Source: a plasmid
DNA: 45,040 nucleotides
Sequence record: NZ_CP133434.1
Direction: 5' to 3' (one strand)
In this document: positions 1-45,040 of the stretch, one piece after another
Numbering within the stretch: the first letter of the stretch is position 1
How the letters are laid out: each line of letters opens with the position of its first letter
Made by a program: the position numbers and the translations under genes
The notes under the pieces: model-generated
What the model saw: the letters and a program-made list of their open reading frames with translations, nothing else
Database searches by the model: none
What the model was told of the DNA's origin: nothing

Positions 1-855
1 ATGAGGCTTCAGGTGAAAACTGTAACAGGGTTAACGAAAGTCAGGCATAGAAATGAGGTTGGCGTTACTCTGGCATCTCTTTCTCTTTCTGCGAAACGGG
101 TTTTATTTCTCGCACTTTGTCAGATTGATACAAAGGAAATGTTGAATGATGATATTTTGGAGGTTGATGCTGATTTTTTTTCTAAGACAACTACTTTGGA
201 TAAATATGCTGCATATGCGGCCTTAAAAGAAGGTGCAAAAGTTCTGGCTTCAACGACATTAGTTTTAAATAGAGATGATTTAAAAACCCTATCTAATGAA
301 TTGGGAATATCAACATCTAAAAACAAGATACCTGACAGATTAGATTTAAATTTAACCGAATTTTGTGCCTATTATGATCATTTGGCTACTGTTCGTATTA
401 AATTTACTAATACTGCAAAAAGATACTTTTCAAAACTTATTGGCTCTGAAAACAGATATACAACACAGGTGTTAAAATCTGTTGTTATCTTGAACAGTGT
501 AAACTCCACAAACTTATATCAGGTTATCAGAAAATACTATAGTTTAAACCCTGCGAGTAAATCCTTCGAAATTTCAGTTGACCAACTGAAAGAGGAAATG
601 GGGCTTTATAATATTGAAAATGGTGAGAAGGTATACAGATATCCAAAGTACTCTTTTTTTATTCGTGATGTTATAAACAAAAGTATAAGAGAAATCATAG
701 AAAAGACAGAGATAAGGGATATAAAATTTTCAGTGGCAGGAAAAAAAGGACGTATGGTGCATATGCTAAGATTTGATTTTTCTCTCAATGAAGATATTTC
801 TCTTTCTGATGATGAAGCTAAATTCTTGGAAGAGTTTGATAAAAAAGTCCTCTAG
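1..855 (+). CDS. pir: Pi-type replication initiator (Rep_3 family), R6K Pir-like
   Basis: N-terminus MRLQVK...KVRHRNEVGVTLASLSLSAKRVLFLAL aligns with my recall of the R6K pi protein (MRLKV...KIRHRNELNHTLAQLPLPAKRVMYMAL). The 22-bp iterons sit upstream if the window is circular. Confidence 0.85.
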   Translation: MRLQVKTVTGLTKVRHRNEVGVTLASLSLSAKRVLFLALCQIDTKEMLNDDILEVDADFFSKTTTLDKYAAYAALKEGAKVLASTTLVLNRDDLKTLSNELGISTSKNKIPDRLDLNLTEFCAYYDHLATVRIKFTNTAKRYFSKLIGSENRYTTQVLKSVVILNSVNSTNLYQVIRKYYSLNPASKSFEISVDQLKEEMGLYNIENGEKVYRYPKYSFFIRDVINKSIREIIEKTEIRDIKFSVAGKKGRMVHMLRFDFSLNEDISLSDDEAKFLEEFDKKVL

Positions 856-879
856 TGAATATATGATATGAGGTAACTC

Positions 880-1326
880 ATGGCTAAAATCTATCAATTC
901 CCTCAGGGGGAAGAACGTGCTAAATTCAGGAAAGAAATAGCCAGGGAGCGTAAGAAACGTTTTGCAGTGAAAACAGGGAGCACTTTTGTTAAGTGGCTTG
1001 GCTGGGGATGGTTTTATCTTCGTCTTCTTGTCGCGAGTGTTTTACATTTTATCTTTGTTTTTGTGTTAGCCATTCTTGGTGCGTTTAAATGGGCTGTATT
1101 CTGGCTGGGTAGTATTTTGTGTGTCATCACCTGGTATCATCTCGATCACCAGTTATGGACGCCACAAAATCTGACTATACCGGTGATTACGGCAACCTGG
1201 ATTTTGGGACTGCTGGCTGAGCCTCTGATGGAGCTGCTCAACAAAACTATGCCCTGGCACAAGTTACTTGTTCCCGAACCTGCGGACGAAAGCACCGAGA
1301 ACAGTAGCGAGATAAGCCAGCAATGA
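880..1326 (+). CDS. bis: Bis-like replication auxiliary membrane protein
   Basis: 148-aa ORF 25 nt downstream of pir with an SD (gaggtaact) and hydrophobic core. Its position matches R6K bis. Confidence 0.5.
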   Translation: MAKIYQFPQGEERAKFRKEIARERKKRFAVKTGSTFVKWLGWGWFYLRLLVASVLHFIFVFVLAILGAFKWAVFWLGSILCVITWYHLDHQLWTPQNLTIPVITATWILGLLAEPLMELLNKTMPWHKLLVPEPADESTENSSEISQQ

Positions 1327-1358
1327 TGCTACTCAGCGGTTATGCCAGTCCCTGCCTT

Positions 1359-1472
1359 TTCACTGCGATGCAGGATAGGGCAAACGCCGCAAAATGACGT
1401 CTCTGACGCCATTCCGAAACGTTTGCCCGATGACCTACAGTCGGTTCTTGTTGGAGAGTTTTATGAAATATT
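1359..1472. repeat. Left copy of ~114-bp inverted repeat (candidate ori-beta element), ~93% identical to the reverse complement of 41007-41120
   Basis: Direct base-by-base comparison: ttcactgcgatgcaggatagggcaaacgccgcaaaatgacgtctctgacgccattccg...cagtcggttcttgttggagagttttATG. Confidence 0.8.
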
Positions 1473-1819
1473 TGGTCAAAGAGTTTATTAACGAAAAATA
1501 TACTAAGGCTGTTAATATTTTAAAGGATAACCTTAAAGAACACTATCATGTTTTTTATTGTGTGAGATTAAGTGAGATTCTTTTTCCTGCCAGTGAATAT
1601 GGAACTGAACAGTTTTTTAGTGATTTTGAAAAGATAAACTCCATTTCATTACCTGTCTTAGTGTTTGATCTCAAAGAGAGTGTTCCTGTGATTGTCATTA
1701 GTCTTGATGATGTCAGCTACTGTGATGTTCTGGACGAAATGGATATTGATTTTATGAAATGTGATTCGCTGGCAGAATTGCTTACCAGCGATAAGCTGGA
1801 TGCGTTATTTAAGGATTGA
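1463..1819 (+). CDS. Hypothetical protein whose SD and ATG are supplied by the inverted repeat
   Basis: The track ORF 1394-1819 shares its first 23 codons with the taxA ORF only because both read through the repeat. The probable true start is ATG 1463 (MKYLVKEF...), preceded by ggagag. Confidence 0.45.
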   Translation: MKYLVKEFINEKYTKAVNILKDNLKEHYHVFYCVRLSEILFPASEYGTEQFFSDFEKINSISLPVLVFDLKESVPVIVISLDDVSYCDVLDEMDIDFMKCDSLAELLTSDKLDALFKD

Positions 1820-1962
1820 GTCTTATGTCCCCTTCTCTGCGACTTAACCTTCCTTTTTGTTTTTCCTTTTTCATTCTATTGTGTTTTTTGCTATTTGCTC
1901 CTTTACAAAATTATATAATTTTTCGGTTTCTTCTCCATTTTTAAAAACTCTTTCTGGAATGA

Positions 1963-2160
1963 TTATGCATCTGTTTTCTTTTGTCTGGATAAATAGAAAT
2001 CCTTTCTTACGGTATGTTTTTTTATGTTATTCCAGAAAACCTTCGAACTACCAATTTTCAGGATTTGCTCAATGTATGAACGATTTATTTTGAGACGTAA
2101 CATTAGTTCAGAATCTCTTATTTCTGATAAATAGTTAGTCCTCATTACTTTTTTCATCAA
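1963..2160 (-). CDS. Hypothetical small basic protein (AT-rich island)
   Basis: 65-aa ORF in a very AT-rich stretch. Weak support. Confidence 0.2.
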   Translation of the reverse strand: MMKKVMRTNYLSEIRDSELMLRLKINRSYIEQILKIGSSKVFWNNIKKHTVRKDFYLSRQKKTDA

Positions 2161-2164
2161 ATAA

Positions 2165-2464
2165 TCATATATATAATAACCCGATAAATATAGCTATTAG
2201 TGTAAATGTAATAATGGAAAGAAATTTTGCTCTTTCTACATAATCAGGGGCTTTTGGGGCGAGAGCAATCAAACCAAAAAGTATTATAAAATCAAATAAT
2301 GCTGCAAATGAAAGAACTAACAACGCTGCTTTTTTTATAAGCAAAATATAGCCATAAGGCTCTATATGTTCTTGTTTTTCTTGTTCTTTTATTAATTTGC
2401 TTGCTTCTGTTTTTTCTAAAACAGATAGCGTGAAGTTAATACTGTATCTATTATCTGATGCCAT
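2165..2464 (-). CDS. Hypothetical 2-TM membrane protein
   Basis: 99-aa ORF with two hydrophobic helices. Arranged in tandem with neighbouring small ORFs. Confidence 0.3.
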   Translation of the reverse strand: MASDNRYSINFTLSVLEKTEASKLIKEQEKQEHIEPYGYILLIKKAALLVLSFAALFDFIILFGLIALAPKAPDYVERAKFLSIITFTLIAIFIGLLYI

Positions 2465-2487
2465 TTTTCTTCCTCGATATTATGATG

Positions 2488-2712
2488 TTAAGCAGTTCTA
2501 AACCAGAACCAGACAACAAAACCAATCATCACTATGGTCAAAAGTGAATCAATTACTATCCGTATGACAAACGTATGATCTCCACGATAATAATAAACAG
2601 GCGGAGCCATCTTGCGATGTTCTTTATAAATTCCTTTTTTATAGGATCTGTAGTTATCAAATAACCTCCAGCATCCCAATAAAAGACCAACTAATACGAT
2701 GAATATTCTCAT
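2488..2712 (-). CDS. Hypothetical 2-TM membrane protein
   Basis: 74-aa ORF with N- and C-terminal hydrophobic helices. Confidence 0.3.
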   Translation of the reverse strand: MRIFIVLVGLLLGCWRLFDNYRSYKKGIYKEHRKMAPPVYYYRGDHTFVIRIVIDSLLTIVMIGFVVWFWFRTA

Positions 2713-2803
2713 TATTATTTTGCCTTTCCTGTCCTCAATCAGTAAGACGGCTCGACAATCCTTATTCCATACTCACAGGTAAAGGCTTTATTGCTTCTGT
2801 GAG

Positions 2804-3127
2804 CTAACCTAACTTTGCAGATTCAAGCAGCCAATGGTTTTTCCGGTTCTCGTCCAGGCTATCGAAAGCGGCCAGCGCCGCTTTAAGGATGGTTGTTTTG
2901 CTCTGTCTTGTTCTGCTCGCTTCGGCTTCCAGGATTTCTTTATAGACTTCGGTTAGCCGGAAATTCAGTACTCTTGCTTTTGCTATCAATTGCTTACTGT
3001 TTTCTTCAGGAATATGGTTTGCTGAAGGATTTAGTTTTGATGTGACTTCTGTTATCACCTCTTCAGGTAACGCTTCTAATAGCGTTCTCAGCGCATCAAC
3101 GATTTTTTTATCCATGATATTCCTCAA
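2804..3127 (-). CDS. Hypothetical protein, third gene of the partition operon
   Basis: Starts 3 nt after the parG-like stop. The likely start is MDKKIV (3115). Function unknown. Confidence 0.4.
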   Translation of the reverse strand: MRNIMDKKIVDALRTLLEALPEEVITEVTSKLNPSANHIPEENSKQLIAKARVLNFRLTEVYKEILEAEASRTRQSKTTILKAALAAFDSLDENRKNHWLLESAKLG

Positions 3128-3130
3128 ATT

Positions 3131-3361
3131 TTATTCGTTCTCTTTGAGCCAGTTATCTACAAGCTGGTTCACCACGTCAGTAATTGATGTACCTTTCCTG
3201 GCGCATGCAGCCTTAAACCGGGTGTGCTTTTCTTCATCAAAATTAACGTTAACACGTTTGATTTTTCCAGATGATACTGGTGCTGTTACTACTCGTTCCA
3301 GATCTCTGTTTTCACCAAAGGTCATTTTTTTTACTGACGTATGCGCTTTTTCAAGTGACAT
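3131..3361 (-). CDS. ParG-like ribbon-helix-helix centromere-binding protein
   Basis: 76 aa with a C-terminal RHH-like segment VNVNFDEEKHTRFKAACARKGTSITDVVNQLV. Lies immediately downstream of the ParA-type ATPase. Confidence 0.6.
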   Translation of the reverse strand: MSLEKAHTSVKKMTFGENRDLERVVTAPVSSGKIKRVNVNFDEEKHTRFKAACARKGTSITDVVNQLVDNWLKENE

Positions 3362-3412
3362 TCAGGCTACTCCTGTTTTTATACTTATTTGATTATATGA
3401 GTAAATGTGTAA

Positions 3413-4033
3413 TTACTCAAATGTTCTAACTATCTCTTTTGTAAGGATTTCTATTTCACCTTTTGCAGCGCCATCACTGGATTCAAACACGCTGTCGCCA
3501 TCAAGAATCGATTTCACGTAAACCTGACGTTGTGTAATAGCTGTACGAAATGCTTTAACACCGGTGTCTTTGATACTTTCTTTAAGCACATTCAACATGG
3601 TTGCCATTTCTATCTTACGGGTGATAAGAAAGCGGGCTTCTACTTTGCGGCTGTAAGCCTGTGCTTCCAGGACTGTAACCACACTTCCTGCTGCGGAGAA
3701 ATCCAGAGGGCTGGGGGTGACAGGGATAATTACCAGGTCGCTTACCATAACGGCTGCGGATGTGATTACTGAGAGTGAACCTGCCCCGTCCACGATAGCA
3801 AAGTCATAGTCCGCCAGATCTTTTCGAATTCCATAGACGTCTTTTTCTGATGCTGCTGTAAATACGTCAAATGCTGCTTTGCCTGCTTTGCTCCAGTTCG
3901 TCAGGCTCATTTGTGGATCTGTATCTACCACAGCAATGTTGTATCCGCTTCTGCTCAACGCAGTGGCTATGTTGATTACGGCAGTTGTTTTACCTGAACC
4001 CCCTTTCGGATTCAGAAATGAGATCACTTTCAT
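3413..4033 (-). CDS. parA: ParA/ParF-type partition ATPase
   Basis: Deviant Walker A KGGSGKTT at the N-terminus (start MKVISFLNPKGGSGKTT). The track ORF extends 10 codons further to 4063. Confidence 0.8.
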   Translation of the reverse strand: MKVISFLNPKGGSGKTTAVINIATALSRSGYNIAVVDTDPQMSLTNWSKAGKAAFDVFTAASEKDVYGIRKDLADYDFAIVDGAGSLSVITSAAVMVSDLVIIPVTPSPLDFSAAGSVVTVLEAQAYSRKVEARFLITRKIEMATMLNVLKESIKDTGVKAFRTAITQRQVYVKSILDGDSVFESSDGAAKGEIEILTKEIVRTFE

Positions 4034-4063
4034 ACTTAAATACTCAATTGTGTGTCTACTCAA

Positions 4064-4300
4064 TTACTCCTGTGAGTTTTTGAGTTTACCATACTCTTTG
4101 TATGAGTAAAGGTTAATATGAGTCTATGTATATATGAGTTAAAGAGTGTTTACTCATATGGGTTTTTGTGTGTGTGGGCATTTGAGTTTATGAGTGTATA
4201 GTGACAAGGTCACATCTACTCATTATTTGTTTTTTGGTTCTTTTAGAGTGTGCCTTTCCTGTCGATCTACTTTCTGGTGCATTTTGGGTATAGTGGTGTA
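4064..4300. promoter_or_regulatory. Partition centromere-like / operator region with iterated ACTC/GAGT (TATGAGT / ACTCATA) boxes. Serves as a divergent promoter region between parA and the resolvase.
   Basis: At least 10 copies of tgagt/actca motifs at roughly 8-12 bp spacing. More copies lie at 3380-3420. Confidence 0.45.
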
Positions 4301-4325
4301 ACCTTATGTGAACCGGTTCTGTAAT

Positions 4326-4970
4326 ATGACTTCAAATGTACCAACAAGCTTTGTCCGCGCTTATCTGAGAGCTTCAACAGCAGAACAGGATGCTTCGCGT
4401 GCCCTGGAAACTATCGAGGCTTTTGCCAGGGAAAGAGGCCTGATCATTTGCAGCTACTATATTGAGAATGAATCCGGCACCCGTCTTGAGCGCCCGGAAC
4501 TTTTTCGTCTTCTGAGAGATTGCCAACAAAATGACATTTTGCTTATCGAGGATGTGGACAGACTTTCCCGCCTGTCAGGGGAAGACTGGAATACGTTGAA
4601 GAAAATGATCCGGCAGAAAGACATCCGGGTTATGGCGGTGAATGTGCCGACGACATGGATTAATTCTGGTATGAGTGAGTTTGACAGCCGGTTGTTTGCA
4701 GCCATTAACGATATGCTGCTGGATATGCTGGCCGCAGTTGCCAGAAGGGACTATGAACAACGTCGGGAACGCCAGAAACAAGGGATAGAGAAAGCAAGGA
4801 AAGACGGCAAATATAAAGGGCGTAAACCTAATCAAGCCAGACATGATGCAATTATCAGGTTGATAGAAAGCGGTAGCTCCTGGACACAGGTACAGAAAGT
4901 GCTAGGGTGCAGCCGTGGCACAATCAGTAATGCGCTAAAACGTAAAACCGGGCAGAAATCCAGTAAGTAG
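4326..4970 (+). CDS. Serine recombinase (plasmid multimer resolvase)
   Basis: N-terminal VRAYLRASTAEQ, with the catalytic-Ser motif at the position typical of resolvases. A C-terminal HTH is present. The track ORF starts at 4308. Confidence 0.8.
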   Translation: MTSNVPTSFVRAYLRASTAEQDASRALETIEAFARERGLIICSYYIENESGTRLERPELFRLLRDCQQNDILLIEDVDRLSRLSGEDWNTLKKMIRQKDIRVMAVNVPTTWINSGMSEFDSRLFAAINDMLLDMLAAVARRDYEQRRERQKQGIEKARKDGKYKGRKPNQARHDAIIRLIESGSSWTQVQKVLGCSRGTISNALKRKTGQKSSK

Positions 4971-5124
4971 AGGAGTAGGGGGCTAATATACCTGCAAGGC
5001 AGGATATTAACTCAGGAGATTGGGTGTGTGGTGTTTAGTCAATGCATTTGAATATTGTAACTAAAATATGTTTTTATTAAAGGCCGGAGGTGGTTAGCCC
5101 CCGGCCTTAGTTACGTTTCCGCCA

Positions 5125-5208
5125 TCAGCCCATCAACTGGAGAAGGTAGCGAATCAGTTCAAGAAGCGAGATTAGTGCCCCCAGAACGATGATTGCTTTA
5201 TCAATCAT
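5125..5208 (-). CDS. dinQ: DinQ-like type I toxin peptide (27 aa, MIDKAIIVLGALISLLELIRYLLQLMG)
   Basis: Translated by hand from the minus strand. Near-identical to the E. coli DinQ peptide as I recall it. The SD GGAG sits inside the perfect hairpin ctccatataatggag. Confidence 0.6.
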   Translation of the reverse strand: MIDKAIIVLGALISLLELIRYLLQLMG

Positions 5209-5249
5209 CCGTTTACTCCATTATATGGAGCAGACTCCCGATACTTACT

Positions 5250-5375
5250 CTTACACTGCCTGTCATATCGGTTGTTCTTCGGTGTTGGTTGAAGACAGTT
5301 CCACTCCAGCCAGAGCCACCAACTCAGGGCTGGAAAACACAAAAAAGCCCGATTACCCGTCGGGTTTTTTTTGTG
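5250..5375 (+). ncRNA. Candidate agrB-like antisense sRNA ending at a bidirectional terminator (5346-5373)
   Basis: Stem gcccgattacccgtcgggc followed by T8 on the plus strand. The element overlaps the toxin 5' leader and is repeated at 16620-16712. Confidence 0.3.
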
Positions 5376-6019
5376 CCTGTCGTTTGGCTGTACTTCCGTT
5401 TTTTCCCCTTCATTTGAGGGATTTTTCTTTCATTTTTTGTTGCAGCCAGTACCGCTGATCGCGTTGGCCAACAGAACGATGCCGTTACCGGCATTATCAT
5501 GAATCCCATTTTTTCAGTAAGTTGCAGCATACAAAGTAATTAAAAAAACGTCATTTTTTGTTGATGGATGCAGTAGCGGTGGTGTGCTACGTGAAATCTG
5601 GGAAATGCTGGCGGGTAATTGACTCAATTTTTTAATCTCCGCACCTGTTTTTTTGGACGTGCCAGCAATTATGACCTGAAGCAGAGGTGCGTCCGACAAC
5701 AAAAATTCCGATCACCAGAAAAAATTTTGGACATTTTTTCCGATAATGCATTTTTGTCCAGGGGGATATGAACTACAGGGCAGGGCGAAAAGGAAGCGGT
5801 TATCTTGAATATCCATAGGATATGGGCACATATGCCGGAATAGGGCACCAGATAAAGGAAATGAATTCAGTGTATGTTGTAACTAATAGGGTCTGGACAG
5901 AATCATCTGAACGTCCAGTCGGGCGCTAATCTATAATAAATGACCGTAGAAGGGCCATTTCTACGGCAAAGTTCTGGAGATGATAAAATAAGAGCCTTAA
6001 ACAATAAAAGGGTTTGCTT

Positions 6020-6421
6020 ATGACACTGGACCAACTGCTTGAAATCCACGACCGCGCTGGGCTGAGCACCTATGAACAGGAAACAATTATATCTTTCATT
6101 AACCAGCGGCGAGGTGACTTTGGTGTAAAAGCGTTGCCGGAAATTATGCCTCCAGTATCTTGCGGCTGGATCTCCAGAAGAACAAAACAGCGTTCTCAGG
6201 AGCAGGCAGACGAAAATAGCTGGAATTATTATAAACAGAAGATTCAGGAATGGATAACGCTAATCGAATTGCATGAGGCATCACTTACCAGGGGGGAAAA
6301 GCTAAAGCGCTTTGTGGGAAAGCATAAATGGTGGTTAGGAGGCACTTGCGCAGTTATCGCATCAATTACAAGCACTGTGATAGCTAGCTGGATTCTTTCG
6401 TTATGGACTTGGGCTAACTGA
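6020..6421 (+). CDS. Hypothetical protein with C-terminal TM helix
   Basis: ATG 6020 follows aaaggg. The track ORF starts at an upstream TTG. Confidence 0.45.
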   Translation: MTLDQLLEIHDRAGLSTYEQETIISFINQRRGDFGVKALPEIMPPVSCGWISRRTKQRSQEQADENSWNYYKQKIQEWITLIELHEASLTRGEKLKRFVGKHKWWLGGTCAVIASITSTVIASWILSLWTWAN

Positions 6422-6757
6422 CGTGACAGAAGCTGCGTTACGTCCAAGTTGATAAAAAGTTGTTATCCACAGAGAACAGGGCGGTCATCCGGCGGGTTCA
6501 ATAATATGGTATTATTACAGCACCTTAAAAAATAAGGATTGCGGACGGATGATATATTGATAAAGGATACTCATGCGTGTAAAACGCAAAATACCCTGAG
6601 TAATCAGGGTATTAAACGCGGAAAAGTAAAGGTTGAGCGCTTTACATTTTCCATTCACACCAGAGGCGTGACTAAATCTAAAATTGATTCTACGGCAACG
6701 TTCAATCTACGTCAAATCGCCAATGGTTTTCCTGTTATGAAAATTACCGGAGGCTTC

Positions 6758-6868
6758 ATGTTGTTAACCATCATCGACACCTATCTTCATGCTTCATTAC
6801 TGACACAGATACTGGTAATCCCGTTTATCTGTGCGGTGGTGTGGGCGGTAAAGAAAATCCGGGTATAA
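6758..6868 (+). CDS. Candidate small hydrophobic peptide (36 aa, MLLTIIDTYLHASLLTQILVIPFICAVVWAVKKIRV)
   Basis: Strong SD ggagg 5 nt upstream of ATG 6758. The long track ORF 6539-6868 is probably mostly leader. Confidence 0.3.
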   Translation: MLLTIIDTYLHASLLTQILVIPFICAVVWAVKKIRV

Positions 6869-7018
6869 CTTGGGGTCTGACGCTCAGTGGAACGAAAACT
6901 CACGTTAAGGGATTTTGGTCATGAGATTATCAAAAAGGATCTTCACCTAGATCCTTTTAAATTAAAAATGAAGTTTTAAATCAATCTAAAGTATATATGA
7001 GTAAACTTGGTCTGACAG

Positions 7019-7891
<873 letters not shown>

Positions 7892-8061
7892 TCAATATTA
7901 TTGAAGCATTTACCAGGGTTATTGTCTCATGAGCGGATACATATTTGAATGTATTTAGAAAAATAAACAAATAGGGGTTCCGCGCACATTTCCCCGAAAA
8001 GTGCCACCTGACGTCTAAGAAACCATTATTATCATGACATTAACCTATAAAAATAGGCGTA

Positions 8062-8782
<721 letters not shown>

Positions 8783-11700
8783 ATGCCCGTTGACTTTCTG
8801 ACCACTGAGCAGACTGAAAGCTATGGCAGATTCACCGGTGAACCGGATGAGCTTCAGCTGGCACGATATTTTCACCTTGATGAAGCAGACAAGGAATTTA
8901 TCGGAAAAAGCAGAGGTGATCACAACCGTCTGGGCATTGCCCTGCAAATTGGATGTGTCCGTTTTCTGGGCACCTTCCTCACCGATATGAATCATATTCC
9001 TTCCGGCGTCCGGCATTTTACCGCCAGACAGCTCGGGATTCGTGATATCACCGTTCTTGCAGAATACGGTCAGAGGGAAAATACCCGCCGTGAGCATGCA
9101 GCGCTGATACGTCAGCACTATCAGTATCGTGAATTTGCCTGGCCCTGGACATTTCGCCTTACCCGTCTTTTATATACCCGGAGCTGGATAAGCAACGAAC
9201 GTCCTGGCCTGCTTTTCGATCTGGCGACAGGGTGGCTTATGCAACATCGTATTATTCTCCCCGGAGCCACTACGCTGACCCGGTTGATTTCAGAGGTAAG
9301 GGAAAAGGCGACGTTGCGCCTGTGGAACAAACTGGCACTGATACCGTCAGCCGAACAGCGTTCACAGCTGGAGATGCTGCTGGGGCCAACTGATTGCAGC
9401 CGCCTGTCTTTACTGGAATCACTGAAAAAGGGCCCTGTGACCATCAGTGGTCCGGCGTTTAATGAAGCAATTGAACGCTGGAAAACTCTGAACGATTTTG
9501 GCCTGCATGCTGAAAACCTGAGTACACTCCCGGCTGTGCGCCTGAAAAATCTCGCACGTTATGCTGGTATGACTTCGGTGTTCAATATTGCCAGGATGTC
9601 ACCGCAGAAAAGGATGGCGGTTCTGGTTGCCTTTGTCCTTGCATGGGAAACGCTGGCGCTGGATGATGCATTGGACGTTCTGGACGCCATGCTGGCCGTT
9701 ATCATCCGTGACGCCAGAAAGATTGGGCAGAAAAAACGGCTCCGCTCGCTGAAGGATCTGGATAAATCTGCATTGGCGCTCGCCAGCGCATGTTCGTACC
9801 TGCTGAAAGAAGAAACACCGGACGAATCGATTCGTGCTGAGGTGTTCAGCTACATCCCAAGGCAAAAGCTGGCTGAAATCATCACGCTTGTCCGTGAAAT
9901 TGCCCGGCCCTCAGACGATAATTTTCATGAAGAAATGGTGGAGCAGTACGGGCGCGTTCGTCGTTTCCTGCCCCATCTGCTGAATACCGTTAAATTTTCA
10001 TCCGCACCTGCCGGGGTTACCACTCTGAATGCCTGTGACTACCTCAGCCGGGAGTTCAGCTCACGGCGGCAGTTTTTTGACGACGCACCAACGGAAATTA
10101 TCAGTCGGTCATGGAAACGGCTGGTGATTAACAAGGAAAAACATATCACCCGCAGGGGATACACGCTCTGCTTTCTCAGTAAACTGCAGGATAGTCTGAG
10201 GCGGAGGGATGTCTACGTTACCGGCAGTAACCGGTGGGGAGATCCTCGTGCAAGATTACTACAGGGTGCTGACTGGCAGGCAAACCGGATTAAGGTTTAT
10301 CGTTCTTTGGGGCACCCGACAGACCCGCAGGAAGCAATAAAATCTCTGGGTCATCAGCTTGATAGTCGTTACAGACAGGTTGCTGCACGTCTTTGCGAAA
10401 ATGAGGCTGTCGAACTCGATGTTTCTGGCCCGAAGCCCCGGTTGACAATTTCTCCCCTCGCCAGTCTTGATGAGCCGGACAGTCTGAAACGACTGAGCAA
10501 AATGATCAGTGATCTACTCCCTCCGGTGGATTTAACGGAGTTGCTGCTCGAAATTAACGCCCATACCGGATTTGCTGATGAGTTTTTCCATGCTAGTGAA
10601 GCCAGTGCCAGAGTTGATGATCTGCCCGTCAGCATCAGCGCCGTGCTGATGGCTGAAGCCTGCAATATCGGTCTGGAACCACTGATCAGATCAAATGTTC
10701 CTGCACTGACCCGACACCGGCTGAACTGGACAAAAGCGAACTATCTGCGGGCTGAAACTATCACCAGCGCTAATGCCAGACTGGTTGATTTTCAGGCAAC
10801 GCTGCCACTGGCACAGATATGGGGTGGAGGAGAAGTGGCATCTGCAGATGGAATGCGCTTTGTTACGCCAGTCAGAACAATCAATGCCGGACCGAACCGC
10901 AAATACTTTGGTAATAACAGAGGGATCACCTGGTACAACTTTGTGTCCGATCAGTATTCCGGCTTTCATGGCATCGTTATACCGGGGACGCTGAGGGACT
11001 CTATCTTTGTGCTGGAAGGTCTTCTGGAACAGGAGACCGGGCTGAATCCAACCGAAATTATGACCGATACAGCAGGTGCCAGCGAACTTGTCTTTGGCCT
11101 TTTCTGGCTGCTGGGATACCAGTTTTCTCCACGCCTGGCTGATGCCGGTGCTTCGGTTTTCTGGCGAATGGACCATGATGCCGACTATGGCGTGCTGAAT
11201 GATATTGCCAGAGGGCAATCAGATCCCCGAAAAATAGTCCTTCAGTGGGACGAAATGATCCGGACCGCTGGCTCCCTGAAGCTGGGCAAAGTACAGGTTT
11301 CAGTGCTGGTCCGTTCATTGCTGAAAAGTGAACGTCCTTCCGGACTGACTCAGGCAATCATTGAAGTGGGGCGCATCAACAAAACGCTGTATCTGCTTAA
11401 TTATATTGATGATGAAGATTACCGCCGGCGCATTCTGACCCAGCTTAATCGGGGAGAAAGTCGCCATGCCGTTGCCAGAGCCATCTGTCACGGTCAAAAA
11501 GGTGAGATAAGAAAACGATATACCGACGGTCAGGAAGATCAACTGGGCACACTGGGGCTGGTCACTAACGCCGTCGTGTTATGGAACACTATTTATATGC
11601 AGGCAGCCCTGGATCATCTCCGGGCGCAGGGTGAAACACTGAATGATGAAGATATCGCACGCCTCTCCCCGCTTTGCCACGGACATATCAATATGCTCGG

Positions 11701-11788
11701 CCATTATTCCTTCACGCTGGCAGAACTGGTGACCAAAGGACATCTGAGACCATTAAAAGAGGCGTCAGAGGCAGAAAACGTTGCTTAA
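8783..11788 (+). CDS. tnpA: Tn3-family transposase TnpA
   Basis: Starts MPVDFLTTEQTESYGRF at ATG 8783. The track ORF has a spurious 53-codon N-terminal extension. Confidence 0.92.
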   Translation: MPVDFLTTEQTESYGRFTGEPDELQLARYFHLDEADKEFIGKSRGDHNRLGIALQIGCVRFLGTFLTDMNHIPSGVRHFTARQLGIRDITVLAEYGQRENTRREHAALIRQHYQYREFAWPWTFRLTRLLYTRSWISNERPGLLFDLATGWLMQHRIILPGATTLTRLISEVREKATLRLWNKLALIPSAEQRSQLEMLLGPTDCSRLSLLESLKKGPVTISGPAFNEAIERWKTLNDFGLHAENLSTLPAVRLKNLARYAGMTSVFNIARMSPQKRMAVLVAFVLAWETLALDDALDVLDAMLAVIIRDARKIGQKKRLRSLKDLDKSALALASACSYLLKEETPDESIRAEVFSYIPRQKLAEIITLVREIARPSDDNFHEEMVEQYGRVRRFLPHLLNTVKFSSAPAGVTTLNACDYLSREFSSRRQFFDDAPTEIISRSWKRLVINKEKHITRRGYTLCFLSKLQDSLRRRDVYVTGSNRWGDPRARLLQGADWQANRIKVYRSLGHPTDPQEAIKSLGHQLDSRYRQVAARLCENEAVELDVSGPKPRLTISPLASLDEPDSLKRLSKMISDLLPPVDLTELLLEINAHTGFADEFFHASEASARVDDLPVSISAVLMAEACNIGLEPLIRSNVPALTRHRLNWTKANYLRAETITSANARLVDFQATLPLAQIWGGGEVASADGMRFVTPVRTINAGPNRKYFGNNRGITWYNFVSDQYSGFHGIVIPGTLRDSIFVLEGLLEQETGLNPTEIMTDTAGASELVFGLFWLLGYQFSPRLADAGASVFWRMDHDADYGVLNDIARGQSDPRKIVLQWDEMIRTAGSLKLGKVQVSVLVRSLLKSERPSGLTQAIIEVGRINKTLYLLNYIDDEDYRRRILTQLNRGESRHAVARAICHGQKGEIRKRYTDGQEDQLGTLGLVTNAVVLWNTIYMQAALDHLRAQGETLNDEDIARLSPLCHGHINMLGHYSFTLAELVTKGHLRPLKEASEAENVA

Positions 11789-11830
11789 CGTGAGTTTTCG
11801 TTCCACTGAGCGTCAGACCCCAACTTAAAC

Positions 11831-11875
11831 ATGGCTGGCTGAGAGGCCAGCCATGTTCAGTGAGTTTTGTTTCGA
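11831..11875 (+). terminator. Rho-independent terminator separated from its upstream ORF by the Tn3 insertion
   Basis: atggctggc-tgagag-gccagccat stem-loop followed by a T-rich tract. Confidence 0.45.
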
Positions 11876-11973
11876 ATGGACAGAATTACCTGAGTGTCCA
11901 ACCCATTGCGGCGCAGGGATAAAGCTGTAAACTTTTACTGATGAACAAAGTAGCCCGTTGGGCATAAGACAAC

Positions 11974-12324
11974 ATGGAGCAAACCTTGGCTAAGGTAACC
12001 AGAATTCAGGCCGGAAGATACGCAGTCGATGATGGGCGTTGCATTATAAAAAATAACTCTGGGTGGCTTATTGTCGATGCTAATGGCGCTCATGATTTTG
12101 GACCTGTCCCCACATTAGCAGCAGCTAAGGAATATGTTGAGTCTGGTACTGTTCCGCTAAGGCAGCACAATTTTTCTACATCTCATGGTCGAAGACAAAG
12201 TAAAAAAGAATTTAATGCGTATTTGGCATCTGAAGCTAAAAATGGCAATCCAATGCCAGCCATTCTTTGGATAATTGTCCTTTGCATCATCTGCGGCATT
12301 GTAGTTGCAGTTCGAGGTTATTAA
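11974..12324 (+). CDS. Hypothetical protein with C-terminal TM anchor
   Basis: 116 aa. The C-terminus is AILWIIVLCIICGIVVAVRGY. Confidence 0.4.
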   Translation: MEQTLAKVTRIQAGRYAVDDGRCIIKNNSGWLIVDANGAHDFGPVPTLAAAKEYVESGTVPLRQHNFSTSHGRRQSKKEFNAYLASEAKNGNPMPAILWIIVLCIICGIVVAVRGY

Positions 12325-12407
12325 TCTTGGACAGAAAATGCTGTATGTCCAGTCAGCCGGAGAATTATACTAGCGACCATGATCATCACAGGAAGAACGC
12401 GTAACAG

Positions 12408-12917
12408 ATGGCAACTGAGTGGGTAGATGTGGCTGATAATGCCGTTAAAATTGGGCTGGGTGCATTAATCACCATTGTTGGTGGCTGGATTACACTGAAA
12501 TTAACACACTGCCACGAAATAAGAAAAGATGCAATAGCTCAGCGACTGCGGGATATAGATAAAAAAACTGACCGCTATATAGATTTTCTTTCTTCATCGC
12601 AAACGCTAATGCAGAAATATCTTTATGAATCATGTGATCCAGGTAGCGAGGACTACACCAATTATATGCGGTTGCATAATATTGTAAGCCTGACATCCTC
12701 CCCTGAATTGCGAATCTATGCTTTTGATACTCAGTCCAAAGTATCGCAATTTATCCTGCTCAGAAAGCCCAACGAACCAGAGGTTATTGATTCCTGTCGC
12801 AATGCCGCGAGAAACGCCGTTTCTGTGCTTCAGGGGGCAGTGAGTGCTGAATTGCTTCAGGATAAAGCAGCACTTCAGGACAAACAACATGCATGGTGGG
12901 CTTTCTGGCGAAAATAA
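12408..12917 (+). CDS. Hypothetical protein with N-terminal TM helix
   Basis: 169 aa. Residues 14-30 are hydrophobic. Confidence 0.4.
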   Translation: MATEWVDVADNAVKIGLGALITIVGGWITLKLTHCHEIRKDAIAQRLRDIDKKTDRYIDFLSSSQTLMQKYLYESCDPGSEDYTNYMRLHNIVSLTSSPELRIYAFDTQSKVSQFILLRKPNEPEVIDSCRNAARNAVSVLQGAVSAELLQDKAALQDKQHAWWAFWRK

Positions 12918-13022
12918 AGCAGAACAGTGGAGGAAGAGCCATTTATCCAAGTAGCGAAAGACAGTTAAAGCCTTGGGAAAAAATGTCGATAATCCGAGCA
13001 ATATTCTATCGTAGGAAGAAAA

Positions 13023-14924
13023 ATGGAAATAGTATCATTTAAAGTTTCTCAGTATAGGTCTATTTCAGGGGAGATATCCTCTGATAACTTTAATGGATTA
13101 ACCATTGTTGGGCAAAACAACAGTGGTAAAACAAACCTATTAAAAGCTATGAGGGTTTTTTTTGAAGGAAAATTTAATCCTGACTTATATGACTATGAAA
13201 AAGATAAGCCACATGGTGTTAAGCAAGGACAAACTAGTTTTGCTGTAAGATTTACTTTTTCTGAAAGTGAGCTAGATGATGTCTCTGAGGATTTGAGCCA
13301 AGACGATGATGATGACGATGATGACTCGATTATTGAACTTGGTGTTTTAGGGGAGCAAGAAGAACCTAGTAATTCTATTTCATTTGATGATGGCAGCTCT
13401 AAACAACAAGAATCAAAACCAACTCAATCAAGAGGCAGAAAGCTAAGTTTGAGAGATAGATATTTGCAGCTGTTTAACATGATTGATGACTCCAGGTTAA
13501 ATTCACCTCAAAACGAAGTGACCGTACATCTGACAATATCTAATAAAAACAATTACTTTTACACTGTCTTTAAAGGTTACAAGAGGAAACCTGAAGTAAC
13601 TTCCTCCATGTATACATCTGTTGAAAGAAGGTTCATAGAAAAAATACTTTCTAGTTTTGAGTGTGTGTATATACCATCGTCAAAAAGTATTGATGATATA
13701 TATCATAATCTATTAGTTCCATATGTTAGGAGTGAAGTAGCTTCAGCCATGAAAACATCGGTTCAAGTGATTCATGATAAACTGTTGGAAGTGTCTGAAA
13801 AGATAACAAATGAAATGATTCTAAGCGGTATAGATGACTGTAGCTTTATGATTAAAGCTCCGCCATCTCTTGATGAGTTATTTGGTCGCTTTGAGGTTTC
13901 AATAAAAGATACTATTGAGAATGTGATATCGAGTAAAGGTATGGGGCTACAATGCTTATCTTTATTTTCTTCATTTAAATCTATTTCAGAGAGAAAACTT
14001 ACTCTAGGTAAGAAAACGATTTGGATGGTTGAGGAGCCTGAGTCTTTCTTGCATCCCTCATTAGGCCGGTCATGTAATCACATTTTCAAATCACTGATGG
14101 ATGTTGCTTATGTTCTTATTACAACTCATTCCTTATCATTTGTCAGTGATGAGCCAAGTAAGATCATTGAGTTATATAAAGATGACGCCGGTGTTACAAA
14201 AGATAAAAAGCATGAAAAAAGATTTAATGCAGTTGCAAGCATAAGAGAAAATCTTGGGGTCAGATTTTCTGATTTCTTTAACATATCAAGTAGTGCAGTT
14301 TTCGTTGAAGGTATCACCGACAAACAATATATAGAATCAATATTGAAATTGACATCTGAAGATGATGAGTTTAAGAACAGATGGCCTTTTCTGAGGAGTG
14401 CTAAAGTTGATGAGTTTGGTGGAGTCAGTCAACTTGGGGGATTCTTGAAAGGGTGCTACGAGTTTATTTCTAAAGATGTCCCCGTAATATCTGTTTTTGA
14501 CGGTGATGAAGCTGGGGTCAAAGAAAGAACCAGATTACAAAGCTACTTTGGTAAAAAACAAATTAGATTTGAGTCAAATAAAGACTATATTTCTGTAAGA
14601 AGTGGTTTTGCTATTGAAGGCCTCTTCCCTGACGATTTCATTTCTGACGCAATGGAAACCCATCCGTCGTGGTTTATCGGAGGAAAATCTGTTGATGCCG
14701 ATGATGTAATTGAACCATTCAAAGTGCAAGATAATAAAAAAACTAACTTATTAAATTTCTTCCTGGAAAAATGTCGTGTTCAACCTATATGCGGTTGGAT
14801 TTCTCGGTGGGAAAAGGTGTTTAACGTCATAGACTCAGCCTTGCGAGATAAAAGTGAATCCATCACAAACAAAAAACGAACCGAAGATATTTCCGGTAAC
14901 ACTTCAGATCATCAAGCTGCATAA
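13023..14924 (+). CDS. OLD-family (or fused PARIS AriAB-like) ABC-type ATPase plus Toprim nuclease, candidate anti-phage protein
   Basis: Walker A GQNNSGKTNLLKAM. ABC signature/Walker B region IWMVEEPESFLHP with H-loop ITTHS. C-terminal Toprim VFVEGITDKQYIE with ISVFDGDEAG. A poly-Asp insert DDDDDDDD is present. AT-rich. Confidence 0.7.
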   Translation: MEIVSFKVSQYRSISGEISSDNFNGLTIVGQNNSGKTNLLKAMRVFFEGKFNPDLYDYEKDKPHGVKQGQTSFAVRFTFSESELDDVSEDLSQDDDDDDDDSIIELGVLGEQEEPSNSISFDDGSSKQQESKPTQSRGRKLSLRDRYLQLFNMIDDSRLNSPQNEVTVHLTISNKNNYFYTVFKGYKRKPEVTSSMYTSVERRFIEKILSSFECVYIPSSKSIDDIYHNLLVPYVRSEVASAMKTSVQVIHDKLLEVSEKITNEMILSGIDDCSFMIKAPPSLDELFGRFEVSIKDTIENVISSKGMGLQCLSLFSSFKSISERKLTLGKKTIWMVEEPESFLHPSLGRSCNHIFKSLMDVAYVLITTHSLSFVSDEPSKIIELYKDDAGVTKDKKHEKRFNAVASIRENLGVRFSDFFNISSSAVFVEGITDKQYIESILKLTSEDDEFKNRWPFLRSAKVDEFGGVSQLGGFLKGCYEFISKDVPVISVFDGDEAGVKERTRLQSYFGKKQIRFESNKDYISVRSGFAIEGLFPDDFISDAMETHPSWFIGGKSVDADDVIEPFKVQDNKKTNLLNFFLEKCRVQPICGWISRWEKVFNVIDSALRDKSESITNKKRTEDISGNTSDHQAA

Positions 14925-14997
14925 TCGATTGTGTGCACCAAGGTTGCACATACACCTGATTAATCAAGAGTGAGACCATAACAAGCCTATATCAGAT

Positions 14998-15030
14998 AAC
15001 AGCCCTCTTCATAAGAGGGCTGTCTTTTTC
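14998..15030 (+). terminator. Rho-independent terminator after the OLD-like gene
   Basis: acagccctctt-cat-aagagggctgt followed by ctttttc. Confidence 0.6.
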
Positions 15031-15310
15031 GCGGGCATCGTACTTGGGTTCCACTTGGAAAATGGAAAACATCCTACGCTAAGAGCGTTTTTTAAACAAC
15101 CGGCTTGTTGGTTTTTACGAGATACTGTGCAGTTGAAGGAACAAGATAAAGGAATTAAAGACCCTTTAGTACCATACTTTCATGAAATTTTCCCATATTT
15201 TCTTTTAGATCGTGCAACAGCGAAAAGACGTAGGAATTGGCTTGATTAGCCGCAATACTATTTCTGGACAGAATGGCGAGGAATTAAACGAGAGGCGTAA
15301 AAAAGGCCGC

Positions 15311-15490
15311 TTACGCGACCTCAGCCTTTTGCGGTTTTGGCTTGGTGATATACCACGATAGACAACCGACAATAAAACTCATGAACATTCCAGTAAAACG
15401 ATCATCGATGCCTGGAAACAGGCAACCGACAAACATCGCAACAGGGAAAGGAAGAAGTAAACAGCGCCCCAAAATGCTCATAAAATCCAT
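15311..15490 (-). CDS. Small hydrophobic membrane protein (59 aa) immediately downstream of toxin module 2
   Basis: Strong SD aaggaggtg 5 nt before ATG (MDFMSILGR...). Preceded by the hairpin gggcaggaagtgcaccgcttcctgccc. Confidence 0.35.
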   Translation of the reverse strand: MDFMSILGRCLLLPFPVAMFVGCLFPGIDDRFTGMFMSFIVGCLSWYITKPKPQKAEVA

Positions 15491-15556
15491 AACACCTCCT
15501 TTGTTAAAGGGCAGGAAGCGGTGCACTTCCTGCCCTTAGTTACGTTTCCGCAGTCA

Positions 15557-15652
15557 TCAATCGATGAACTGACGGATCAGTTCCAGAACTGCAATCAGCG
15601 CGTTTGCAAGCGCAGCTACCGCCCTCAGAACGATGATTAACAGGTTAATCAT
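15557..15652 (-). CDS. DinQ/TisB-like type I toxin paralog (31 aa, MINLLIIVLRAVAALANALIAVLELIRQFID)
   Basis: Hand translation. The SD sits inside the hairpin ctccatttatggag, as in module 1. Confidence 0.5.
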   Translation of the reverse strand: MINLLIIVLRAVAALANALIAVLELIRQFID

Positions 15653-15957
15653 CCGTTTTCTCCATAAATGGAGTAAAGACACCGTGGCTTGCTCTTACGC
15701 TGCCTGTCACCACGGCTTCTCTTCGTCTTGTCAGTTGTAGAGAGTCTCACTCCTACCAGAGCACAGATAACCAGCACCACCTGTATTACCTGTCAGGACT
15801 TTGAAGCTGTTCATGCCGCATTTAGCGGAATGCAGGGAAAGACTCACCACAGCACTAACCCTCTGATTATACGTTTATCTAACTTTCAAGCAAACCGTTA
15901 ACGCGTAGTCACCGCCTGTCATATTGCATAATCAGGCTTCACGGATTATCATACTGT

Positions 15958-16050
15958 TGTCAGTTGTAGAGAGTTTCTCTTCCGGGCGAGTTACCAGCTC
16001 GTACCGGAACTGTAAAAAAGCCGACCTCACCAGTCGGTTTTTTTACGTCT
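15958..16050 (+). ncRNA. Candidate agrB-like antisense sRNA (second of two tandem repeats) with terminator
   Basis: Repeat unit beginning gtcagttgtagagagt (also at 15730). Terminator ccgacctcaccagtcgg plus T7 at 16018-16048. Confidence 0.3.
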
Positions 16051-16212
16051 GCAGTTTCCCGCTTCATTTAGATCTATTTTAAATGAATAAATTTTCTGCG
16101 GCAAACCCAACGACGTTGGGTCGTTAGTGTAAATAATTGTTCAAAACTCATAAACACTCCTTTGTTAAAGGGCAGGAAGCGGTAAACGTCTCTCCCTTAG
16201 TTAAGCCATCAA

Positions 16213-16296
16213 TCACTCGATTAGTTTCTGAATGGCAATCAGCGCGTTTGCAATGGCGAGCACAGCCCTGAGAACGATGATTAACAGATTCATCAT
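16213..16296 (-). CDS. DinQ-like type I toxin paralog (27 aa, MMNLLIIVLRAVLAIANALIAIQKLIE)
   Basis: Hand translation. No SD hairpin is recognisable, so this copy is possibly degenerate. Confidence 0.4.
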   Translation of the reverse strand: MMNLLIIVLRAVLAIANALIAIQKLIE

Positions 16297-16614
16297 CCGT
16301 TTCTCTAGGTTGATACTGGAGGAAGTCACCGTAGCTTGCTCATACATCCCTGTCACAACGGCTCTCTCACATTGTTGGATGTAGAGTACCTTCCCTCTAC
16401 CAGAGCACTGAACACAGCACCACCCGTTTGTTCAGCCAGGACTTTAATTCGTTCATCCCCAGATAGCGCAGGGGTTAGAAGCAAGGGAGACACACTGTAC
16501 AGCGCCAACACAAAGATTATACAGATGCATGCATAAAATTCATTTAAAGAAATTACCATTGACAGACAATCTGAAGTCAAACTAGACAACAGGTGTCTAG
16601 TGCCATAATACTAT

Positions 16615-16712
16615 GAGTGTTGGGTGTAGAGTATCTTCCTCCAGTCAGAGCCACCAACTCAAGGCTGGAAAACACAAAAAAGCCAAATTACCAGTCGGTT
16701 TTTTTTGTGCTT
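16615..16712 (+). ncRNA. Candidate agrB-like antisense sRNA, a copy of the 5281-5375 element
   Basis: ~85% identical to 5281-5375. Preceded by TAGACA...CATAAT promoter-like hexamers flanking the palindrome ctagacaacaggtgtctag. Confidence 0.3.
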
Positions 16713-16916
16713 GTCGTTCAGCTGTACTTCCGTTTTTTCCCCCTTCATTGAAGAAGTAGTAGGCAGAGCAGAAATGACTTCATGAATTATTTTTATAGAC
16801 CGTCCTGTAAAAGTTTAAGTCATAAAGCCATGCAGAATGCTCACCTCCCAAGATCTTGGTTTTTATAAGGTGTAATGATAATGTAAGCTAATGTTTCACA
16901 TACCAAAGGAAATACC

Positions 16917-18245
16917 ATGAGCCGCAGGGAATTGTTCAGCGAATTTCTTGAAAATTTGAATCTTGACCTTAAACAGGCAAAAAAGATCAGCTATCACTAT
17001 CGAAAAATAACCAAGTCATTAAATCTTGCGTTCAGAGGAACGAGTTCCCGGGTAGCAAACCGCTTGAAAGTGGGGTCAGTAGGCAGACATACTGCAATAA
17101 AAGGCATATCCGATCTGGACATGCTTTATATTATGCCCCCCAATCAGTATGAATATTATAACCGTAAGGATAATGGTCAGGCTGCATTGCTTACAGATGT
17201 CAGAAACATTTTAGCGGAAGAATATCCTGACCAGACGGTGAAAAAGGACAGACTGGTTGTTCAGATCATCTTTAAAAACTTTTATGTCGAGGTTCAACCT
17301 GTATTCAGACAGGATGATGGCAGCTTTAAATTCCCTGAAAGCTATAATGGGGGAGCATGGCGCATTACAAAACCTCTTCACGAAAAGGCGGCTATGACCG
17401 CATTTTCGCGAGATAAATCCAATAATCTGCGCAAGCTGTGTAAAATGATCAGAGCCTGGAAGAACCTGCATGGCGTCAATATGGGGGGCTTACTGATAGA
17501 TACACTGGCGTATCGATTTCTTTCATCAACATCAGATTATGACAATACCGGAAATGGCAGCCTGGGAGCCCTCGCCAGAGACTTTTTTGAATATCTGTCA
17601 AATGAGGAGAAAAGGGAAAGGTATCTCGCGTTAGGCAGTAATCAGTATGTACGTGTTAAATCTCCCTGGTTTGGCCGGGCAGCGAAACATGCGTATGAAT
17701 TATGTTGTGATGCCTTAGACGCTGAGGGGTCTGCCAGTGAAAATGACCTCTGGCGCGAAGTGTTCGGACGAGCCTTCCCCAGACGTAAGGTGGGTATTAT
17801 GGAAGCCAGCCTTGGTCTGGAATCGCATGCGGCAGATGCAGCTCCCTGGATCGATACCGAAGAATTTATAGAGGATAAATATCCGGTGGATATCAGGCAC
17901 TCACTCAACCTTGACTGTACCGTAACCCAAGATGGTTTCCCTCCCAGAAGCCTGAGAGAGATGCTTACTAGAGGATTTCGCCTCTCCGCTCGGAAATCTC
18001 TCCTTTTCCGGGCAGACTTGACAGAAATGGAGGCAGAGGAACCCTACACCGTTATGTGGAAGGTACTGAACGTGGGTGACGAAGCACGCAGAAGAAATAT
18101 GATCCGGGGACAAATCGTTTCGGACGGCGGCTACTGTACAAAGAAAGAGGCCACCGACTTCCGCGGAGATCACGTGGTAGAATGCTATGTGATAAAAAAT
18201 GAGGTTGTGGTTGCCCGGGCCCAGATTGAAGTTCCCATAAACTGA
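16917..18245 (+). CDS. SMODS / CD-NTase-like nucleotidyltransferase (CBASS-type cyclase) with a C-terminal extension
   Basis: Pol-beta NTase signature GSVGRHTAIKGISDLDMLYIM (GS...DxD). Third acidic motif at VEVQP. SD aagga. AT-rich upstream region. Confidence 0.6.
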   Translation: MSRRELFSEFLENLNLDLKQAKKISYHYRKITKSLNLAFRGTSSRVANRLKVGSVGRHTAIKGISDLDMLYIMPPNQYEYYNRKDNGQAALLTDVRNILAEEYPDQTVKKDRLVVQIIFKNFYVEVQPVFRQDDGSFKFPESYNGGAWRITKPLHEKAAMTAFSRDKSNNLRKLCKMIRAWKNLHGVNMGGLLIDTLAYRFLSSTSDYDNTGNGSLGALARDFFEYLSNEEKRERYLALGSNQYVRVKSPWFGRAAKHAYELCCDALDAEGSASENDLWREVFGRAFPRRKVGIMEASLGLESHAADAAPWIDTEEFIEDKYPVDIRHSLNLDCTVTQDGFPPRSLREMLTRGFRLSARKSLLFRADLTEMEAEEPYTVMWKVLNVGDEARRRNMIRGQIVSDGGYCTKKEATDFRGDHVVECYVIKNEVVVARAQIEVPIN

Positions 18246-18252
18246 GGTTTTT

Positions 18253-18828
18253 ATGACGCAATCAGAGATGCTGAAATTAATTGCCAGACATGGTTATAAC
18301 GTTGGATTTGGCGCTAAGAAAAACTTTGCCACCTATGATCTAATTTGTAAGGCATCCGGTTGGATTAGCTTTATTTCTCTTGCTGTCGGTGTGTTCGCTC
18401 TTTTTATTCCTGAGCTAGCCACAAACGTAATTTCCGCGATATTAATTATATTTGGTGTTGCTACAATGTACATTCAGTTTTATGACTCGGAAAAGCAGAG
18501 TTATGAAAGTGCGGGGATTGAGCAGACAAAAATTTTTAATGAACTTGAAGTTATTTACCGCAACGTAAAAAGCGATGCAAACTTTGACTATCAGCATACA
18601 CAACAATCCATCGACGCTATCATGTCCCGGTTTTACGGCACGGTCATCAGCAAACAGATCTTCGGAAGTAACTGGTACGCACATTATAAATTTTACTGTG
18701 AATTTGAGAAAGCATGGGTTGAAGAAGAACTAAACTTGACACTGAAGGACAAAATCCCGCTTTCGCTCTGCTTTCTCGCCGGTCTGGCAATCATTTTCAT
18801 TATAGCTGTCATCTGGAAAATGCTCTGA
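18253..18828 (+). CDS. 2TM plus C-terminal TM membrane effector (SLATT-like), partner of the SMODS gene
   Basis: Follows the NTase after a 7-nt gap. Hydrophobic helices at residues ~36-77 and 168-188. Confidence 0.5.
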   Translation: MTQSEMLKLIARHGYNVGFGAKKNFATYDLICKASGWISFISLAVGVFALFIPELATNVISAILIIFGVATMYIQFYDSEKQSYESAGIEQTKIFNELEVIYRNVKSDANFDYQHTQQSIDAIMSRFYGTVISKQIFGSNWYAHYKFYCEFEKAWVEEELNLTLKDKIPLSLCFLAGLAIIFIIAVIWKML

Positions 18829-19001
18829 TGCTGCAGCCGATGAAAAATTAAGCAAGCTGACTGGCAAATATGCGATGTATAACCGGTATCATTATCCAGT
18901 GTACGTTCTATAAGGGGTGAGTTTGGATATGAGCTATAAATCTAATAAAAAGGCAGGGGGAAAAGATAGGATTTTTCACGTAGTCTCCGATAAAGTGACT
19001 A

Positions 19002-19826
19002 TTGATATTTAGCAATGAACATAAGGAAGGTACTGTGGGAACAACAAAAGATTGGGTTATACAAGTCGAGGAAAGTCGCCGTGAGGAATGGATACGAGAG
19101 CGGCTTTCCAGCCCAGATCTTGAGGAAGATTCTGAAGAATGGCAGTTACTTGAAAAGGACTATGACGAGTATCAGGATTTTCTTTCTGATATGGCTATGG
19201 AAGAATATGAAACCGAAAAATGGTTAAAACAGCATCCACATACAGAAATTTATAAAATAGCAATAAACCTTTTAGAACAAATAAAAGAAGAGGGAAAACA
19301 ATCTACAAGTGAAGTTTTCATAAAAATGAAAATCGCATACATTGTGACAATAATGGAAAACTGTCTTAGCGAAATGATTAAAAGCGTTGTATTGTCACAT
19401 AACAGATATGTAGAAAATGCCATAAGAAACATAAATGAACTGAAAGCAAAGAATATCTCTCTGTCTGAATTGATAAATAAAGAGTCTAATGCAAACAAAT
19501 ATGTACAGGAGTACCTTTCAGATATTCTTTATCATAGAATCCAACTGGTAGTTGAAATATATAAAGCAGTCCTGCAACCTAAGCAATATCCACGTTTTCC
19601 ACTCAAAAATATCAATGAATTGATGAAACTGAGGCATGACATAGTTCATCGTAACGGGAAAACGAAAACAACGGATGAAAAGATACATACATTCAATACA
19701 GCTACGCTCAATGATGCGTTTAAAGTTGTAGAGGAGTTTCTTAATAACATGATGAATTTGATCAGTGATGCTGTTGAGCATCATGAGAATGAGCAGATAG
19801 CCAGAGATCTTGAAGACGAGTTTTGA
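19002..19826 (+). CDS. HEPN-motif protein A (acidic N-terminal region, C-terminal Rx4H)
   Basis: C-terminal KLRHDIVHRNG. A likely start is GTG 19032, which follows aaggaagg. AT-rich. Confidence 0.45.
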   Translation: MIFSNEHKEGTVGTTKDWVIQVEESRREEWIRERLSSPDLEEDSEEWQLLEKDYDEYQDFLSDMAMEEYETEKWLKQHPHTEIYKIAINLLEQIKEEGKQSTSEVFIKMKIAYIVTIMENCLSEMIKSVVLSHNRYVENAIRNINELKAKNISLSELINKESNANKYVQEYLSDILYHRIQLVVEIYKAVLQPKQYPRFPLKNINELMKLRHDIVHRNGKTKTTDEKIHTFNTATLNDAFKVVEEFLNNMMNLISDAVEHHENEQIARDLEDEF

Positions 19827-21202
19827 GTAGTATTTTTACTATTCTGAAGGATTCTCAGAAACAAATGGAGCAGTACATGGCAACAAAAAAATACGAACTA
19901 ACAAAAGAATACTTTTTTCATGGTGAATTTTGGCACCAACTTGATGATAACAAAGGAAGATTTTCAGCACGAATTGAATATTCACCGTACCATGGTCTGA
20001 TTCTAGATTATTGTATTTCTGACAGTGAAAGCCCCAGAACATGTGAAATATTATATGGAGTCTTAAATACTGGAGAAAGATGTACTCTAATTGGGAAATT
20101 TGATTTCACACAAGGGAATATTCATTTTGATAAAGGGATTATCCATACTGGAAGGCATGGATTTCCCATAATGCTATTCAATGATTTTTATGCTCCCGAC
20201 TCAAAGATAGAATATTGTGATTTATCCTTGCACGGATTGCAAGAATTTATCCACCCTCACGGTTTTTTCACTCAATTGAAACATTTAGAACATCCAATAT
20301 TTATCGCAAAAGGAAACCATTGGACTCTTCAACTTGTCAACCATGTATCTTTTAGCGTAATTGGTGATGATCTATTAAACATAATAAATTGCCAAAACAA
20401 AGCCGCACTGGAGAACATAATTCATCAACTAAAAAAGACAAAAGAATTATACCCTGATGCTTTTTTCTCCATTAGAAAAGAACTTGTTTTCTACTTTAGG
20501 ATAAAATCATCTAATGATTTAGGAATAGAAGACCATATATCAAAGTGCTGGGATATTTCCGGGTTATTTTCAATTCTTCTGAACAAACCGACTCTTCCTG
20601 AAGAAATAAACATAAAGTTCAAGGGAAATGGTTCGAAGACACCATGTCTCTTAACAACGGGGTTTGAACAAAGAACTATTGACCTAGCGCTGAGAGAAAT
20701 AAAACATCAACTCCTTCCAATAAACAGGAAGCATATTAATCTTGGAAAGATATTCTGCAAATGGTTCAAAATAGCAGAAAGATATATGCCATTGACAATA
20801 ACATATCAGTATGAAACCGGTTTTCGAACACTGCATCAAGCTCATACTGATATTATATTGTTTGCGACTCAATTAGAAGCAATAAACAAAACAATAGGTG
20901 GCTCAAAAAATGAAAAATACATGAAACCCATTAATGAATATGCAAGTTTGTTTCTTATTCAAGAGATAGAGATGTTTTTTAAGAAATTCAACAATAAATC
21001 TATTGGTGAAAATATTGCTACACTCAGAAATGAATTAGCACATGTTGACCGCAAAAAGGAGTTAATGAACATATTGACGATTGGTGATTATGTTAAAATT
21101 GGAAACTACCTAAAAACAATTGTAACATCTTATCTGCTATCAGATTTAGGAATCAATAACATTATTATTGAAAAATATCAGGCTCAGACAATTCAAGAGT
21201 AA
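19823..21202 (+). CDS. HEPN-motif protein B (large N-terminal unknown domain, C-terminal Rx4H)
   Basis: IATLRNELAHVDRK near the C-terminus. Start overlaps the stop of gene A (TTG 19823), with an alternative ATG at 19877 preceded by ggag. Confidence 0.45.
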   Translation: MSSIFTILKDSQKQMEQYMATKKYELTKEYFFHGEFWHQLDDNKGRFSARIEYSPYHGLILDYCISDSESPRTCEILYGVLNTGERCTLIGKFDFTQGNIHFDKGIIHTGRHGFPIMLFNDFYAPDSKIEYCDLSLHGLQEFIHPHGFFTQLKHLEHPIFIAKGNHWTLQLVNHVSFSVIGDDLLNIINCQNKAALENIIHQLKKTKELYPDAFFSIRKELVFYFRIKSSNDLGIEDHISKCWDISGLFSILLNKPTLPEEINIKFKGNGSKTPCLLTTGFEQRTIDLALREIKHQLLPINRKHINLGKIFCKWFKIAERYMPLTITYQYETGFRTLHQAHTDIILFATQLEAINKTIGGSKNEKYMKPINEYASLFLIQEIEMFFKKFNNKSIGENIATLRNELAHVDRKKELMNILTIGDYVKIGNYLKTIVTSYLLSDLGINNIIIEKYQAQTIQE

Positions 21203-21371
21203 TAAAATATTATACAATTATCATTTAAATATAATAAGACGAGAAACGAGCAACGGAAAAGTAAAATCAATATCAATTTACCTCAATTTGCGCATTGAGG
21301 CCATTATCAACTCCAGTGCAACTAAACATGCTAATAAAGCCTCTAGAACAGAGGCTTTATATGAATATAGT

Positions 21372-21635
21372 TTAGCGTCTCTTCGCCCACTCTTTTTCAT
21401 CATCGGTGAGTTGTTCTTTATGCAAATAATCACCAGGGACAGGGGGAGGAGTAACCAGTTTAGGGCGCCCATTATCATCACGAACCGTCACCAGACCAAC
21501 TACCTCACCATTTTCTTTAAGCGCCCATGCAGCCAGTTGGTATACTGTTGACTTTCCTGCCACACCGGAGACATTATCGTGACGGAAATACCAGTCTGTC
21601 GCAGGGATAATTTGTTTGTAGGATGTATTACTCAT
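21372..21635 (-). CDS. Hypothetical protein (87 aa)
   Basis: Intact ORF in backbone-like GC. No motif recognised. Confidence 0.35.
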   Translation of the reverse strand: MSNTSYKQIIPATDWYFRHDNVSGVAGKSTVYQLAAWALKENGEVVGLVTVRDDNGRPKLVTPPPVPGDYLHKEQLTDDEKEWAKRR

Positions 21636-21685
21636 GGATTTTCTTCCTTAACAAAATGATAATATAAAACTATATCCTTGCCATA

Positions 21686-22147
21686 TTACTGCTCATCTGT
21701 TACTCCGTTCAAACTCTTATTGATACGAAAATCTTCCAGAGAACGCCCGGCTTTCAACGCTTCATCAATCGGTTTTGGCGCACGTCCACGACCAGACCAG
21801 TATTTCGTTTCACCATTTTCTTCAAATTGATACTTGGGTGGCGCTTTTGGTAACGTTTTTTTACGTGATTTTGGTGCTTCTTCGGACAGACCAAGCAGTT
21901 CTTCCGGTGAGAAACCCTCTCCGGCGATTAACTGAAGCAGTTCCTGACGTTTCCGTTCACGCTCTGCTCGTTCAGCCGCTTCACGTTCAGCATCTTCACG
22001 ACGTTCTTCAATAACAACGTTGAGCTTTTCCTGCATTTCGAGCAACTGCTCAAAATCAATCTCACGGGCAAACACACGCAATGAACGAATATTCATCATA
22101 GTCCGGCTGATAATGCCGTATTCATCTTCTTTAGTCAGTTCGCTCAT
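21686..22147 (-). CDS. hns: Plasmid H-NS-like nucleoid protein
   Basis: N-terminal coiled-coil. C-terminal ENGETKYWSGRGRAPKPI matches the H-NS DNA-binding loop (TWTGQGRTP). Confidence 0.85.
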   Translation of the reverse strand: MSELTKEDEYGIISRTMMNIRSLRVFAREIDFEQLLEMQEKLNVVIEERREDAEREAAERAERERKRQELLQLIAGEGFSPEELLGLSEEAPKSRKKTLPKAPPKYQFEENGETKYWSGRGRAPKPIDEALKAGRSLEDFRINKSLNGVTDEQ

Positions 22148-22162
22148 AATTAATCCTCTTGT

Positions 22163-22369
22163 TTAATGGACGTACTTCCATACGCCGGAAGGAACCTTAT
22201 CATAAAGTTTATTCATCACCAGTTCTGCACGGCGGTGATCTGCGGCAGAATAAAATGCCTCTGATTCTGATAAAGGCAGCTTGTAACGGTTAATCTCAAT
22301 AACTTTTTCAAGAGTATCTCTTGATGTACATTTTCTTAACTGAAAAAGCCATTCCTGCTTTGTTTTCAC
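22163..22369 (-). CDS. hha: Hha/YmoA family modulator
   Basis: 68-aa protein with [22 protein letters not shown], almost identical to the Hha core. Confidence 0.85.
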
Positions 22370-24519
22370 TTCTTAGCCCTTGCCGGAAAACCCAGCTTCC
22401 CTGTTTTCTTATCCTCAAGGACAAGAACTGTATCATACGTTCCACCACTTTTCTTTTTAAATCCCTTAATCAAATCGGTTTTCCCTGATTTAAGCAGTTT
22501 TCCGGCCTGTGCCTGGGTGATTTTCTTACCAGAAAACTCACTCCAGATTTTAAATTCACATCCGGTACAGAAATAACCTTTCGGCCTGATAACAATATGT
22601 TTACCACAGGAAGGGCAGGGAGAGTCCAGGCGTTGAAACTGCCCTGCTGGCGCAGCGGGCTCAATCTTCATCTCGCCCAGGTCAACATCAGAAATCATGC
22701 CTGTCAGTTCACCGTACAGCTCATTAATAAACTGTTCAACCGTCAGGTCGCCATTTTCTATGGCAGCCTGCTTTTCAGACCATAATGCTGTCATATCAGG
22801 ATTAACCGCTATACCAGGCAGGGCATCAATAAGCGCATATCCGGTATCAGTAGGAATAAGTTTCCCTTTTTCCAGCGTGATATAGTTTCTTTTCTTCAGC
22901 GTTTCCAAAATGGCTGCGCGGGTAGCTGGCGTACCAATGCCGCCATGTTCATCTTTTTTGTCTTTATCTTTATCCTTCAGCAATTTTTTAATCGTTGGAT
23001 CAGTGACAAAATCCGCGACACGAACAAGCGCAGCAAGCAAGGAGGCTTCGGTGAATAACGGCGGCGGTGTTGTTTTCTTCTCATTAACAACAACTTCTTT
23101 TGTCGTCAGTGTTTCTCCTGTGCGAATTTTACAGAGCAGTTCAAAAGCGGAATCATCATTATCTTCTGATTCACCTTCGTCTGTGGTTTCCGCGCCAAGA
23201 ACCCCCTCAAATCCGCTGTCAGTTGTTTTTCTGGCACGGGCATAGAACGACTCCTCACCACACTGAATGGCAACCGATACTTCCTGGTATGCTTTTTCAG
23301 GCATGAACTGAACAAGATAGTGTTGTGCGATCGCCAGGTAAACATTGCGCTCGTCGGTGCTGAGTGCGTTAACATCAGGCACACTGGCGGTCGGGATTAT
23401 AGCAGTATGCGCAGTCACCTTTTCACTGTTAAACGCTTTGCTTTTACGTGCAGAATCAATATCCAGCGACTGAGGAAAGACTGATTTCAGGGCATCGATA
23501 ACCTGCGGCGCTTCGCTGAATTGTTCATCAGAAAGATATGAGCAATCAGAGCGGTTATAAGTAATCGCTTTATATTTTTCACGTAATTGTTGCGTAATAT
23601 CCAGCGTTTTTTGTGCCGTCATTTTGAACTTTTTGTTCATGTATTGCTGGAGTCTGACCAGGTTAAACGGCAACGGCGCAGCCGTTTTTTTATCATCAGT
23701 TGCTGCCGCTTCAACTGTAGCCGGTTTTCCTGCAAGGGATGCTGCCGTTCCGTCTGCCCACGCGTTATCAAGTAATTTACGGTCTGTCAGCGGAGCAAAT
23801 TCCCCTGGCTTCCAGTTCGCCCTGATAACATCAGCACCACGCTGAAAGACTCCGGTCATGGTGTAGTAAAAACTGGATTTATGGTTCTGGTTAGCACGGG
23901 TACGATTCACAATCAGGCCAAGAACGGGCGTCTGGACGCGCCCGACAGACAGAACGCCCTGATATCCTCTGGCTTTTGCAGGAATGGTGTAAGCACGCGT
24001 CATGGAGAAACCATAGACGGCATCAGCAACTGAACGCGCCAGCGCCTTAAGGTAAAGCCCTTTGAAATCACGATTATCTTTAAGATTTGCCAGTGCCTTT
24101 TTCACTGCCGGAAGCGTGTTGTCGTTAATCAGAACGCGCTTTACGGGTTTTGTGTTTCCTGCATATTCCAGGACTTCATCAACAAGTAGCTGTCCCTCAT
24201 CATCAGGATCGCCAGCGTGAACAATTTCAGTCACGTCTCCACGTCTGATAAGTTCGAGAATCGTTTTAACCTGTTTTGCTGCACTTTCAACAGGCTGATA
24301 CTTCACGGGATAAAGACGTAAAGGAAGCGTTTCAACCTTCCAGGCTTTGTATTCAGGATTATAGTTTTCCGGCGGTTGTGATTCGATAATATGACCAAAA
24401 CAGTTAGTCACAATGGCGTTATCACTTTCAAACCAGCCATCATGGCGGGTAAAATTGCCACCAAGTGCCTTAACAATATCATTTGCTACTGCGGGTTTTT
24501 CTGCAATAAAAAGTCTCAT
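22366..24519 (-). CDS. topB: DNA topoisomerase III
   Basis: [21 protein letters not shown] Toprim N-terminus and a C-terminal Zn-ribbon CPSCGK...CTGC. Confidence 0.9.
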
Positions 24520-24612
24520 TTACTTATCCTTTAATATTACACTATAGATAACTTAAAACAACCACAAAAAGATCTTGCCTACGAAAGATCTTTTTGTTTA
24601 TATTTACGCATT

Positions 24613-25578
24613 ATGATTTTAAGTAAGTATTTCACTCTAATAAAAAGGTGGGGCATGTTACATAAAAAATCAGCACAAGAAAATGTAGCCTTCGGGCTTG
24701 CTGTACTTAAATACTATCTTCGTTTCAACTCCAAAGAGAATTTACAAGATGCTAATGTGAGTTCGGAGGAATTGATAAGCAATTTAATAAACATTTTGAA
24801 AGATACTAATTTTGTTTGCACGTCAGAAATTTCAGCCACATATCCAGGAATAGATGCCTTAGACAAAGAAAATAAACTAGGCCTTCAGATAACACATACA
24901 AAAAATACTTCAAAAATAAATAAAACAATAGATAAAATACGCATTAATAAAGTTAACGAAAAAATTGACACCTTATATTTTTTCATTACATCGGAAAGGC
25001 AGAAAAAATACACTATCAAAGCACAATGTCCAAAACTAAATGTCACAACAAATAATATATTAGACTTTGATGACCTAGCTAAACTGTTATCGAAAAGTCA
25101 GGATAAACTGAGTAAAGCAGAATCCGAACTTATGAAAGCAATGCCTCGTCTCTACCAAGAAGGAAAAGAACGGTATCAAGCAATGCTTAATAACATTCTT
25201 GAAACCAGAAATAAACTAGATCGAAGAGTATTCACTGCTAACAAAATCTTAGAAGAACCTGAAGAAATGCTGTTGTCCCTCAAAGAGATCAGGATAGATA
25301 TACAAAAAGATGGCATAATGAACAAAGCCAATCCTGCTGTCTCTGATTCATTTAATAAAATAATAAATATTATTGATGATGTAGAGAGTAAAATTGCTGT
25401 ACAATATCCCGATGAATACAAAAAATATAAAGCAAAGATCCTTCCATCGTGGAATTCTCCAGAAAAAGAAGAATGCTTAGATATTTTAATGGCTATAAGA
25501 AAAGATGTTTTGAAACAAATAGACAATATTGATATTGAGGTAAATAAGCTAAAAAGCATTCTTGATAATAACATTTAG
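24613..25578 (+). CDS. Hypothetical AT-rich orphan protein (321 aa)
   Basis: Divergent from topB. Lys/Asn-rich with low GC. No motif recognised. Confidence 0.45.
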   Translation: MILSKYFTLIKRWGMLHKKSAQENVAFGLAVLKYYLRFNSKENLQDANVSSEELISNLINILKDTNFVCTSEISATYPGIDALDKENKLGLQITHTKNTSKINKTIDKIRINKVNEKIDTLYFFITSERQKKYTIKAQCPKLNVTTNNILDFDDLAKLLSKSQDKLSKAESELMKAMPRLYQEGKERYQAMLNNILETRNKLDRRVFTANKILEEPEEMLLSLKEIRIDIQKDGIMNKANPAVSDSFNKIINIIDDVESKIAVQYPDEYKKYKAKILPSWNSPEKEECLDILMAIRKDVLKQIDNIDIEVNKLKSILDNNI

Positions 25579-25692
25579 GTTAATTAATAGCTTATTTACC
25601 GTCCATTAGCATGAGATAAAGTATAATTAGCGGGCAAGATAGATGCCCGCTTCTAAGAATAATATTCCTTTGGCGTGGGCATCAGGTTTTAA

Positions 25693-25995
25693 TTAATCTC
25701 TGACACGACCAAACTTACTCATGATTTTCGATATAGCAGCAGGATCAGCCGTTGAACACTGATTCAGAAATGCTTTACGGGCATCAAAAGTTTTACTCCA
25801 GCGAATGCTTCCTTTTTTCTTTTTCAGAATATTAAAAAAATCCTTTTCAGCACTTCTGCACTCACTCCCTCCACCTTGCCCGACTGCTTTTCCATATAAG
25901 CAAAGTACCGAAGCGCAAGGGTCAGATGCATACGCAGGTGCTGTCAGCCAGGACACAGTAAAAAATACGATTAGACTTTTGCATATCTTTTTCAT
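25693..25995 (-). CDS. Secreted small protein (signal peptide), T4SS-adjacent
   Basis: MKKICKSLIVFFTVSWLTAPAYA signal peptide with several Cys. Confidence 0.4.
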   Translation of the reverse strand: MKKICKSLIVFFTVSWLTAPAYASDPCASVLCLYGKAVGQGGGSECRSAEKDFFNILKKKKGSIRWSKTFDARKAFLNQCSTADPAAISKIMSKFGRVRD

Positions 25996-26405
25996 GGTAA
26001 CCTCTGAACATTTATTCTCGAAAGATAGATTTCAACATAGTCATTATTCAACCATCTTTTTAGTGGCTGATATTCAATAACACCTGTTGCACCATTTTTT
26101 CTTAGCCAGTCTTTCGCAGACCAGTAACTATCAAAAGAAGATGTCCTTACAACTATTTTTTCAGAGTGGGCAACTGCATAAAAAACAGAATCATCGTAAA
26201 GACGATTTTCTGGTTTAAAACCAGGTAACACCTTACTCCATGAGGAATTTATATTATCTGATTTAATAACGTTGGATGTTGGTGTCCAGTTAATTATTTG
26301 TGTATTCATAACTTCAGGCCGTTTTTCCCATTCAACCTGTGGCGGTTCAGGTGGAGAGGAACAGGCTGTGAGGAAAAGAATACTGATCATAAGTATTTTT
26401 TTCAT
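25992..26405 (-). CDS. Lipoprotein downstream of taxB
   Basis: Lipobox LFLTAC. Start overlaps the taxB stop. Confidence 0.45.
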   Translation of the reverse strand: MKKILMISILFLTACSSPPEPPQVEWEKRPEVMNTQIINWTPTSNVIKSDNINSSWSKVLPGFKPENRLYDDSVFYAVAHSEKIVVRTSSFDSYWSAKDWLRKNGATGVIEYQPLKRWLNNDYVEIYLSRINVQRLP

Positions 26406-28243
26406 AATAAAACCTCAGACTCCAGTTCTCCTACGGAGAGCATTTTTTCTTTTGACGGATATTTAAGCCCTTTCACACCAAATATTTTTTTCGTCTTATT
26501 TAGTTCCATCGTCAATGATGCCAGTTTAGGACTGACCTTCATTAATCTGTCCATAAAATACGGATCAAGGTAATAAAGTGCCTTTTCTGCTTTAACAGGG
26601 TTCGCCCCCTTCAGGATGATAAACTCTTCTTTAAAGTCCAGCGTTCCCAGCTCCTGTGGAAGCACCAGTGCTCTTCGGGCTTCACTTTCTGATTCGCCCT
26701 GTGATGTTGACCGTCCACGGCTCTTGCTTGTGCTCTTTGATGTAGTGGTAATATATCCAAGTTTTTCTGATATCTTCGCGGCATCATCCTCTTCGCTGAC
26801 AGCATAGATAATACGGCATGGATGAGCACTCATCAGCGTTTTGGCTCCCTCAATACCATAGATTTCATTTAGCTGACTGATATTCTGATAAATCGTCAGC
26901 AGTTTAAGTTTAAAACCTGCAATATACCCTGATCCCTTTTTAATAATTGGCATATAACCAATCGAAGGGAACTCATCAAGAAACATCAGGCAGTCATGTT
27001 TCAGGGTGGGATCAAAATCAGGATTTTCACGCAATGTCACTTCAACAACGAAGTTGAAAAACAGGTTCAGAAAATCGTAAGCCAGAGATATATCTTCCGC
27101 ATTAACACCGACATAAACAGTGATATCTTCCCGTCGCAACTGACGGAGATCGAAATCATTACCATCAGTACATTTACGAACGGTTGGGAGATAAAACAGG
27201 CTCATTTTCTTACGGAAAGAACCATCAATGCTTGAACGCTGTTCATCTTCCGTTTCGTGATATTCCCTGATTTTGGTCAGGGCATCGCGCAAATGATACA
27301 ACGCGTTTTCATCAAGCCCGTTTGTTCCCTCCAGTTCTTCCCGCTTACTGAGTATCAGTTCCCGGTCAATATTGCTGTACAAGTCGACGACAGAACCGAT
27401 TGAGAAAACGGGTTTAAGCCCGAACTCATTAAGCCAGGACGGCTCATAGTTAATAAAGAAATGAAGCAACTTAGCCAGTCCTGTCCAGTATTGACCCGCA
27501 AGATTATTAAAGTGCGCTTCTGCCCCTGTCATGCCATAAGACGGAAACAGAATTTCAATCAGTTTAAGCAGATCCTTAGCCCCACTCTCCGCTTTTAAAT
27601 CAATATAGAAAAGGGGATTAAACTGGTGTGTTTTACTGTTGAAAGGGTCGAGCAGATAAACTTTATTACCCAGCAGTATTTCACGCACCTTACTGGTAAT
27701 TTTCCACAATTCCTGTTTTGGATCTAACGCAATCAGAGAGTGTTTTCTGACCAGAAGATTAGGGATACCAATGGCGGCACCTTTACCTGCGCGGGTTCCT
27801 GCGCCAAGTGATACAAAATCTGGTGCGGTATACCACAGGTATTTACCTTTATATGCCCCGACGAGAATATCAGTATCGTTTTCTTTCTCCCATTTCAGAA
27901 GTTTCGATTTTCTTAAATCATTATCACTGGCAAACTTCGCGTCACCATAAAGAGCAACATCTGTTTTATTCAGTTGCCAGATAATAAAAACAGGCACGAT
28001 GAGAGACGAAACCATACCTGATAAAAGAGAGGGGATAGCGGTTAACCTGATATCTGTCCGTATATTACTCTCTGTTATTATTCGCCACAGGAGCATGGAA
28101 TCAAAATTTTTCCATATATAAAGCGGCGTTTTTCCGTTCAGGAAGTAAACAGCAACAGAACCAGTATAATATGTCACGAGACACATAACCAGACCGATAA
28201 AAGCCCACTGGCCTTTATCTGGGAGTTTTAAAGACATAATCAC
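26402..28243 (-). CDS. taxB: Type IV coupling protein (VirD4/TraG family)
   Basis: N-terminal TM helices, Walker A GAGTRAGKGAA, 613 aa. Confidence 0.85.
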   Translation of the reverse strand: MIMSLKLPDKGQWAFIGLVMCLVTYYTGSVAVYFLNGKTPLYIWKNFDSMLLWRIITESNIRTDIRLTAIPSLLSGMVSSLIVPVFIIWQLNKTDVALYGDAKFASDNDLRKSKLLKWEKENDTDILVGAYKGKYLWYTAPDFVSLGAGTRAGKGAAIGIPNLLVRKHSLIALDPKQELWKITSKVREILLGNKVYLLDPFNSKTHQFNPLFYIDLKAESGAKDLLKLIEILFPSYGMTGAEAHFNNLAGQYWTGLAKLLHFFINYEPSWLNEFGLKPVFSIGSVVDLYSNIDRELILSKREELEGTNGLDENALYHLRDALTKIREYHETEDEQRSSIDGSFRKKMSLFYLPTVRKCTDGNDFDLRQLRREDITVYVGVNAEDISLAYDFLNLFFNFVVEVTLRENPDFDPTLKHDCLMFLDEFPSIGYMPIIKKGSGYIAGFKLKLLTIYQNISQLNEIYGIEGAKTLMSAHPCRIIYAVSEEDDAAKISEKLGYITTTSKSTSKSRGRSTSQGESESEARRALVLPQELGTLDFKEEFIILKGANPVKAEKALYYLDPYFMDRLMKVSPKLASLTMELNKTKKIFGVKGLKYPSKEKMLSVGELESEVLL

Positions 28244-29271
28244 TCCTTCAGTTTTCTGAAATAGTCATCAAAATGAAGTTGTTTGTAGTAAATACCGGAA
28301 GCGAACCGAAAATCTTCATCATCAAGGTATTTAATACTCATGATAATATCAATATTACTCAGTACACGTCTTAAAATGACATTGAATGGTAGATTCTGAC
28401 ATTCAGGATTCATATAACATCGCTGGACAATCCCAAGCACGGCAGATTCAGGACTACTTTCGTGAACGGTGGTGATGTTTCCTGCATGGCCTGAACTCGA
28501 TGCTTTCAGAAAATCCCATGCCTCAGCCCCCCTGATTTCTGTCATCAGAATCCTGTCCGGATTCATACGAAAACAGGAACGCAGAAGACTCGCTGAGGTA
28601 ATAACCTTACTCTCACCCTCTGCCGGATAGTAAAGTTTTACATGGTTTTTATGGAATCTGAATTTTGCTTCATCAGTATCTTCAATAGAAATACACCGCA
28701 GATGATGCGGTATATATTCCAGACAGGCATTTGCAAAGGTAGTTTTACCAGACCCCGTCCCTCCACAGAAAACTATCGTTTTCCCCTGACTCAGTGATTC
28801 AGGTATAACCCGTTCAAAATATTCGGAAGTGATTAAAGCAGAAATATTATCTTCCATAATGGAATCACCACTTAAACCACCGACGCGTGAATAAAACCCC
28901 TGTTTTATAAATTTGTCATGACTGATAAAAATACCTGACGGCTTACGGATTGTTATAGAAACAGTATCTTTTTCTGTTGCCGGTGGGATCACAACCTGAA
29001 CACGTTCTCCACCCGGAAGCGTGGCGGAACGCAGGGGATATTCAGGAGTCACAGAACCACCGTCATGAAAATCAGCCAGTGTGGATGCAAAAGAAAGACA
29101 ATCACTGTAACTCATCTTTTGTTCATACCATTGCCACTTTCCCCTGACCTTTATAAATATTTCTCCTGGTCGGTTAACAGCGATTTCCGTGACACCATCA
29201 ATCTCATTCAGCCAGTGATAAAAATAATCGTTGACCACATCATAAATCAGATGTCTGTTTTCGTTATTCAC
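28240..29271 (-). CDS. pilX11: VirB11-type T4SS ATPase
   Basis: Walker A FCGGTGSGKTT. Confidence 0.9.
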   Translation of the reverse strand: MNNENRHLIYDVVNDYFYHWLNEIDGVTEIAVNRPGEIFIKVRGKWQWYEQKMSYSDCLSFASTLADFHDGGSVTPEYPLRSATLPGGERVQVVIPPATEKDTVSITIRKPSGIFISHDKFIKQGFYSRVGGLSGDSIMEDNISALITSEYFERVIPESLSQGKTIVFCGGTGSGKTTFANACLEYIPHHLRCISIEDTDEAKFRFHKNHVKLYYPAEGESKVITSASLLRSCFRMNPDRILMTEIRGAEAWDFLKASSSGHAGNITTVHESSPESAVLGIVQRCYMNPECQNLPFNVILRRVLSNIDIIMSIKYLDDEDFRFASGIYYKQLHFDDYFRKLKE

Positions 29272-29272
29272 A

Positions 29273-30478
29273 TTAACCCCCTTTCATTTTCAGTTTATAA
29301 ATACCTGAAAAATCCAGATCCTGACCGACAATCAGAGTAATAATTTCGCCCTGATTTTTATAAAGCGTTGGCGGAATATTCACACTATTAGAAAATGCTT
29401 CGCGTGCTATATCAGCAAAAGCCTGGCGACTGTTTGCCGTATAGTCGGTCTGGCTGTCCCTGTTGTTCTGTGCAATACCACTGGCGGCCTGACTTAAATC
29501 CGGTATCATCCCGACCATCATTGCACCAAGAAAACGTTCACTGAAATGAGTGTCAATCCAACCAGAAGCACCGGCTTCGCCTAACGCGCCAGCCGCCTGT
29601 GAGTCAACCAGGGGAATATCAATAAAAGGCTTACTGCGAGTACGTAGCTTGTAAGCCATAACAAACACACGCCCTTGTCCATGATTTAAAGACCCGGCCT
29701 TATACATCAGTTTTGCGGCGGTTCCTCTTTCGATAAGTTTTACATTACCGCTGGCGCTGTATATATCGCTGTTGACCGTACATTCCAGTTTCCCCGCCAG
29801 GTCAGAAACAAAACGCCTGTCCAGTGAACAGGGAATTGATGTCCCTTCCGGGATAAACAAATTTGGGTCATATGGAAGTTTCGTTATTTTCGCCAGTGGC
29901 GCAGATTCTGTAGCCTGTGCGGTTGCTTTTGCTTCATCCTTTTTATCGCTTTCTGGCTCACTGGCCGCAGTATGTGAAACTGACGTTCCCGCTGAACTGC
30001 TGCTGTTTCCTGCCTGGCTGCCATCAAGAGAAACATCAAGTGCACGGCTGAAGCTCTGCTGTTTATTTTCCGGCGGTTCAGTCTTTTCAGAAGAAATGAC
30101 TTTTTCTTCCTCTGGTTTCTCTGTTTTTTTCTGTGCGGTATTAAAAGGATCGATATCTTCGCTCAGTCCGGTCTGACGTTTAGCCGCTCCGGTTGCAAGC
30201 GGCTGACTTGCGGGTTTCTCATCCCCTGACGACACAGAACGGATAATGGACGGGATATAATAAACAGAAACACCGGCAGCAAGCAGAAGAAAACCCACGA
30301 CGAGGATAATCATCCCTTTACGTGACTTTTTAAGTTTTTCAATACCAAGCTGCAATGCTGGCTTGCCAGGCTCTTCTTCCGGAGTCTTCCCGGCCTGTTC
30401 CAGTTCTTTCTGTCTGCGTTCCCGTAGCTGCTGTTCAATTTCGGTTGCAGTCGGGATTTTATTTTCCTGTTCAGTCAC
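29273..30478 (-). CDS. pilX10: VirB10-type T4SS protein
   Basis: N-terminal TM, Pro/Glu-rich linker, conserved C-terminal domain. Confidence 0.85.
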   Translation of the reverse strand: MTEQENKIPTATEIEQQLRERRQKELEQAGKTPEEEPGKPALQLGIEKLKKSRKGMIILVVGFLLLAAGVSVYYIPSIIRSVSSGDEKPASQPLATGAAKRQTGLSEDIDPFNTAQKKTEKPEEEKVISSEKTEPPENKQQSFSRALDVSLDGSQAGNSSSSAGTSVSHTAASEPESDKKDEAKATAQATESAPLAKITKLPYDPNLFIPEGTSIPCSLDRRFVSDLAGKLECTVNSDIYSASGNVKLIERGTAAKLMYKAGSLNHGQGRVFVMAYKLRTRSKPFIDIPLVDSQAAGALGEAGASGWIDTHFSERFLGAMMVGMIPDLSQAASGIAQNNRDSQTDYTANSRQAFADIAREAFSNSVNIPPTLYKNQGEIITLIVGQDLDFSGIYKLKMKGG

Positions 30479-31404
30479 TGGATCACCTCTTTCTTAACAT
30501 CCGGGGATACCGTATCTCCGGCTGGTAAACGTACTTTTCCGAAGCCCAGGTTCTCAATCCCCACCACCTGCTCACCAAGACGTAAAACAAAACGCTTATC
30601 AACCGGTACGCCAACAGCCGTAAAACTCCCGCTCTGTTTAATCACAGGATTGGTAAGAGTCTCCTGCATACCGTTCATCACAAAGACGCTGGGAATTTTC
30701 TTTAACGGACTGAAGCCGAACCAGGTATAACGACCATCGTCATATGCATAATCAGGGCTGATATCCTGGCTGCCTTCAGCAACCCGCTTCCAGTACTGCC
30801 AGTTACGGGGCGATTTCGCATTTTCCAGGGAACGGTTGATTGCCTGTTCCTCCAGGCGTCTGGCAAGAGCCTCTGTGCGTTTCTTCTCAATTTCGGCCTG
30901 TTCCTTCCGGCGTTCCTGCGGATACTGGTAATTCACCACAAACGCAATTTTCTCCGGCTGTCGGAACGTTCTGGCGTTCAGCTCCATGCTGTAATTACGT
31001 TTCGTGGTGCGAACAAACAGATTCGTTCGCCAGCGTTCAAGCTCATTTTCCGGGTCAAGAGCAACACTGACGGATTCAGAAGAGGTGTTACCGTTTGCAT
31101 CCGTATTATTTTTCTGAACAGTTTGTTTAACAGGACGAACTTCCAGGTATACCAGGTTATCTTCTTTATTAACCGCCCATCCCTGCGGAAAACCGGTTCT
31201 GGCACTGATAACTGTTTCATCTTCATCAAATACCAGTGTGGTGGTGTATCCAACGGCACTGTTAATTATGGTGGTATTATTGGGGTTATAACTGACTATC
31301 TGATTGCGTGGGTCAAAGCGACTGCCTGAAGGAAGAACAGCAGCATTACAGACGTGCGCCGCCATCAGAAGCGCCATAATTAACGCTCCTTTATTCATTT
31401 TCAT
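30475..31404 (-). CDS. pilX9: VirB9-type T4SS protein
   Basis: Signal peptide. Operon position between VirB8 and VirB10. Confidence 0.8.
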   Translation of the reverse strand: MKMNKGALIMALLMAAHVCNAAVLPSGSRFDPRNQIVSYNPNNTTIINSAVGYTTTLVFDEDETVISARTGFPQGWAVNKEDNLVYLEVRPVKQTVQKNNTDANGNTSSESVSVALDPENELERWRTNLFVRTTKRNYSMELNARTFRQPEKIAFVVNYQYPQERRKEQAEIEKKRTEALARRLEEQAINRSLENAKSPRNWQYWKRVAEGSQDISPDYAYDDGRYTWFGFSPLKKIPSVFVMNGMQETLTNPVIKQSGSFTAVGVPVDKRFVLRLGEQVVGIENLGFGKVRLPAGDTVSPDVKKEVIQ

Positions 31405-31408
31405 ATTA

Positions 31409-32122
31409 TTAACCTCTGGCTTCTTTATCGCGAACGTAGCTTGTTACAACGAACTTAAGAGGATTGTTATTACGTTCCCCTGACACCATTTCAACCTGCG
31501 GTTCGATACGATAAGTCAGGCGAACATTCCAGAACTCCTGGCGGGTTTGTCCGGTAGCAACATCCCTGATGGTCAGACGAAAACGAATATACGCACCGAT
31601 ATCTTTATCATCCGTCCGTGACGAAGGTGAAATTATGACAGATGGATTATCCTGAACCATTGCCGTTTTTTCTGCTTTGTTATAAACAAGTTTTGGTGCC
31701 TGTTCACTGTTAAATAATGCGTTATAATCTGCCGCGACATTCTCCGCGCTGTAAGCCATTACATAATCATAATCATGCTGGAGACTGAAAAAATTATAAC
31801 CTTCACGATGTTTTATATACTGGGTGATAAAATATCGGGCAATGGCTTCGTTTTCAGAAAGATTTTCTTTTTTAACAGAAGTCAGACGTTCAGCCACACC
31901 TGTAACCTTATCGATAAGGTAGGCATCAACAACTGTTGTTTTCAGTGGTAATGCTGCATTTAATGCAAGTAAAGACAGCCCACCAATTAACATGCCTCCG
32001 ATACCACCGAATTTATAAATACGATTCATTCTCTCCTGTAGTGCAATGTTTTTTTCTTCAAACGAAACTGATGAGTCAGTAACGTCTTTTTTATTTTTAA
32101 ATCCGGGAAGTTTAAATTCCAT
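31409..32122 (-). CDS. pilX8: VirB8-type T4SS protein
   Basis: Single N-terminal TM helix, ~237 aa. Operon position. Confidence 0.8.
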   Translation of the reverse strand: MEFKLPGFKNKKDVTDSSVSFEEKNIALQERMNRIYKFGGIGGMLIGGLSLLALNAALPLKTTVVDAYLIDKVTGVAERLTSVKKENLSENEAIARYFITQYIKHREGYNFFSLQHDYDYVMAYSAENVAADYNALFNSEQAPKLVYNKAEKTAMVQDNPSVIISPSSRTDDKDIGAYIRFRLTIRDVATGQTRQEFWNVRLTYRIEPQVEMVSGERNNNPLKFVVTSYVRDKEARG

Positions 32123-32240
32123 TTTGCATTACCTCAGCAGAATTAACAGGTTCGCTTTTCCCGGAAACGGGCGGTAGTTTATGTGACGCCTGACAACCAG
32201 CGAGACAAAGCGTCACGAAAGCCACAATAAGTAGTTTCAT
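32112..32240 (-). CDS. pilX7: VirB7-type lipoprotein (42 aa, MKLLIVAFVTLCLAGCQASHKLPPVSGKSEPVNSAEVMQNGI)
   Basis: Hand-translated, below the ORF-track size cut-off. Lipobox LAGC. Overlaps the pilX8 start by 11 nt. Confidence 0.55.
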   Translation of the reverse strand: MKLLIVAFVTLCLAGCQASHKLPPVSGKSEPVNSAEVMQNGI

Positions 32241-32366
32241 AATATGAACACCTGTATAACAGATTAATATTTACAGAAGACTCAGCCTGAACAAAGAAAA
32301 TAGATCGCGACAAGCCCGTTAATTATGAAAAGAACATTTAAAATGGTATCAACACTCATAATTAAA

Positions 32367-33497
32367 TCACCCTCCATACATTTTCTTTGCCCTCTCAATA
32401 GCTGCCTGACGAAGCTTTTTGGCACCAATATTAACGCCCTGTCCGGCCAGGTTAGCGGTCTTACCCGTTATTCCCGGAGACTGACCAAACCCGCCTTCCT
32501 GACGACGCAGACCTTTCCATGCACCAATACCGGCATTTCTGCCCATACCAAGTGCGCCACGCGCCATACGGGATGCACCGAAAACGCCAGCACCAATCCC
32601 CATAGCGGCTGCGCCCTGCATGGCACCTTCAACACCCACACCTGCAATCTGTGAAGCATAACTTTTCGCCTGCCAGATAACAAAGCCCATAAACAAGCCC
32701 GAAGCCAAAGCTGTAGCCCCAGCCTGAAGTAAATCCTGTTTATCTGACGCAATAGTTACACTCAGAATTACATTTAGTTGCCATGTACCAGCCCGTAACG
32801 CTAGTGCTCCAAAGAGAAATATTAATAACGAACTGAAGTTAAGCTGCAACCAGCTATTAAACATTTGCCTGAGGAAGCCAAAAGCGATACATAAAACAAA
32901 TATAGGGGCTGTAACAGATAACAACAGGAGCGTAATTTCGGCAGAAAAAAACACTATTGAGCATAATAACAATGCCACTATTCCACCGAAATATACAAAT
33001 AAAGAGGATAAACCACCGGCAATTGGAACAGTAGATGTATCTTTATCCCAAATAACCTTTGCAACTTGAATTACTTTTGTCCAAAGTTGATCTATCCACA
33101 ACCAAGGATCACCTCCTGCAAGACTTTCTCTTAGTCCATCGATTGCATTTGTTGCAGATATCAGCATACCTCCAGAGTTTTTTACGAAGAGCAATATCAC
33201 ATAAAACTTACATACATTCCAGATAAAATCAGGAACAGGCGATTGCTGTTTGCGAACTAAAACAGTAAACGCATACCACAGCACATATATAGAAACACCA
33301 TATTTACCTAATTCATAAGCAATAGATGAATATTCATTTAATTTTCCAGCAACAGTTTTATTTAGTATATCAAAGATAACCTGATGAGTTGTTTGGAAAA
33401 AATCAGATTCAAATCCTGGTACGCCTCCTGCCGGAGCAGGGGACGTTACATTACCGGAAAAATCTGACCCAGCAGGAATTCCAGTAACCAGCCCCAT
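32367..33497 (-). CDS. pilX6: VirB6-type polytopic inner-membrane T4SS protein
   Basis: Multiple TM helices with a Gly/Ala-rich C-terminus. Confidence 0.8.
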   Translation of the reverse strand: MGLVTGIPAGSDFSGNVTSPAPAGGVPGFESDFFQTTHQVIFDILNKTVAGKLNEYSSIAYELGKYGVSIYVLWYAFTVLVRKQQSPVPDFIWNVCKFYVILLFVKNSGGMLISATNAIDGLRESLAGGDPWLWIDQLWTKVIQVAKVIWDKDTSTVPIAGGLSSLFVYFGGIVALLLCSIVFFSAEITLLLLSVTAPIFVLCIAFGFLRQMFNSWLQLNFSSLLIFLFGALALRAGTWQLNVILSVTIASDKQDLLQAGATALASGLFMGFVIWQAKSYASQIAGVGVEGAMQGAAAMGIGAGVFGASRMARGALGMGRNAGIGAWKGLRRQEGGFGQSPGITGKTANLAGQGVNIGAKKLRQAAIERAKKMYGG

Positions 33498-33505
33498 ATT
33501 TTACC

Positions 33506-33793
33506 TCATTTTTTATTATCTTCTTTAAAAAATTCACTTTGTTCTTTCTCCATCTTTTTGAATGCATCTTTAAAAGATGGGGGAGTTGCGTGTAACTGTT
33601 GATAACGAAAGTTGGCCTCTTTCACATTTCGGCAATTCTGGCTATCACTTCCTGTTTTCTTACATTCGATTTCTTTTTTTAAAGATTCATCGTGGTGCTC
33701 CTTCCACCAATCAACCGATTTTGTTTCTTCAAAACATCCAGAAAGACTAAAAACAGATATAATGACAAGGCCAGCAGTAGCGATACTTTTCAT
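33506..33793 (-). CDS. Entry-exclusion-like lipoprotein between the VirB5 and VirB6 genes
   Basis: Lipobox LSGC. Its position is analogous to eex of IncN/IncX T4SS operons. Confidence 0.45.
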   Translation of the reverse strand: MKSIATAGLVIISVFSLSGCFEETKSVDWWKEHHDESLKKEIECKKTGSDSQNCRNVKEANFRYQQLHATPPSFKDAFKKMEKEQSEFFKEDNKK

Positions 33794-34552
33794 TTAATCA
33801 TCCTCATATGATTTCATTGCCATATAAGCTTTTCTGTAAGAAGGTGGCACGGCTTCACGTTGCTGTTTTCTGAAAGCTGCCTGAGCCATCTTCTCTTTAT
33901 ATTCTGCAAGATCTCGCTGCTTATCGCGATACATTTGATACTGAAATTTGAGCTTCTCGAACTTCAGTTGTTCAAGTGCAACAGCGTTTGTTGCATCCTG
34001 CGTGGCCTTCGTATCCTTCGCATTTTTGACTTGATCAATAAGGTCTTTCATCGTCTGGTTGTCCTGACGAAGCTTGCTCTCCAGCTTGTTACCGTATTCC
34101 ACGCTTGCCAGTTGAGAAAGGAACGTCGCTTCACATCCCCGTACCAGGTCGCCGGAATATCCCAGGTTCTGGCAGGTATCCGTTACTTTGTAATCTGACA
34201 ATAACGATTTGGCCTGTTCCGATAACGCCCCTTCAGGATTTTTAATGTAATCGTCAATAAAAGCATTCCCCTGATCATAAATCTGCATCAGTTCCTGACT
34301 CACTGACTGTGCGGACTGCACCAGTCCCTGCACATCACGGATACCCGTTTTTGACAGCAGCTCCTGTTTGTACGCATTTATCTGATTTTCGTAATGTTTT
34401 ACCGTTTCCGCCCATTGCTTAAGGCGTTCTGTCCATCGTCCGGCTTCAATCGCCCATTCAGGGTTGGCGTCGATGGCAACAGGTATCCCTGCCTGAGCGC
34501 CGGAAATAACAATCAGTGAAGCGACGAATGCCGCCATAATTTGCTTTTTCAT
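33794..34552 (-). CDS. pilX5: VirB5-type minor pilin
   Basis: Signal peptide. ~250-aa helical protein at the VirB5 position. Confidence 0.7.
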   Translation of the reverse strand: MKKQIMAAFVASLIVISGAQAGIPVAIDANPEWAIEAGRWTERLKQWAETVKHYENQINAYKQELLSKTGIRDVQGLVQSAQSVSQELMQIYDQGNAFIDDYIKNPEGALSEQAKSLLSDYKVTDTCQNLGYSGDLVRGCEATFLSQLASVEYGNKLESKLRQDNQTMKDLIDQVKNAKDTKATQDATNAVALEQLKFEKLKFQYQMYRDKQRDLAEYKEKMAQAAFRKQQREAVPPSYRKAYMAMKSYEDD

Positions 34553-34562
34553 TGGTGATTCC

Positions 34563-37316
34563 TCAAATCAGGTTCGCCTGTTCCAGATAGGTATCAAGCC
34601 ACTCTTCCGGCTTCATTCCTTCTTTCCAGATTTCATCGAACAGTTCTAACTGGGGTTTTGATGCACTGAGAACCGGTAAGTAATACGCTGCTTTTCCCAG
34701 CTCCAGTCTGGCAAAAGCAGCAAAATCATCACTTTCACCTTTCCTCTGTGGGTTCTTAACAACAAGGAACTGGCGGGACAGCGGATCGATAGCTTTAATT
34801 TTGTCAAAATAAAGCTCCCTGACCTGCAAACCATCAACATATTCACTACGTTTGGCTTTCGGGTTTGCCAGATAGATATGAGTGGCGCATTGCTCACGAA
34901 CCGCTGCCGCAATGGGTGATTTAATCAGTTCATCCGGTGACTGTGTGGCTACGACAAGCACCATATCGAGTTTACGTCCGGTTTTCAGCTTGTTGTAAAC
35001 AAAGTCCCTGAACGCTTCGTTATTGATCCATTGCCAGAACTCATCCATGTAGATAAGAAGCCTGCGACCATCGGCCAGCATAGTGACCCGATAGATGAGA
35101 TAGAATGAAGCAGCACTGGCCAGCACCTTATTATCCAGGAACTCCGTTCCATCAATACCGAAAACATCCAGGTTATCGACATCAAACGTGTCTTCCCGAT
35201 TGTCGAACACCCAGCCAAACTCTTCCCCCTGCGTCCACGGCTTAAGACGGGCTTTAAGTCCATGACGTTTGGTTTCAGTATCATCCGGCTCCTGGATAAG
35301 AGGCCGTAGTTTACTGATAGGATAAGAGCGATCTGACCGTTGCATAAGACGTTCAACCGCATCTGAAATCAGGCTGTTCTGGTAATCATCGAGCGGCTCA
35401 CTGTTGAGAGTACAAAGCAGCCTCACCAGGTCCTTCATAAAAGCGATATTACGTTTTGTTGGCGGCAGTGCGGCAGGATTCCAGCCTGTCGGCTCTCCCT
35501 CCTTCACCCGGTAATAAGATCCCCCCATTGCCCGTATACCGACTTCACCTGCCCGGTCTTTATCGAAAAAAACCGTGGTCAGTTTTTTCAGTTTTCTGTT
35601 TGCAGGGAATGATTCCGGCGTACCGAACTGCTGGGCGGCAAATGCTTTTGTCATCAGTAATACGGTTTTACCCACGTTAGACGTACCGAGAATTTCGGTA
35701 TGCCCCAGCGTCGGGTTCTTACCGAAGAAATTCTGATGTTCAGTCGTCATATGGTAATTCAGATGGTAGATATCATTACCTGACCCCCGGAGAGTAATCA
35801 GTTTTTCCCCCCAGGTATTTCCTTTGTCTTTTCCTGAAAAGAAATTATGAAAACTTTCCATTTCGGCAAAATTAAGACTACTGAGGGTACTCAGACGAGG
35901 GCGAAGCGTATAATTTCCTGGTAGTTGAGCAAAATAAGCTGCACCAAGACTCAGTGTTGAATAAGTGACAATCAGCCCCAAATCTTCCAGAGTGGAAGTC
36001 ACGATATTGGTATCTTTCACCAGACGCTCCGGTGAATCCGCAAAGACAACCACAGTCTGATGCGATTTCCCGAAAGAAATATATCCACTGGAAACCATAT
36101 CCAGTCCGACTTTCAGATCTGCCAGCAAAGATTTGGCAGCATCATCTGTCATTTCCAGCTTATCGATCTGATCATCCAGCGCCTTAATCGCTGACTGCTT
36201 ATCCATCGCAGTAAAGGACGATGTCACGACATACTCAACGGGGAGATACATCAGAGCATCCAGAATACCGGCATCCGTCTCCTGAAAATAATCCTTAATC
36301 TCTATGCAACGAAAATACCGGGCATGGTCTGACGCGGTAATTTGTCCGGCATCATTACCAAAGAACAGGTCTTTTCCTCCCAGATATGTATAAAACGGAC
36401 TACTGCTAACCCTGACCTTTTGCCATCGACCAGAAAGCAGATACTGGAACAGAGATAACTGATCTGAATAAACAACCCCATGATCTTCATAAAGCCCAAG
36501 ACGTCGGGAATGAAAACGGGACAGATAGGTATTCAACCTGTCGCAAATTTCATTCATTTCATTAACAGGCTCTTTAAAGATATCTTTTTGTTTTTTACTG
36601 CGTGAAAAGAAATGTGTTACTTTATCCTCCGTAGTAAAAGGTTTAAAACAAATCGTCAGAAATAATTTATTCTCGAAAAATTCAGACTGAGGGAATGACT
36701 CGTAATAATCATTCATTACTCTGTTCACAAAAGGAATTTTACTGTTAAATACTGGTCTGACGCCCTTTTTACACCTGATACGATGAGGATAAAGCGTAAC
36801 AGATTTCCCTTCAAAGCTACGTATAAGCGTATTAAGCTGATCTGTCAGAATTGACAAATCTTCAGAATCAACACACTCAAAGTAAGCACCGTCTATCTGC
36901 CAGGTTGCCAGCAAATCCCGGTTTTTTGTAACGATAATATTATCAGTGATATGTGAAGAGTACGGAATTAACTCTTCAACAGAAGACTGGTCTTTCAGCT
37001 TCATAAAGTTATCCACTTTTGAAATATCAACTTCGTTGTACTGGCTCCCCGCGTAATGGACTGCGCTGAATCGCTTGTTTGATAAAGGATGCCCTTTGAC
37101 AAGAGTTCTCAGATACAGAAGGTCAAAAAAGCGTTCATCAAACTGTGTTACACGCCTGATGGCATACCAGCCAGGAAGAATGAGGGCATACATAGCCTCA
37201 TGAATCCAGACACCAAGCAGAACACAAATAATGCACATTCCAAGAAAGGGGTAGAGCGGAACGCCCAGCCCCCTTATTAAAGCAGGGCGCGTAAGACCTT
37301 TAAAAAGAGTACTCAT
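34563..37316 (-). CDS. pilX3-4: Fused VirB3-VirB4 T4SS ATPase
   Basis: 917 aa. The N-terminal ~100 aa are a VirB3-like 2TM segment, followed by a VirB4 ATPase with Walker A GTSNVGKT. Confidence 0.9.
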   Translation of the reverse strand: MSTLFKGLTRPALIRGLGVPLYPFLGMCIICVLLGVWIHEAMYALILPGWYAIRRVTQFDERFFDLLYLRTLVKGHPLSNKRFSAVHYAGSQYNEVDISKVDNFMKLKDQSSVEELIPYSSHITDNIIVTKNRDLLATWQIDGAYFECVDSEDLSILTDQLNTLIRSFEGKSVTLYPHRIRCKKGVRPVFNSKIPFVNRVMNDYYESFPQSEFFENKLFLTICFKPFTTEDKVTHFFSRSKKQKDIFKEPVNEMNEICDRLNTYLSRFHSRRLGLYEDHGVVYSDQLSLFQYLLSGRWQKVRVSSSPFYTYLGGKDLFFGNDAGQITASDHARYFRCIEIKDYFQETDAGILDALMYLPVEYVVTSSFTAMDKQSAIKALDDQIDKLEMTDDAAKSLLADLKVGLDMVSSGYISFGKSHQTVVVFADSPERLVKDTNIVTSTLEDLGLIVTYSTLSLGAAYFAQLPGNYTLRPRLSTLSSLNFAEMESFHNFFSGKDKGNTWGEKLITLRGSGNDIYHLNYHMTTEHQNFFGKNPTLGHTEILGTSNVGKTVLLMTKAFAAQQFGTPESFPANRKLKKLTTVFFDKDRAGEVGIRAMGGSYYRVKEGEPTGWNPAALPPTKRNIAFMKDLVRLLCTLNSEPLDDYQNSLISDAVERLMQRSDRSYPISKLRPLIQEPDDTETKRHGLKARLKPWTQGEEFGWVFDNREDTFDVDNLDVFGIDGTEFLDNKVLASAASFYLIYRVTMLADGRRLLIYMDEFWQWINNEAFRDFVYNKLKTGRKLDMVLVVATQSPDELIKSPIAAAVREQCATHIYLANPKAKRSEYVDGLQVRELYFDKIKAIDPLSRQFLVVKNPQRKGESDDFAAFARLELGKAAYYLPVLSASKPQLELFDEIWKEGMKPEEWLDTYLEQANLI

Positions 37317-37334
37317 AGTGCGCCCATCCTTTAA

Positions 37335-37664
37335 TTACGCAAGCCAGTCAGGAATATATGGTGCGACAATAAAGATGATAATTCCGATAACAAGTGGGAC
37401 TATCCATGAGGTATGTTGACGAGAAAATATCGCAATATACCCAATAACAAGAGCAATAATTGTAATTGCAGGCTTACGAATATCCGTTAAAAAATCAATT
37501 ATTTTCTGTAAAAAACCAGTTGTCTTCGTAGACACATCATCCGCAAAAGCAGGTTCTGCAACACAAAGCATCAACGCAGCCATAAATAGAGAAAGCGTTA
37601 AATAACGTTTATTCAGATTTAATTTCAACATCTTTTGTTTCCTTTTCATTTGATACAGTGCCAC
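37335..37664 (-). CDS. pilX2: VirB2-type pilin
   Basis: Long signal/leader, then two hydrophobic helices. Start ambiguous (M1, M6 or M12). Confidence 0.7.
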   Translation of the reverse strand: MALYQMKRKQKMLKLNLNKRYLTLSLFMAALMLCVAEPAFADDVSTKTTGFLQKIIDFLTDIRKPAITIIALVIGYIAIFSRQHTSWIVPLVIGIIIFIVAPYIPDWLA

Positions 37665-38292
37665 GCATGGCGTATTGAGGATATATAATGATTTCTTCAG
37701 GTGTGATAGTCGTCTTATTCTCCTTTTTAATCATTTCCTTTACAGAAGGAACAATAAAACTTTTTTTATTATCAGGAGGGCTAAACCCTATACGTTGTAC
37801 ATAACTTGTATTATTAAATTCAGGTTCTGGCTTTACTCCTGTTTCTAGATTGCCGGAATAATAGCAACTCAGACCACGCACTAAGTCGCCACCTCGTTTA
37901 TAACAGTCAACCAGTATTTTTTCTGATACCTTAAGATTTTCGCATGGATCAAACATTTTCTCTGCTGTTGTACCAAACTTTGCAAAATTGGTACTCGTTA
38001 TTTGCATAAGTCCTACAGAGTAACGATGATTCCGTAATTCAATGTTTTTAACGATCTTAAGTGCTGCCTCCTTTGATTCAGGAAAGTAAGATACTACGCC
38101 TTTATCACCAGGTTTGCGTTTAGCCTTTGGTATTATTTCCGCAATCGCATATGGGTTAAAACCTGATTCAACCCTGGCGACTTCGTGCGTTGTGTCGGGA
38201 TGAACGCTGGCAGCGCATTGCATGGCAAGCGCAAGAAAAGTAGAAGTAGATAACATAAATATTCCACATTCAGAACACCGGGGCGCTATCAC
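37609..38292 (-). CDS. pilX1: VirB1-type lytic transglycosylase
   Basis: SLT motif ESGFNPYAI. The likely start is M13 (signal peptide MLSTSTFLALA). Confidence 0.8.
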   Translation of the reverse strand: MIAPRCSECGIFMLSTSTFLALAMQCAASVHPDTTHEVARVESGFNPYAIAEIIPKAKRKPGDKGVVSYFPESKEAALKIVKNIELRNHRYSVGLMQITSTNFAKFGTTAEKMFDPCENLKVSEKILVDCYKRGGDLVRGLSCYYSGNLETGVKPEPEFNNTSYVQRIGFSPPDNKKSFIVPSVKEMIKKENKTTITPEEIIIYPQYAMRGTVSNEKETKDVEIKSE

Positions 38293-38501
38293 TCGTCAGG
38301 AATATCAGCCCCATGAATAAGCTCTTTCATCGCCTGAGATTTGTATTTTTTAATAAGATACTGAACAAAACCAGAATCAGAGATACGTCTCCCCCTCTTG
38401 AAACTTATTTCAATTGCAATTTTTTCAACTTCAACACGAACTTCTGTAGGAAGGTAGAGTACATTGCGTTGCGGTTTCCGCTTTCCTTTTATAGCTGTCA
38501 T
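38289..38501 (-). CDS. Small basic RHH-like protein, possible regulator
   Basis: 70-aa ORF overlapping the actX 3' end in another frame. Speculative. Confidence 0.3.
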   Translation of the reverse strand: MTAIKGKRKPQRNVLYLPTEVRVEVEKIAIEISFKRGRRISDSGFVQYLIKKYKSQAMKELIHGADIPDE

Positions 38502-38949
38502 TTTTTAACCTGTCGTATTTTCTGTTACACACATAGTCGGCAAAGACTTGTCCACGCTTTGAAGCGTCTGCAAGGAGAAGTATTTTTGCCAGACAGGAGT
38601 TATTCATCAGGCTTAAATTCATCGAAAAAATCTTCTCCTGCTCTTTTACTTCATTTATGACACTCAGAGGAACTTCAGCAGGATATTCACCAAAACTGAC
38701 CAGTCCATAAACATTTTTCATCCGGGTAAAGCAGGATGGATGTACAACCTCAAAATCCAGAAGAACGAATACATAACCGGGAAACATTGGCATGATTTGT
38801 CCCCTGTATGCACTACAGTCACGCCTCTTATAGAAAGTGCGTATAACTGGATTGTAGTAAGCGATACCGCTCCGGGATAACTGCAACAGAACCGACTGAT
38901 GAAAATGCGGAGAACACTGAAGCAGGTAAAACTGTTTCTGTCCTTTCAT
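38431..38949 (-). CDS. actX: NusG/RfaH-like transcription antiterminator paralog (ActX-type T4SS activator)
   Basis: FPGYVFV motif with an RfaH-like N-terminal domain. The likely start is MKGQKQFYLL. Confidence 0.6.
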   Translation of the reverse strand: MKGQKQFYLLQCSPHFHQSVLLQLSRSGIAYYNPVIRTFYKRRDCSAYRGQIMPMFPGYVFVLLDFEVVHPSCFTRMKNVYGLVSFGEYPAEVPLSVINEVKEQEKIFSMNLSLMNNSCLAKILLLADASKRGQVFADYVCNRKYDRLKNDSYKRKAETATQCTLPSYRSSC

Positions 38950-38989
38950 ACTCAATCCCCGATATACAGATGTGACAAAACACAAGCCA

Positions 38990-39300
38990 ACCGTGGTTGC
39001 TTGTGAGAAATCACGCCCCTATGAAGAGAGACTTTTTACTATTGCGCGAAGTTAATACTACAAGTGACTTATGCTAAGCTCAACACATAAAACAGATCTT
39101 TCGATCTTGATAAATCAATTTTACTTTCATTTATCCCACATAAGAAACGAAAAACAGAATATTCATCTTTTGCAAATCTGTTTTTTAGATCGATAGATCG
39201 AATGATAGCTAAAACGCAGAATTTCGATCTGTTTTTAAGGTGAAAAGATGAGCAAGCGAACTAAAATAAATATTTTTCTCGCATAATCAATACATTAAAT
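38990..39300. promoter_or_regulatory. Intergenic region with inverted/direct repeats (aaaacagatct / agatctgtttt), a candidate oriT and/or pilX operon control region
   Basis: Three copies of aaaacaga(t/a) and gatctgtttt arms between taxC and actX. Confidence 0.3.
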
Positions 39301-39301
39301 C

Positions 39302-40468
39302 TTATAAGCCCCAAAATTTAATCCCTGTTTTCAGCTTCTGTTCTGACTGTAACGTGGATGCTTTCTGCTGCGTAAACTGCGCCATTCGCTGTTGTTGCTT
39401 CAGCAGCATATCAGGGCTGTTCAGTACCAGCTCTTTGCTGGCTGAAGGTGTTCTGTCTACGCCCTTAACCCCCAGATTTTCTAACTGCCACTCATTTCTG
39501 TGAACCGTTTTCCAGCCATGCTGAACACCATTTTTATCGAGCGCCGGGATTTTTACTTCTTTCTGACCAAGTTTCTTCAGTCTGACAAGATCACCTGCTT
39601 TAACGCTTTCCCGCGAACATAAGTCCCCAAAATCAGCCCCCCAGTATGTTTTCTCAACCCCCTTGTTAAGAGTCTTTAGCTTTATAAAATGTTGCTTAGA
39701 CTTTGTTTTATCGTTCTGATAATGGTCATAGCCAATATCAACAACCTCATAAACACCTTTCTGTCTTTTTGGTGCTGTATTATGTGCATCTTTAACAGAC
39801 TGATTAAGTCCATGCTGTTGCTTATGGGTCGCTTTAACGTCATAACCTTTTAACTTCAACTCTTCACAAAAACCTGTACGAATTTCCCGTAAATCTTTTT
39901 TCCTGATATCAGCGCGTTTACCGTCATTATCTCGGATACGAAAAACAACATGAACGTGAGGATGTTCTTTCTTATCACAGTGGTATCCAAGAACAAAACG
40001 GTGATTAGGATATTTTTTCTGCATCGTTTTCCTGACAGACTCCAGCAAATCTTCAGGCTTTACTTTCGCTGAAACTGGAGGCGAGAAGACAATATTCTGT
40101 GTGATTTTTTTATTTTCTTTACCTTTATCATTCATCACATGCTGAGGATCATTAGCACGATCTATCATGTGCTCTTTAGCTTCCAGAATTTCGTCACCCG
40201 TCCATACCCGACCGCTTTCACTCATCACTGGTAGCTCTGACTCACGGCTCATATAATCAATACTGTTCCGAATCCCCTGACGAGTAATAGCACCTCCAGA
40301 TATTTTGACAACAACCTCCTTACTGGCACCCTTGCGGTTGATACGTTCCTGAACATTGCGGCTATAGTTCTTTCCACCATTTTTGACTTTGTGAGCGAAA
40401 GCTGACTTACGACCATTTTCTGATGACTTTCGTTTAACACGATGTTCTTTATCAACGTAAACGCCCAT
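39302..40468 (-). CDS. taxC: MOBP-family relaxase
   Basis: HPHVHVV three-His motif. ~388 aa. Immediately downstream of taxA. Confidence 0.8.
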   Translation of the reverse strand: MGVYVDKEHRVKRKSSENGRKSAFAHKVKNGGKNYSRNVQERINRKGASKEVVVKISGGAITRQGIRNSIDYMSRESELPVMSESGRVWTGDEILEAKEHMIDRANDPQHVMNDKGKENKKITQNIVFSPPVSAKVKPEDLLESVRKTMQKKYPNHRFVLGYHCDKKEHPHVHVVFRIRDNDGKRADIRKKDLREIRTGFCEELKLKGYDVKATHKQQHGLNQSVKDAHNTAPKRQKGVYEVVDIGYDHYQNDKTKSKQHFIKLKTLNKGVEKTYWGADFGDLCSRESVKAGDLVRLKKLGQKEVKIPALDKNGVQHGWKTVHRNEWQLENLGVKGVDRTPSASKELVLNSPDMLLKQQQRMAQFTQQKASTLQSEQKLKTGIKFWGL

Positions 40469-40470
40469 AA

Positions 40471-41016
40471 TCACATCTCCACTTTATTTGAAACAGTTCT
40501 CCCTTTACATAACATAATGTAATTCTCAAACTGATTCTTAAGATTAAAAATTTCTGTTGTAAGACGCTCCGCATCCTGATAGAAACCATCTTTATCAAGA
40601 ACCCTGGTCTGATCATTAACAATGATATAATGGAAATTACGACCGATCTTATCAATTGAATTACGGCAACGATTCATCATCAGCAGTTCCTGGTCAAAGA
40701 AATCCAGTTCATTTTCAAGTGTCGTCTGTATGCGGTAACGACATTCTCGTGATAACGTCCATCCGTGACGATTAGCAGCTCTTTCAATATCAGCCCTTTG
40801 TTTACCTGTTAAGTACATCGTTGTTTTGATAAAATCATTATTATCAAAAAACGTATTTATATCCTTACTGACAGCTTTACTTTTTAATAAAGCATTTGCT
40901 AAAAGTTTCATGCCTTTAGCTACTGTTAAAGCTGGTTCATCCGGATAAAGAGTTTTAAGGCAATTCAGCAAATCATCATGCTGATTTTCATCAATTCTGA
41001 ATTGAACTTTTTTCAT
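40471..41016 (-). CDS. taxA: Relaxosome accessory protein
   Basis: The start ATG 41016 is supplied by the inverted repeat (MKKVQFRIDENQ...). Overlaps the taxC start. Confidence 0.55.
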   Translation of the reverse strand: MKKVQFRIDENQHDDLLNCLKTLYPDEPALTVAKGMKLLANALLKSKAVSKDINTFFDNNDFIKTTMYLTGKQRADIERAANRHGWTLSRECRYRIQTTLENELDFFDQELLMMNRCRNSIDKIGRNFHYIIVNDQTRVLDKDGFYQDAERLTTEIFNLKNQFENYIMLCKGRTVSNKVEM

Positions 41017-41120
41017 AAAATTCTCCGACAAGAACCGACTGTAGGTCACCGGGCAAATGTTGCGGAATGGCGTCAGAGACGTCATTTTGCGGCGTTTGCC
41101 CTATCCTGCATCGCAGTGAA
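41007..41120. repeat. Right copy of ~114-bp inverted repeat (candidate ori-alpha element)
   Basis: Reverse complement matches 1359-1472 with ~7 mismatches. Confidence 0.8.
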
Positions 41121-41341
41121 TCTGGCGCCGCTCATAAATTGTGCTTGAGCATCAACAAAAATGCAAAAAGGCTGATGTTGTCATGGCTGAACATACGTGC
41201 GTCTGCGACCAGAAACTCGATCAATGCCGTAAGGACAGTGCCGTCAGGTTCGCTCCGCGAACGGTCTGGCAGGAAGCGCAAGCGCAGTCCCGCGCAATAT
41301 ATCAGAAAGCACCTCCCGAAATACGGGAGGGCTTCGGCTAT

Positions 41342-41614
41342 TCAGCTAAGGTTGCTCTGTTCAGGTTGCTGAGTGTAGCCTTCCATGCCCTGACGGGCAT
41401 CAAAAAGCCAGCGCCGGAAGTTACTCATTCTTTCAAGGTTAGCTTTGCTTGGTTTTTTGCCACGATTACCACTTAATATCCGCCATACTCGTATTCCTGC
41501 TTTATTAGTCCAGTGCAGAACAATTTCTCCTTTGCTGTTAAAAGCAAGAGAAAAGCGTACAGCGCCTTGCCGCAATTCTCCACTGACAAAGGACACAAAA
41601 TCATGTTTTGTCAT
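41342..41614 (-). CDS. Hypothetical protein (90 aa)
   Basis: Intact ORF. No motif recognised. Confidence 0.35.
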   Translation of the reverse strand: MTKHDFVSFVSGELRQGAVRFSLAFNSKGEIVLHWTNKAGIRVWRILSGNRGKKPSKANLERMSNFRRWLFDARQGMEGYTQQPEQSNLS

Positions 41615-41626
41615 AAAGCCTCCGGT

Positions 41627-41824
41627 TTATTTATCTGTTCTCTTTTGTGTCTTTTTTTCCAGTGCTTTTCTGAGTAATGCCATATACTCAGGAAAGACAT
41701 GGAATGGCATCAAAGGGAAAACCGGACGCCCACCCTTTTCAACGTCATTTATTGCTGATAATATGCGTTCCGACATTTTATTCCTCGCAACAGAATCAAG
41801 TGTCACGGTATCAGGTTGCCCCAC
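41627..41824 (-). CDS. Hypothetical protein (65 aa)
   Basis: Intact ORF following 41342-41614 in the same orientation. Confidence 0.3.
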   Translation of the reverse strand: MGQPDTVTLDSVARNKMSERILSAINDVEKGGRPVFPLMPFHVFPEYMALLRKALEKKTQKRTDK

Positions 41825-41845
41825 AACCTGATACCATCTTTATCT

Positions 41846-42025
41846 TTACTTTATTAACTTCTCAATTGCTTCTTTTTTGGCTTTCTCCTGTTCTGATGGT
41901 GGGTATGCAAGGTCATACCAGTTATCAATACAATGAATAACTCTTTCTTTAGATAACCCACATTGTTCAAACCAAAATTTTATATTTCGGTTTAATGATG
42001 CTTTTGCGCTAAACTCTCTTTCCAT
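41846..42025 (-). CDS. Hypothetical protein (59 aa, MEREFSAKASLNRNIKFWFEQCGL...), below the ORF-track cut-off
   Basis: Hand-translated minus-strand ORF that fills a 240-bp gap. Confidence 0.25.
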   Translation of the reverse strand: MEREFSAKASLNRNIKFWFEQCGLSKERVIHCIDNWYDLAYPPSEQEKAKKEAIEKLIK

Positions 42026-42067
42026 TTTCAGACCTTTACTAAAAGGGGGAATATCCCCCCTGATTAA

Positions 42068-42397
42068 TTAGTAGTAAGAAGAAAATCGATGTTTTTCTTC
42101 CGGTAGAGTTTTATACGCAGTTTCAAAATCTTCGATTTTGATTGCCAGCTCATCACCAAAATCTTTTATCTGGCGCTTAAGACATTCACCAGTAAAATCA
42201 TTTAAAACGGGAGTTTTAAAGCCGACCATTGAATCGGTATATTCTGAATTGGCGCGAATCTCGCGAACGGTGACGGTTTTTTTACCGTGAACAGAAAGAA
42301 CCTGGTAGAAGGTTACATTGGTTTGCTCATAGCCCCAGGATGATACAAAGATATCACCAACAGAGACAGTATCATTTTTAAAAGTTAATACTTTCAT
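42068..42397 (-). CDS. Hypothetical protein driven by repeat promoter cassette 1
   Basis: 109 aa. SD gggag. Immediately downstream of the 42398-42490 cassette. Confidence 0.45.
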   Translation of the reverse strand: MKVLTFKNDTVSVGDIFVSSWGYEQTNVTFYQVLSVHGKKTVTVREIRANSEYTDSMVGFKTPVLNDFTGECLKRQIKDFGDELAIKIEDFETAYKTLPEEKHRFSSYY

Positions 42398-42490
42398 TTT
42401 TAGCTCCCGCCCAGCTTGGGCTCTGGATGAAAGAGAAACTGTTTCCCTTTCTTGTGTCTTATTATACCTGCATATGCAGGTATGGCAAGT
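42398..42490 (-). promoter_or_regulatory. Promoter-operator cassette copy 1 (TTGCCA-N16-TATAAT with the palindrome acctgcatatgcaggt in the spacer, plus SD)
   Basis: ~90% identical to 43330-43420. Confidence 0.5.
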
Positions 42491-42711
42491 TATTTTTTTA
42501 CCAGTTTATAAACCGGATGCATATTTGCAAGTAGTAATAAATACTGATATTCACCAACAGATAAAGAACGACTGGCCTTACCTGCACTTTCTTTCATCTG
42601 CCAGGAATTCAGTTGATAACCAAAAATATCAGCAGCTTCTTTAAGAGTAAGACCTGCCGCAACCCGTGCATTCTTTACTTCTTCAGGTGTAGGTTTATTC
42701 TGCATTTTCAT
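42490..42711 (-). CDS. Small HTH DNA-binding protein
   Basis: Helix-turn-helix-like segment TLKEAADIFGYQLNSWQ. Confidence 0.4.
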   Translation of the reverse strand: MKMQNKPTPEEVKNARVAAGLTLKEAADIFGYQLNSWQMKESAGKASRSLSVGEYQYLLLLANMHPVYKLVKK

Positions 42712-42952
42712 CCCCTTTTGTCAGACAATCACACAAAATCCCATTATCCAGAAGCATCAATGATGCCAGGTTGAGTTTTTCGTCCATTATCAATTTTCTT
42801 ACTGTTTTCCTGCTTTTAGTTTTATCAATTGTCTTAACATATTTTAAGACGTGAAAAACCGCATCCCCATCTTCATCCATCGTTCTGATTACATAGGAGT
42901 AATTACCTCTGTTTTTCTTAATTATCTTATCTTTATCCATATTATTCCTCAT
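42695..42952 (-). CDS. Hypothetical protein (85 aa)
   Basis: Intact ORF overlapping the next start. Confidence 0.35.
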   Translation of the reverse strand: MRNNMDKDKIIKKNRGNYSYVIRTMDEDGDAVFHVLKYVKTIDKTKSRKTVRKLIMDEKLNLASLMLLDNGILCDCLTKGDENAE

Positions 42953-42987
42953 AATAACTAAAAAAGGGGCTTAATGCCCCTTTTTAT

Positions 42988-43311
42988 CTATAACACGGTA
43001 TGTAACCCTGTTTCCTGTGTAAATAAACACGCTAACTGATCACAATAGATATTATCGAATCTTGAAATATCTTTAACTTCAGCACCACGTACACGAGAAA
43101 ATTTCACCTGGTACGTATCAGTAAAATCCAGTTTAATTTTTACTAAGTTGATGCCTTTCATTGCAAAATTGGACGGCAAACGGAAAGTTAACCCGCACTC
43201 ACCGTTTTCATCAAAGTAAGAAAAACTTTTAGCACCAGTCATAACAATAAAACGATTACCACCAAGTTGACGTAAAATCTCTGTGGCTACAGACTTAGCG
43301 TAGTTTTGCAT
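42988..43311 (-). CDS. Hypothetical protein driven by repeat promoter cassette 2
   Basis: Likely start MQNYAKSV. The track ORF extends to 43329. Confidence 0.45.
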   Translation of the reverse strand: MQNYAKSVATEILRQLGGNRFIVMTGAKSFSYFDENGECGLTFRLPSNFAMKGINLVKIKLDFTDTYQVKFSRVRGAEVKDISRFDNIYCDQLACLFTQETGLHTVL

Positions 43312-43329
43312 TTTTAACCTCCCGCCCAC

Positions 43330-43420
43330 TTTGGGCTCTGGATGAAAGAGAACCTGTTTCCCTTTCTTGTGTTTTATTATACCTGCATTTGCAGGTATGG
43401 CAAATTTTTAATGCTCTCGT
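43330..43420 (-). promoter_or_regulatory. Promoter-operator cassette copy 2
   Basis: TTGCCA tacctgcaaatgcagg TATAAT ... gggaggtt on the minus strand. Confidence 0.5.
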
Positions 43421-43456
43421 TCTGACAGTAAACAGTTAATCATTTGATGATTAATC

Positions 43457-43738
43457 TTAGCGCAAATCTGCGATCTGGTAGACTTCGCTGCTTTCCCTTC
43501 TTCCAACAGCAATAACGAGTAAAACGACTTTCTCATCAATAACTTGATATACAAGTCTGTAGCCAGATGCGCGAAGTTTGATTTTATAGCGATCAGCATG
43601 ACCATGTAACCGGGCTGCGGGTACGCGTGGATTTTCCAGCCGTTCTGCCAGTTTCTTTTTGAATTGTTCACGGATGGTGTGGCCGAGTTTCTGCCATTCC
43701 TTCAGTGCTCTACGGTCAAAAGCCAGTTCATAGGTCAT
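43457..43738 (-). CDS. stbE: RelE/ParE-family toxin
   Basis: 93 aa, ...YRLVYQVIDEKVVLLVIAVGRRESSEVYQIA. Confidence 0.8.
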   Translation of the reverse strand: MTYELAFDRRALKEWQKLGHTIREQFKKKLAERLENPRVPAARLHGHADRYKIKLRASGYRLVYQVIDEKVVLLVIAVGRRESSEVYQIADLR

Positions 43739-43979
43739 CCAGGTTAACCTTCACAATTTCCGGGTTTTTCATGCGCTCATCAGCAACAGCGTTTAACTCA
43801 GCATCTTCAGCGAGTTCCCGATAGTAGGCGTAAAGTTTTGGTGGAACGCAATAGAACGCCGGTTCGTTTCGGTTCAGGATCGCAACAGCGTCCCCTTCAC
43901 CTTCAGCTACGGTTCCCATAGGATTTTTTTTCAGGTCAGTAATACTGGCCGCTGTGGTTGTCAGAATTTGATAGCTCAT
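43728..43979 (-). CDS. stbD: Phd/YefM-family antitoxin
   Basis: 83 aa. Overlaps the toxin start by 11 nt. Confidence 0.8.
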   Translation of the reverse strand: MSYQILTTTAASITDLKKNPMGTVAEGEGDAVAILNRNEPAFYCVPPKLYAYYRELAEDAELNAVADERMKNPEIVKVNLDDL

Positions 43980-43984
43980 AAGCC

Positions 43985-44045
43985 CTCCGCTTGTCTCATT
44001 GGCATAATAGCATCTTTAAAAGCACTCTTAAAAGTGCTTATGTTG
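43985..44045 (-). promoter_or_regulatory. stbDE promoter with palindromic operator aaaagcactcttaaaagtgctt
   Basis: Perfect palindrome next to gcataata -10-like hexamers. Confidence 0.4.
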
Positions 44046-44621
44046 AGAAAAACATCAGAACAGGTGAGATATGGCTCTTTCCAACATCGCCTTAAAACGC
44101 TCTGTAACGCGTTCTGAGCGTTTTTTCCCGTTTCGTTGTAGTCAGCTACGGTTTAACGGTTTTTAACGCCGCTCAACGCTTTTTAGCGGCCTTGTTGCTG
44201 TGATCTGTTGCCATGATCCGGATAGGAGTTCAATCTTGATCAAAATTTCCTCAAGGCAACGACTGTTTTGTAAATACCCTCTAAAACGCGCTGTATCGCA
44301 TTCTGAGCGATTTTTTCGATTTCGCATGGTTTCACCATGGTTGTATCGAACGAAGCGGCAGTAAGCGATTCAGGGCTTCTCAGTGAAAGATCCAAAAAGG
44401 ATCAATCAACGGATCGTATGAGCTGAACTCTTCTGGTTTTGAGAAAGGAGACACCGCTCGCCGCAGCCGAACGACCGAGCGTAGCGAGTTAGTGAGCGAG
44501 GAAGCGGAACAGCACAAGGATAACATCAGGCAATTACGCGCAGTGGTTAAAAAGCGAGCATATTGTTTTTATGTGTGGTTGTCCTAGTTCAGAGTGATCT
44601 GTCCTCTGGGTTTACGCAAAG

Positions 44622-44630
44622 TTATCCACA
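44622..44630 (+). promoter_or_regulatory. DnaA box TTATCCACA
   Basis: Perfect consensus. A second near-consensus box acatccaca lies at 44862-44870. Confidence 0.5.
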
Positions 44631-44728
44631 GGCACTGTGCATTTAAAAAACTTATCTTTTCTTCTTGATCTTAAAAACTTAAAAACTTAGAGCGTCGTAA
44701 CATTATGATAAATATAATAAAAAAACGC

Positions 44729-44860
44729 TAAACATGAGAGGATTTTTAACGTAAGGTGAGAGGATCTTTAACATAAGGTGAGAAGATATTTAAGTAAGGG
44801 TGAGAAGATTTTTCACTAAAGATGAGAGGATTTTTAACGAAAGGTGAGAGGATTTTTAAG
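44729..44860. repeat. Gamma-ori iterons: six tandem 22-bp direct repeats (consensus aaggtgagaggatttttaac)
   Basis: Units start at 44729, 44751, 44773, 44795, 44817 and 44839. An eighth-iteron-like copy at 44945-44966 lies in the pir promoter region. Confidence 0.85.
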
Positions 44861-44940
44861 TACATCCACAGGCTAAAAAAATATCATGTAAAACATGATG
44901 TTATGAATTCATTTTGATGTGAATACATAAAGATCTTTAT

Positions 44941-45010
44941 ATCTAAAGGTGATAAGTTTTTTAACTAAAGGTTGTAATGTGTTGTTGTCATACAACCTTT
45001 ATAGGGTTAT
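44941..45010. promoter_or_regulatory. pir promoter/operator region: isolated iteron plus inverted repeat aaaggttgta...tacaaccttt
   Basis: Iteron-like taaaggtgataagttttttaac followed by a 10-bp-arm inverted repeat. pir follows if the window is circular. Confidence 0.45.
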
Positions 45011-45040
45011 CATTTAGCCAAGTGATACGACTTATCTATA

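Follow-up and report, generated by a model that had tools for sequence, protein, structure and literature searches.

Transfer origins of the IncP type (MOBP) carry the nick motif YATCCTG|Y. In the IncP plasmid RP4, this motif is preceded on the transferred strand by an inverted repeat located a few nucleotides to its 5' side. The RP4 relaxase operon diverges from the repeat side and is the last part of the plasmid to enter the recipient, and an accessory gene adjoins oriT. The oriT of IncP-type systems also contains the promoter of the relaxase operon. A repeated non-coding element of another kind is found in the leading region of IncN plasmids, where the CUP elements are promoter-operator units.

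Two inverted transfer origins have been reported as a hallmark of the IncX plasmids, which spread blaNDM, blaKPC, mcr-1 and qnrS. In PMC5587640, nic-region motifs are described as conserved among IncP, Ti, R64 and pTF-FC2, and R6K is cited, via Avila et al. 1996, as a dual-oriT system with two functional transfer origins. According to citing papers, sufficiency in cis for mobilization and nicking by TaxC/TaxA have been reported for R6K. IncX3 plasmids have been annotated with oriV-alpha, -beta and -gamma as well as with oriT-alpha and oriT-beta (PMC5955891; PMC11915502). In the R6K and IncX literature examined, the function given to the repeats is that of a conjugative transfer origin, and pi-dependent vegetative initiation is not credited to them.

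We have analyzed a pair of 110-nt inverted repeats in a plasmid sequence. Its arms are very probably the oriT-alpha (41011-41120) and oriT-beta (1359-1468) of an IncX1 plasmid, corresponding to the "long inverted repeats" (LIRs) of R6K. This assignment, made by sequence comparison, is based on the presence of a MOBP-type hairpin and nick motif, the neighboring taxA and taxC genes, the homology to R6K and the distribution of the repeat core among small plasmids. The repeat is an already described and routinely annotated feature, present on both sides of the replication region in all R6K-type IncX plasmids, and no new binding site of a replication initiator; the value of the present check lies in the removal of a mistaken pi-binding interpretation.

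The plasmid and its inverted repeats

The window, that is, the whole stretch of DNA analyzed, comprises 45,040 nucleotides (NZ_CP133434.1). Its region 36000-45040, which includes the alpha-side repeat copy, is 100% identical to pBL708 (IncX1, 40,085 bp), and both sequences end at the same point. Another plasmid, pYU39_IncX, is 100% identical over 1300-1520, spanning the beta-side copy. The window exceeds pBL708 in length by 4,955 bp, a difference equal to a Tn3-type insertion of 4,950 bp plus a 5-bp duplication. Because of the identity and shared end with pBL708 and the transposon that explains the difference in length, we take the window to represent an entire IncX1 plasmid in circular form. 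The relevant features are the following:

1-855, plus strand: pir-type replication initiator (domain match to Rep3 WH1 and WH2)
880-1326, plus strand: ORF in the bis position, between pir and the beta-side copy; R6K has an ORF in the same place
1359-1468, minus strand (strand of the nic motif): beta-side copy of the long inverted repeat, very probably oriT-beta; homologous to R6K 28050-28159
1370-1377, minus strand: MOBP-type nic-region motif TATCCTG|C, predicted cut 1371|1370
1378-1428, minus strand: imperfect hairpin GGGCAAACG...CGTTTGCCC with an inner stem centered on TGACGTC, directly 5' of the nic motif
1429-1468, plus strand: gene-proximal third of the beta copy, with the stem CCGATGACCTACAGTCGG, a T-rich tract, the SD GGAGAG (1453-1458) and the ddp3 ATG (1463)
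1463-1819, plus strand: ddp3 (DNA distortion polypeptide 3), 118 aa; NF041452 DDP3 equivalog, 168 bits, 1-116/116
39302-40474, minus strand: taxC (ddp2), MOBP relaxase; PF03432 Relaxase and NF041450 (MobP1-family), 433 bits
40471-41016, minus strand: taxA (ddp1), relaxosome accessory protein, 181 aa; NF041451 DDP1 equivalog, 236 bits, 1-169/169
41011-41050, minus strand: gene-proximal third of the alpha copy, with the same stem as the beta copy, the SD GGAGAA (41026-41021) and the taxA ATG (41016)
41011-41120, plus strand (strand of the nic motif): alpha-side copy of the long inverted repeat, very probably oriT-alpha; homologous to R6K 22703-22813
41051-41101, plus strand: alpha-side hairpin, the same as on the beta side
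41102-41109, plus strand: MOBP-type nic-region motif TATCCTG|C, predicted cut 41108|41109
44728-44964, plus strand: gamma-origin iterons, six tandem 22-mers (44728-44859) and a further one (44943-44964)

The matches to the NCBIfam models of DDP1, DDP3 and the MobP1-family relaxase are all above the model cut-offs. PGAP places the start of taxC at window position 40468, and the next gene after taxC is NusG-like. The ORF at 880-1326, whose name bis is taken from the R6K-type literature, has no family match in Pfam or NCBIfam.

A repeat search of the whole window identified the two arms, 1359-1468 and 41011-41120, as an inverted pair of 110 nt with 95% complementarity (105 of 110 positions agree base by base). 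The pair is real and far beyond chance, with an expectation of ~3e-46 in 45 kb; the only other inverted repeat of at least 30 nt in the window is the terminal repeat pair of the Tn3-type element. The similarity has a sharp outer edge at 1359/41120 and an inner edge 3 nt past the ATG, and both arms terminate in GGAGA(G/A)-TTTT-ATG-AAA.

The sequence-only reading had described 1359-1472 and the reverse complement of 41007-41120 as ~93% identical, with an SD and an ATG at the end of each copy, and had placed the copies ~1.6 kb and ~4 kb from the gamma iterons on opposite sides. This description stands: 106 of 114 positions (93%) agree, ATG 1463 is that of ddp3 and ATG 41016 that of taxA, and on the circular window the iterons are 1,540 bp from the beta-side and 3,608 bp from the alpha-side copy. 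Seen from the iterons, the beta-side copy is located beyond pir and the bis-position ORF. The two copies bracket the pir/gamma-iteron region in inverted orientation, one adjoining taxA and taxC and the other ddp3.

Several other elements of the plasmid were characterized in passing. The Tn3-family transposon (6872-11821, 4,950 bp) has 38-bp terminal inverted repeats and a target duplication, AACTT; going by their sizes (286, 197 and 1,054 aa), its three ORFs may encode a beta-lactamase, a resolvase and a transposase. The Rfam family AgrB, an antisense RNA of dinQ-like type I toxins, has three matches (5285-5372, 15960-16046 and 16620-16707), beside which dinQ/dqlB toxin genes are annotated in pBL708. 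These AgrB/dinQ modules account for the direct-repeat families D2 and D4-D10 of the window. According to the pBL708 annotation, the segment at ~16917-21202 (pBL708 11962-16247) encodes consecutively a nucleotidyltransferase, a SLATT-domain protein and two HEPN-domain proteins, and looks like a defense-type cassette on the IncX1 backbone.

Hairpin and nick motif

In each copy, the nic strand reads 5'-...GGGCAAACG(33 nt)CGTTTGCCC-TATCCTG-C...3' and is complementary to the strand on which ddp3 or taxA is read. The 51-nt hairpin abuts the nic motif on the same strand in both copies and is presumed to be the recognition element of the relaxosome. Read on the reverse strand, the core of the repeat is CCCTATCCTGC, which follows immediately after the long hairpin. 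The predicted fold of the nic-strand DNA is more stable than that of shuffled sequences, with z = -3.7 for both window copies and -3.7 to -5.9 across the IncX1 and R6K copies. A scan against Rfam gave no match within the repeats.

Conservation was assessed in an alignment of 12 sequences, consisting of eight IncX copies and four small plasmids. The nic motif, TATCCTGC, is invariant in all 12, and the nick position within TATCCTG|C is predicted from the IncP-type consensus. The 8-nt motif by itself is unspecific, with 11 matches in the window versus 4.3 expected; since it is so common, the case for a nick site rests on its context and invariance. Of 11 sequences, 8-11 retain the pairs of the outer hairpin stem, and a compensatory change was seen once. 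As the sequences of this family vary little, covariation is supportive of the hairpin, but not decisive.

A smaller stem, CCG(A/G)TGACCTACAGTCGG followed by TTCTTGT, lies between the long hairpin and the SD (1427-1444 and 41035-41052). It was scored as terminator-like by the scan, and could serve as an attenuator or as a site for an accessory protein. All eight IncX copies have an identical 17-nt stretch in this region, TGACCTACAGTCGGTTC; two of the four small plasmids retain TGACCTACAGTCGG.

Comparison with R6K, other IncX plasmids and RP4

R6K (NZ_LT827129), located with a gamma-ori probe that matched at 100%, contains the same inverted repeat at 22703-22813 and 28050-28159, upstream of ddp1 and ddp3. 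The gene order is also the same: ddp2, ddp1, ~3.4 kb of intervening sequence, the gamma iterons, pir, an ORF and ddp3. Alignment to the R6K alpha and beta regions, the check that had been proposed for the repeat, identified the window copies as homologues of the R6K LIRs with 83-85% identity. Within them, a ~40-nt core, ACTGCGATGCAGGATAGGGCAAACGCCG.AAAATGACGTC, is invariant in the four-way alignment of window and R6K copies and also in the twelve-way alignment; GCCCG.TGACCTACAGTCGGTTCTTGT is likewise invariant in the four window and R6K copies.

The LIRs of R6K (IncX2) resemble the window copies in arrangement, with one copy preceding ddp1/taxA-taxC and the other preceding ddp3 after pir-bis. 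They are likewise inverted, of the same length class, contain the hairpin and TATCCTGC, and end at the SD/ATG of the downstream gene. The differences are concentrated in the inner hairpin and the leader, where the window has TCTGACGCCATTCCG and R6K has T(T/C)GACGTTATTTTTCAG, and the two copies of each plasmid carry that plasmid's own variant. The iterons of the two plasmids also differ.

Both copies are present at positions as in the window in IncX3 and IncX5 plasmids (pIT-1825-X3 and p11A1213016_D_KPC). The IncX3 copies are 95-98% identical to those of the window. The IncX5 copies keep the core, the outer stem and the leader, but differ in that the inner stem has been replaced, in both, by another palindrome, AAAATGCTAGCATTTT. 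The alpha and beta copies of one plasmid are 92-98% identical, compared to 83-85% between IncX1 and IncX2 and 76-78% between IncX1 and IncX5. Since the copies group by plasmid, and not by side, and since both IncX5 copies share the replaced inner stem, the alpha and beta copies evolve in concert. This could be achieved via conversion between them, or result from one relaxosome having to recognize both copies. We did not find concerted evolution of the two copies stated in the IncX and R6K literature examined.

So far as sequence comparison can tell, the IncX element also resembles the oriT of RP4, with a repeat and a nick motif, a relaxase operon and an accessory gene. However, apart from the short nick motif, nothing can be aligned. 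IncX plasmids have two oriTs in inverted orientation and RP4 a single one, and the IncX hairpin is longer (~50 nt) than that of RP4 and abuts the motif.

Distribution of the repeat core

Matches to the repeat were found in 2,469 plasmid records, most of which, among the matches listed, have two per record. Among these records are plasmids of 1.5-3.3 kb with unrelated replicons and no annotated relaxase, in which the ~40-nt core occurs without the SD/ATG end. These small plasmids keep the core and, in part, the hairpin; in one of them, CP063339, the core is present and the distal hairpin arm is absent. The gene-proximal third is unconserved in two of the four small plasmids aligned, and its SD/ATG end is missing from all four. 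Occurrence of the core alone in small plasmids with no annotated relaxase is expected for a cis-acting transfer origin that is used in trans. Neither a gene leader nor a pi-dependent origin would be distributed in this way, and this distribution is the strongest comparative evidence for an oriT. The tiny plasmids with the core and no annotated relaxase are candidates for mobilization by an IncX helper.

The sites in the four small plasmids are 1501-1593, 536-610, 475-567 and 1501-1552. Plasmids of this kind have replicons of the Col(MG828) or rep_cluster_2335 type and were typed as "non-mobilizable". The core of a 2.0-kb plasmid is located directly after a mobV relaxase gene.

Proposed transfer mechanism

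If the two copies are transfer origins, TaxC (DDP2) and TaxA (DDP1), probably together with DDP3, would assemble a relaxosome on each of them. The relaxosome would recognize the ~50-nt GGGCAAACG...CGTTTGCCC element, and TaxC would cut the adjoining TATCCTG|C, on the plus strand at alpha (41108|41109) and on the minus strand at beta (1371|1370). The cut strand would then be transferred 5' to 3', and, whichever copy is used, the 5.3-kb segment that they enclose would be the first to enter the recipient. This segment contains the gamma iterons, pir, bis and small leading-region genes, while taxA-taxC or ddp3, being located on the hairpin side, would be the last to arrive, as in IncP plasmids. From the alpha copy to gamma, every annotated gene is on the minus strand, and the strand transferred from oriT-alpha would thus be their template. 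The gene-proximal third provides the 5' leader, SD and start codon, so that taxA and ddp3 begin inside the site on which their products are predicted to act. The functions of the hairpin and of DDP3, the transfer direction and autoregulation, if any, are inferred from these comparisons.

Other readings of the repeat

The sequence-only reading had proposed the copies as candidates for ori-beta and ori-alpha. This was right in that they are homologues of the repeats in the R6K alpha and beta regions and are correctly placed; the function given in the literature is that of a transfer origin. As pi-dependent vegetative origins, the copies would be reached by looping of gamma-bound pi to a half-iteron within the repeat, and replication would start there. 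The position fits this reading, since the copies lie 1.5 kb and 3.6 kb on either side of gamma, as in R6K, but the iteron searches argue against it. We built position weight matrices (PWMs) from the plasmid's own seven iterons, one of the full 22-bp length and three for sub-regions of the core, and scanned both strands. The best sites within the repeat copies rank from 64 to 2,091 of ~90,000 window positions, which is background. The iteron core with up to 3 mismatches was found in the window at the gamma iterons and at three unrelated sites, none of them in the repeats, and the R6K iteron half with up to 2 mismatches has no match in the R6K LIRs. By PWM, no iteron-like site outside gamma exceeds chance in the whole plasmid; the two best hits outside gamma, at 1503 and 42264, are near the repeats, but their score is attained in 82% of simulated sequences. 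The segment that had been put forward as a pi-binding half-iteron, GGAGA(G/A)TTTTAT, resembles the iteron no better than chance. This segment, GGAGAGTTTTAT, is the SD plus spacer and the least conserved part of the repeat; it reads GGGAGTTATGATG in R6K-alpha and is lacking in the small plasmids with the core. We therefore consider it very unlikely that the copies themselves are vegetative origins. A connection of another kind, in which the alpha and beta vegetative origins depend on the relaxosome (DDP1/2/3) acting at the repeats to open or prime their DNA and relaxase-mediated exchange keeps the copies identical, is an unlikely proposal as well. Such exchange would fit the concerted evolution seen across the IncX subgroups and, if the proposal were true, oriT and oriV alpha/beta would be one 110-bp element.

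Both ddp3 and taxA take their leader, SD and start codon from the repeat, which could in principle be a duplicated promoter/leader cassette for these genes, similar to the CUP elements of IncN, with no role in DNA processing. The inclusion of an SD and a start codon in both copies is in line with this idea, as is the location of the relaxase operon promoter within oriT in IncP-type systems, and the IncN CUP elements are likewise repeated non-coding elements directly upstream of genes. However, CUP elements are promoter-operators, and the scan for a consensus sigma-70-like promoter directed toward ddp3 or taxA found none in either copy; the scan is crude, and weak or activator-dependent promoters could escape it. 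Furthermore, conservation is highest in the gene-distal 40 nt, and not in the leader, and the core persists in plasmids without either gene. A promoter as the main function does not fit this pattern of conservation, and the shared-promoter idea raised previously is most improbable as a full account of the repeat.

The repeat might also be thought to encode a genuine N-terminal extension of 23 residues shared by DDP3 and TaxA. In the ORF list, the longer ORFs 1394-1819 and 41085-40471 share the N-terminus MTSLTPFRN..., which starts at an ATG within the repeat that is in frame by chance in both window copies. This upstream ATG is also in frame in R6K-beta and in both IncX3 copies, but R6K-alpha has a frameshift, and a stop interrupts the frame in both copies of IncX5. 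Because it is broken in these relatives, the upstream frame is not coding. The curated DDP3 and DDP1 models align from residue 1 at ATGs 1463 and 41016, the SD is located before these downstream ATGs, and PGAP uses the same starts in pBL708, for which identity to the window was tested over 36000-45040. Thus, the true start of ddp3 is ATG 1463 and that of taxA is ATG 41016, the shared N-terminus is an artifact of ORF calling, and we give an encoded extension practically no credence. The sequence-only reading had explained the common N-terminus by the repeat, and the broken frames bear this out. ORF callers that choose the upstream ATG will yield the same false N-terminus.

A second repeat with promoter features

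A direct repeat of 98 nt (91% identity) is present on the minus strand at 42397-42494 and 43312-43409, within the DNA that transfer from oriT-alpha would deliver first. Each copy is upstream of an uncharacterized minus-strand ORF (42397-42068 and 43311-42988). A 73-aa ORF between the copies (42711-42490) is helix-turn-helix-like by eye and has no Pfam match. Both copies contain a near-consensus sigma-70 promoter, TTGCCA-16-TATAAT (11/12), the spacer of which is occupied by a 20-bp palindrome, ATACCTGCA(T/A)ATGCAGGTAT. This 98-nt repeat looks like a shared promoter-operator, and hence like the CUP-like element of this plasmid.

Follow-up and report, generated by a model that had tools for sequence, protein, structure and literature searches.

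The best described relative of the locus analysed here is dinQ-agrAB of Escherichia coli K-12 (Weel-Sneve 2013, PMC3567139; Kristiansen 2016, PMC5066626), which encodes a 27-aa single-helix toxin and two agr copies, agrA and agrB. It has a hairpin that sequesters the Shine-Dalgarno (SD) sequence and is designated 3:4 in the experimental model of the dinQ mRNA (PMC5066626), a 33-nt antisense target located 77 to 109 nt upstream of the start codon, an AgrB stem-loop with a terminator, and a separate terminator of the toxin transcript. The presence of dinQ-like (dql) genes on natural plasmids was described in 2016 (PMC5066626), and in 2025 the DqlB-AgrB modules of two conjugative enterobacterial plasmids, the IncX3 plasmid pOXA-484 and the IncL plasmid pOXA-48, were reported to combine a toxic DqlB with an AgrB that neutralises it, and to stabilise their plasmids (PMC12317039, PMC12365149). 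Toxin and agrB are separate, promoter-bearing genes there, and their constitutive promoters lack LexA boxes. A DinQ homologue on a plasmid, accompanied by an AgrB-like antitoxin, has thus been annotated and published before and is not new. A further parallel is the hok/sok system of plasmid R1, likewise a plasmid type I addiction module with a small membrane toxin, in which an inert primary transcript is activated by processing and an antisense RNA targets the leader.

The stretch of DNA examined here, referred to below as the window, comprises 45,040 nt of a plasmid (NZ_CP133434.1). An earlier note on this DNA had described it as part of an IncX plasmid, and IncX1 is indeed the type of the plasmids in which the locus recurs in identical or nearly identical form. 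Each sequence feature given in that note was found where the note places it. The locus (Table 1) shares with K-12 dinQ-agrAB all the traits listed above except the two agr copies, including the distance of the antisense target from the start codon. It differs in that the plasmid ORF starts with ATG, the K-12 one with GTG; the LexA operator is missing from the plasmid; the intact plasmid allele has a single agr copy; and the window lacks the promoters and leader nucleotides ~1 to 90 (with element 1), its target repeat being fused to the agrB tail. The separately expressed toxin and agrB genes of pOXA-484 and pOXA-48 have no counterpart at the dinQ locus, although two other loci in the window (loci 2 and 3) belong to the DqlB group. 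The sequences of hok/sok are unrelated, and Sok is encoded in cis, overlapping the leader and having its own promoter inside it, whereas the overlap in the window derives from a deletion and has no evident promoter.

The new point is that the dinQ-agrB copy in the window is, to judge from its sequence, broken. We consider it, with a probability of about 0.7, to be a silent, promoterless derivative of an IncX1 dinQ-agrB type I toxin-antitoxin (TA) module that has collapsed through recombination. No prior description of such a collapse was found in the literature, many subscription-journal papers being beyond the reach of the search, which also returned nothing on IncX1 dinQ and nothing relevant on dinQ in connection with agrA or phylogroup.

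Table 1. Features of the dinQ-agrB locus and of the two dqlB-agrB loci in the window
Feature	Position	Strand	Evidence
Rho-independent-type terminator hairpin of toxin transcript, AAAGGCCGGAGG...CCCCCGGCCTT	5079..5108	-	Sequence; position as in chromosomal dinQ and intact plasmid alleles
Type I toxin ORF of the DinQ family, MIDKAIIVLGALISLLELIRYLLQLMG (27 aa and stop codon)	5125..5208	-	NCBIfam NF041472; 23/27 identity to K-12 DinQ
Proximal toxin 5' UTR, retained, from antisense target to ATG	5209..5284	-	Matches L003 (pHNAH968-4); homologous to K-12 dinQ leader
SD-sequestering hairpin, elements 3:4 of dinQ model, CUCCAU-AUA-AUGGAG in mRNA sense	5230..5216	-	Sequence
Chimeric AgrB-homologous element	5285..5372	+	Rfam RF02891; promoter region absent
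33-nt agr repeat, antisense target (element 2 region), UTR variant fused 3' to agrB tail	5285..5317	.	Alignment A1, repeat comparison
AgrB terminator hairpin, A-run before, T-run after	5341..5372	.	Terminator stem of Rfam AgrB match
Flank 3' of agrB, homologous to flank after AgrB-3 (16708-16750)	5373..5420	+	Sequences, alignment A1
Intact DqlB toxin gene, locus 2, MINLLIIVLRAVAALANALIAVLELIRQFID	15557..15652	-	NF041473, 72.2 bits (cutoff 35)
AgrB-2, separate antitoxin gene, own promoter TTGCAT-17-TATCAT	15960..16046	+	Rfam, 56.1 bits
Intact DqlB-like toxin gene, locus 3, MMNLLIIVLRAVLAIANALIAIQKLIE	16213..16296	-	NF041473, 42.0 bits (cutoff 35)
AgrB-3, separate antitoxin gene, own promoter TAGACA, then CATAAT or AATACT	16620..16707	+	Rfam, 51.8 bits

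Toxin gene and retained leader

The minus-strand toxin ORF is present where the earlier note had placed it (5208-5125) and encodes the peptide given there. This peptide scores 55.5 bits against the NCBIfam model NF041472 (toxin_DinQ; cutoff, 30 bits; E=4.9e-15), compared with 54.0 bits for K-12 DinQ itself, and only 14.3 bits against the DqlB model NF041473 (cutoff, 35 bits), which assigns it to the DinQ type and not to DqlB. The DinQ sequence given in the note proved exactly right when checked against the chromosomal dinQ gene of strain DH1, whose translation, (V/M)IDKAIIVLGALIALLELIRFLLQLLN, is identical to the plasmid peptide at 23 of 27 positions (the differences are A14S, F21Y, L26M, and N27G); by the NF041472 score, this similarity is above chance. 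The short single hydrophobic helix with the signature residues of the family, judged here on the full-length identity to K-12 DinQ, is found in the 27-aa peptide, and identical DNA carries the RefSeq/PGAP name dinQ (WP_000565612.1). By profile and alignment, then, the peptide is a DinQ family member. The terminator downstream of the ORF, a part of the dinQ/dql architecture, is homologous to those of K-12 and the intact alleles.

The SD sequence GGAG (5219..5216) lies 7 nt ahead of the ATG and, in line with the earlier description, inside a perfect hairpin (CTCCAT-ATA-ATGGAG in mRNA sense), which corresponds to the conserved hairpin 3:4 in the published model. K-12 dinQ, the plasmid dinQ alleles that are intact, and locus 2 of the window all keep its 6-bp stem (alignment A2), and the pair probabilities are about 1.0 (ViennaRNA). 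Of the four leader elements that engage in the alternative pairings 1:2, 2:3, and 3:4, the window retains elements 2, 3, and 4; element 1 (K-12 U16-C28; ACUCCAGCC in pHNAH968-4) falls within the deleted 187 bp described below. When the +1, processed, and read-through transcripts were folded, the SD hairpin was predicted to be closed in every plasmid variant, and a shift (0.87 to 0.68) was seen in the K-12 control alone, so that folding cannot separate active from inert forms.

AgrB-like element and its terminator

The match to the Rfam AgrB family (RF02891) at 5285-5372 on the plus strand has a score of 70.6 bits (gathering score, 40; whole-window E=4e-10) and spans model positions 1 to 84 of 84; below the gathering score, the sole other Rfam match was a Brucella sRNA at chance level (E=0.55). 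The 5' 32 nt of the element are those of the toxin UTR repeat, and its 3' stem-loop and terminator are those of agrB. Within the 33-nt repeat, positions 12, 18, 19, and 26 carry UTR-type bases and position 33 an agrB-type base. Complementarity of ~33 nt to the toxin leader is an expected property of an AgrB antitoxin, but here it is perfect in a trivial way, being the same repeat read on the opposite strand. The element starts 77 nt from the toxin ATG, within what the intact alleles use as the toxin 5' UTR. The agrB-like antisense element of the earlier note thus holds up as an AgrB homologue but not as a separate gene upstream of the toxin unit. The bidirectional terminator suggested in the same place was found as a hairpin with a flanking A-run and T-run. 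The terminator scanner placed it on the minus strand and called the homologous site of pHNAH968-4 on both strands; as a predicted structure, it can terminate in both directions. It sits directly upstream of the truncated toxin leader.

Collapse through a 187-bp deletion

Two intact IncX1 alleles, in pHNAH968-4 (L003, NZ_CP104623.1) and in S. Typhi pK43 (L008, NZ_CP029854.1), share the ParA-resolvase-dinQ context with the window and contain 187 bp more, located between the UTR repeat and a separate agrB. The intact IncX1 allele has the identical peptide, an identical toxin half (in pHNAH968-4), and the same ParA/ParG-resolvase neighbourhood. From the terminator to the start of the repeat, the window and pHNAH968-4 have 0 differences in 206 nt. 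Recombination took place between the 33-nt repeat that forms the antisense target within the toxin 5' UTR and its counterpart at the 5' end of agrB, with CAGAGC (5311-5316) as the crossover interval. Both promoters, that of the toxin and that of agrB, lie in the deleted segment, together with ~90 nt from the start of the toxin leader, the conserved leader block AAAGTCCTGG...GGTGGTGC, and agrB's own 5' end. Chromosomal dinQ has the intact layout as well, and so does the IncX7 plasmid pJARS35 of Y. pestis, which is about 85% identical; the intact state is therefore ancestral. The opposite course, the intact form arising from the collapsed one by insertion, was rejected because chromosomal dinQ and the dqlB loci have sequence homologous to the 187 bp in their promoter and leader region.

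In the intact module, a TATAAT promoter starts the toxin mRNA about 195 nt upstream of the ATG. The agrB promoter points the other way and has its -35 element in common with that of the toxin, as a palindrome (TTGCAT/ATGCAA). The first ~33 nt of AgrB repeat a stretch of the leader in the same DNA orientation, making AgrB antisense to the toxin leader. The two promoters are flanked by these direct repeats, and one crossover or slippage event between the repeats deletes the 187 bp and, with them, the element 1 lock of the toxin leader. The window still has the intact toxin ORF, the SD hairpin, and the toxin terminator; of the leader it has a truncated version, and of AgrB a chimeric look-alike with the agrB terminator at its end. 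As neither RNA would have a promoter of its own and the agrB terminator would shield the toxin from upstream minus-strand transcription, the locus should be silent, and the collapsed allele would be tolerated because expression of toxin and antitoxin was lost in a single step. Most likely, the window locus is transcriptionally silent and has lost its addiction function; these two points are inferred, whereas the homology, the deletion with its breakpoints and recurrence, and the absence of the homologous promoters are shown.

Promoter search

A GTATAAT -10 element (GTATGAT in K-12) is conserved among the plasmid loci and is spaced for a leader of ~195 nt as in K-12; the K-12 coordinates used here reproduce the published G184-G187 position of the SD. 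The window lacks this GTATAAT (columns 301-309 of alignment A2) and the region between it and the repeat, and with it the sigma-70 promoter for a ~190-nt leader. The agrB promoter of the intact alleles (TTGCAT-17-TATTAT) is deleted too, the position homologous to its -10 element reading TTGTTC (a 1/6 match), and the sequence at 5285-5372 is not a separate agrB gene with a divergent promoter of its own. A relaxed promoter scan, calibrated on intact loci, found at the window locus neither of the homologous promoters and no equivalent. In the same scan, the homologous promoters came first for the intact IncX1 alleles and for locus 2 of the window, and near the top for the remaining intact loci. 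A strict promoter scanner also reported none at the window locus but missed the promoters of the intact alleles as well, which makes it uninformative. The apparent lack of a promoter rests on homology and consensus matching, both of which are fallible. A perfect TATAAT is found within the loop of the SD hairpin (5225..5220), with a -35 match of only 2/6, and the same hexamer occurs in the intact alleles; it could in principle drive a near-leaderless transcript.

Recurrence of the collapsed allele

The window and one other plasmid (L006) keep the UTR variant of the repeat, and four plasmids (L004, L009, L014, and L015) keep the agrB variant; the retention of different variants implies different crossover points. 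The PLSDB database contains 200 records with the window-type junction and an estimated 30 or so with the other one (a collapsed total of about 230), compared with 89 to 90 intact records, and about 70% of the IncX1-type dinQ loci classified there are collapsed. Chromosomal dinQ has collapsed likewise in strains 8178 and Ecol_743. For the exact chromosomal junction, 849 records fall in the band of at least 99% identity, and 4 of 24 evenly spaced rows are full-length matches; collapsed dinQ is estimated to occur in roughly 15% of complete E. coli genomes. Counting at a coverage of at least 80% failed for the second plasmid junction and the chromosomal one because intact agr copies align at 80 to 82%, and the figures for both are estimates from identity bands and evenly spaced rows.

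Several collapsed alleles carry changes in the toxin gene: a frameshift in the ORF of L004, an otherwise complete conjugative plasmid; I2L together with a deletion in the SD-hairpin loop in L009; and an L-to-Q change in the membrane helix in Ecol_743. These are anecdotal hints of relaxed constraint. Most collapsed plasmids examined (the window, L001, L006, L013, L014, and L015) encode the identical peptide in an intact ORF, and most collapsed PLSDB rows examined bear a dinQ annotation; such a conserved ORF would look the same if function were maintained. Each collapsed allele, though, is 0 to 2 substitutions away from an intact allele across the toxin half, which leaves little time for decay.

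The excess of collapsed over intact alleles could reflect selection for something besides loss. A tentative proposal, to which we give slightly less than even odds, is that the collapse goes beyond incidental decay and is a built-in, recurrent, one-step way of safely disarming DinQ/AgrB-type modules. The leader target and the antitoxin 5' end form direct repeats bracketing both promoters, so that one short-homology deletion would silence toxin and antitoxin together, freeing the replicon without killing the host. If true, this would explain the excess of about 230 collapsed over about 90 intact records, the at least two crossover points, and the roughly 15% collapse on chromosomes. In a bolder version, read-through transcription of the AgrB-like sequence would protect against the intact modules of competing plasmids, and the remnant would be retained for that reason.

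Possible functions of the remnant

According to the earlier note, the locus could act as a post-segregational-killing or stress module. In this reading, it would be an active type I TA system, with a plus-strand AgrB-like sRNA ending at 5372 that represses the minus-strand toxin mRNA. The intact state of the ORF, SD hairpin, terminator, and AgrB-homologous element speaks for such a module, as do the proven addiction function of its family relatives (PMC12317039, PMC12365149), the conservation of the peptide in most collapsed copies, and the fact that the collapsed form is the commonest allele. However, the missing 187 bp held both homologous promoters and the ~90-nt leader segment needed for the inert +1 conformation, neither strand offers a comparable promoter candidate at the required positions, the agrB terminator immediately precedes the truncated leader, and the frameshifted copy resides in an otherwise complete conjugative plasmid (L004). 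Moreover, loss of the antitoxin promoter alone would be lethal, so the survival of the window allele suggests that the toxin is not expressed either. An active module is therefore unlikely, and we regard a true cis-overlapping antisense pair like hok/sok as equally doubtful. The proposed SOS link, according to which the plasmid would carry an SOS-inducible stress module like chromosomal dinQ, draws on the dinQ name and on the similarity to the chromosomal gene, which LexA regulates and whose peptide is 85% identical. A search for LexA boxes (CTGT-N8-ACAG with at most 1 mismatch) detected none in 5000-5700, upstream of the toxin or elsewhere in that interval, and the 20 LexA-like matches in the whole window are at chance level (13.5 expected). 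In alignment A2, CTGTATGATTATCCAG covers the -10 element in the K-12 copy only; the intact plasmid alleles have CGTATAAT, with a plain TATAAT and without the CAG half-site, and the deletion has removed this promoter region from the window altogether. LexA control of this locus is already refuted at the sequence level, and an SOS module of this kind is highly improbable.

Another possibility, although quite an unlikely one, is co-option of the remnant. Transcription that runs on from the plus-strand resolvase gene (4308-4970) as far as the agrB terminator would yield a long RNA, antisense to the toxin gene over its full length and with an AgrB-like sequence in it. This RNA could provide the 3' end of the resolvase transcript, and it could also be an "anti-addiction" RNA, neutralising the DinQ mRNAs of competing IncX1 plasmids that have intact modules. 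In favour of this, the terminator scan called nothing on the plus strand from the resolvase stop codon up to the agrB terminator, collapsed alleles are common, and the pairing of the chimeric element to the leader of pHNAH968-4 is the strongest predicted (-75.8 kcal/mol by RNAduplex, compared with -63.3 kcal/mol for that plasmid's own AgrB). Nevertheless, co-option is a matter of inference, the hairpin of the toxin terminator (5079-5108) may still halt plus-strand transcription, and intact alleles would have equal read-through. Simple loss is also suggested by the fact that chromosomal dinQ, which faces no competition among plasmids, has collapsed in parallel.

Implications for annotation

A remnant that appears to be promoterless is labelled "dinQ" by PGAP and "AgrB" by Rfam, and surveys of TA systems that count gene or HMM matches would therefore overcount working modules; the published figure of 53% of IncX plasmids with dqlB homologues is an example of such counts. 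Anyone studying the part of DinQ in SOS or persistence phenotypes should determine the allele present in the strain used. The geometry of the repeats points to a general way in which type I modules that act in trans may be lost while the host survives.

Intact dqlB-agrB modules in the window

Loci 2 and 3, at 15.5 to 16.7 kb, both keep the full leader, with TATAAT -10 elements at about 15871..15866 and 16521..16516, respectively, and their toxin genes are annotated by PGAP as dqlB in pYU39_IncX. The best duplex energy of AgrB-2 and of AgrB-3 is in each case that with the cognate leader. These two intact modules are a more likely source of plasmid addiction than the collapsed dinQ locus. One of the LexA-like sites of the window (15781-15796) lies within the leader of locus 2 rather than at its promoter.

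The dinQ locus of the window

The minus-strand ORF of this locus encodes a peptide identical at 23 of 27 residues to the translated DinQ of the Escherichia coli DH1 chromosome, (V/M)IDKAIIVLGALIALLELIRFLLQLLN, and scores 55.5 bits with the NCBIfam DinQ equivalog model (cutoff of 30, E = 4.9e-15); its 14.3 bits with NF041473, the sister DqlB model, fall short of the cutoff of 35. The homology to DinQ proposed in the earlier note is confirmed, and the DinQ sequence given there agrees with the DH1 gene. The note's other two structural claims, an SD buried in a perfect hairpin and an AgrB-like plus-strand element ending at a terminator-like hairpin, also hold (see the table). The AgrB match ends in a hairpin flanked by an A-run and a T-run and starts 77 nt from the toxin ATG, the site of the leader-embedded repeat in other loci. 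The family assignment is correct and the element is real. A plus-strand 89-aa ORF (5189-5458) overlaps both the AgrB remnant and the toxin gene; related plasmids list their counterparts of it as "hypothetical protein" (e.g., WP_178379224.1, WP_162758319.1, and WP_053273090.1), and the call, made over the RNA locus, is almost certainly spurious.

Plasmids with an identical copy of the locus, or nearly so, are typed IncX1. In two plasmids, pVE-V11-M_3 of E. coli and pYU39_IncX of Salmonella, RefSeq already gives identical DNA the annotation "dinQ: damage-inducible type I toxin DinQ" (WP_000565612.1). The dinQ-like (dql) family, defined by Kristiansen et al. in 2016 on Enterobacteriaceae chromosomes and natural plasmids, is conserved in its promoters, leaders, and SD hairpins (PMC5066626). 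Plasmid DqlB, studied in 2025 on IncX3 pOXA-484 and IncL pOXA-48, is toxic and is neutralized by AgrB, the locus stabilizing plasmids or killing on plasmid loss (PMC12317039, PMC12365149); according to one of these papers, 53% of IncX plasmids carry dqlB homologs. The system is therefore of a kind already annotated and published. All that is new is that antisense target and antitoxin repeat have repeatedly collapsed into each other; a literature search found no earlier description of this collapse, which is important chiefly for annotation and toxin-antitoxin censuses.

Positions of the features discussed
Feature	Position	Strand	Details
DinQ toxin ORF	5208..5125	minus	translation MIDKAIIVLGALISLLELIRYLLQLMG
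SD (GGAG)	5219..5216	minus	3' arm of CUCCAU-AUA-AUGGAG, perfect 6-bp stem; ATG 7 nt on
AgrB match, full-length	5285-5372	plus	Rfam 70.6 bits (gathering score 40)
DqlB toxin, locus 2	15652..15557	minus	NF041473 72.2 bits
AgrB gene, locus 2	15960-16046	plus	Rfam 56.1 bits
DqlB toxin, locus 3	16296..16213	minus	NF041473 42.0 bits (cutoff 35), marginal
AgrB gene, locus 3	16620-16707	plus	Rfam 51.8 bits
Shared palindromic -35 (TTGCAT/ATGCAA)	pHNAH968-4 (L003) 1897-1902; homologous sites in pK43 (L008) and window 15924-15929	both
Collapsed chromosomal dinQ	NZ_CP151934.1 (L010) 1221-1464; NZ_CP015069.1 (L011) 1221-1464		compared with UTI89 (L012) and DH1 (L002)

A 187-bp deletion between agr repeats

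The IncX1 plasmid pHNAH968-4 has the same ParA-resolvase-dinQ context and an identical peptide and carries 187 bp more at this locus. When the two are aligned, the window is equal to pHNAH968-4 apart from a missing block, which opens where the leader repeat ends and closes where the agrB repeat ends. The remaining repeat is the leader variant at all 4 positions where the two copies differ, and the window turns to agrB sequence after CAGAGC (5311-5316). A second intact allele is found in Salmonella Typhi pK43, and Yersinia pestis pJARS35 (IncX7, ∼85% identical) is likewise intact. Lost with the block are the toxin -10, which the plasmid loci conserve as GTATAAT and which reads GTATGAT in K-12; a leader stretch that is also conserved, AAAGTCCTGG...GGTGGTGC; the published switch's "element 1" (K-12, UUUUCACUCUGGC; pHNAH968-4, ACUCCAGCC); and the agrB promoter.

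In a promoter scan with relaxed settings, intact IncX1 alleles gave ATGCAA-17-TATAAT for the toxin and TTGCAT-17-TATTAT for agrB, back to back over one palindromic -35, so that the two may compete for RNA polymerase. This homologous pair comprised the top candidates in pHNAH968-4, pK43, and locus 2 of the window and was among the leading ones in the remaining intact loci; neither promoter was found at the window dinQ locus by the same scan. The sole good -10 there is the TATAAT of the SD-hairpin loop, a hexamer also present in intact alleles, with a 2/6 match at -35 and ∼5 nt from the ATG. For the window copy, the best description is a deletion derivative that lacks promoters. A tyrosine-recombinase pseudogene fragment at 5586-5699 (minus strand), annotated in the near-identical pVE-V11-M_3 (identical over the region compared), indicates other rearrangement scars beside the remnant.

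Recurrence of the collapse

In a second collapsed type, represented by the plasmid alleles L004, L009, L014, and L015, which derive from a pK43-like allele, the agrB variant of the repeat is retained, indicating a crossover at its other end; allele L006 combines a junction of the window type with an agrB tail that has diverged further. PLSDB holds 89-90 records of the intact form, 200 with the window-type junction, and about 30 with the second, a figure estimated from 12 rows spaced evenly through 115, of which 3 had it. In many plasmids with a collapsed dinQ, the record contains an additional AgrB-like match; most intact-allele plasmids have only one. Collapse may be linked to carriage of extra dqlB-agrB loci, through redundancy or cross-reactivity of AgrB-3, the antitoxin of locus 3.

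E. coli chromosomal dinQ loci, whose K-12 coordinates used here match the published SD (G184-G187) and AgrB target (G88-A119), also differ in repeat number, with 2, 1, or "collapsed" agr repeats: in K-12, agrA and agrB accompany the leader repeat, UTI89 has a single agr gene, and strains 8178 and Ecol_743 have a fully collapsed locus devoid of the LexA box and promoters. A junction-specific query returned 849 records in the band of at least 99% identity, where 4 of 24 evenly spaced rows were full-length 100% matches; by estimate from that band, roughly 15% of 5,426 complete E. coli genomes are collapsed. Among the copies compared, the LexA operator, which lies over the -10, is present only at the chromosomal copy, so the SOS link suggested in the earlier note is not supported.

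Does the remnant still function?

The best reading of the sequence is that the remnant would be non-functional: both homologous promoters are gone, and on the toxin strand the truncated leader is directly preceded by the agrB terminator. Loss of the antitoxin promoter alone should be lethal, and the window allele survives, so the toxin is presumably not expressed either. The frameshifted toxin ORF of L004, the I2L change and 1-nt deletion in the hairpin loop of L009, and the L-to-Q change in the DinQ membrane helix of Ecol_743 are anecdotal signs of relaxed constraint. The identical peptide still encoded by most collapsed copies counts against loss of function; however, the toxin half of every collapsed allele is 0-2 substitutions from an intact one, and so soon after the collapse events, decay would not be expected. 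Any residual toxin expression would be damped twice, as the SD hairpin is predicted to be closed in any possible read-through transcript and AgrB-3 could pair with that of the remnant (RNAduplex, -64 to -88 kcal/mol).

Tandem DqlB-AgrB loci and neighboring genes

The window carries three loci of this family, not one. The other two are complete tandem DqlB-AgrB type I modules (15500-16710), each with promoters and a leader repeat. Their layout is canonical: toxin terminator, ORF, SD hairpin (imperfect in locus 3), a leader with a truncated ∼33-nt agr repeat copy and ∼90 nt more, the toxin -10 (TATAAT), the agrB promoter, and a separate agrB starting with the same repeat. Chromosomal dinQ of E. 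coli shares this layout but has two agr genes. These modules are likely the functional addiction modules of the plasmid.

Directly beyond them lie three plus-strand ORFs (16917-19826), whose counterparts in pYU39_IncX are annotated as nucleotidyltransferase, SLATT-domain, and HEPN-domain proteins; the trio looks like a defense system. A TEM-type beta-lactamase gene (7019-7879, minus strand) is absent from the otherwise colinear pVE-V11-M_3; an 11-residue stretch of its product suggests a TEM-135-like enzyme with M182T, not TEM-1.

Follow-up and report, generated by a model that had tools for sequence, protein, structure and literature searches.

Two probable type I toxin-antitoxin units of the DqlB/AgrB family in tandem on an IncX1 plasmid, one apparently intact and one with an apparently crippled toxin arm

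Genes and features of the locus

The window analyzed here is a 45,040-nucleotide stretch of plasmid DNA (NZ_CP133434.1). An initial annotation made from the letters alone guessed an IncX plasmid, and the records identical to it are indeed typed as IncX1. The plasmid carries blaTEM. The region under study belongs to its accessory, mosaic portion, and a Tn3-family blaTEM transposon lies about 4 kb away. Two short toxin genes on the minus strand, each accompanied by direct repeats and an sRNA gene, make up the interval of interest. We call these two units modules 2 and 3; a third copy, module 1, lies outside the interval. The following features were identified:

15311-15490, minus: gene for a 59-aa predicted two-helix membrane protein (from the ORF list) with the Shine-Dalgarno (SD) sequence AAGGAGGT, immediately past the toxin terminator of module 2
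15507-15537, minus: hairpin terminating the toxin mRNA of module 2 (12-bp stem, ΔG –24.4 kcal/mol)
15557-15652, minus: dqlB-2, intact gene for a 31-aa DqlB toxin; annotated as dqlB by RefSeq in identical plasmids
15660-15673, minus: SD GGAG of dqlB-2 (ctcc on the plus strand, 15660-15663) inside the hairpin CUCCAUUUAUGGAG, from sequence and folding
15730-15767, minus: AgrB-2 target site in the dqlB-2 mRNA leader (first repeat unit of the initial annotation), about +93 to +130 from the predicted +1
15859-15871, minus: predicted dqlB-2 transcription start (15859) and –10 element TATAAT (15866-15871), by alignment to E. coli dinQ
15924-15952, plus: predicted agrB-2 promoter (TTGCAT, 17 nt, TATCAT), read from the sequence and identical in the IncX3 locus
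15960-16046, plus: agrB-2, gene for the antitoxin sRNA AgrB, ending in a strong terminator (ΔG –16.4); Rfam RF02891, 56.1 bits, E 6e-7, full-length 1-84
16143-16203, minus: left end of the second unit, a remnant of the 59-aa gene start and its SD with a degraded toxin terminator hairpin; 82% identical to 15482-15542
16213-16296, minus: dqlB-3, truncated and divergent DqlB gene of 27 aa
16303-16322, minus: mutated SD region of module 3, GGAG to AGAG at base 16306 relative to pEA24_4
16375-16411, minus: site in the leader of dqlB-3 targeted by AgrB-3 (in module 3, the first repeat unit), by alignment
16509-16521, minus: predicted dqlB-3 +1 (16509) and –10 element TATAAT (16516-16521), within the invariant block GATTATAC
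16583-16612, plus: promoter-like site upstream of agrB-3 (TAGACA, 18 nt, AATACT), from a consensus scan and weak taken alone
16620-16707, plus: agrB-3, gene for an AgrB sRNA whose terminator stem is weakened; Rfam RF02891, 51.8 bits, E 5e-6
15728-15767, 15957-15996, 16372-16411 and 16617-16656: four copies of a direct repeat, from repeat comparison

Both minus-strand peptides match the NCBIfam model NF041473, “DinQ-like type I toxin DqlB”, which has a cutoff of 35 bits. The module 2 peptide, MINLLIIVLRAVAALANALIAVLELIRQFID, scores 72.2 bits (E 2e-20) and the module 3 peptide, MMNLLIIVLRAVLAIANALIAIQKLIE, is just over the cutoff with 42.0 bits (E 6e-11); both are hydrophobic single-helix peptides within the expected range of ∼27–31 aa. 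On the RNA side, 15960-16046 and 16620-16707 are the only matches in the interval above the RF02891 gathering score of 40. Each toxin gene therefore has one adjacent, divergent AgrB gene with a stem-loop and an intrinsic terminator, the latter being weakened in module 3. The genes and the system are already known: DqlB/AgrB modules were named in 2016 and validated in 2025 on IncX3 (PMC12317039) and IncL (PMC12365149) plasmids, and RefSeq plasmids that are 100% identical over 15200-16900 already carry the annotation “dqlB (x2)”. The reading of the region as type I toxin modules with DinQ paralogs and AgrB-like antisense RNAs is thus backed by NCBIfam, Rfam and RefSeq annotation. The two peptides and four repeat units that it rested on are present where the initial annotation placed them, and the terminator (A-run, hairpin, T-run) seen where the second repeat of each pair ends falls inside the respective Rfam AgrB match.

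No Pfam or NCBIfam match was obtained for the 59-aa protein, and a homology search against 5.8 billion proteins returned only hypothetical proteins of IncX-type plasmids. The gene also stands beside dqlB in the IncX1 plasmid pEA24_4 (one synonymous difference) and in IncX4 (75% amino acid identity), and it belongs to the ancestral form of the duplicated unit. It had been described as lying between the modules; its coordinates and SD were borne out, but it is located downstream of the module 2 toxin. A degraded second copy of its SD and hairpin region, claimed for 16150-16200, does exist and extends over 16143-16203.

Module 2

The DqlB-2 toxin differs from the validated IncX3 toxin by a single residue (V22I), and comparison with orthologues gave synonymous to nonsynonymous codon differences of 5:2 and 8:3, which are small counts. 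The sequence ctccataaatggag at 15660-15673, also found in the IncX3 locus, forms a hairpin of 5 bp when folded and leaves the SD with an unpaired probability of ≤0.03. For dinQ, the full-length +1 transcript is inert and 5′ processing makes it active. When we modeled such a switch by shortening the module 2 leader from its 5′ end by 0 to 96 nt, the SD was predicted to stay closed at every truncation, whereas the E. coli control did open, if weakly. Module 2 has a dinQ-type leader with a predicted –10 element and an SD predicted to be sequestered in a hairpin, whereas module 3 has AGAG and no hairpin. In this respect sequence and folding agree with the initial annotation, which had noted the hairpin in module 2 and its loss in module 3.

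The predicted toxin promoter was located by comparison with E. coli. The block GATTATAC around the –10 element is invariant across four modules, and its dqlB-2 copy falls on the –10 element and +1 of dinQ in the alignment. The dinQ +1 placed by this alignment reproduces the published SD position 184, and the predicted dqlB-2 transcript begins with GUUAG, as does dinQ. Neither the toxin promoters nor the agrB-2 promoter appeared in the output of the consensus promoter scan because their –35 hexamers are weak. Searching for LexA boxes (CTGT-N8-ACAG, ≤1 mismatch), we found none within 15855-15900 or 16505-16545. A single match in the vicinity, at 15781-15796, lies inside the leader, and the count over the whole window is not above chance.

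Pairing of AgrB with the toxin leaders

In both modules, the toxin 5′UTR contains, well upstream of the SD, a stretch complementary to the 5′ portion of AgrB. In the alignment, the AgrB-2 target falls on the stretch of E. coli dinQ bound by agrB, which has been assigned to G88-A119 (PMC5066626). Using RNAduplex, we obtained –52.0 kcal/mol for AgrB-2 with its own target, with 18 uninterrupted base pairs from sRNA nucleotide 1, and –52.8 kcal/mol for AgrB-3 with its own target, with 21. The cross duplexes between the two modules reached only –37.2 (dqlB-3 target with AgrB-2) and –38.4 kcal/mol, with at most 9 bp. As a control, the functional E. coli pair agrB:dinQ gave –66.6 and the non-functional pair agrA:dinQ –51.1. 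AgrB-3 is predicted to pair more strongly with the intact leader of pEA24_4 (–60.2 kcal/mol, 23 bp) than with its own.

By predicted pairing, modules 2 and 3 belong to different specificity classes, IncX3-like and IncX1-like, respectively, and the three copies on the plasmid represent three such classes. Modules 2 and 3 probably do not cross-regulate each other, an argument from predicted duplex energies that is purely thermodynamic.

Evidence for decay of module 3

A comparison with the intact IncX1 orthologue of pEA24_4 revealed defects in both arms of module 3. At the 3′ end of dqlB-3, a 17-nt deletion relative to 31-aa orthologues shortens the ORF from 31 to 27 aa. The change of base 16306 alters the SD core; it also breaks the CUCCAG/CUGGAG hairpin, because the window reads ctctag...ctggag where pEA24_4 reads ctccag...ctggag. 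Accordingly, folding predicts an SD hairpin for pEA24_4 but not for module 3 of the window. The toxin terminator hairpin is reduced to a ΔG of –10.0 kcal/mol as compared with –24.4 in module 2, and the tandem plasmid pRHB24-C19_3 shows the same defect. The agrB-3 terminator has two non-canonical pairs in the Rfam alignment and a ΔG of –5.8, versus –17.4 in both pEA24_4 and pRHB24-C19_3, which are identical to each other in terminator sequence; the AgrB-3 terminator is additionally weakened in the lineage of the window.

Taken together, the SD G-to-A change, the lost SD hairpin, the 4-aa C-terminal truncation and the broken terminator support the view that module 3 is decaying, with a toxin arm that appears crippled. 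The initial annotation had suspected a weaker, possibly inactive copy, and the mutated SD, lost hairpin, truncated ORF and weakened terminators point the same way. Some function may remain in module 3, given its open 27-aa frame (the length of DinQ), its intact –10 elements and its good cognate complementarity.

These retained features also bear on the best-surviving alternative, namely that modules 2 and 3 are two fully functional addiction systems insulated from each other and that the changes in module 3 are neutral or adaptive (lower toxin translation, a toxin of DinQ length) instead of signs of decay. The ORF is open and still passes the DqlB model, the –10 elements are kept, and cognate pairing is retained and distinct from that of module 2. 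Moreover, the same state of the toxin arm is common to two diverged tandem lineages, those of the window and of pRHB24-C19_3, and has therefore persisted. Nevertheless, we consider this explanation unlikely. Four independent lesions (SD core, SD hairpin, toxin terminator and AgrB terminator) all go in the direction of loss, and the deletion at the 3′ end of the ORF adds to them. Nonsynonymous codon differences of dqlB-3 from pEA24_4 outnumber synonymous ones by 7 to 3, as opposed to 2 to 5 in module 2, although these counts are small, and AgrB-3 is predicted to bind the intact pEA24_4 leader better than its own.

The proximal repeats

Each toxin had originally been described as followed by agrA/agrB-like duplicated antisense repeats. 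Read in this way, two tandem antisense sRNA genes, one agrA-like and one agrB-like, would follow each toxin as in the arsR-gor region of E. coli. Two direct repeats do stand after each toxin, and a tandem agrA and agrB pair exists in E. coli, but several results make this arrangement very improbable. In an alignment with the E. coli K-12 gor-dinQ-agrA-agrB region, the first repeats match the target site in the dinQ mRNA, not agrA. There are three repeats in E. coli (target, agrA, agrB), whereas modules 2 and 3 have two (target, agrB). The ∼90 nt that follow each first repeat correspond to the 5′ portion of the dinQ leader together with the dinQ –10 element. In a scan of 15450-16800, the first repeats gave no Rfam AgrB match even at E ≤10, and each module has one AgrB match at this threshold, so that a second, agrA-like paralogue did not emerge. 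The first repeats also lack a –10 element (the corresponding upstream position reads TCTCTT or TCTCAC), the sRNA stem-loop and the terminator, and no terminator-like site follows them. Likewise, agrB but no agrA was found in an independent study of IncX3 (PMC12317039). By sequence comparison, the distal repeat alone is the predicted AgrB sRNA gene, the proximal repeat being the AgrB target in the leader, and neither module contains an agrA equivalent.

That the repeats are mobile-element remnants (terminal repeats of an IS or transposon) and the small ORFs a product of chance has next to no probability and was rejected on repeat comparison and the alignment to dinQ-agrB: despite the accessory, mosaic surroundings and the transposon nearby, curated protein and RNA family models give significant E-values, the whole unit is collinear with E. 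coli dinQ-agrB and the validated IncX3 locus, and neither the ORFs nor the repeat comparison revealed a transposase or inverted terminal repeats flanking the region.

Related loci and distribution

The closest described system is agrB-dqlB of IncX3 plasmids of the pOXA-484/pOXA-181 type (PMC12317039), with which module 2 shares 95.4% identity across about 500 bp. Primers TF21/TF22, used for cloning in that study, match the module 2 locus type. Both share the SD hairpin, the target site, the –10 elements, the AgrB terminator and a single agrB with no agrA. Experiments on the IncX3 locus demonstrated its toxicity, its rescue by agrB and its stabilizing effect on the plasmid (PMC12317039). The window differs from it by a toxin terminator of another type followed by the 59-aa membrane-protein gene, which IncX3 lacks, and by the presence of a second, degenerate unit.

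More distant, with about 72% identity over the toxin and leader part, is the single-copy DqlB-agrB locus of the IncL plasmid pOXA-48. It belongs to the same family and follows the same logic, with a DqlB peptide and a trans-acting, divergent agrB. This locus is an addiction module that causes post-segregational killing and has about 35 nt of 5′UTR complementarity; dqlB was reported in 53.3% of IncX plasmids (PMC12365149).

The chromosomal dinQ/agrA/agrB locus of E. coli (Weel-Sneve 2013; Kristiansen 2016, PMC5066626) has a homologous toxin, leader and AgrB sRNA. Its transcript likewise starts with GUUAG, carries a target at about +90 to +120 and an SD hairpin, and is arranged divergently from the sRNA genes without overlap. 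In contrast to modules 2 and 3, dinQ carries a LexA box and is induced by the SOS response, and a second, non-functional paralogue, agrA, is present; moreover, the E. coli locus does not act as an addiction module.

The leader and AgrB of module 3 are of the type found in single-module dqlB-agrB loci of IncX1 and IncX4 plasmids (pEA24_4 and pBS74R-D_3), with 89–93% identity. These loci have the layout of the ancestral unit (59-aa gene, dqlB, agrB) and possess the intact SD hairpin, 31-aa toxin and strong terminators that module 3 of the window has lost.

The DqlB/AgrB family occurs in >5000 PLSDB records, and tandem modules in about 120. The remark that three toxin copies on one plasmid are unusual does not hold in view of these tandem records, and RefSeq annotates dinQ plus two dqlB genes on identical plasmids.

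Proposed mechanism and significance

With a probability of roughly 85%, we interpret the interval as a tandem pair of DqlB/AgrB type I toxin-antitoxin (plasmid addiction) units of an IncX1 plasmid, each consisting of a toxin, a target in its leader and one AgrB, with module 2 intact and module 3 crippled in its toxin arm. The toxin gene would be transcribed leftwards, on the minus strand, from a σ70 promoter some 200 nt ahead of the start codon. The resulting long leader would hide the SD in a hairpin and present the ∼35-nt target at about +93 to +135. A single AgrB RNA of ∼87 nt would be made divergently from its own plus-strand promoter, its first 20–40 nt being complementary to the leader site. 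By analogy with dinQ/agrB, pairing may keep the SD closed or trigger cleavage, in which case the membrane-depolarizing peptide would not be made. Upon plasmid loss, the labile sRNA would decay first and the stable toxin mRNA would kill the segregant.

It is also conceivable, if rather improbable, that module 3 is a toxin-dead but antitoxin-live unit kept as an “anti-addiction” device. Since AgrB-3 pairs better with the intact IncX1-type dqlB leader of pEA24_4 than with its own target, a host could survive the displacement of a competing, incompatible IncX1 plasmid. If so, modules 3 and 1 would record a turnover cycle in which a new specificity class was gained and old ones decayed.

Judged from its sequence, module 2 is probably the sole working module among the copies on the plasmid. 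That it is probably the only stability determinant among them matters for the design of plasmid curing or antitoxin mimics against IncX plasmids. With the family named and its addiction role validated, the discovery value of the locus is small; what changes is its anatomy, which is corrected to a toxin, a target in the leader and one AgrB per module.

Module 1

Outside the interval, the third copy consists of the following feature:

5125-5372: module 1, a dinQ-type toxin gene (5125-5208, minus; NF041472, 55.5 bits) with a leader that runs, at the repeat, directly into the 3′ portion of an AgrB gene (Rfam match 5285-5372, plus; 70.6 bits)

We asked whether this arrangement represents a true cis-overlapping antisense variant, and rejected this possibility: module 1 has no promoter-like site, and in the IncX1 plasmid pR18.1630_29k this locus is occupied by an intact allele that has the leader sequence, –10 elements and agrB promoter missing from module 1. 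Compared with this allele, module 1 is a predicted relic of a repeat-mediated deletion, with the direct repeats of the target and the sRNA gene as its end points, that removed both promoters. The copy that had served as reference in the initial annotation is itself the most clearly dead of the three. The two routes of decay on this plasmid are distinct, point-mutational in module 3 and by deletion between direct repeats in module 1.

Two DinQ-like type I toxin modules in tandem

Modules 2 and 3, each consisting of a toxin gene and an AgrB sRNA gene, lie in tandem at 15541-16745, and a further module (module 1) is located near 5.1-5.4 kb. The two minus-strand peptides, the repeats, the SD hairpin, the 59-aa ORF and its degraded copy, all described in the initial annotation, were found where it had placed them.

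Features of the tandem
15311-15490, minus strand: 59-aa ORF, SD AAGGAGGT
15557-15652, minus strand: toxin peptide ORF, module 2
15660-15673: SD hairpin ctccataaatggag, module 2
15728-15767, 15957-15996, 16372-16411 and 16617-16656: four-member direct-repeat family (repeat search)
16143-16203: degraded copy of the 59-aa ORF start and toxin terminator
16213-16296, minus strand: toxin peptide ORF, module 3

The repeat search also revealed a ~661-bp duplication spanning the tandem, the copies being 82% identical in the toxin ORF, 82% in the terminator and SD region and 80% in the sRNA terminator. The stretch joining the two units (16047-16142) lacks an equivalent in the other unit; its start (tttacgtc...aaatgaata) resembles sequence 3′ of E. 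coli agrB.

These features far exceed chance expectation. The toxins match NCBIfam family NF041473, "DinQ-like type I toxin DqlB" (72.2 bits for module 2 and 42.0 bits for module 3; cutoff 35 bits). For Rfam AgrB (RF02891), two full-length matches in the tandem pass the gathering score, with 56.1 bits at 15960-16046 and 51.8 bits at 16620-16707. In module 1, AgrB matches at 5285-5372 with 70.6 bits. Several IncX1 plasmids from Salmonella and E. coli match the 1.7-kb region 15200-16900 with 100% identity; for these, RefSeq lists "dqlB: DinQ-like type I toxin DqlB (x2)" and, at the position of module 1, a "dinQ" gene. The suggested DinQ-like type I toxin-antitoxin (TA) identity is therefore borne out by NCBIfam, Rfam and RefSeq: the tandem consists of real modules of this kind, already known and already annotated. 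By sensitive BLAST, >5000 PLSDB records match either module, and ~120 contain the tandem with at least 80% of its length covered. Kristiansen et al. (2016) established the dql family and pointed out strains with several dql genes (PMC5066626). DqlB-agrB of pOXA-48 is a demonstrated post-segregational killing module, and 53.3% of IncX plasmids have dqlB (PMC12365149). For the agrB-dqlB locus of pOXA-484 (IncX3), toxicity, rescue by agrB and stabilisation of the plasmid have been demonstrated (PMC12317039).

Predicted anatomy of the modules

Each toxin had initially been read as followed by an agrA/agrB-like antisense pair. When both modules were aligned with the gor-dinQ-agrA-agrB region of E. 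coli K-12, the first repeats, those nearest each toxin, fell on the agrB-binding site within the dinQ mRNA leader, G88-A119 (PMC5066626). The next ~90 nt show homology to the 5′ portion of that leader (GCACCACC..CCAGGACTTTGA..) and end at the dinQ –10. Four independent modules share this –10 block without change (plus strand GATTATAC, minus strand TATAAT). With the E. coli +1 set according to the alignment, the published SD coordinate 184 is reproduced; taken over to the plasmid, this +1 predicts transcriptional start sites at 15859 (module 2) and 16509 (module 3). Both predicted toxin transcripts start with GUU(A/G)G, as dinQ does. Alignment and predicted +1 together would thus place the first repeats inside the toxin mRNAs, at about +93 to +135. 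Neither a –10 upstream of them nor an AgrB stem-loop or terminator was found by sequence inspection and motif scan, and an Rfam AgrB search of these repeats at E≤10 gave no match. Judged by sequence, the first repeats are AgrB targets and not sRNA genes, so that only the distal repeat of each presumed pair represents an AgrB gene. The E. coli locus has three direct repeats (target, agrA and agrB), whereas the plasmid modules have two (target and agrB). No LexA box was found at the toxin promoters of modules 2 and 3, which fits addiction-type expression that is constitutive and not under SOS control.

Module 2 shares 95.4% identity with the IncX3 locus type, here that of pSTIB_IncX3_OXA_181. 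Conserved between them are the SD hairpin, the target, the –10 elements and both the body and the terminator of AgrB; the toxins differ by a single V/I residue. The cloning primers TF21 and TF22 of PMC12317039 match this locus type, TF21 being an exact match to a window-identical plasmid.

The proposed mechanism is based on homology, element positions and complementarity computed for the window. The toxin mRNA would be made constitutively, with its SD locked in a hairpin, and AgrB pairing with the leader site would keep translation off. Upon plasmid loss, AgrB would presumably decay faster than the toxin mRNA, DqlB would then be made and the cell killed. Toxicity, rescue and stabilisation have been shown for near-identical or related loci (PMC12365149, PMC12317039).

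Pairing specificity

RNAduplex was used to pair the 5′-terminal 45 nt of every sRNA with each leader.

Predicted pairing energies and longest uninterrupted helices
AgrB-2 with tox2 (cognate): –52.0 kcal/mol; 18 bp from sRNA nt 1
AgrB-3 with tox3 (cognate): –52.8 kcal/mol; 21 bp from sRNA nt 1
AgrB-2 with tox3 (cross): –37.2 kcal/mol; 8 bp
AgrB-3 with tox2 (cross): –38.4 kcal/mol; 9 bp
E. coli agrB with dinQ (functional): –66.6 kcal/mol
E. coli agrA with dinQ (experimentally non-functional): –51.1 kcal/mol

The gap of ~15 kcal/mol between cognate and cross pairs equals that between functional agrB and non-functional agrA in E. coli. Once orthologues were added, three specificity classes emerged: dinQ-type (module 1), IncX3-type (module 2) and IncX1/X4-type (module 3). 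Because of this gap and the separate classes, modules 2 and 3 are unlikely to cross-talk, on purely thermodynamic grounds.

Decay of module 3

Among intact loci, the one closest to module 3 is found, as a single copy, on the IncX1 plasmid pEA24_4.

Module 3 compared with intact loci
SD core: AGAG (base 16306 altered); pEA24_4, GGAG
SD hairpin: none predicted; pEA24_4, 6-bp CUCCAG/CUGGAG
Toxin ORF: 27 aa, with a deletion of 17 nt and a diverged 3′ end; pEA24_4, 31 aa
Nonsynonymous to synonymous codon differences from pEA24_4: 7:3; module 2, 2:5
Toxin terminator ΔG: –10.0 kcal/mol; module 2, –24.4 kcal/mol
AgrB-3 terminator ΔG: –5.8 kcal/mol; pEA24_4, –17.4 kcal/mol

Relative to IncX4, module 2 shows a ratio of 3:8. 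The earlier view of module 3 as decaying is supported by these lesions in SD, hairpin, ORF and terminators; in addition, its copy of the downstream 59-aa gene is cut to a few codons. Decay thus began in the toxin arm and affected the sRNA terminator only afterwards, in the lineage of the window, since pRHB24-C19_3, from a second tandem-bearing lineage, has the same toxin-arm lesions and an intact AgrB-3 terminator. Module 3 may nevertheless retain some activity, because it still has an open frame, intact –10 elements and cognate pairing.

The module 3 leader and AgrB-3 (16330-16750) differ by ~4-5% from pRHB24-C19_3 and pEA24_4, unlike the remainder of the tandem, which is ~98% identical. Several variant bases of this stretch (ggctggaaaacacaaaaaagcc, gctgtacttccg) match AgrB and flank of module 1, suggesting that gene conversion took place between the two modules.

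Module 1, a deletion relic

Module 1 (5085-5376) comprises a dinQ-type toxin and the AgrB match. Its leader reaches the target repeat and continues directly into the AgrB stem-loop and terminator, the 3′ part of agrB. In the IncX1 plasmid pR18.1630_29k, this locus, which lies downstream of a recombinase gene, encodes an identical toxin and has the full layout of target, 5′ leader part, toxin –10, agrB promoter and agrB. Given this intact allele, module 1 of the window is the product of a deletion by recombination within CTCCAGCCAGAGC, shared by both direct repeats, that took out the toxin promoter, the 5′ leader part and the agrB promoter. No promoter-like site was found in module 1, and it is most likely dead. 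The fused form occurs in ~469 PLSDB records at ≥80% coverage, some of which may be intact alleles.

Genomic neighborhood

The modules are TA modules inside a plasmid defence island, within an accessory defence and antimicrobial resistance region.

Neighboring features
~7.0-11.8 kb, between module 1 and the defence genes: Tn3-family blaTEM transposon
13023-14924, upstream of the tandem: OLD/GajA/AriA-like AAA_15 ATPase gene
16917-18245, downstream: SMODS/AGS-C cyclase (PADLOC Cyclase, 577 bits)
18253-18828, downstream: SLATT_6 2TM effector (273 bits)
19035-21202 (range of the pair), downstream: two HEPN proteins, RiboL-PSP-HEPN and ApeA_NTD1 + HEPN_Apea

Cyclase and SLATT effector form a type I CBASS-like pair (16917-18828) directly downstream of module 3. 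The transposon, with genes for a TEM β-lactamase (665.8 bits), a serine recombinase and a Tn3 transposase (1157 bits), is missing from the otherwise identical pPNCS009991_S1.

The 59-aa predicted membrane protein gene has a perfect SD and directly follows the dqlB-2 terminator hairpin. The protein matches no Pfam or NCBIfam family, and its homologues are plasmid-borne hypothetical proteins only. The gene is absent beside dqlB in IncX3; it is conserved next to dqlB in IncX1, where the protein is identical, and in IncX4, where identity is 75% and the N-terminal 31 aa are the same.

Follow-up and report, generated by a model that had tools for sequence, protein, structure and literature searches.

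Two genes coding for HEPN-motif proteins, here called A and B, adjoin on the plus strand of plasmid NZ_CP133434.1, of which a stretch of 45,040 nucleotides (the window) was analysed. The question raised by this locus is whether the two genes constitute one defence system or two. A first-pass annotation, made from the sequence alone, had proposed an undescribed, translationally coupled module in which two HEPN domains from different polypeptides could form a composite ribonuclease site. We find that A and B are separate single-gene cassettes of already catalogued families that came to lie side by side, not a new system of two proteins, and the locus should not be annotated as a novel two-HEPN defence system.

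Genomic setting of the locus

The plasmid is a conjugative, resistance-carrying IncX1 plasmid, and A and B are located in its accessory, defence-rich part, as the first-pass annotation had recognised. IncX1 plasmids have a variable accessory slot that is bounded by the resolvase/type I toxin region on one side and hns-hha-topB on the other, and A and B occupy it. The neighbours named earlier are also there. A CBASS pair near A and B consists of a SMODS/AGS_C cyclase, which lies upstream of them, and a SLATT_6 effector. An OLD-family ATPase gene is found at 13023-14924, and DinQ-like type I toxins with AgrB antisense RNAs adjoin the locus. The proposed AT-rich island holds in part. The GC content at 19-21 kb is 0.33-0.35 as opposed to 0.42-0.52 across much of the backbone, but the window has further accessory stretches that are just as AT-rich.

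Two wider units that would include these genes were considered. A and B are not accessory genes of CBASS, since the pair persists without the cyclase-effector genes: pSE34 and other IncX1 plasmids carry A and B and lack CBASS, and a chromosomal copy of A and B keeps only a fragment of the SLATT gene. An 87-aa ORF on the minus strand (21372-21635) was considered as a third component and dropped because it is present in 272 plasmids, far above the number with B.

Gene starts and the spacer between the genes

The plus strand holds two adjoining mechanical ORFs at 19002-19826 (274 aa) and 19823-21202 (459 aa). Their stop and start overlap in TTGA at 19823-19826, exactly as first described, and this overlap was the basis for proposing translational coupling. 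The likely starts do not support the coupling. The mechanical ORF of A opens at TTG 19002. The most likely start is GTG 19035, which stands behind the Shine-Dalgarno-like AAGGAAGG (plus strand, 19023-19030). Gene A thus spans 19035..19826 on the plus strand and encodes a 263-aa RiboL-PSP-type HEPN protein (RefSeq WP_000537390.1). A non-coding stretch at 18938..19034 on the same strand travels with A and is presumed to be a 5' UTR or promoter region. Its promoter role is only inferred, because the promoter scan of 18700-21700 found no strong sigma-70 consensus upstream of A.

The mechanical ORF of B opens at TTG 19823, and the alternative starts are ATG 19865, which is annotated in pSE34, and ATG 19877, which is the RefSeq start. 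Full-length B homologues are nearly all 439-446 aa long and align from the Met at ATG 19877, and GGAG stands 5 nt upstream of this codon. It is unlikely that B really starts at the 19823-19826 overlap. With the RefSeq start, gene B spans 19877..21202 on the plus strand and encodes a 441-aa ApeA_NTD1 + HEPN_Apea protein (WP_000201787.1). The likely starts of A and B therefore leave a gap of 38-50 nt between the genes. The plus-strand spacer at 19827..19876 holds a homology breakpoint at about 19849 and the GGAG before the ATG of B. Since the genes share a strand and are separated by such a short gap, A and B are probably on one transcript, which would be read from upstream of A. Promoter and terminator counts over 18700-21700 did not exceed the shuffle expectation, and a separate promoter for B is neither supported nor opposed.

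Two HEPN proteins from unrelated families

A bare Rx4H string is weak evidence for a HEPN domain. A rough estimate is that chance alone would put one in about every third protein of this size. The motifs in A and B are significant because of the profile matches and the invariance among homologues. The profile searches against HEPN families that the first-pass annotation had suggested gave Pfam matches above the cut-off for both proteins, and its two motifs, LRHDIVH in A and LRNELAH in B, are conserved across 25 and 26 homologues, respectively.

In protein A, the HEPN domain (residues ~88-254) is preceded by an N-terminal region (~1-87) that is acidic, helical and conserved. The acidity of the N-terminus noted earlier is borne out: residues 1-75 include 23 D+E and only 9 K+R, for a pI of 4.3. 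A matches RiboL-PSP-HEPN (PF18735) over profile positions 11-189 of 191 (E 4e-7) with 30.6 bits, a small margin over the gathering score of 28.4. Many A homologues bear the same precomputed assignment, and A has the four-helix up-down HEPN fold. The Rx4H catalytic motif RHDIVH is encoded at 19632..19649 on the plus strand (R200-H205 in 263-aa numbering), with the R codon at 19632-19634 and the H codon at 19647-19649. Residues R200, H201, D202, I203, V204, H205, R206 and G208 are invariant among homologues down to 31% identity. PADLOC gave no match at all for A, and the PHROGs match was to a family of unknown function.

Protein B has a beta-rich N-terminal domain (nt ~19919-20764) and a helical C-terminal HEPN domain (nt ~20861-21157). 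The first-pass annotation had left a ~380-aa N-terminal domain unassigned and had named ApeA among its profile leads. This lead was right for B, and the domain is ApeA_NTD1 (PF18862; E 4.7e-23, positions 3-271 of 271). It is followed by HEPN_Apea (PF18739; E 9.7e-9, 36.2 bits against a cut-off of 24.4, positions 25-133 of 136), and both matches are above the curated cut-offs. The AF2 model of B (pLDDT 89, pTM 0.85) shows strands as far as residue 259 and helices at 289-439, with the C-terminal 150 residues helical. The catalytic motif RNELAH is encoded at 21026..21043 on the plus strand (R384-H389 in 441-aa numbering; R codon 21026-21028, H codon 21041-21043). Among homologues down to 30% identity, no variation occurs at R384, E386, A388 and H389, and the conservation of N385 is at least 90%. 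B homologues form 301 clusters at 50% identity among 1.84 billion representatives, and nearly all are ~440 aa long and matched over the full length. NCBIfam gave no match for A or B, and the sole PADLOC match of B was to Cas13-ApeA (6e-4).

Profile-profile alignment (hhalign) of the A family with the B family found no relationship, which led us to discard an origin of the two genes by duplication and divergence. Neither A nor B found anything in the PDB by sequence search, whether single sequences or family profiles were used as queries, and Foldseek against the PDB returned nothing significant for either model.

Relation to described families

Neither family can be called undescribed. Both were catalogued computationally in 2013 (PMC3710099), and RefSeq already names both proteins HEPN domain-containing. 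Literature on IncX1 with HEPN gave author-name matches only.

A passes the Pfam cut-off for RiboL-PSP-HEPN and has the RHxxxH motif and the HEPN fold. This family is distantly related to AbiD/AbiF (Anantharaman 2013), and its recorded associations are a fusion to endoRNase L-PSP and a ParB neighbour (PMC3710099). In contrast, A has neither the L-PSP fusion nor a ParB neighbour and carries its own acidic helical N-terminal region instead. The HEPN systems PD-T4-2, PD-T4-5 and PD-T7-3 have been placed under PF18735 (PMC10952713). A is not a close relative of these systems, because PADLOC gives no match.

B has the same architecture as the ApeA/BMEI1217 HEPN family (PF18862 + PF18739) of Pfam and of Anantharaman 2013. 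Its members were described as having HEPN joined to an N-terminal domain of ~300 aa that is mostly beta (PMC3710099), and B fits this description. The ApeA_NTD1 family is known from computation only. Its reported context is restriction-modification operons in epsilonproteobacteria (PMC3710099), whereas B is on IncX1 plasmids and has relatives at the ends of P2-like prophages.

The name ApeA is also used for a studied defence system (Gao et al. 2020; bioRxiv 10.64898/2026.01.26.701840, 10.64898/2026.03.20.713152). Ec1ApeA and Ec2ApeA have been described as doughnut-shaped oligomers with a ligand pocket for deoxydinucleotides or phage RNA and with cleavage of the tRNA anticodon loop. ApeA resembles B in being a single polypeptide whose N-terminal part is a presumed sensor and whose C-terminal part is a HEPN domain bearing RNxxxH, and in occurring as solo cassettes on mobile elements. 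By analogy, B probably acts as an infection-activated HEPN RNase, as ApeA does. However, there is no detectable homology between the two beyond the catalytic motif. ApeA is ~600 aa long with helical N and Mid domains, whereas B has 441 aa and a beta-rich N-terminal domain. The full Ec1ApeA sequence (601 aa), taken from an E. coli genome, scores 1389 bits on the PADLOC ApeA model PDLC02157 as a positive control, and B gives no match to this model at E up to 1. Judged by sequence comparison, B is a different protein from the ApeA whose defence function has been characterised by experiment. It is very improbable that B is a short member of that family working like Ec1ApeA/Ec2ApeA: the Pfam domains named after ApeA, the shared RN[EK]xAH motif and the single-gene cassettes on mobile elements (10.64898/2026.01.26.701840) would fit, but Ec1ApeA and its 17 homologues match neither HEPN_Apea nor ApeA_NTD1, B has no ApeA match in PADLOC and none in NCBIfam, the alignment of the B family with these homologues by hhalign covers no more than 40 columns at the motif (probability 0.9%, E 0.06), and the solved ApeA is mainly alpha-helical where the first 260 residues of B are beta-rich.

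HepT/MNT and the prophage HepS showed no relationship to A or B at the sequence level. A gene for an MNT nucleotidyltransferase antitoxin is absent beside A or B here and in all the homologue contexts examined.

Conservation of the A-B pairing

The pair of A and B occurs only in the IncX1 lineage (at least 95% identity) and in one distant case in Cellvibrio. In IncX1, neither gene is inherited without the other (81 plasmids), and the pair is found in 47 of 5426 complete E. coli genomes. The locus in Cellvibrio fibrivorans (L010) has an A-type gene followed by a B-type gene, the same order as in IncX1. The A-type protein there is only 22% identical to A in an alignment of 143 residues, and their N-termini differ. 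An independent pair of two families this rare is more than we would expect by chance.

Beyond IncX1 and Cellvibrio, about 30 contexts of B are without A. Among 19 genome loci that have a B homologue of 30-43% identity, 18 have no A-like ORF. None is present in any of eight viral loci or at five individually looked-up homologues (four in P2-like prophages and one at a Serratia chromosomal locus). The neighbours upstream of diverged B genes are unrelated: UmuC, a DEAD helicase, GNAT, RelA_SpoT and a portal protein. A relaxed HMM search and Pfam searches of the upstream ORFs found no hidden divergent HEPN gene upstream of the other B homologues. A likewise lives without B. There are 100 metagenome or viral A-like loci outside the IncX1 pair that are B-less, and 75 of them are informative, that is, have at least 1.5 kb of downstream sequence. 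Solo A genes are present in Serratia, Pectobacterium, Aeromonas and Pseudoalteromonas. The plasmid distributions of the two families also differ, with 34 A-like genes on Yersinia, Pantoea, Serratia and Erwinia plasmids and diverged B on plasmids of only Synechococcus (three) and Shewanella (one).

Clustering of the neighbours of A identified no universal partner, and no neighbouring family was shared between elements of different kinds. The sets that recur most, at 10-13 loci, come from a single group of related elements, ~90-kb viral contigs among them. The UmuC-type ORF is part of the smaller sets, which are shared by 7-9 loci.

The conserved two-gene module proposed at first is thus reduced to one plasmid lineage and a single distant case. 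The HEPN fold and conserved motifs were found, and the homologues reside in a mobile-element or defence context rather than a housekeeping one, but the expected co-occurrence of orthologues fails.

Single-gene frameshift variants were seen on two plasmids, one with A broken and B intact and the other with B broken and A intact; both could be sequencing errors.

Separate origins of A and B

The nearest relatives of each gene point to different sources. Those of B (66-70%) are solo genes in P2-like prophages, where they lie 2-19 nt past the integrase; the P2 int-att end has been reported as a minor hotspot for defence genes (PMC13586616). Those of A (80-81%) occupy the same slot of sister IncX plasmids that lack B. 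In one sister plasmid A is followed by a CxxCxxCC gene and in the other by nothing. DNA homology to these plasmids is 86%, starts at 18938 and runs to 19849. It ends at 19849 with one of them (L169), which is 23 nt past the stop of A, and at 19824 with the other (L168), and it resumes only at ~21717-21727 in hns. A and B are of separate ancestry, and their pairing is not conserved. A would be the older resident of the IncX1 slot, and B a separate cassette placed just downstream of it.

A model for two independent ribonucleases and its alternatives

The reading that we favour, with a probability of about 0.7, is that A and B are independent single-gene HEPN ribonuclease cassettes that adjoin in the variable accessory slot of IncX1. 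Both are probably anti-phage RNases. Each protein would homodimerise via its own HEPN domain and form a composite Rx4H RNase site. The N-terminal part of each, namely the beta-rich ApeA_NTD1 of B and the acidic helical region of A, may keep it inactive. In response to a phage-derived cue, each would cleave RNA, either tRNA or mRNA, and the cleavage could stop phage growth through abortive infection or growth arrest. Neither protein would need the other despite the likely co-transcription. Each is taken to be self-sufficient because each family lives solo in many elements, and for the same reason the composite A:B active site invoked earlier is not needed.

It is unlikely that these proteins serve plasmid maintenance or competition instead of phage defence, as toxin-like HEPN RNases acting in post-segregational killing or in the exclusion of rival elements. 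The locus does lie beside the DinQ-like toxins with their AgrB antisense RNAs, and a distant ApeA-named protein was reported to be untransformable, presumably from toxicity (10.64898/2026.03.20.713152). Yet neither MNT nor any other antitoxin gene is found beside A or B in all the contexts examined, and a frameshift in either gene is tolerated. The solo genes also occupy cargo positions in prophages that are typical of defence or lysogenic-conversion genes.

A true two-component HEPN-HEPN system on IncX1 and in Cellvibrio is, in our judgement, quite unlikely. In such a system, A would regulate or guard B, perhaps by means of its acidic N-terminus, or the two would form a heteromeric RNase with a composite site. 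This would account for the shared strand and the 38-50 nt gap, for the strict co-inheritance in the IncX1 lineage, for the retention of the pair where CBASS is absent (pSE34) and after a move to the chromosome, and for the independent pair of the same order in Cellvibrio. However, the nearest relatives of each gene live without the other, the ~30 contexts of B and 75 informative contexts of A are unpaired, and the homology breakpoint falls between the genes. Single-gene frameshift variants exist, the HEPN domains belong to unrelated families, and the Cellvibrio resemblance in A is low and excludes the N-terminus. A looser variant holds that the recurrence of A upstream of B in IncX1 and Cellvibrio reflects a facultative partnership, in which a HEPN protein with an acidic N-terminus tunes, guards or extends an ApeA_NTD1 RNase. 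If this were true, the locus would be a two-HEPN system made of parts that also work alone. We give it equally little credence. It is likelier that each family acts as a single-gene RNase against phages, is overlooked by current defence finders and has no relation to the characterised ApeA.

Implications for defence annotation

The name ApeA is shared by the Pfam family of B, ApeA_NTD1/HEPN_Apea, and by the studied defence protein, between which no homology is detectable. The mechanisms published for the latter cannot simply be carried over to the former. The A and B families are compact and mobile, occupy cargo positions in prophages, ICEs and plasmids, and are unrecognised by PADLOC v2. Testing them one gene at a time against phages would be reasonable and cheap. 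In Salmonella and E. coli, IncX1 plasmids are widespread and carry resistance genes. Their variable slot carries up to four presumptive defence modules (the OLD-family ATPase, CBASS, A and B), and these may affect the phage susceptibility of plasmid-bearing strains.

The A-B locus and its gene starts

The 2.5-kb locus that holds A, the upstream RiboL-PSP-type HEPN gene, and B, the downstream ApeA_NTD1 gene, occurs at 100% identity in conjugative plasmids of IncX1 type from Salmonella and E. coli (82 plasmid matches). One of these, NZ_CP037880.1, is typed IncX1/IncX3, MOBP and MPF_T. A and B lie in the accessory region, with a ParA/resolvase/DinQ-like type I toxin block on one side and the hns-hha-topB block on the other. 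The AT-richness reported in a first-pass annotation is borne out by a GC content of 0.33-0.35, and the neighbours it named (a CBASS-like pair, an OLD-like nuclease and type I toxins) were all verified.

The same annotation had proposed translational coupling through a stop/start overlap. The plus-strand ORFs in the ORF listing, both with TTG starts, occupy 19002-19826 (A, 274 aa) and 19823-21202 (B, 459 aa), and the shared TTGA is present in the sequence. In RefSeq the start of A is GTG 19035 (263 aa), with AAGGAAGG in front of it, and that of B is ATG 19877 (441 aa), with GGAG in front; the pSE34 annotation places the start of B at ATG 19865. Full-length B homologues are nearly all 439-446 aa long and align from the methionine of ATG 19877, and in P2-like prophages the B homologue starts 2-19 nt past the integrase stop codon. 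The overlap is therefore probably not biological. The supported starts leave a gap of 38-50 nt, and A and B are near enough for a single transcript without overlapping.

Two unrelated HEPN domains

Both proteins match Pfam HEPN families. A passes HEPN_RiboL-PSP barely (30.6 bits, threshold 28.4), and B matches ApeA_NTD1 over its full length (E 4.7e-23) and HEPN_Apea (E 9.7e-9). The Rx4H motifs are conserved in both. In A, the block RHDIVHRxG is invariant among 25 homologues (down to 31% identity), as are N-terminal positions including W19, L24 and W63. In B, R384, E386, A388 and H389 of RNELAH are invariant among 26 homologues (down to 30% identity), and N385 is retained in at least 90%. The N-terminus of A is acidic as described, with 23 D+E versus 9 K+R within 75 residues. 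Profile comparison found no relationship between the HEPN domains of A and B. The B family is small and uniform: its 301 clusters at 50% identity, among 1.84 billion representatives, consist almost entirely of ~440-aa proteins that match over their whole length. Neither family is undescribed: both were catalogued in 2013 (Anantharaman et al. 2013), and RefSeq labels both as HEPN proteins.

Pairing and separate ancestry of A and B

A and B always co-travel within IncX1. Both are present at 95% identity or more in about 81 plasmids. Of 5426 complete E. coli genomes, 47 have the A-B stretch, each match spanning at least 80% of it. The genes stay together in plasmids that lack CBASS and after insertion into a chromosome. 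In each of two natural plasmids one gene is frameshifted and its neighbour intact; sequencing error being possible, this argues weakly against toxin-antidote dependence. That they act as plasmid-maintenance toxins is unlikely.

Outside the IncX1 lineage the pairing vanishes. At 19 genome loci with B homologues (30-43% identity), an A-type ORF lies upstream only once, in Cellvibrio fibrivorans; the other upstream genes are unrelated. The Cellvibrio genes (A-type, 4937-5770; ApeA_NTD1, 6001-7338 of locus L010) share the IncX1 order and strand with a gap of 230 nt, and are the only RiboL-PSP-type HEPN and ApeA_NTD1 pair seen beyond IncX1. The A-type protein shares only 22% identity across the HEPN part, and its N-terminus, though acidic too, is different. 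B is absent from all 100 A-like metagenomic and viral loci beyond the IncX1 pair, 75 of which extend downstream for at least 1.5 kb. The two-HEPN system proposed in the annotation lacks support, and a facultative two-component system is unlikely, slightly more so than maintenance toxins.

The most telling evidence on pairing comes from the nearest A relatives (80-81% identity), which occupy the same slot, between resolvase and hns-hha-topB, in sister IncX plasmids. A CxxCxxCC-domain gene follows A in one of these plasmids and nothing follows it in the other. DNA homology of the window to these plasmids runs from 18938 to 19849, ends 23 nt past the A stop codon and returns only in hns, at ~21727. 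This makes A the resident gene and B a cassette that was acquired separately.

The independence of A and B is given a probability of about 0.7; the biochemical details are held with less confidence. Each would be an RNase with its own homodimeric Rx4H site, controlled through its own N-terminal region, activated upon infection and then cleaving RNA. Co-transcription would result only from adjacency in a plasmid slot that also gathers CBASS, an OLD-family ATPase and resistance transposons. A and B are two mobile single-gene HEPN candidates missed by PADLOC v2.

Genomic contexts of the single genes

Solo A genes occur in Serratia, Pectobacterium, Aeromonas and Pseudoalteromonas, and in lambdoid-type prophage regions. 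Diverged A-like genes are found on 34 plasmids of Yersinia, Pantoea, Serratia, Erwinia and other genera. One has a DUF2726 gene 10 nt upstream (L044, Serratia plasmid NZ_CP117172.1); another lies between an upstream gene for a 227-aa hypothetical protein and a downstream CAAX protease gene (L043, Yersinia plasmid NZ_CP028489.1). Downstream, on the opposite strand, Pectobacterium and a viral contig both have a DUF5677 gene (L042, L127). A-like genes of ~36% identity share a conserved neighbourhood on large viral contigs (L068, L130-L135), several of 88-95 kb, which are possibly phage-plasmids.

The nearest B relatives (66-70% identity) stand alone, directly downstream of cI-int where P2-like prophages end; a minor defence hotspot has been reported at the int-att end of P2 (PMC13586616). 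Five of eight IMG/VR B loci share an upstream ORF of ~335 aa, presumed to be an integrase, and a sixth B gene (L159) lies downstream of a portal gene. On plasmids, diverged B is found only in Synechococcus (3) and Shewanella (1). The contexts of distant homologues are diverse and look defence-like. On a Synechococcus plasmid (L045), the gene follows DEAD/DEAH helicase and GIY-YIG nuclease genes, with a Swt1-type HEPN gene and a gene for an N-6 DNA methylase nearby. Elsewhere it follows a RelA_SpoT-domain gene (L161) or umuC (L012); in L160 the upstream ORF, of 425 aa, equals the umuC of L012 in size.

B and the ApeA defence system

The single-gene defence ApeA (Gao 2020) has been characterised: it forms doughnut-shaped oligomers of HEPN dimers and cleaves tRNA anticodon loops upon binding of 5'-phosphorylated deoxydinucleotides in a pocket (10.64898/2026.01.26.701840). 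The genomes of ssRNA phages are cleaved as well (10.64898/2026.03.20.713152). The full Ec1ApeA gene (L162:3001-4806, E. coli chromosome NZ_CP042899.1) was taken from the genome via the truncated insert in Table S5 of the latter preprint. Ec1ApeA scores 1389 bits against PADLOC ApeA, and neither it nor its 16-17 homologues match Pfam HEPN_Apea or ApeA_NTD1. B matches neither the PADLOC ApeA model nor any in NCBIfam. Aligning the two families with hhalign gave only 40 columns, around RN[EK]xAH, at a probability of 0.9%. According to their published description, the solved ApeA proteins are mostly alpha-helical, whereas B as modelled by AF2 (pLDDT 89, pTM 0.85) is beta-rich over its first 260 residues and helical in the C-terminal HEPN part. 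B therefore lies outside the experimentally defined ApeA family, and its being a canonical ApeA is very improbable, despite its membership in the computationally defined ApeA_NTD1 family (Anantharaman et al. 2013). B may nevertheless work in a similar mode. The two groups called ApeA are a name collision, not detectably homologous past the RNxxAH motif, and this naming trap, together with the two single-gene candidates, is the modest remaining value.

Other features of the window

Two plus-strand Rfam matches to the AgrB antisense sRNA (15960-16046 and 16620-16707; 56 and 52 bits, against a gathering score of 40) adjoin the DinQ-like (dqlB) type I toxin genes known from the annotation of the reference plasmid. 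This suggests a tandem pair of type I toxin-antitoxin loci immediately upstream of CBASS. A 1054-aa Tn3-family transposase (8624-11788, plus strand; DDE_Tnp_Tn3 E 3e-148) is embedded in GC-rich sequence (~0.52). Its gene is absent from the feature table of the 40-kb NZ_CP037880.1, so the window probably has an extra transposon insertion relative to that plasmid. The OLD/Gabija-A-like ABC ATPase (13023-14924, plus strand) matches PADLOC Old (5e-19), AriA (1e-17) and several GajA models, and may represent a class 1 OLD, a PARIS-like or a Gabija-like system; two conserved small ORFs upstream (11974-12324 and 12408-12917) have no Pfam or PADLOC match. Adjoining topB, a plus-strand SMEK-domain gene (24613-25578; PF21941 E 3.5e-24; PADLOC Aga_REase-PNTD1-PNTD2 2.5e-16) may be further defence-related cargo. 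Convergent with B, an 87-aa minus-strand ORF (21372-21635) with no Pfam or PADLOC match is a widespread backbone gene, present in 272 plasmids of Enterobacterales, Pseudomonas, Burkholderia and Ralstonia, usually beside plasmid hns. It is misnamed 'methionyl-tRNA formyltransferase' in some records.
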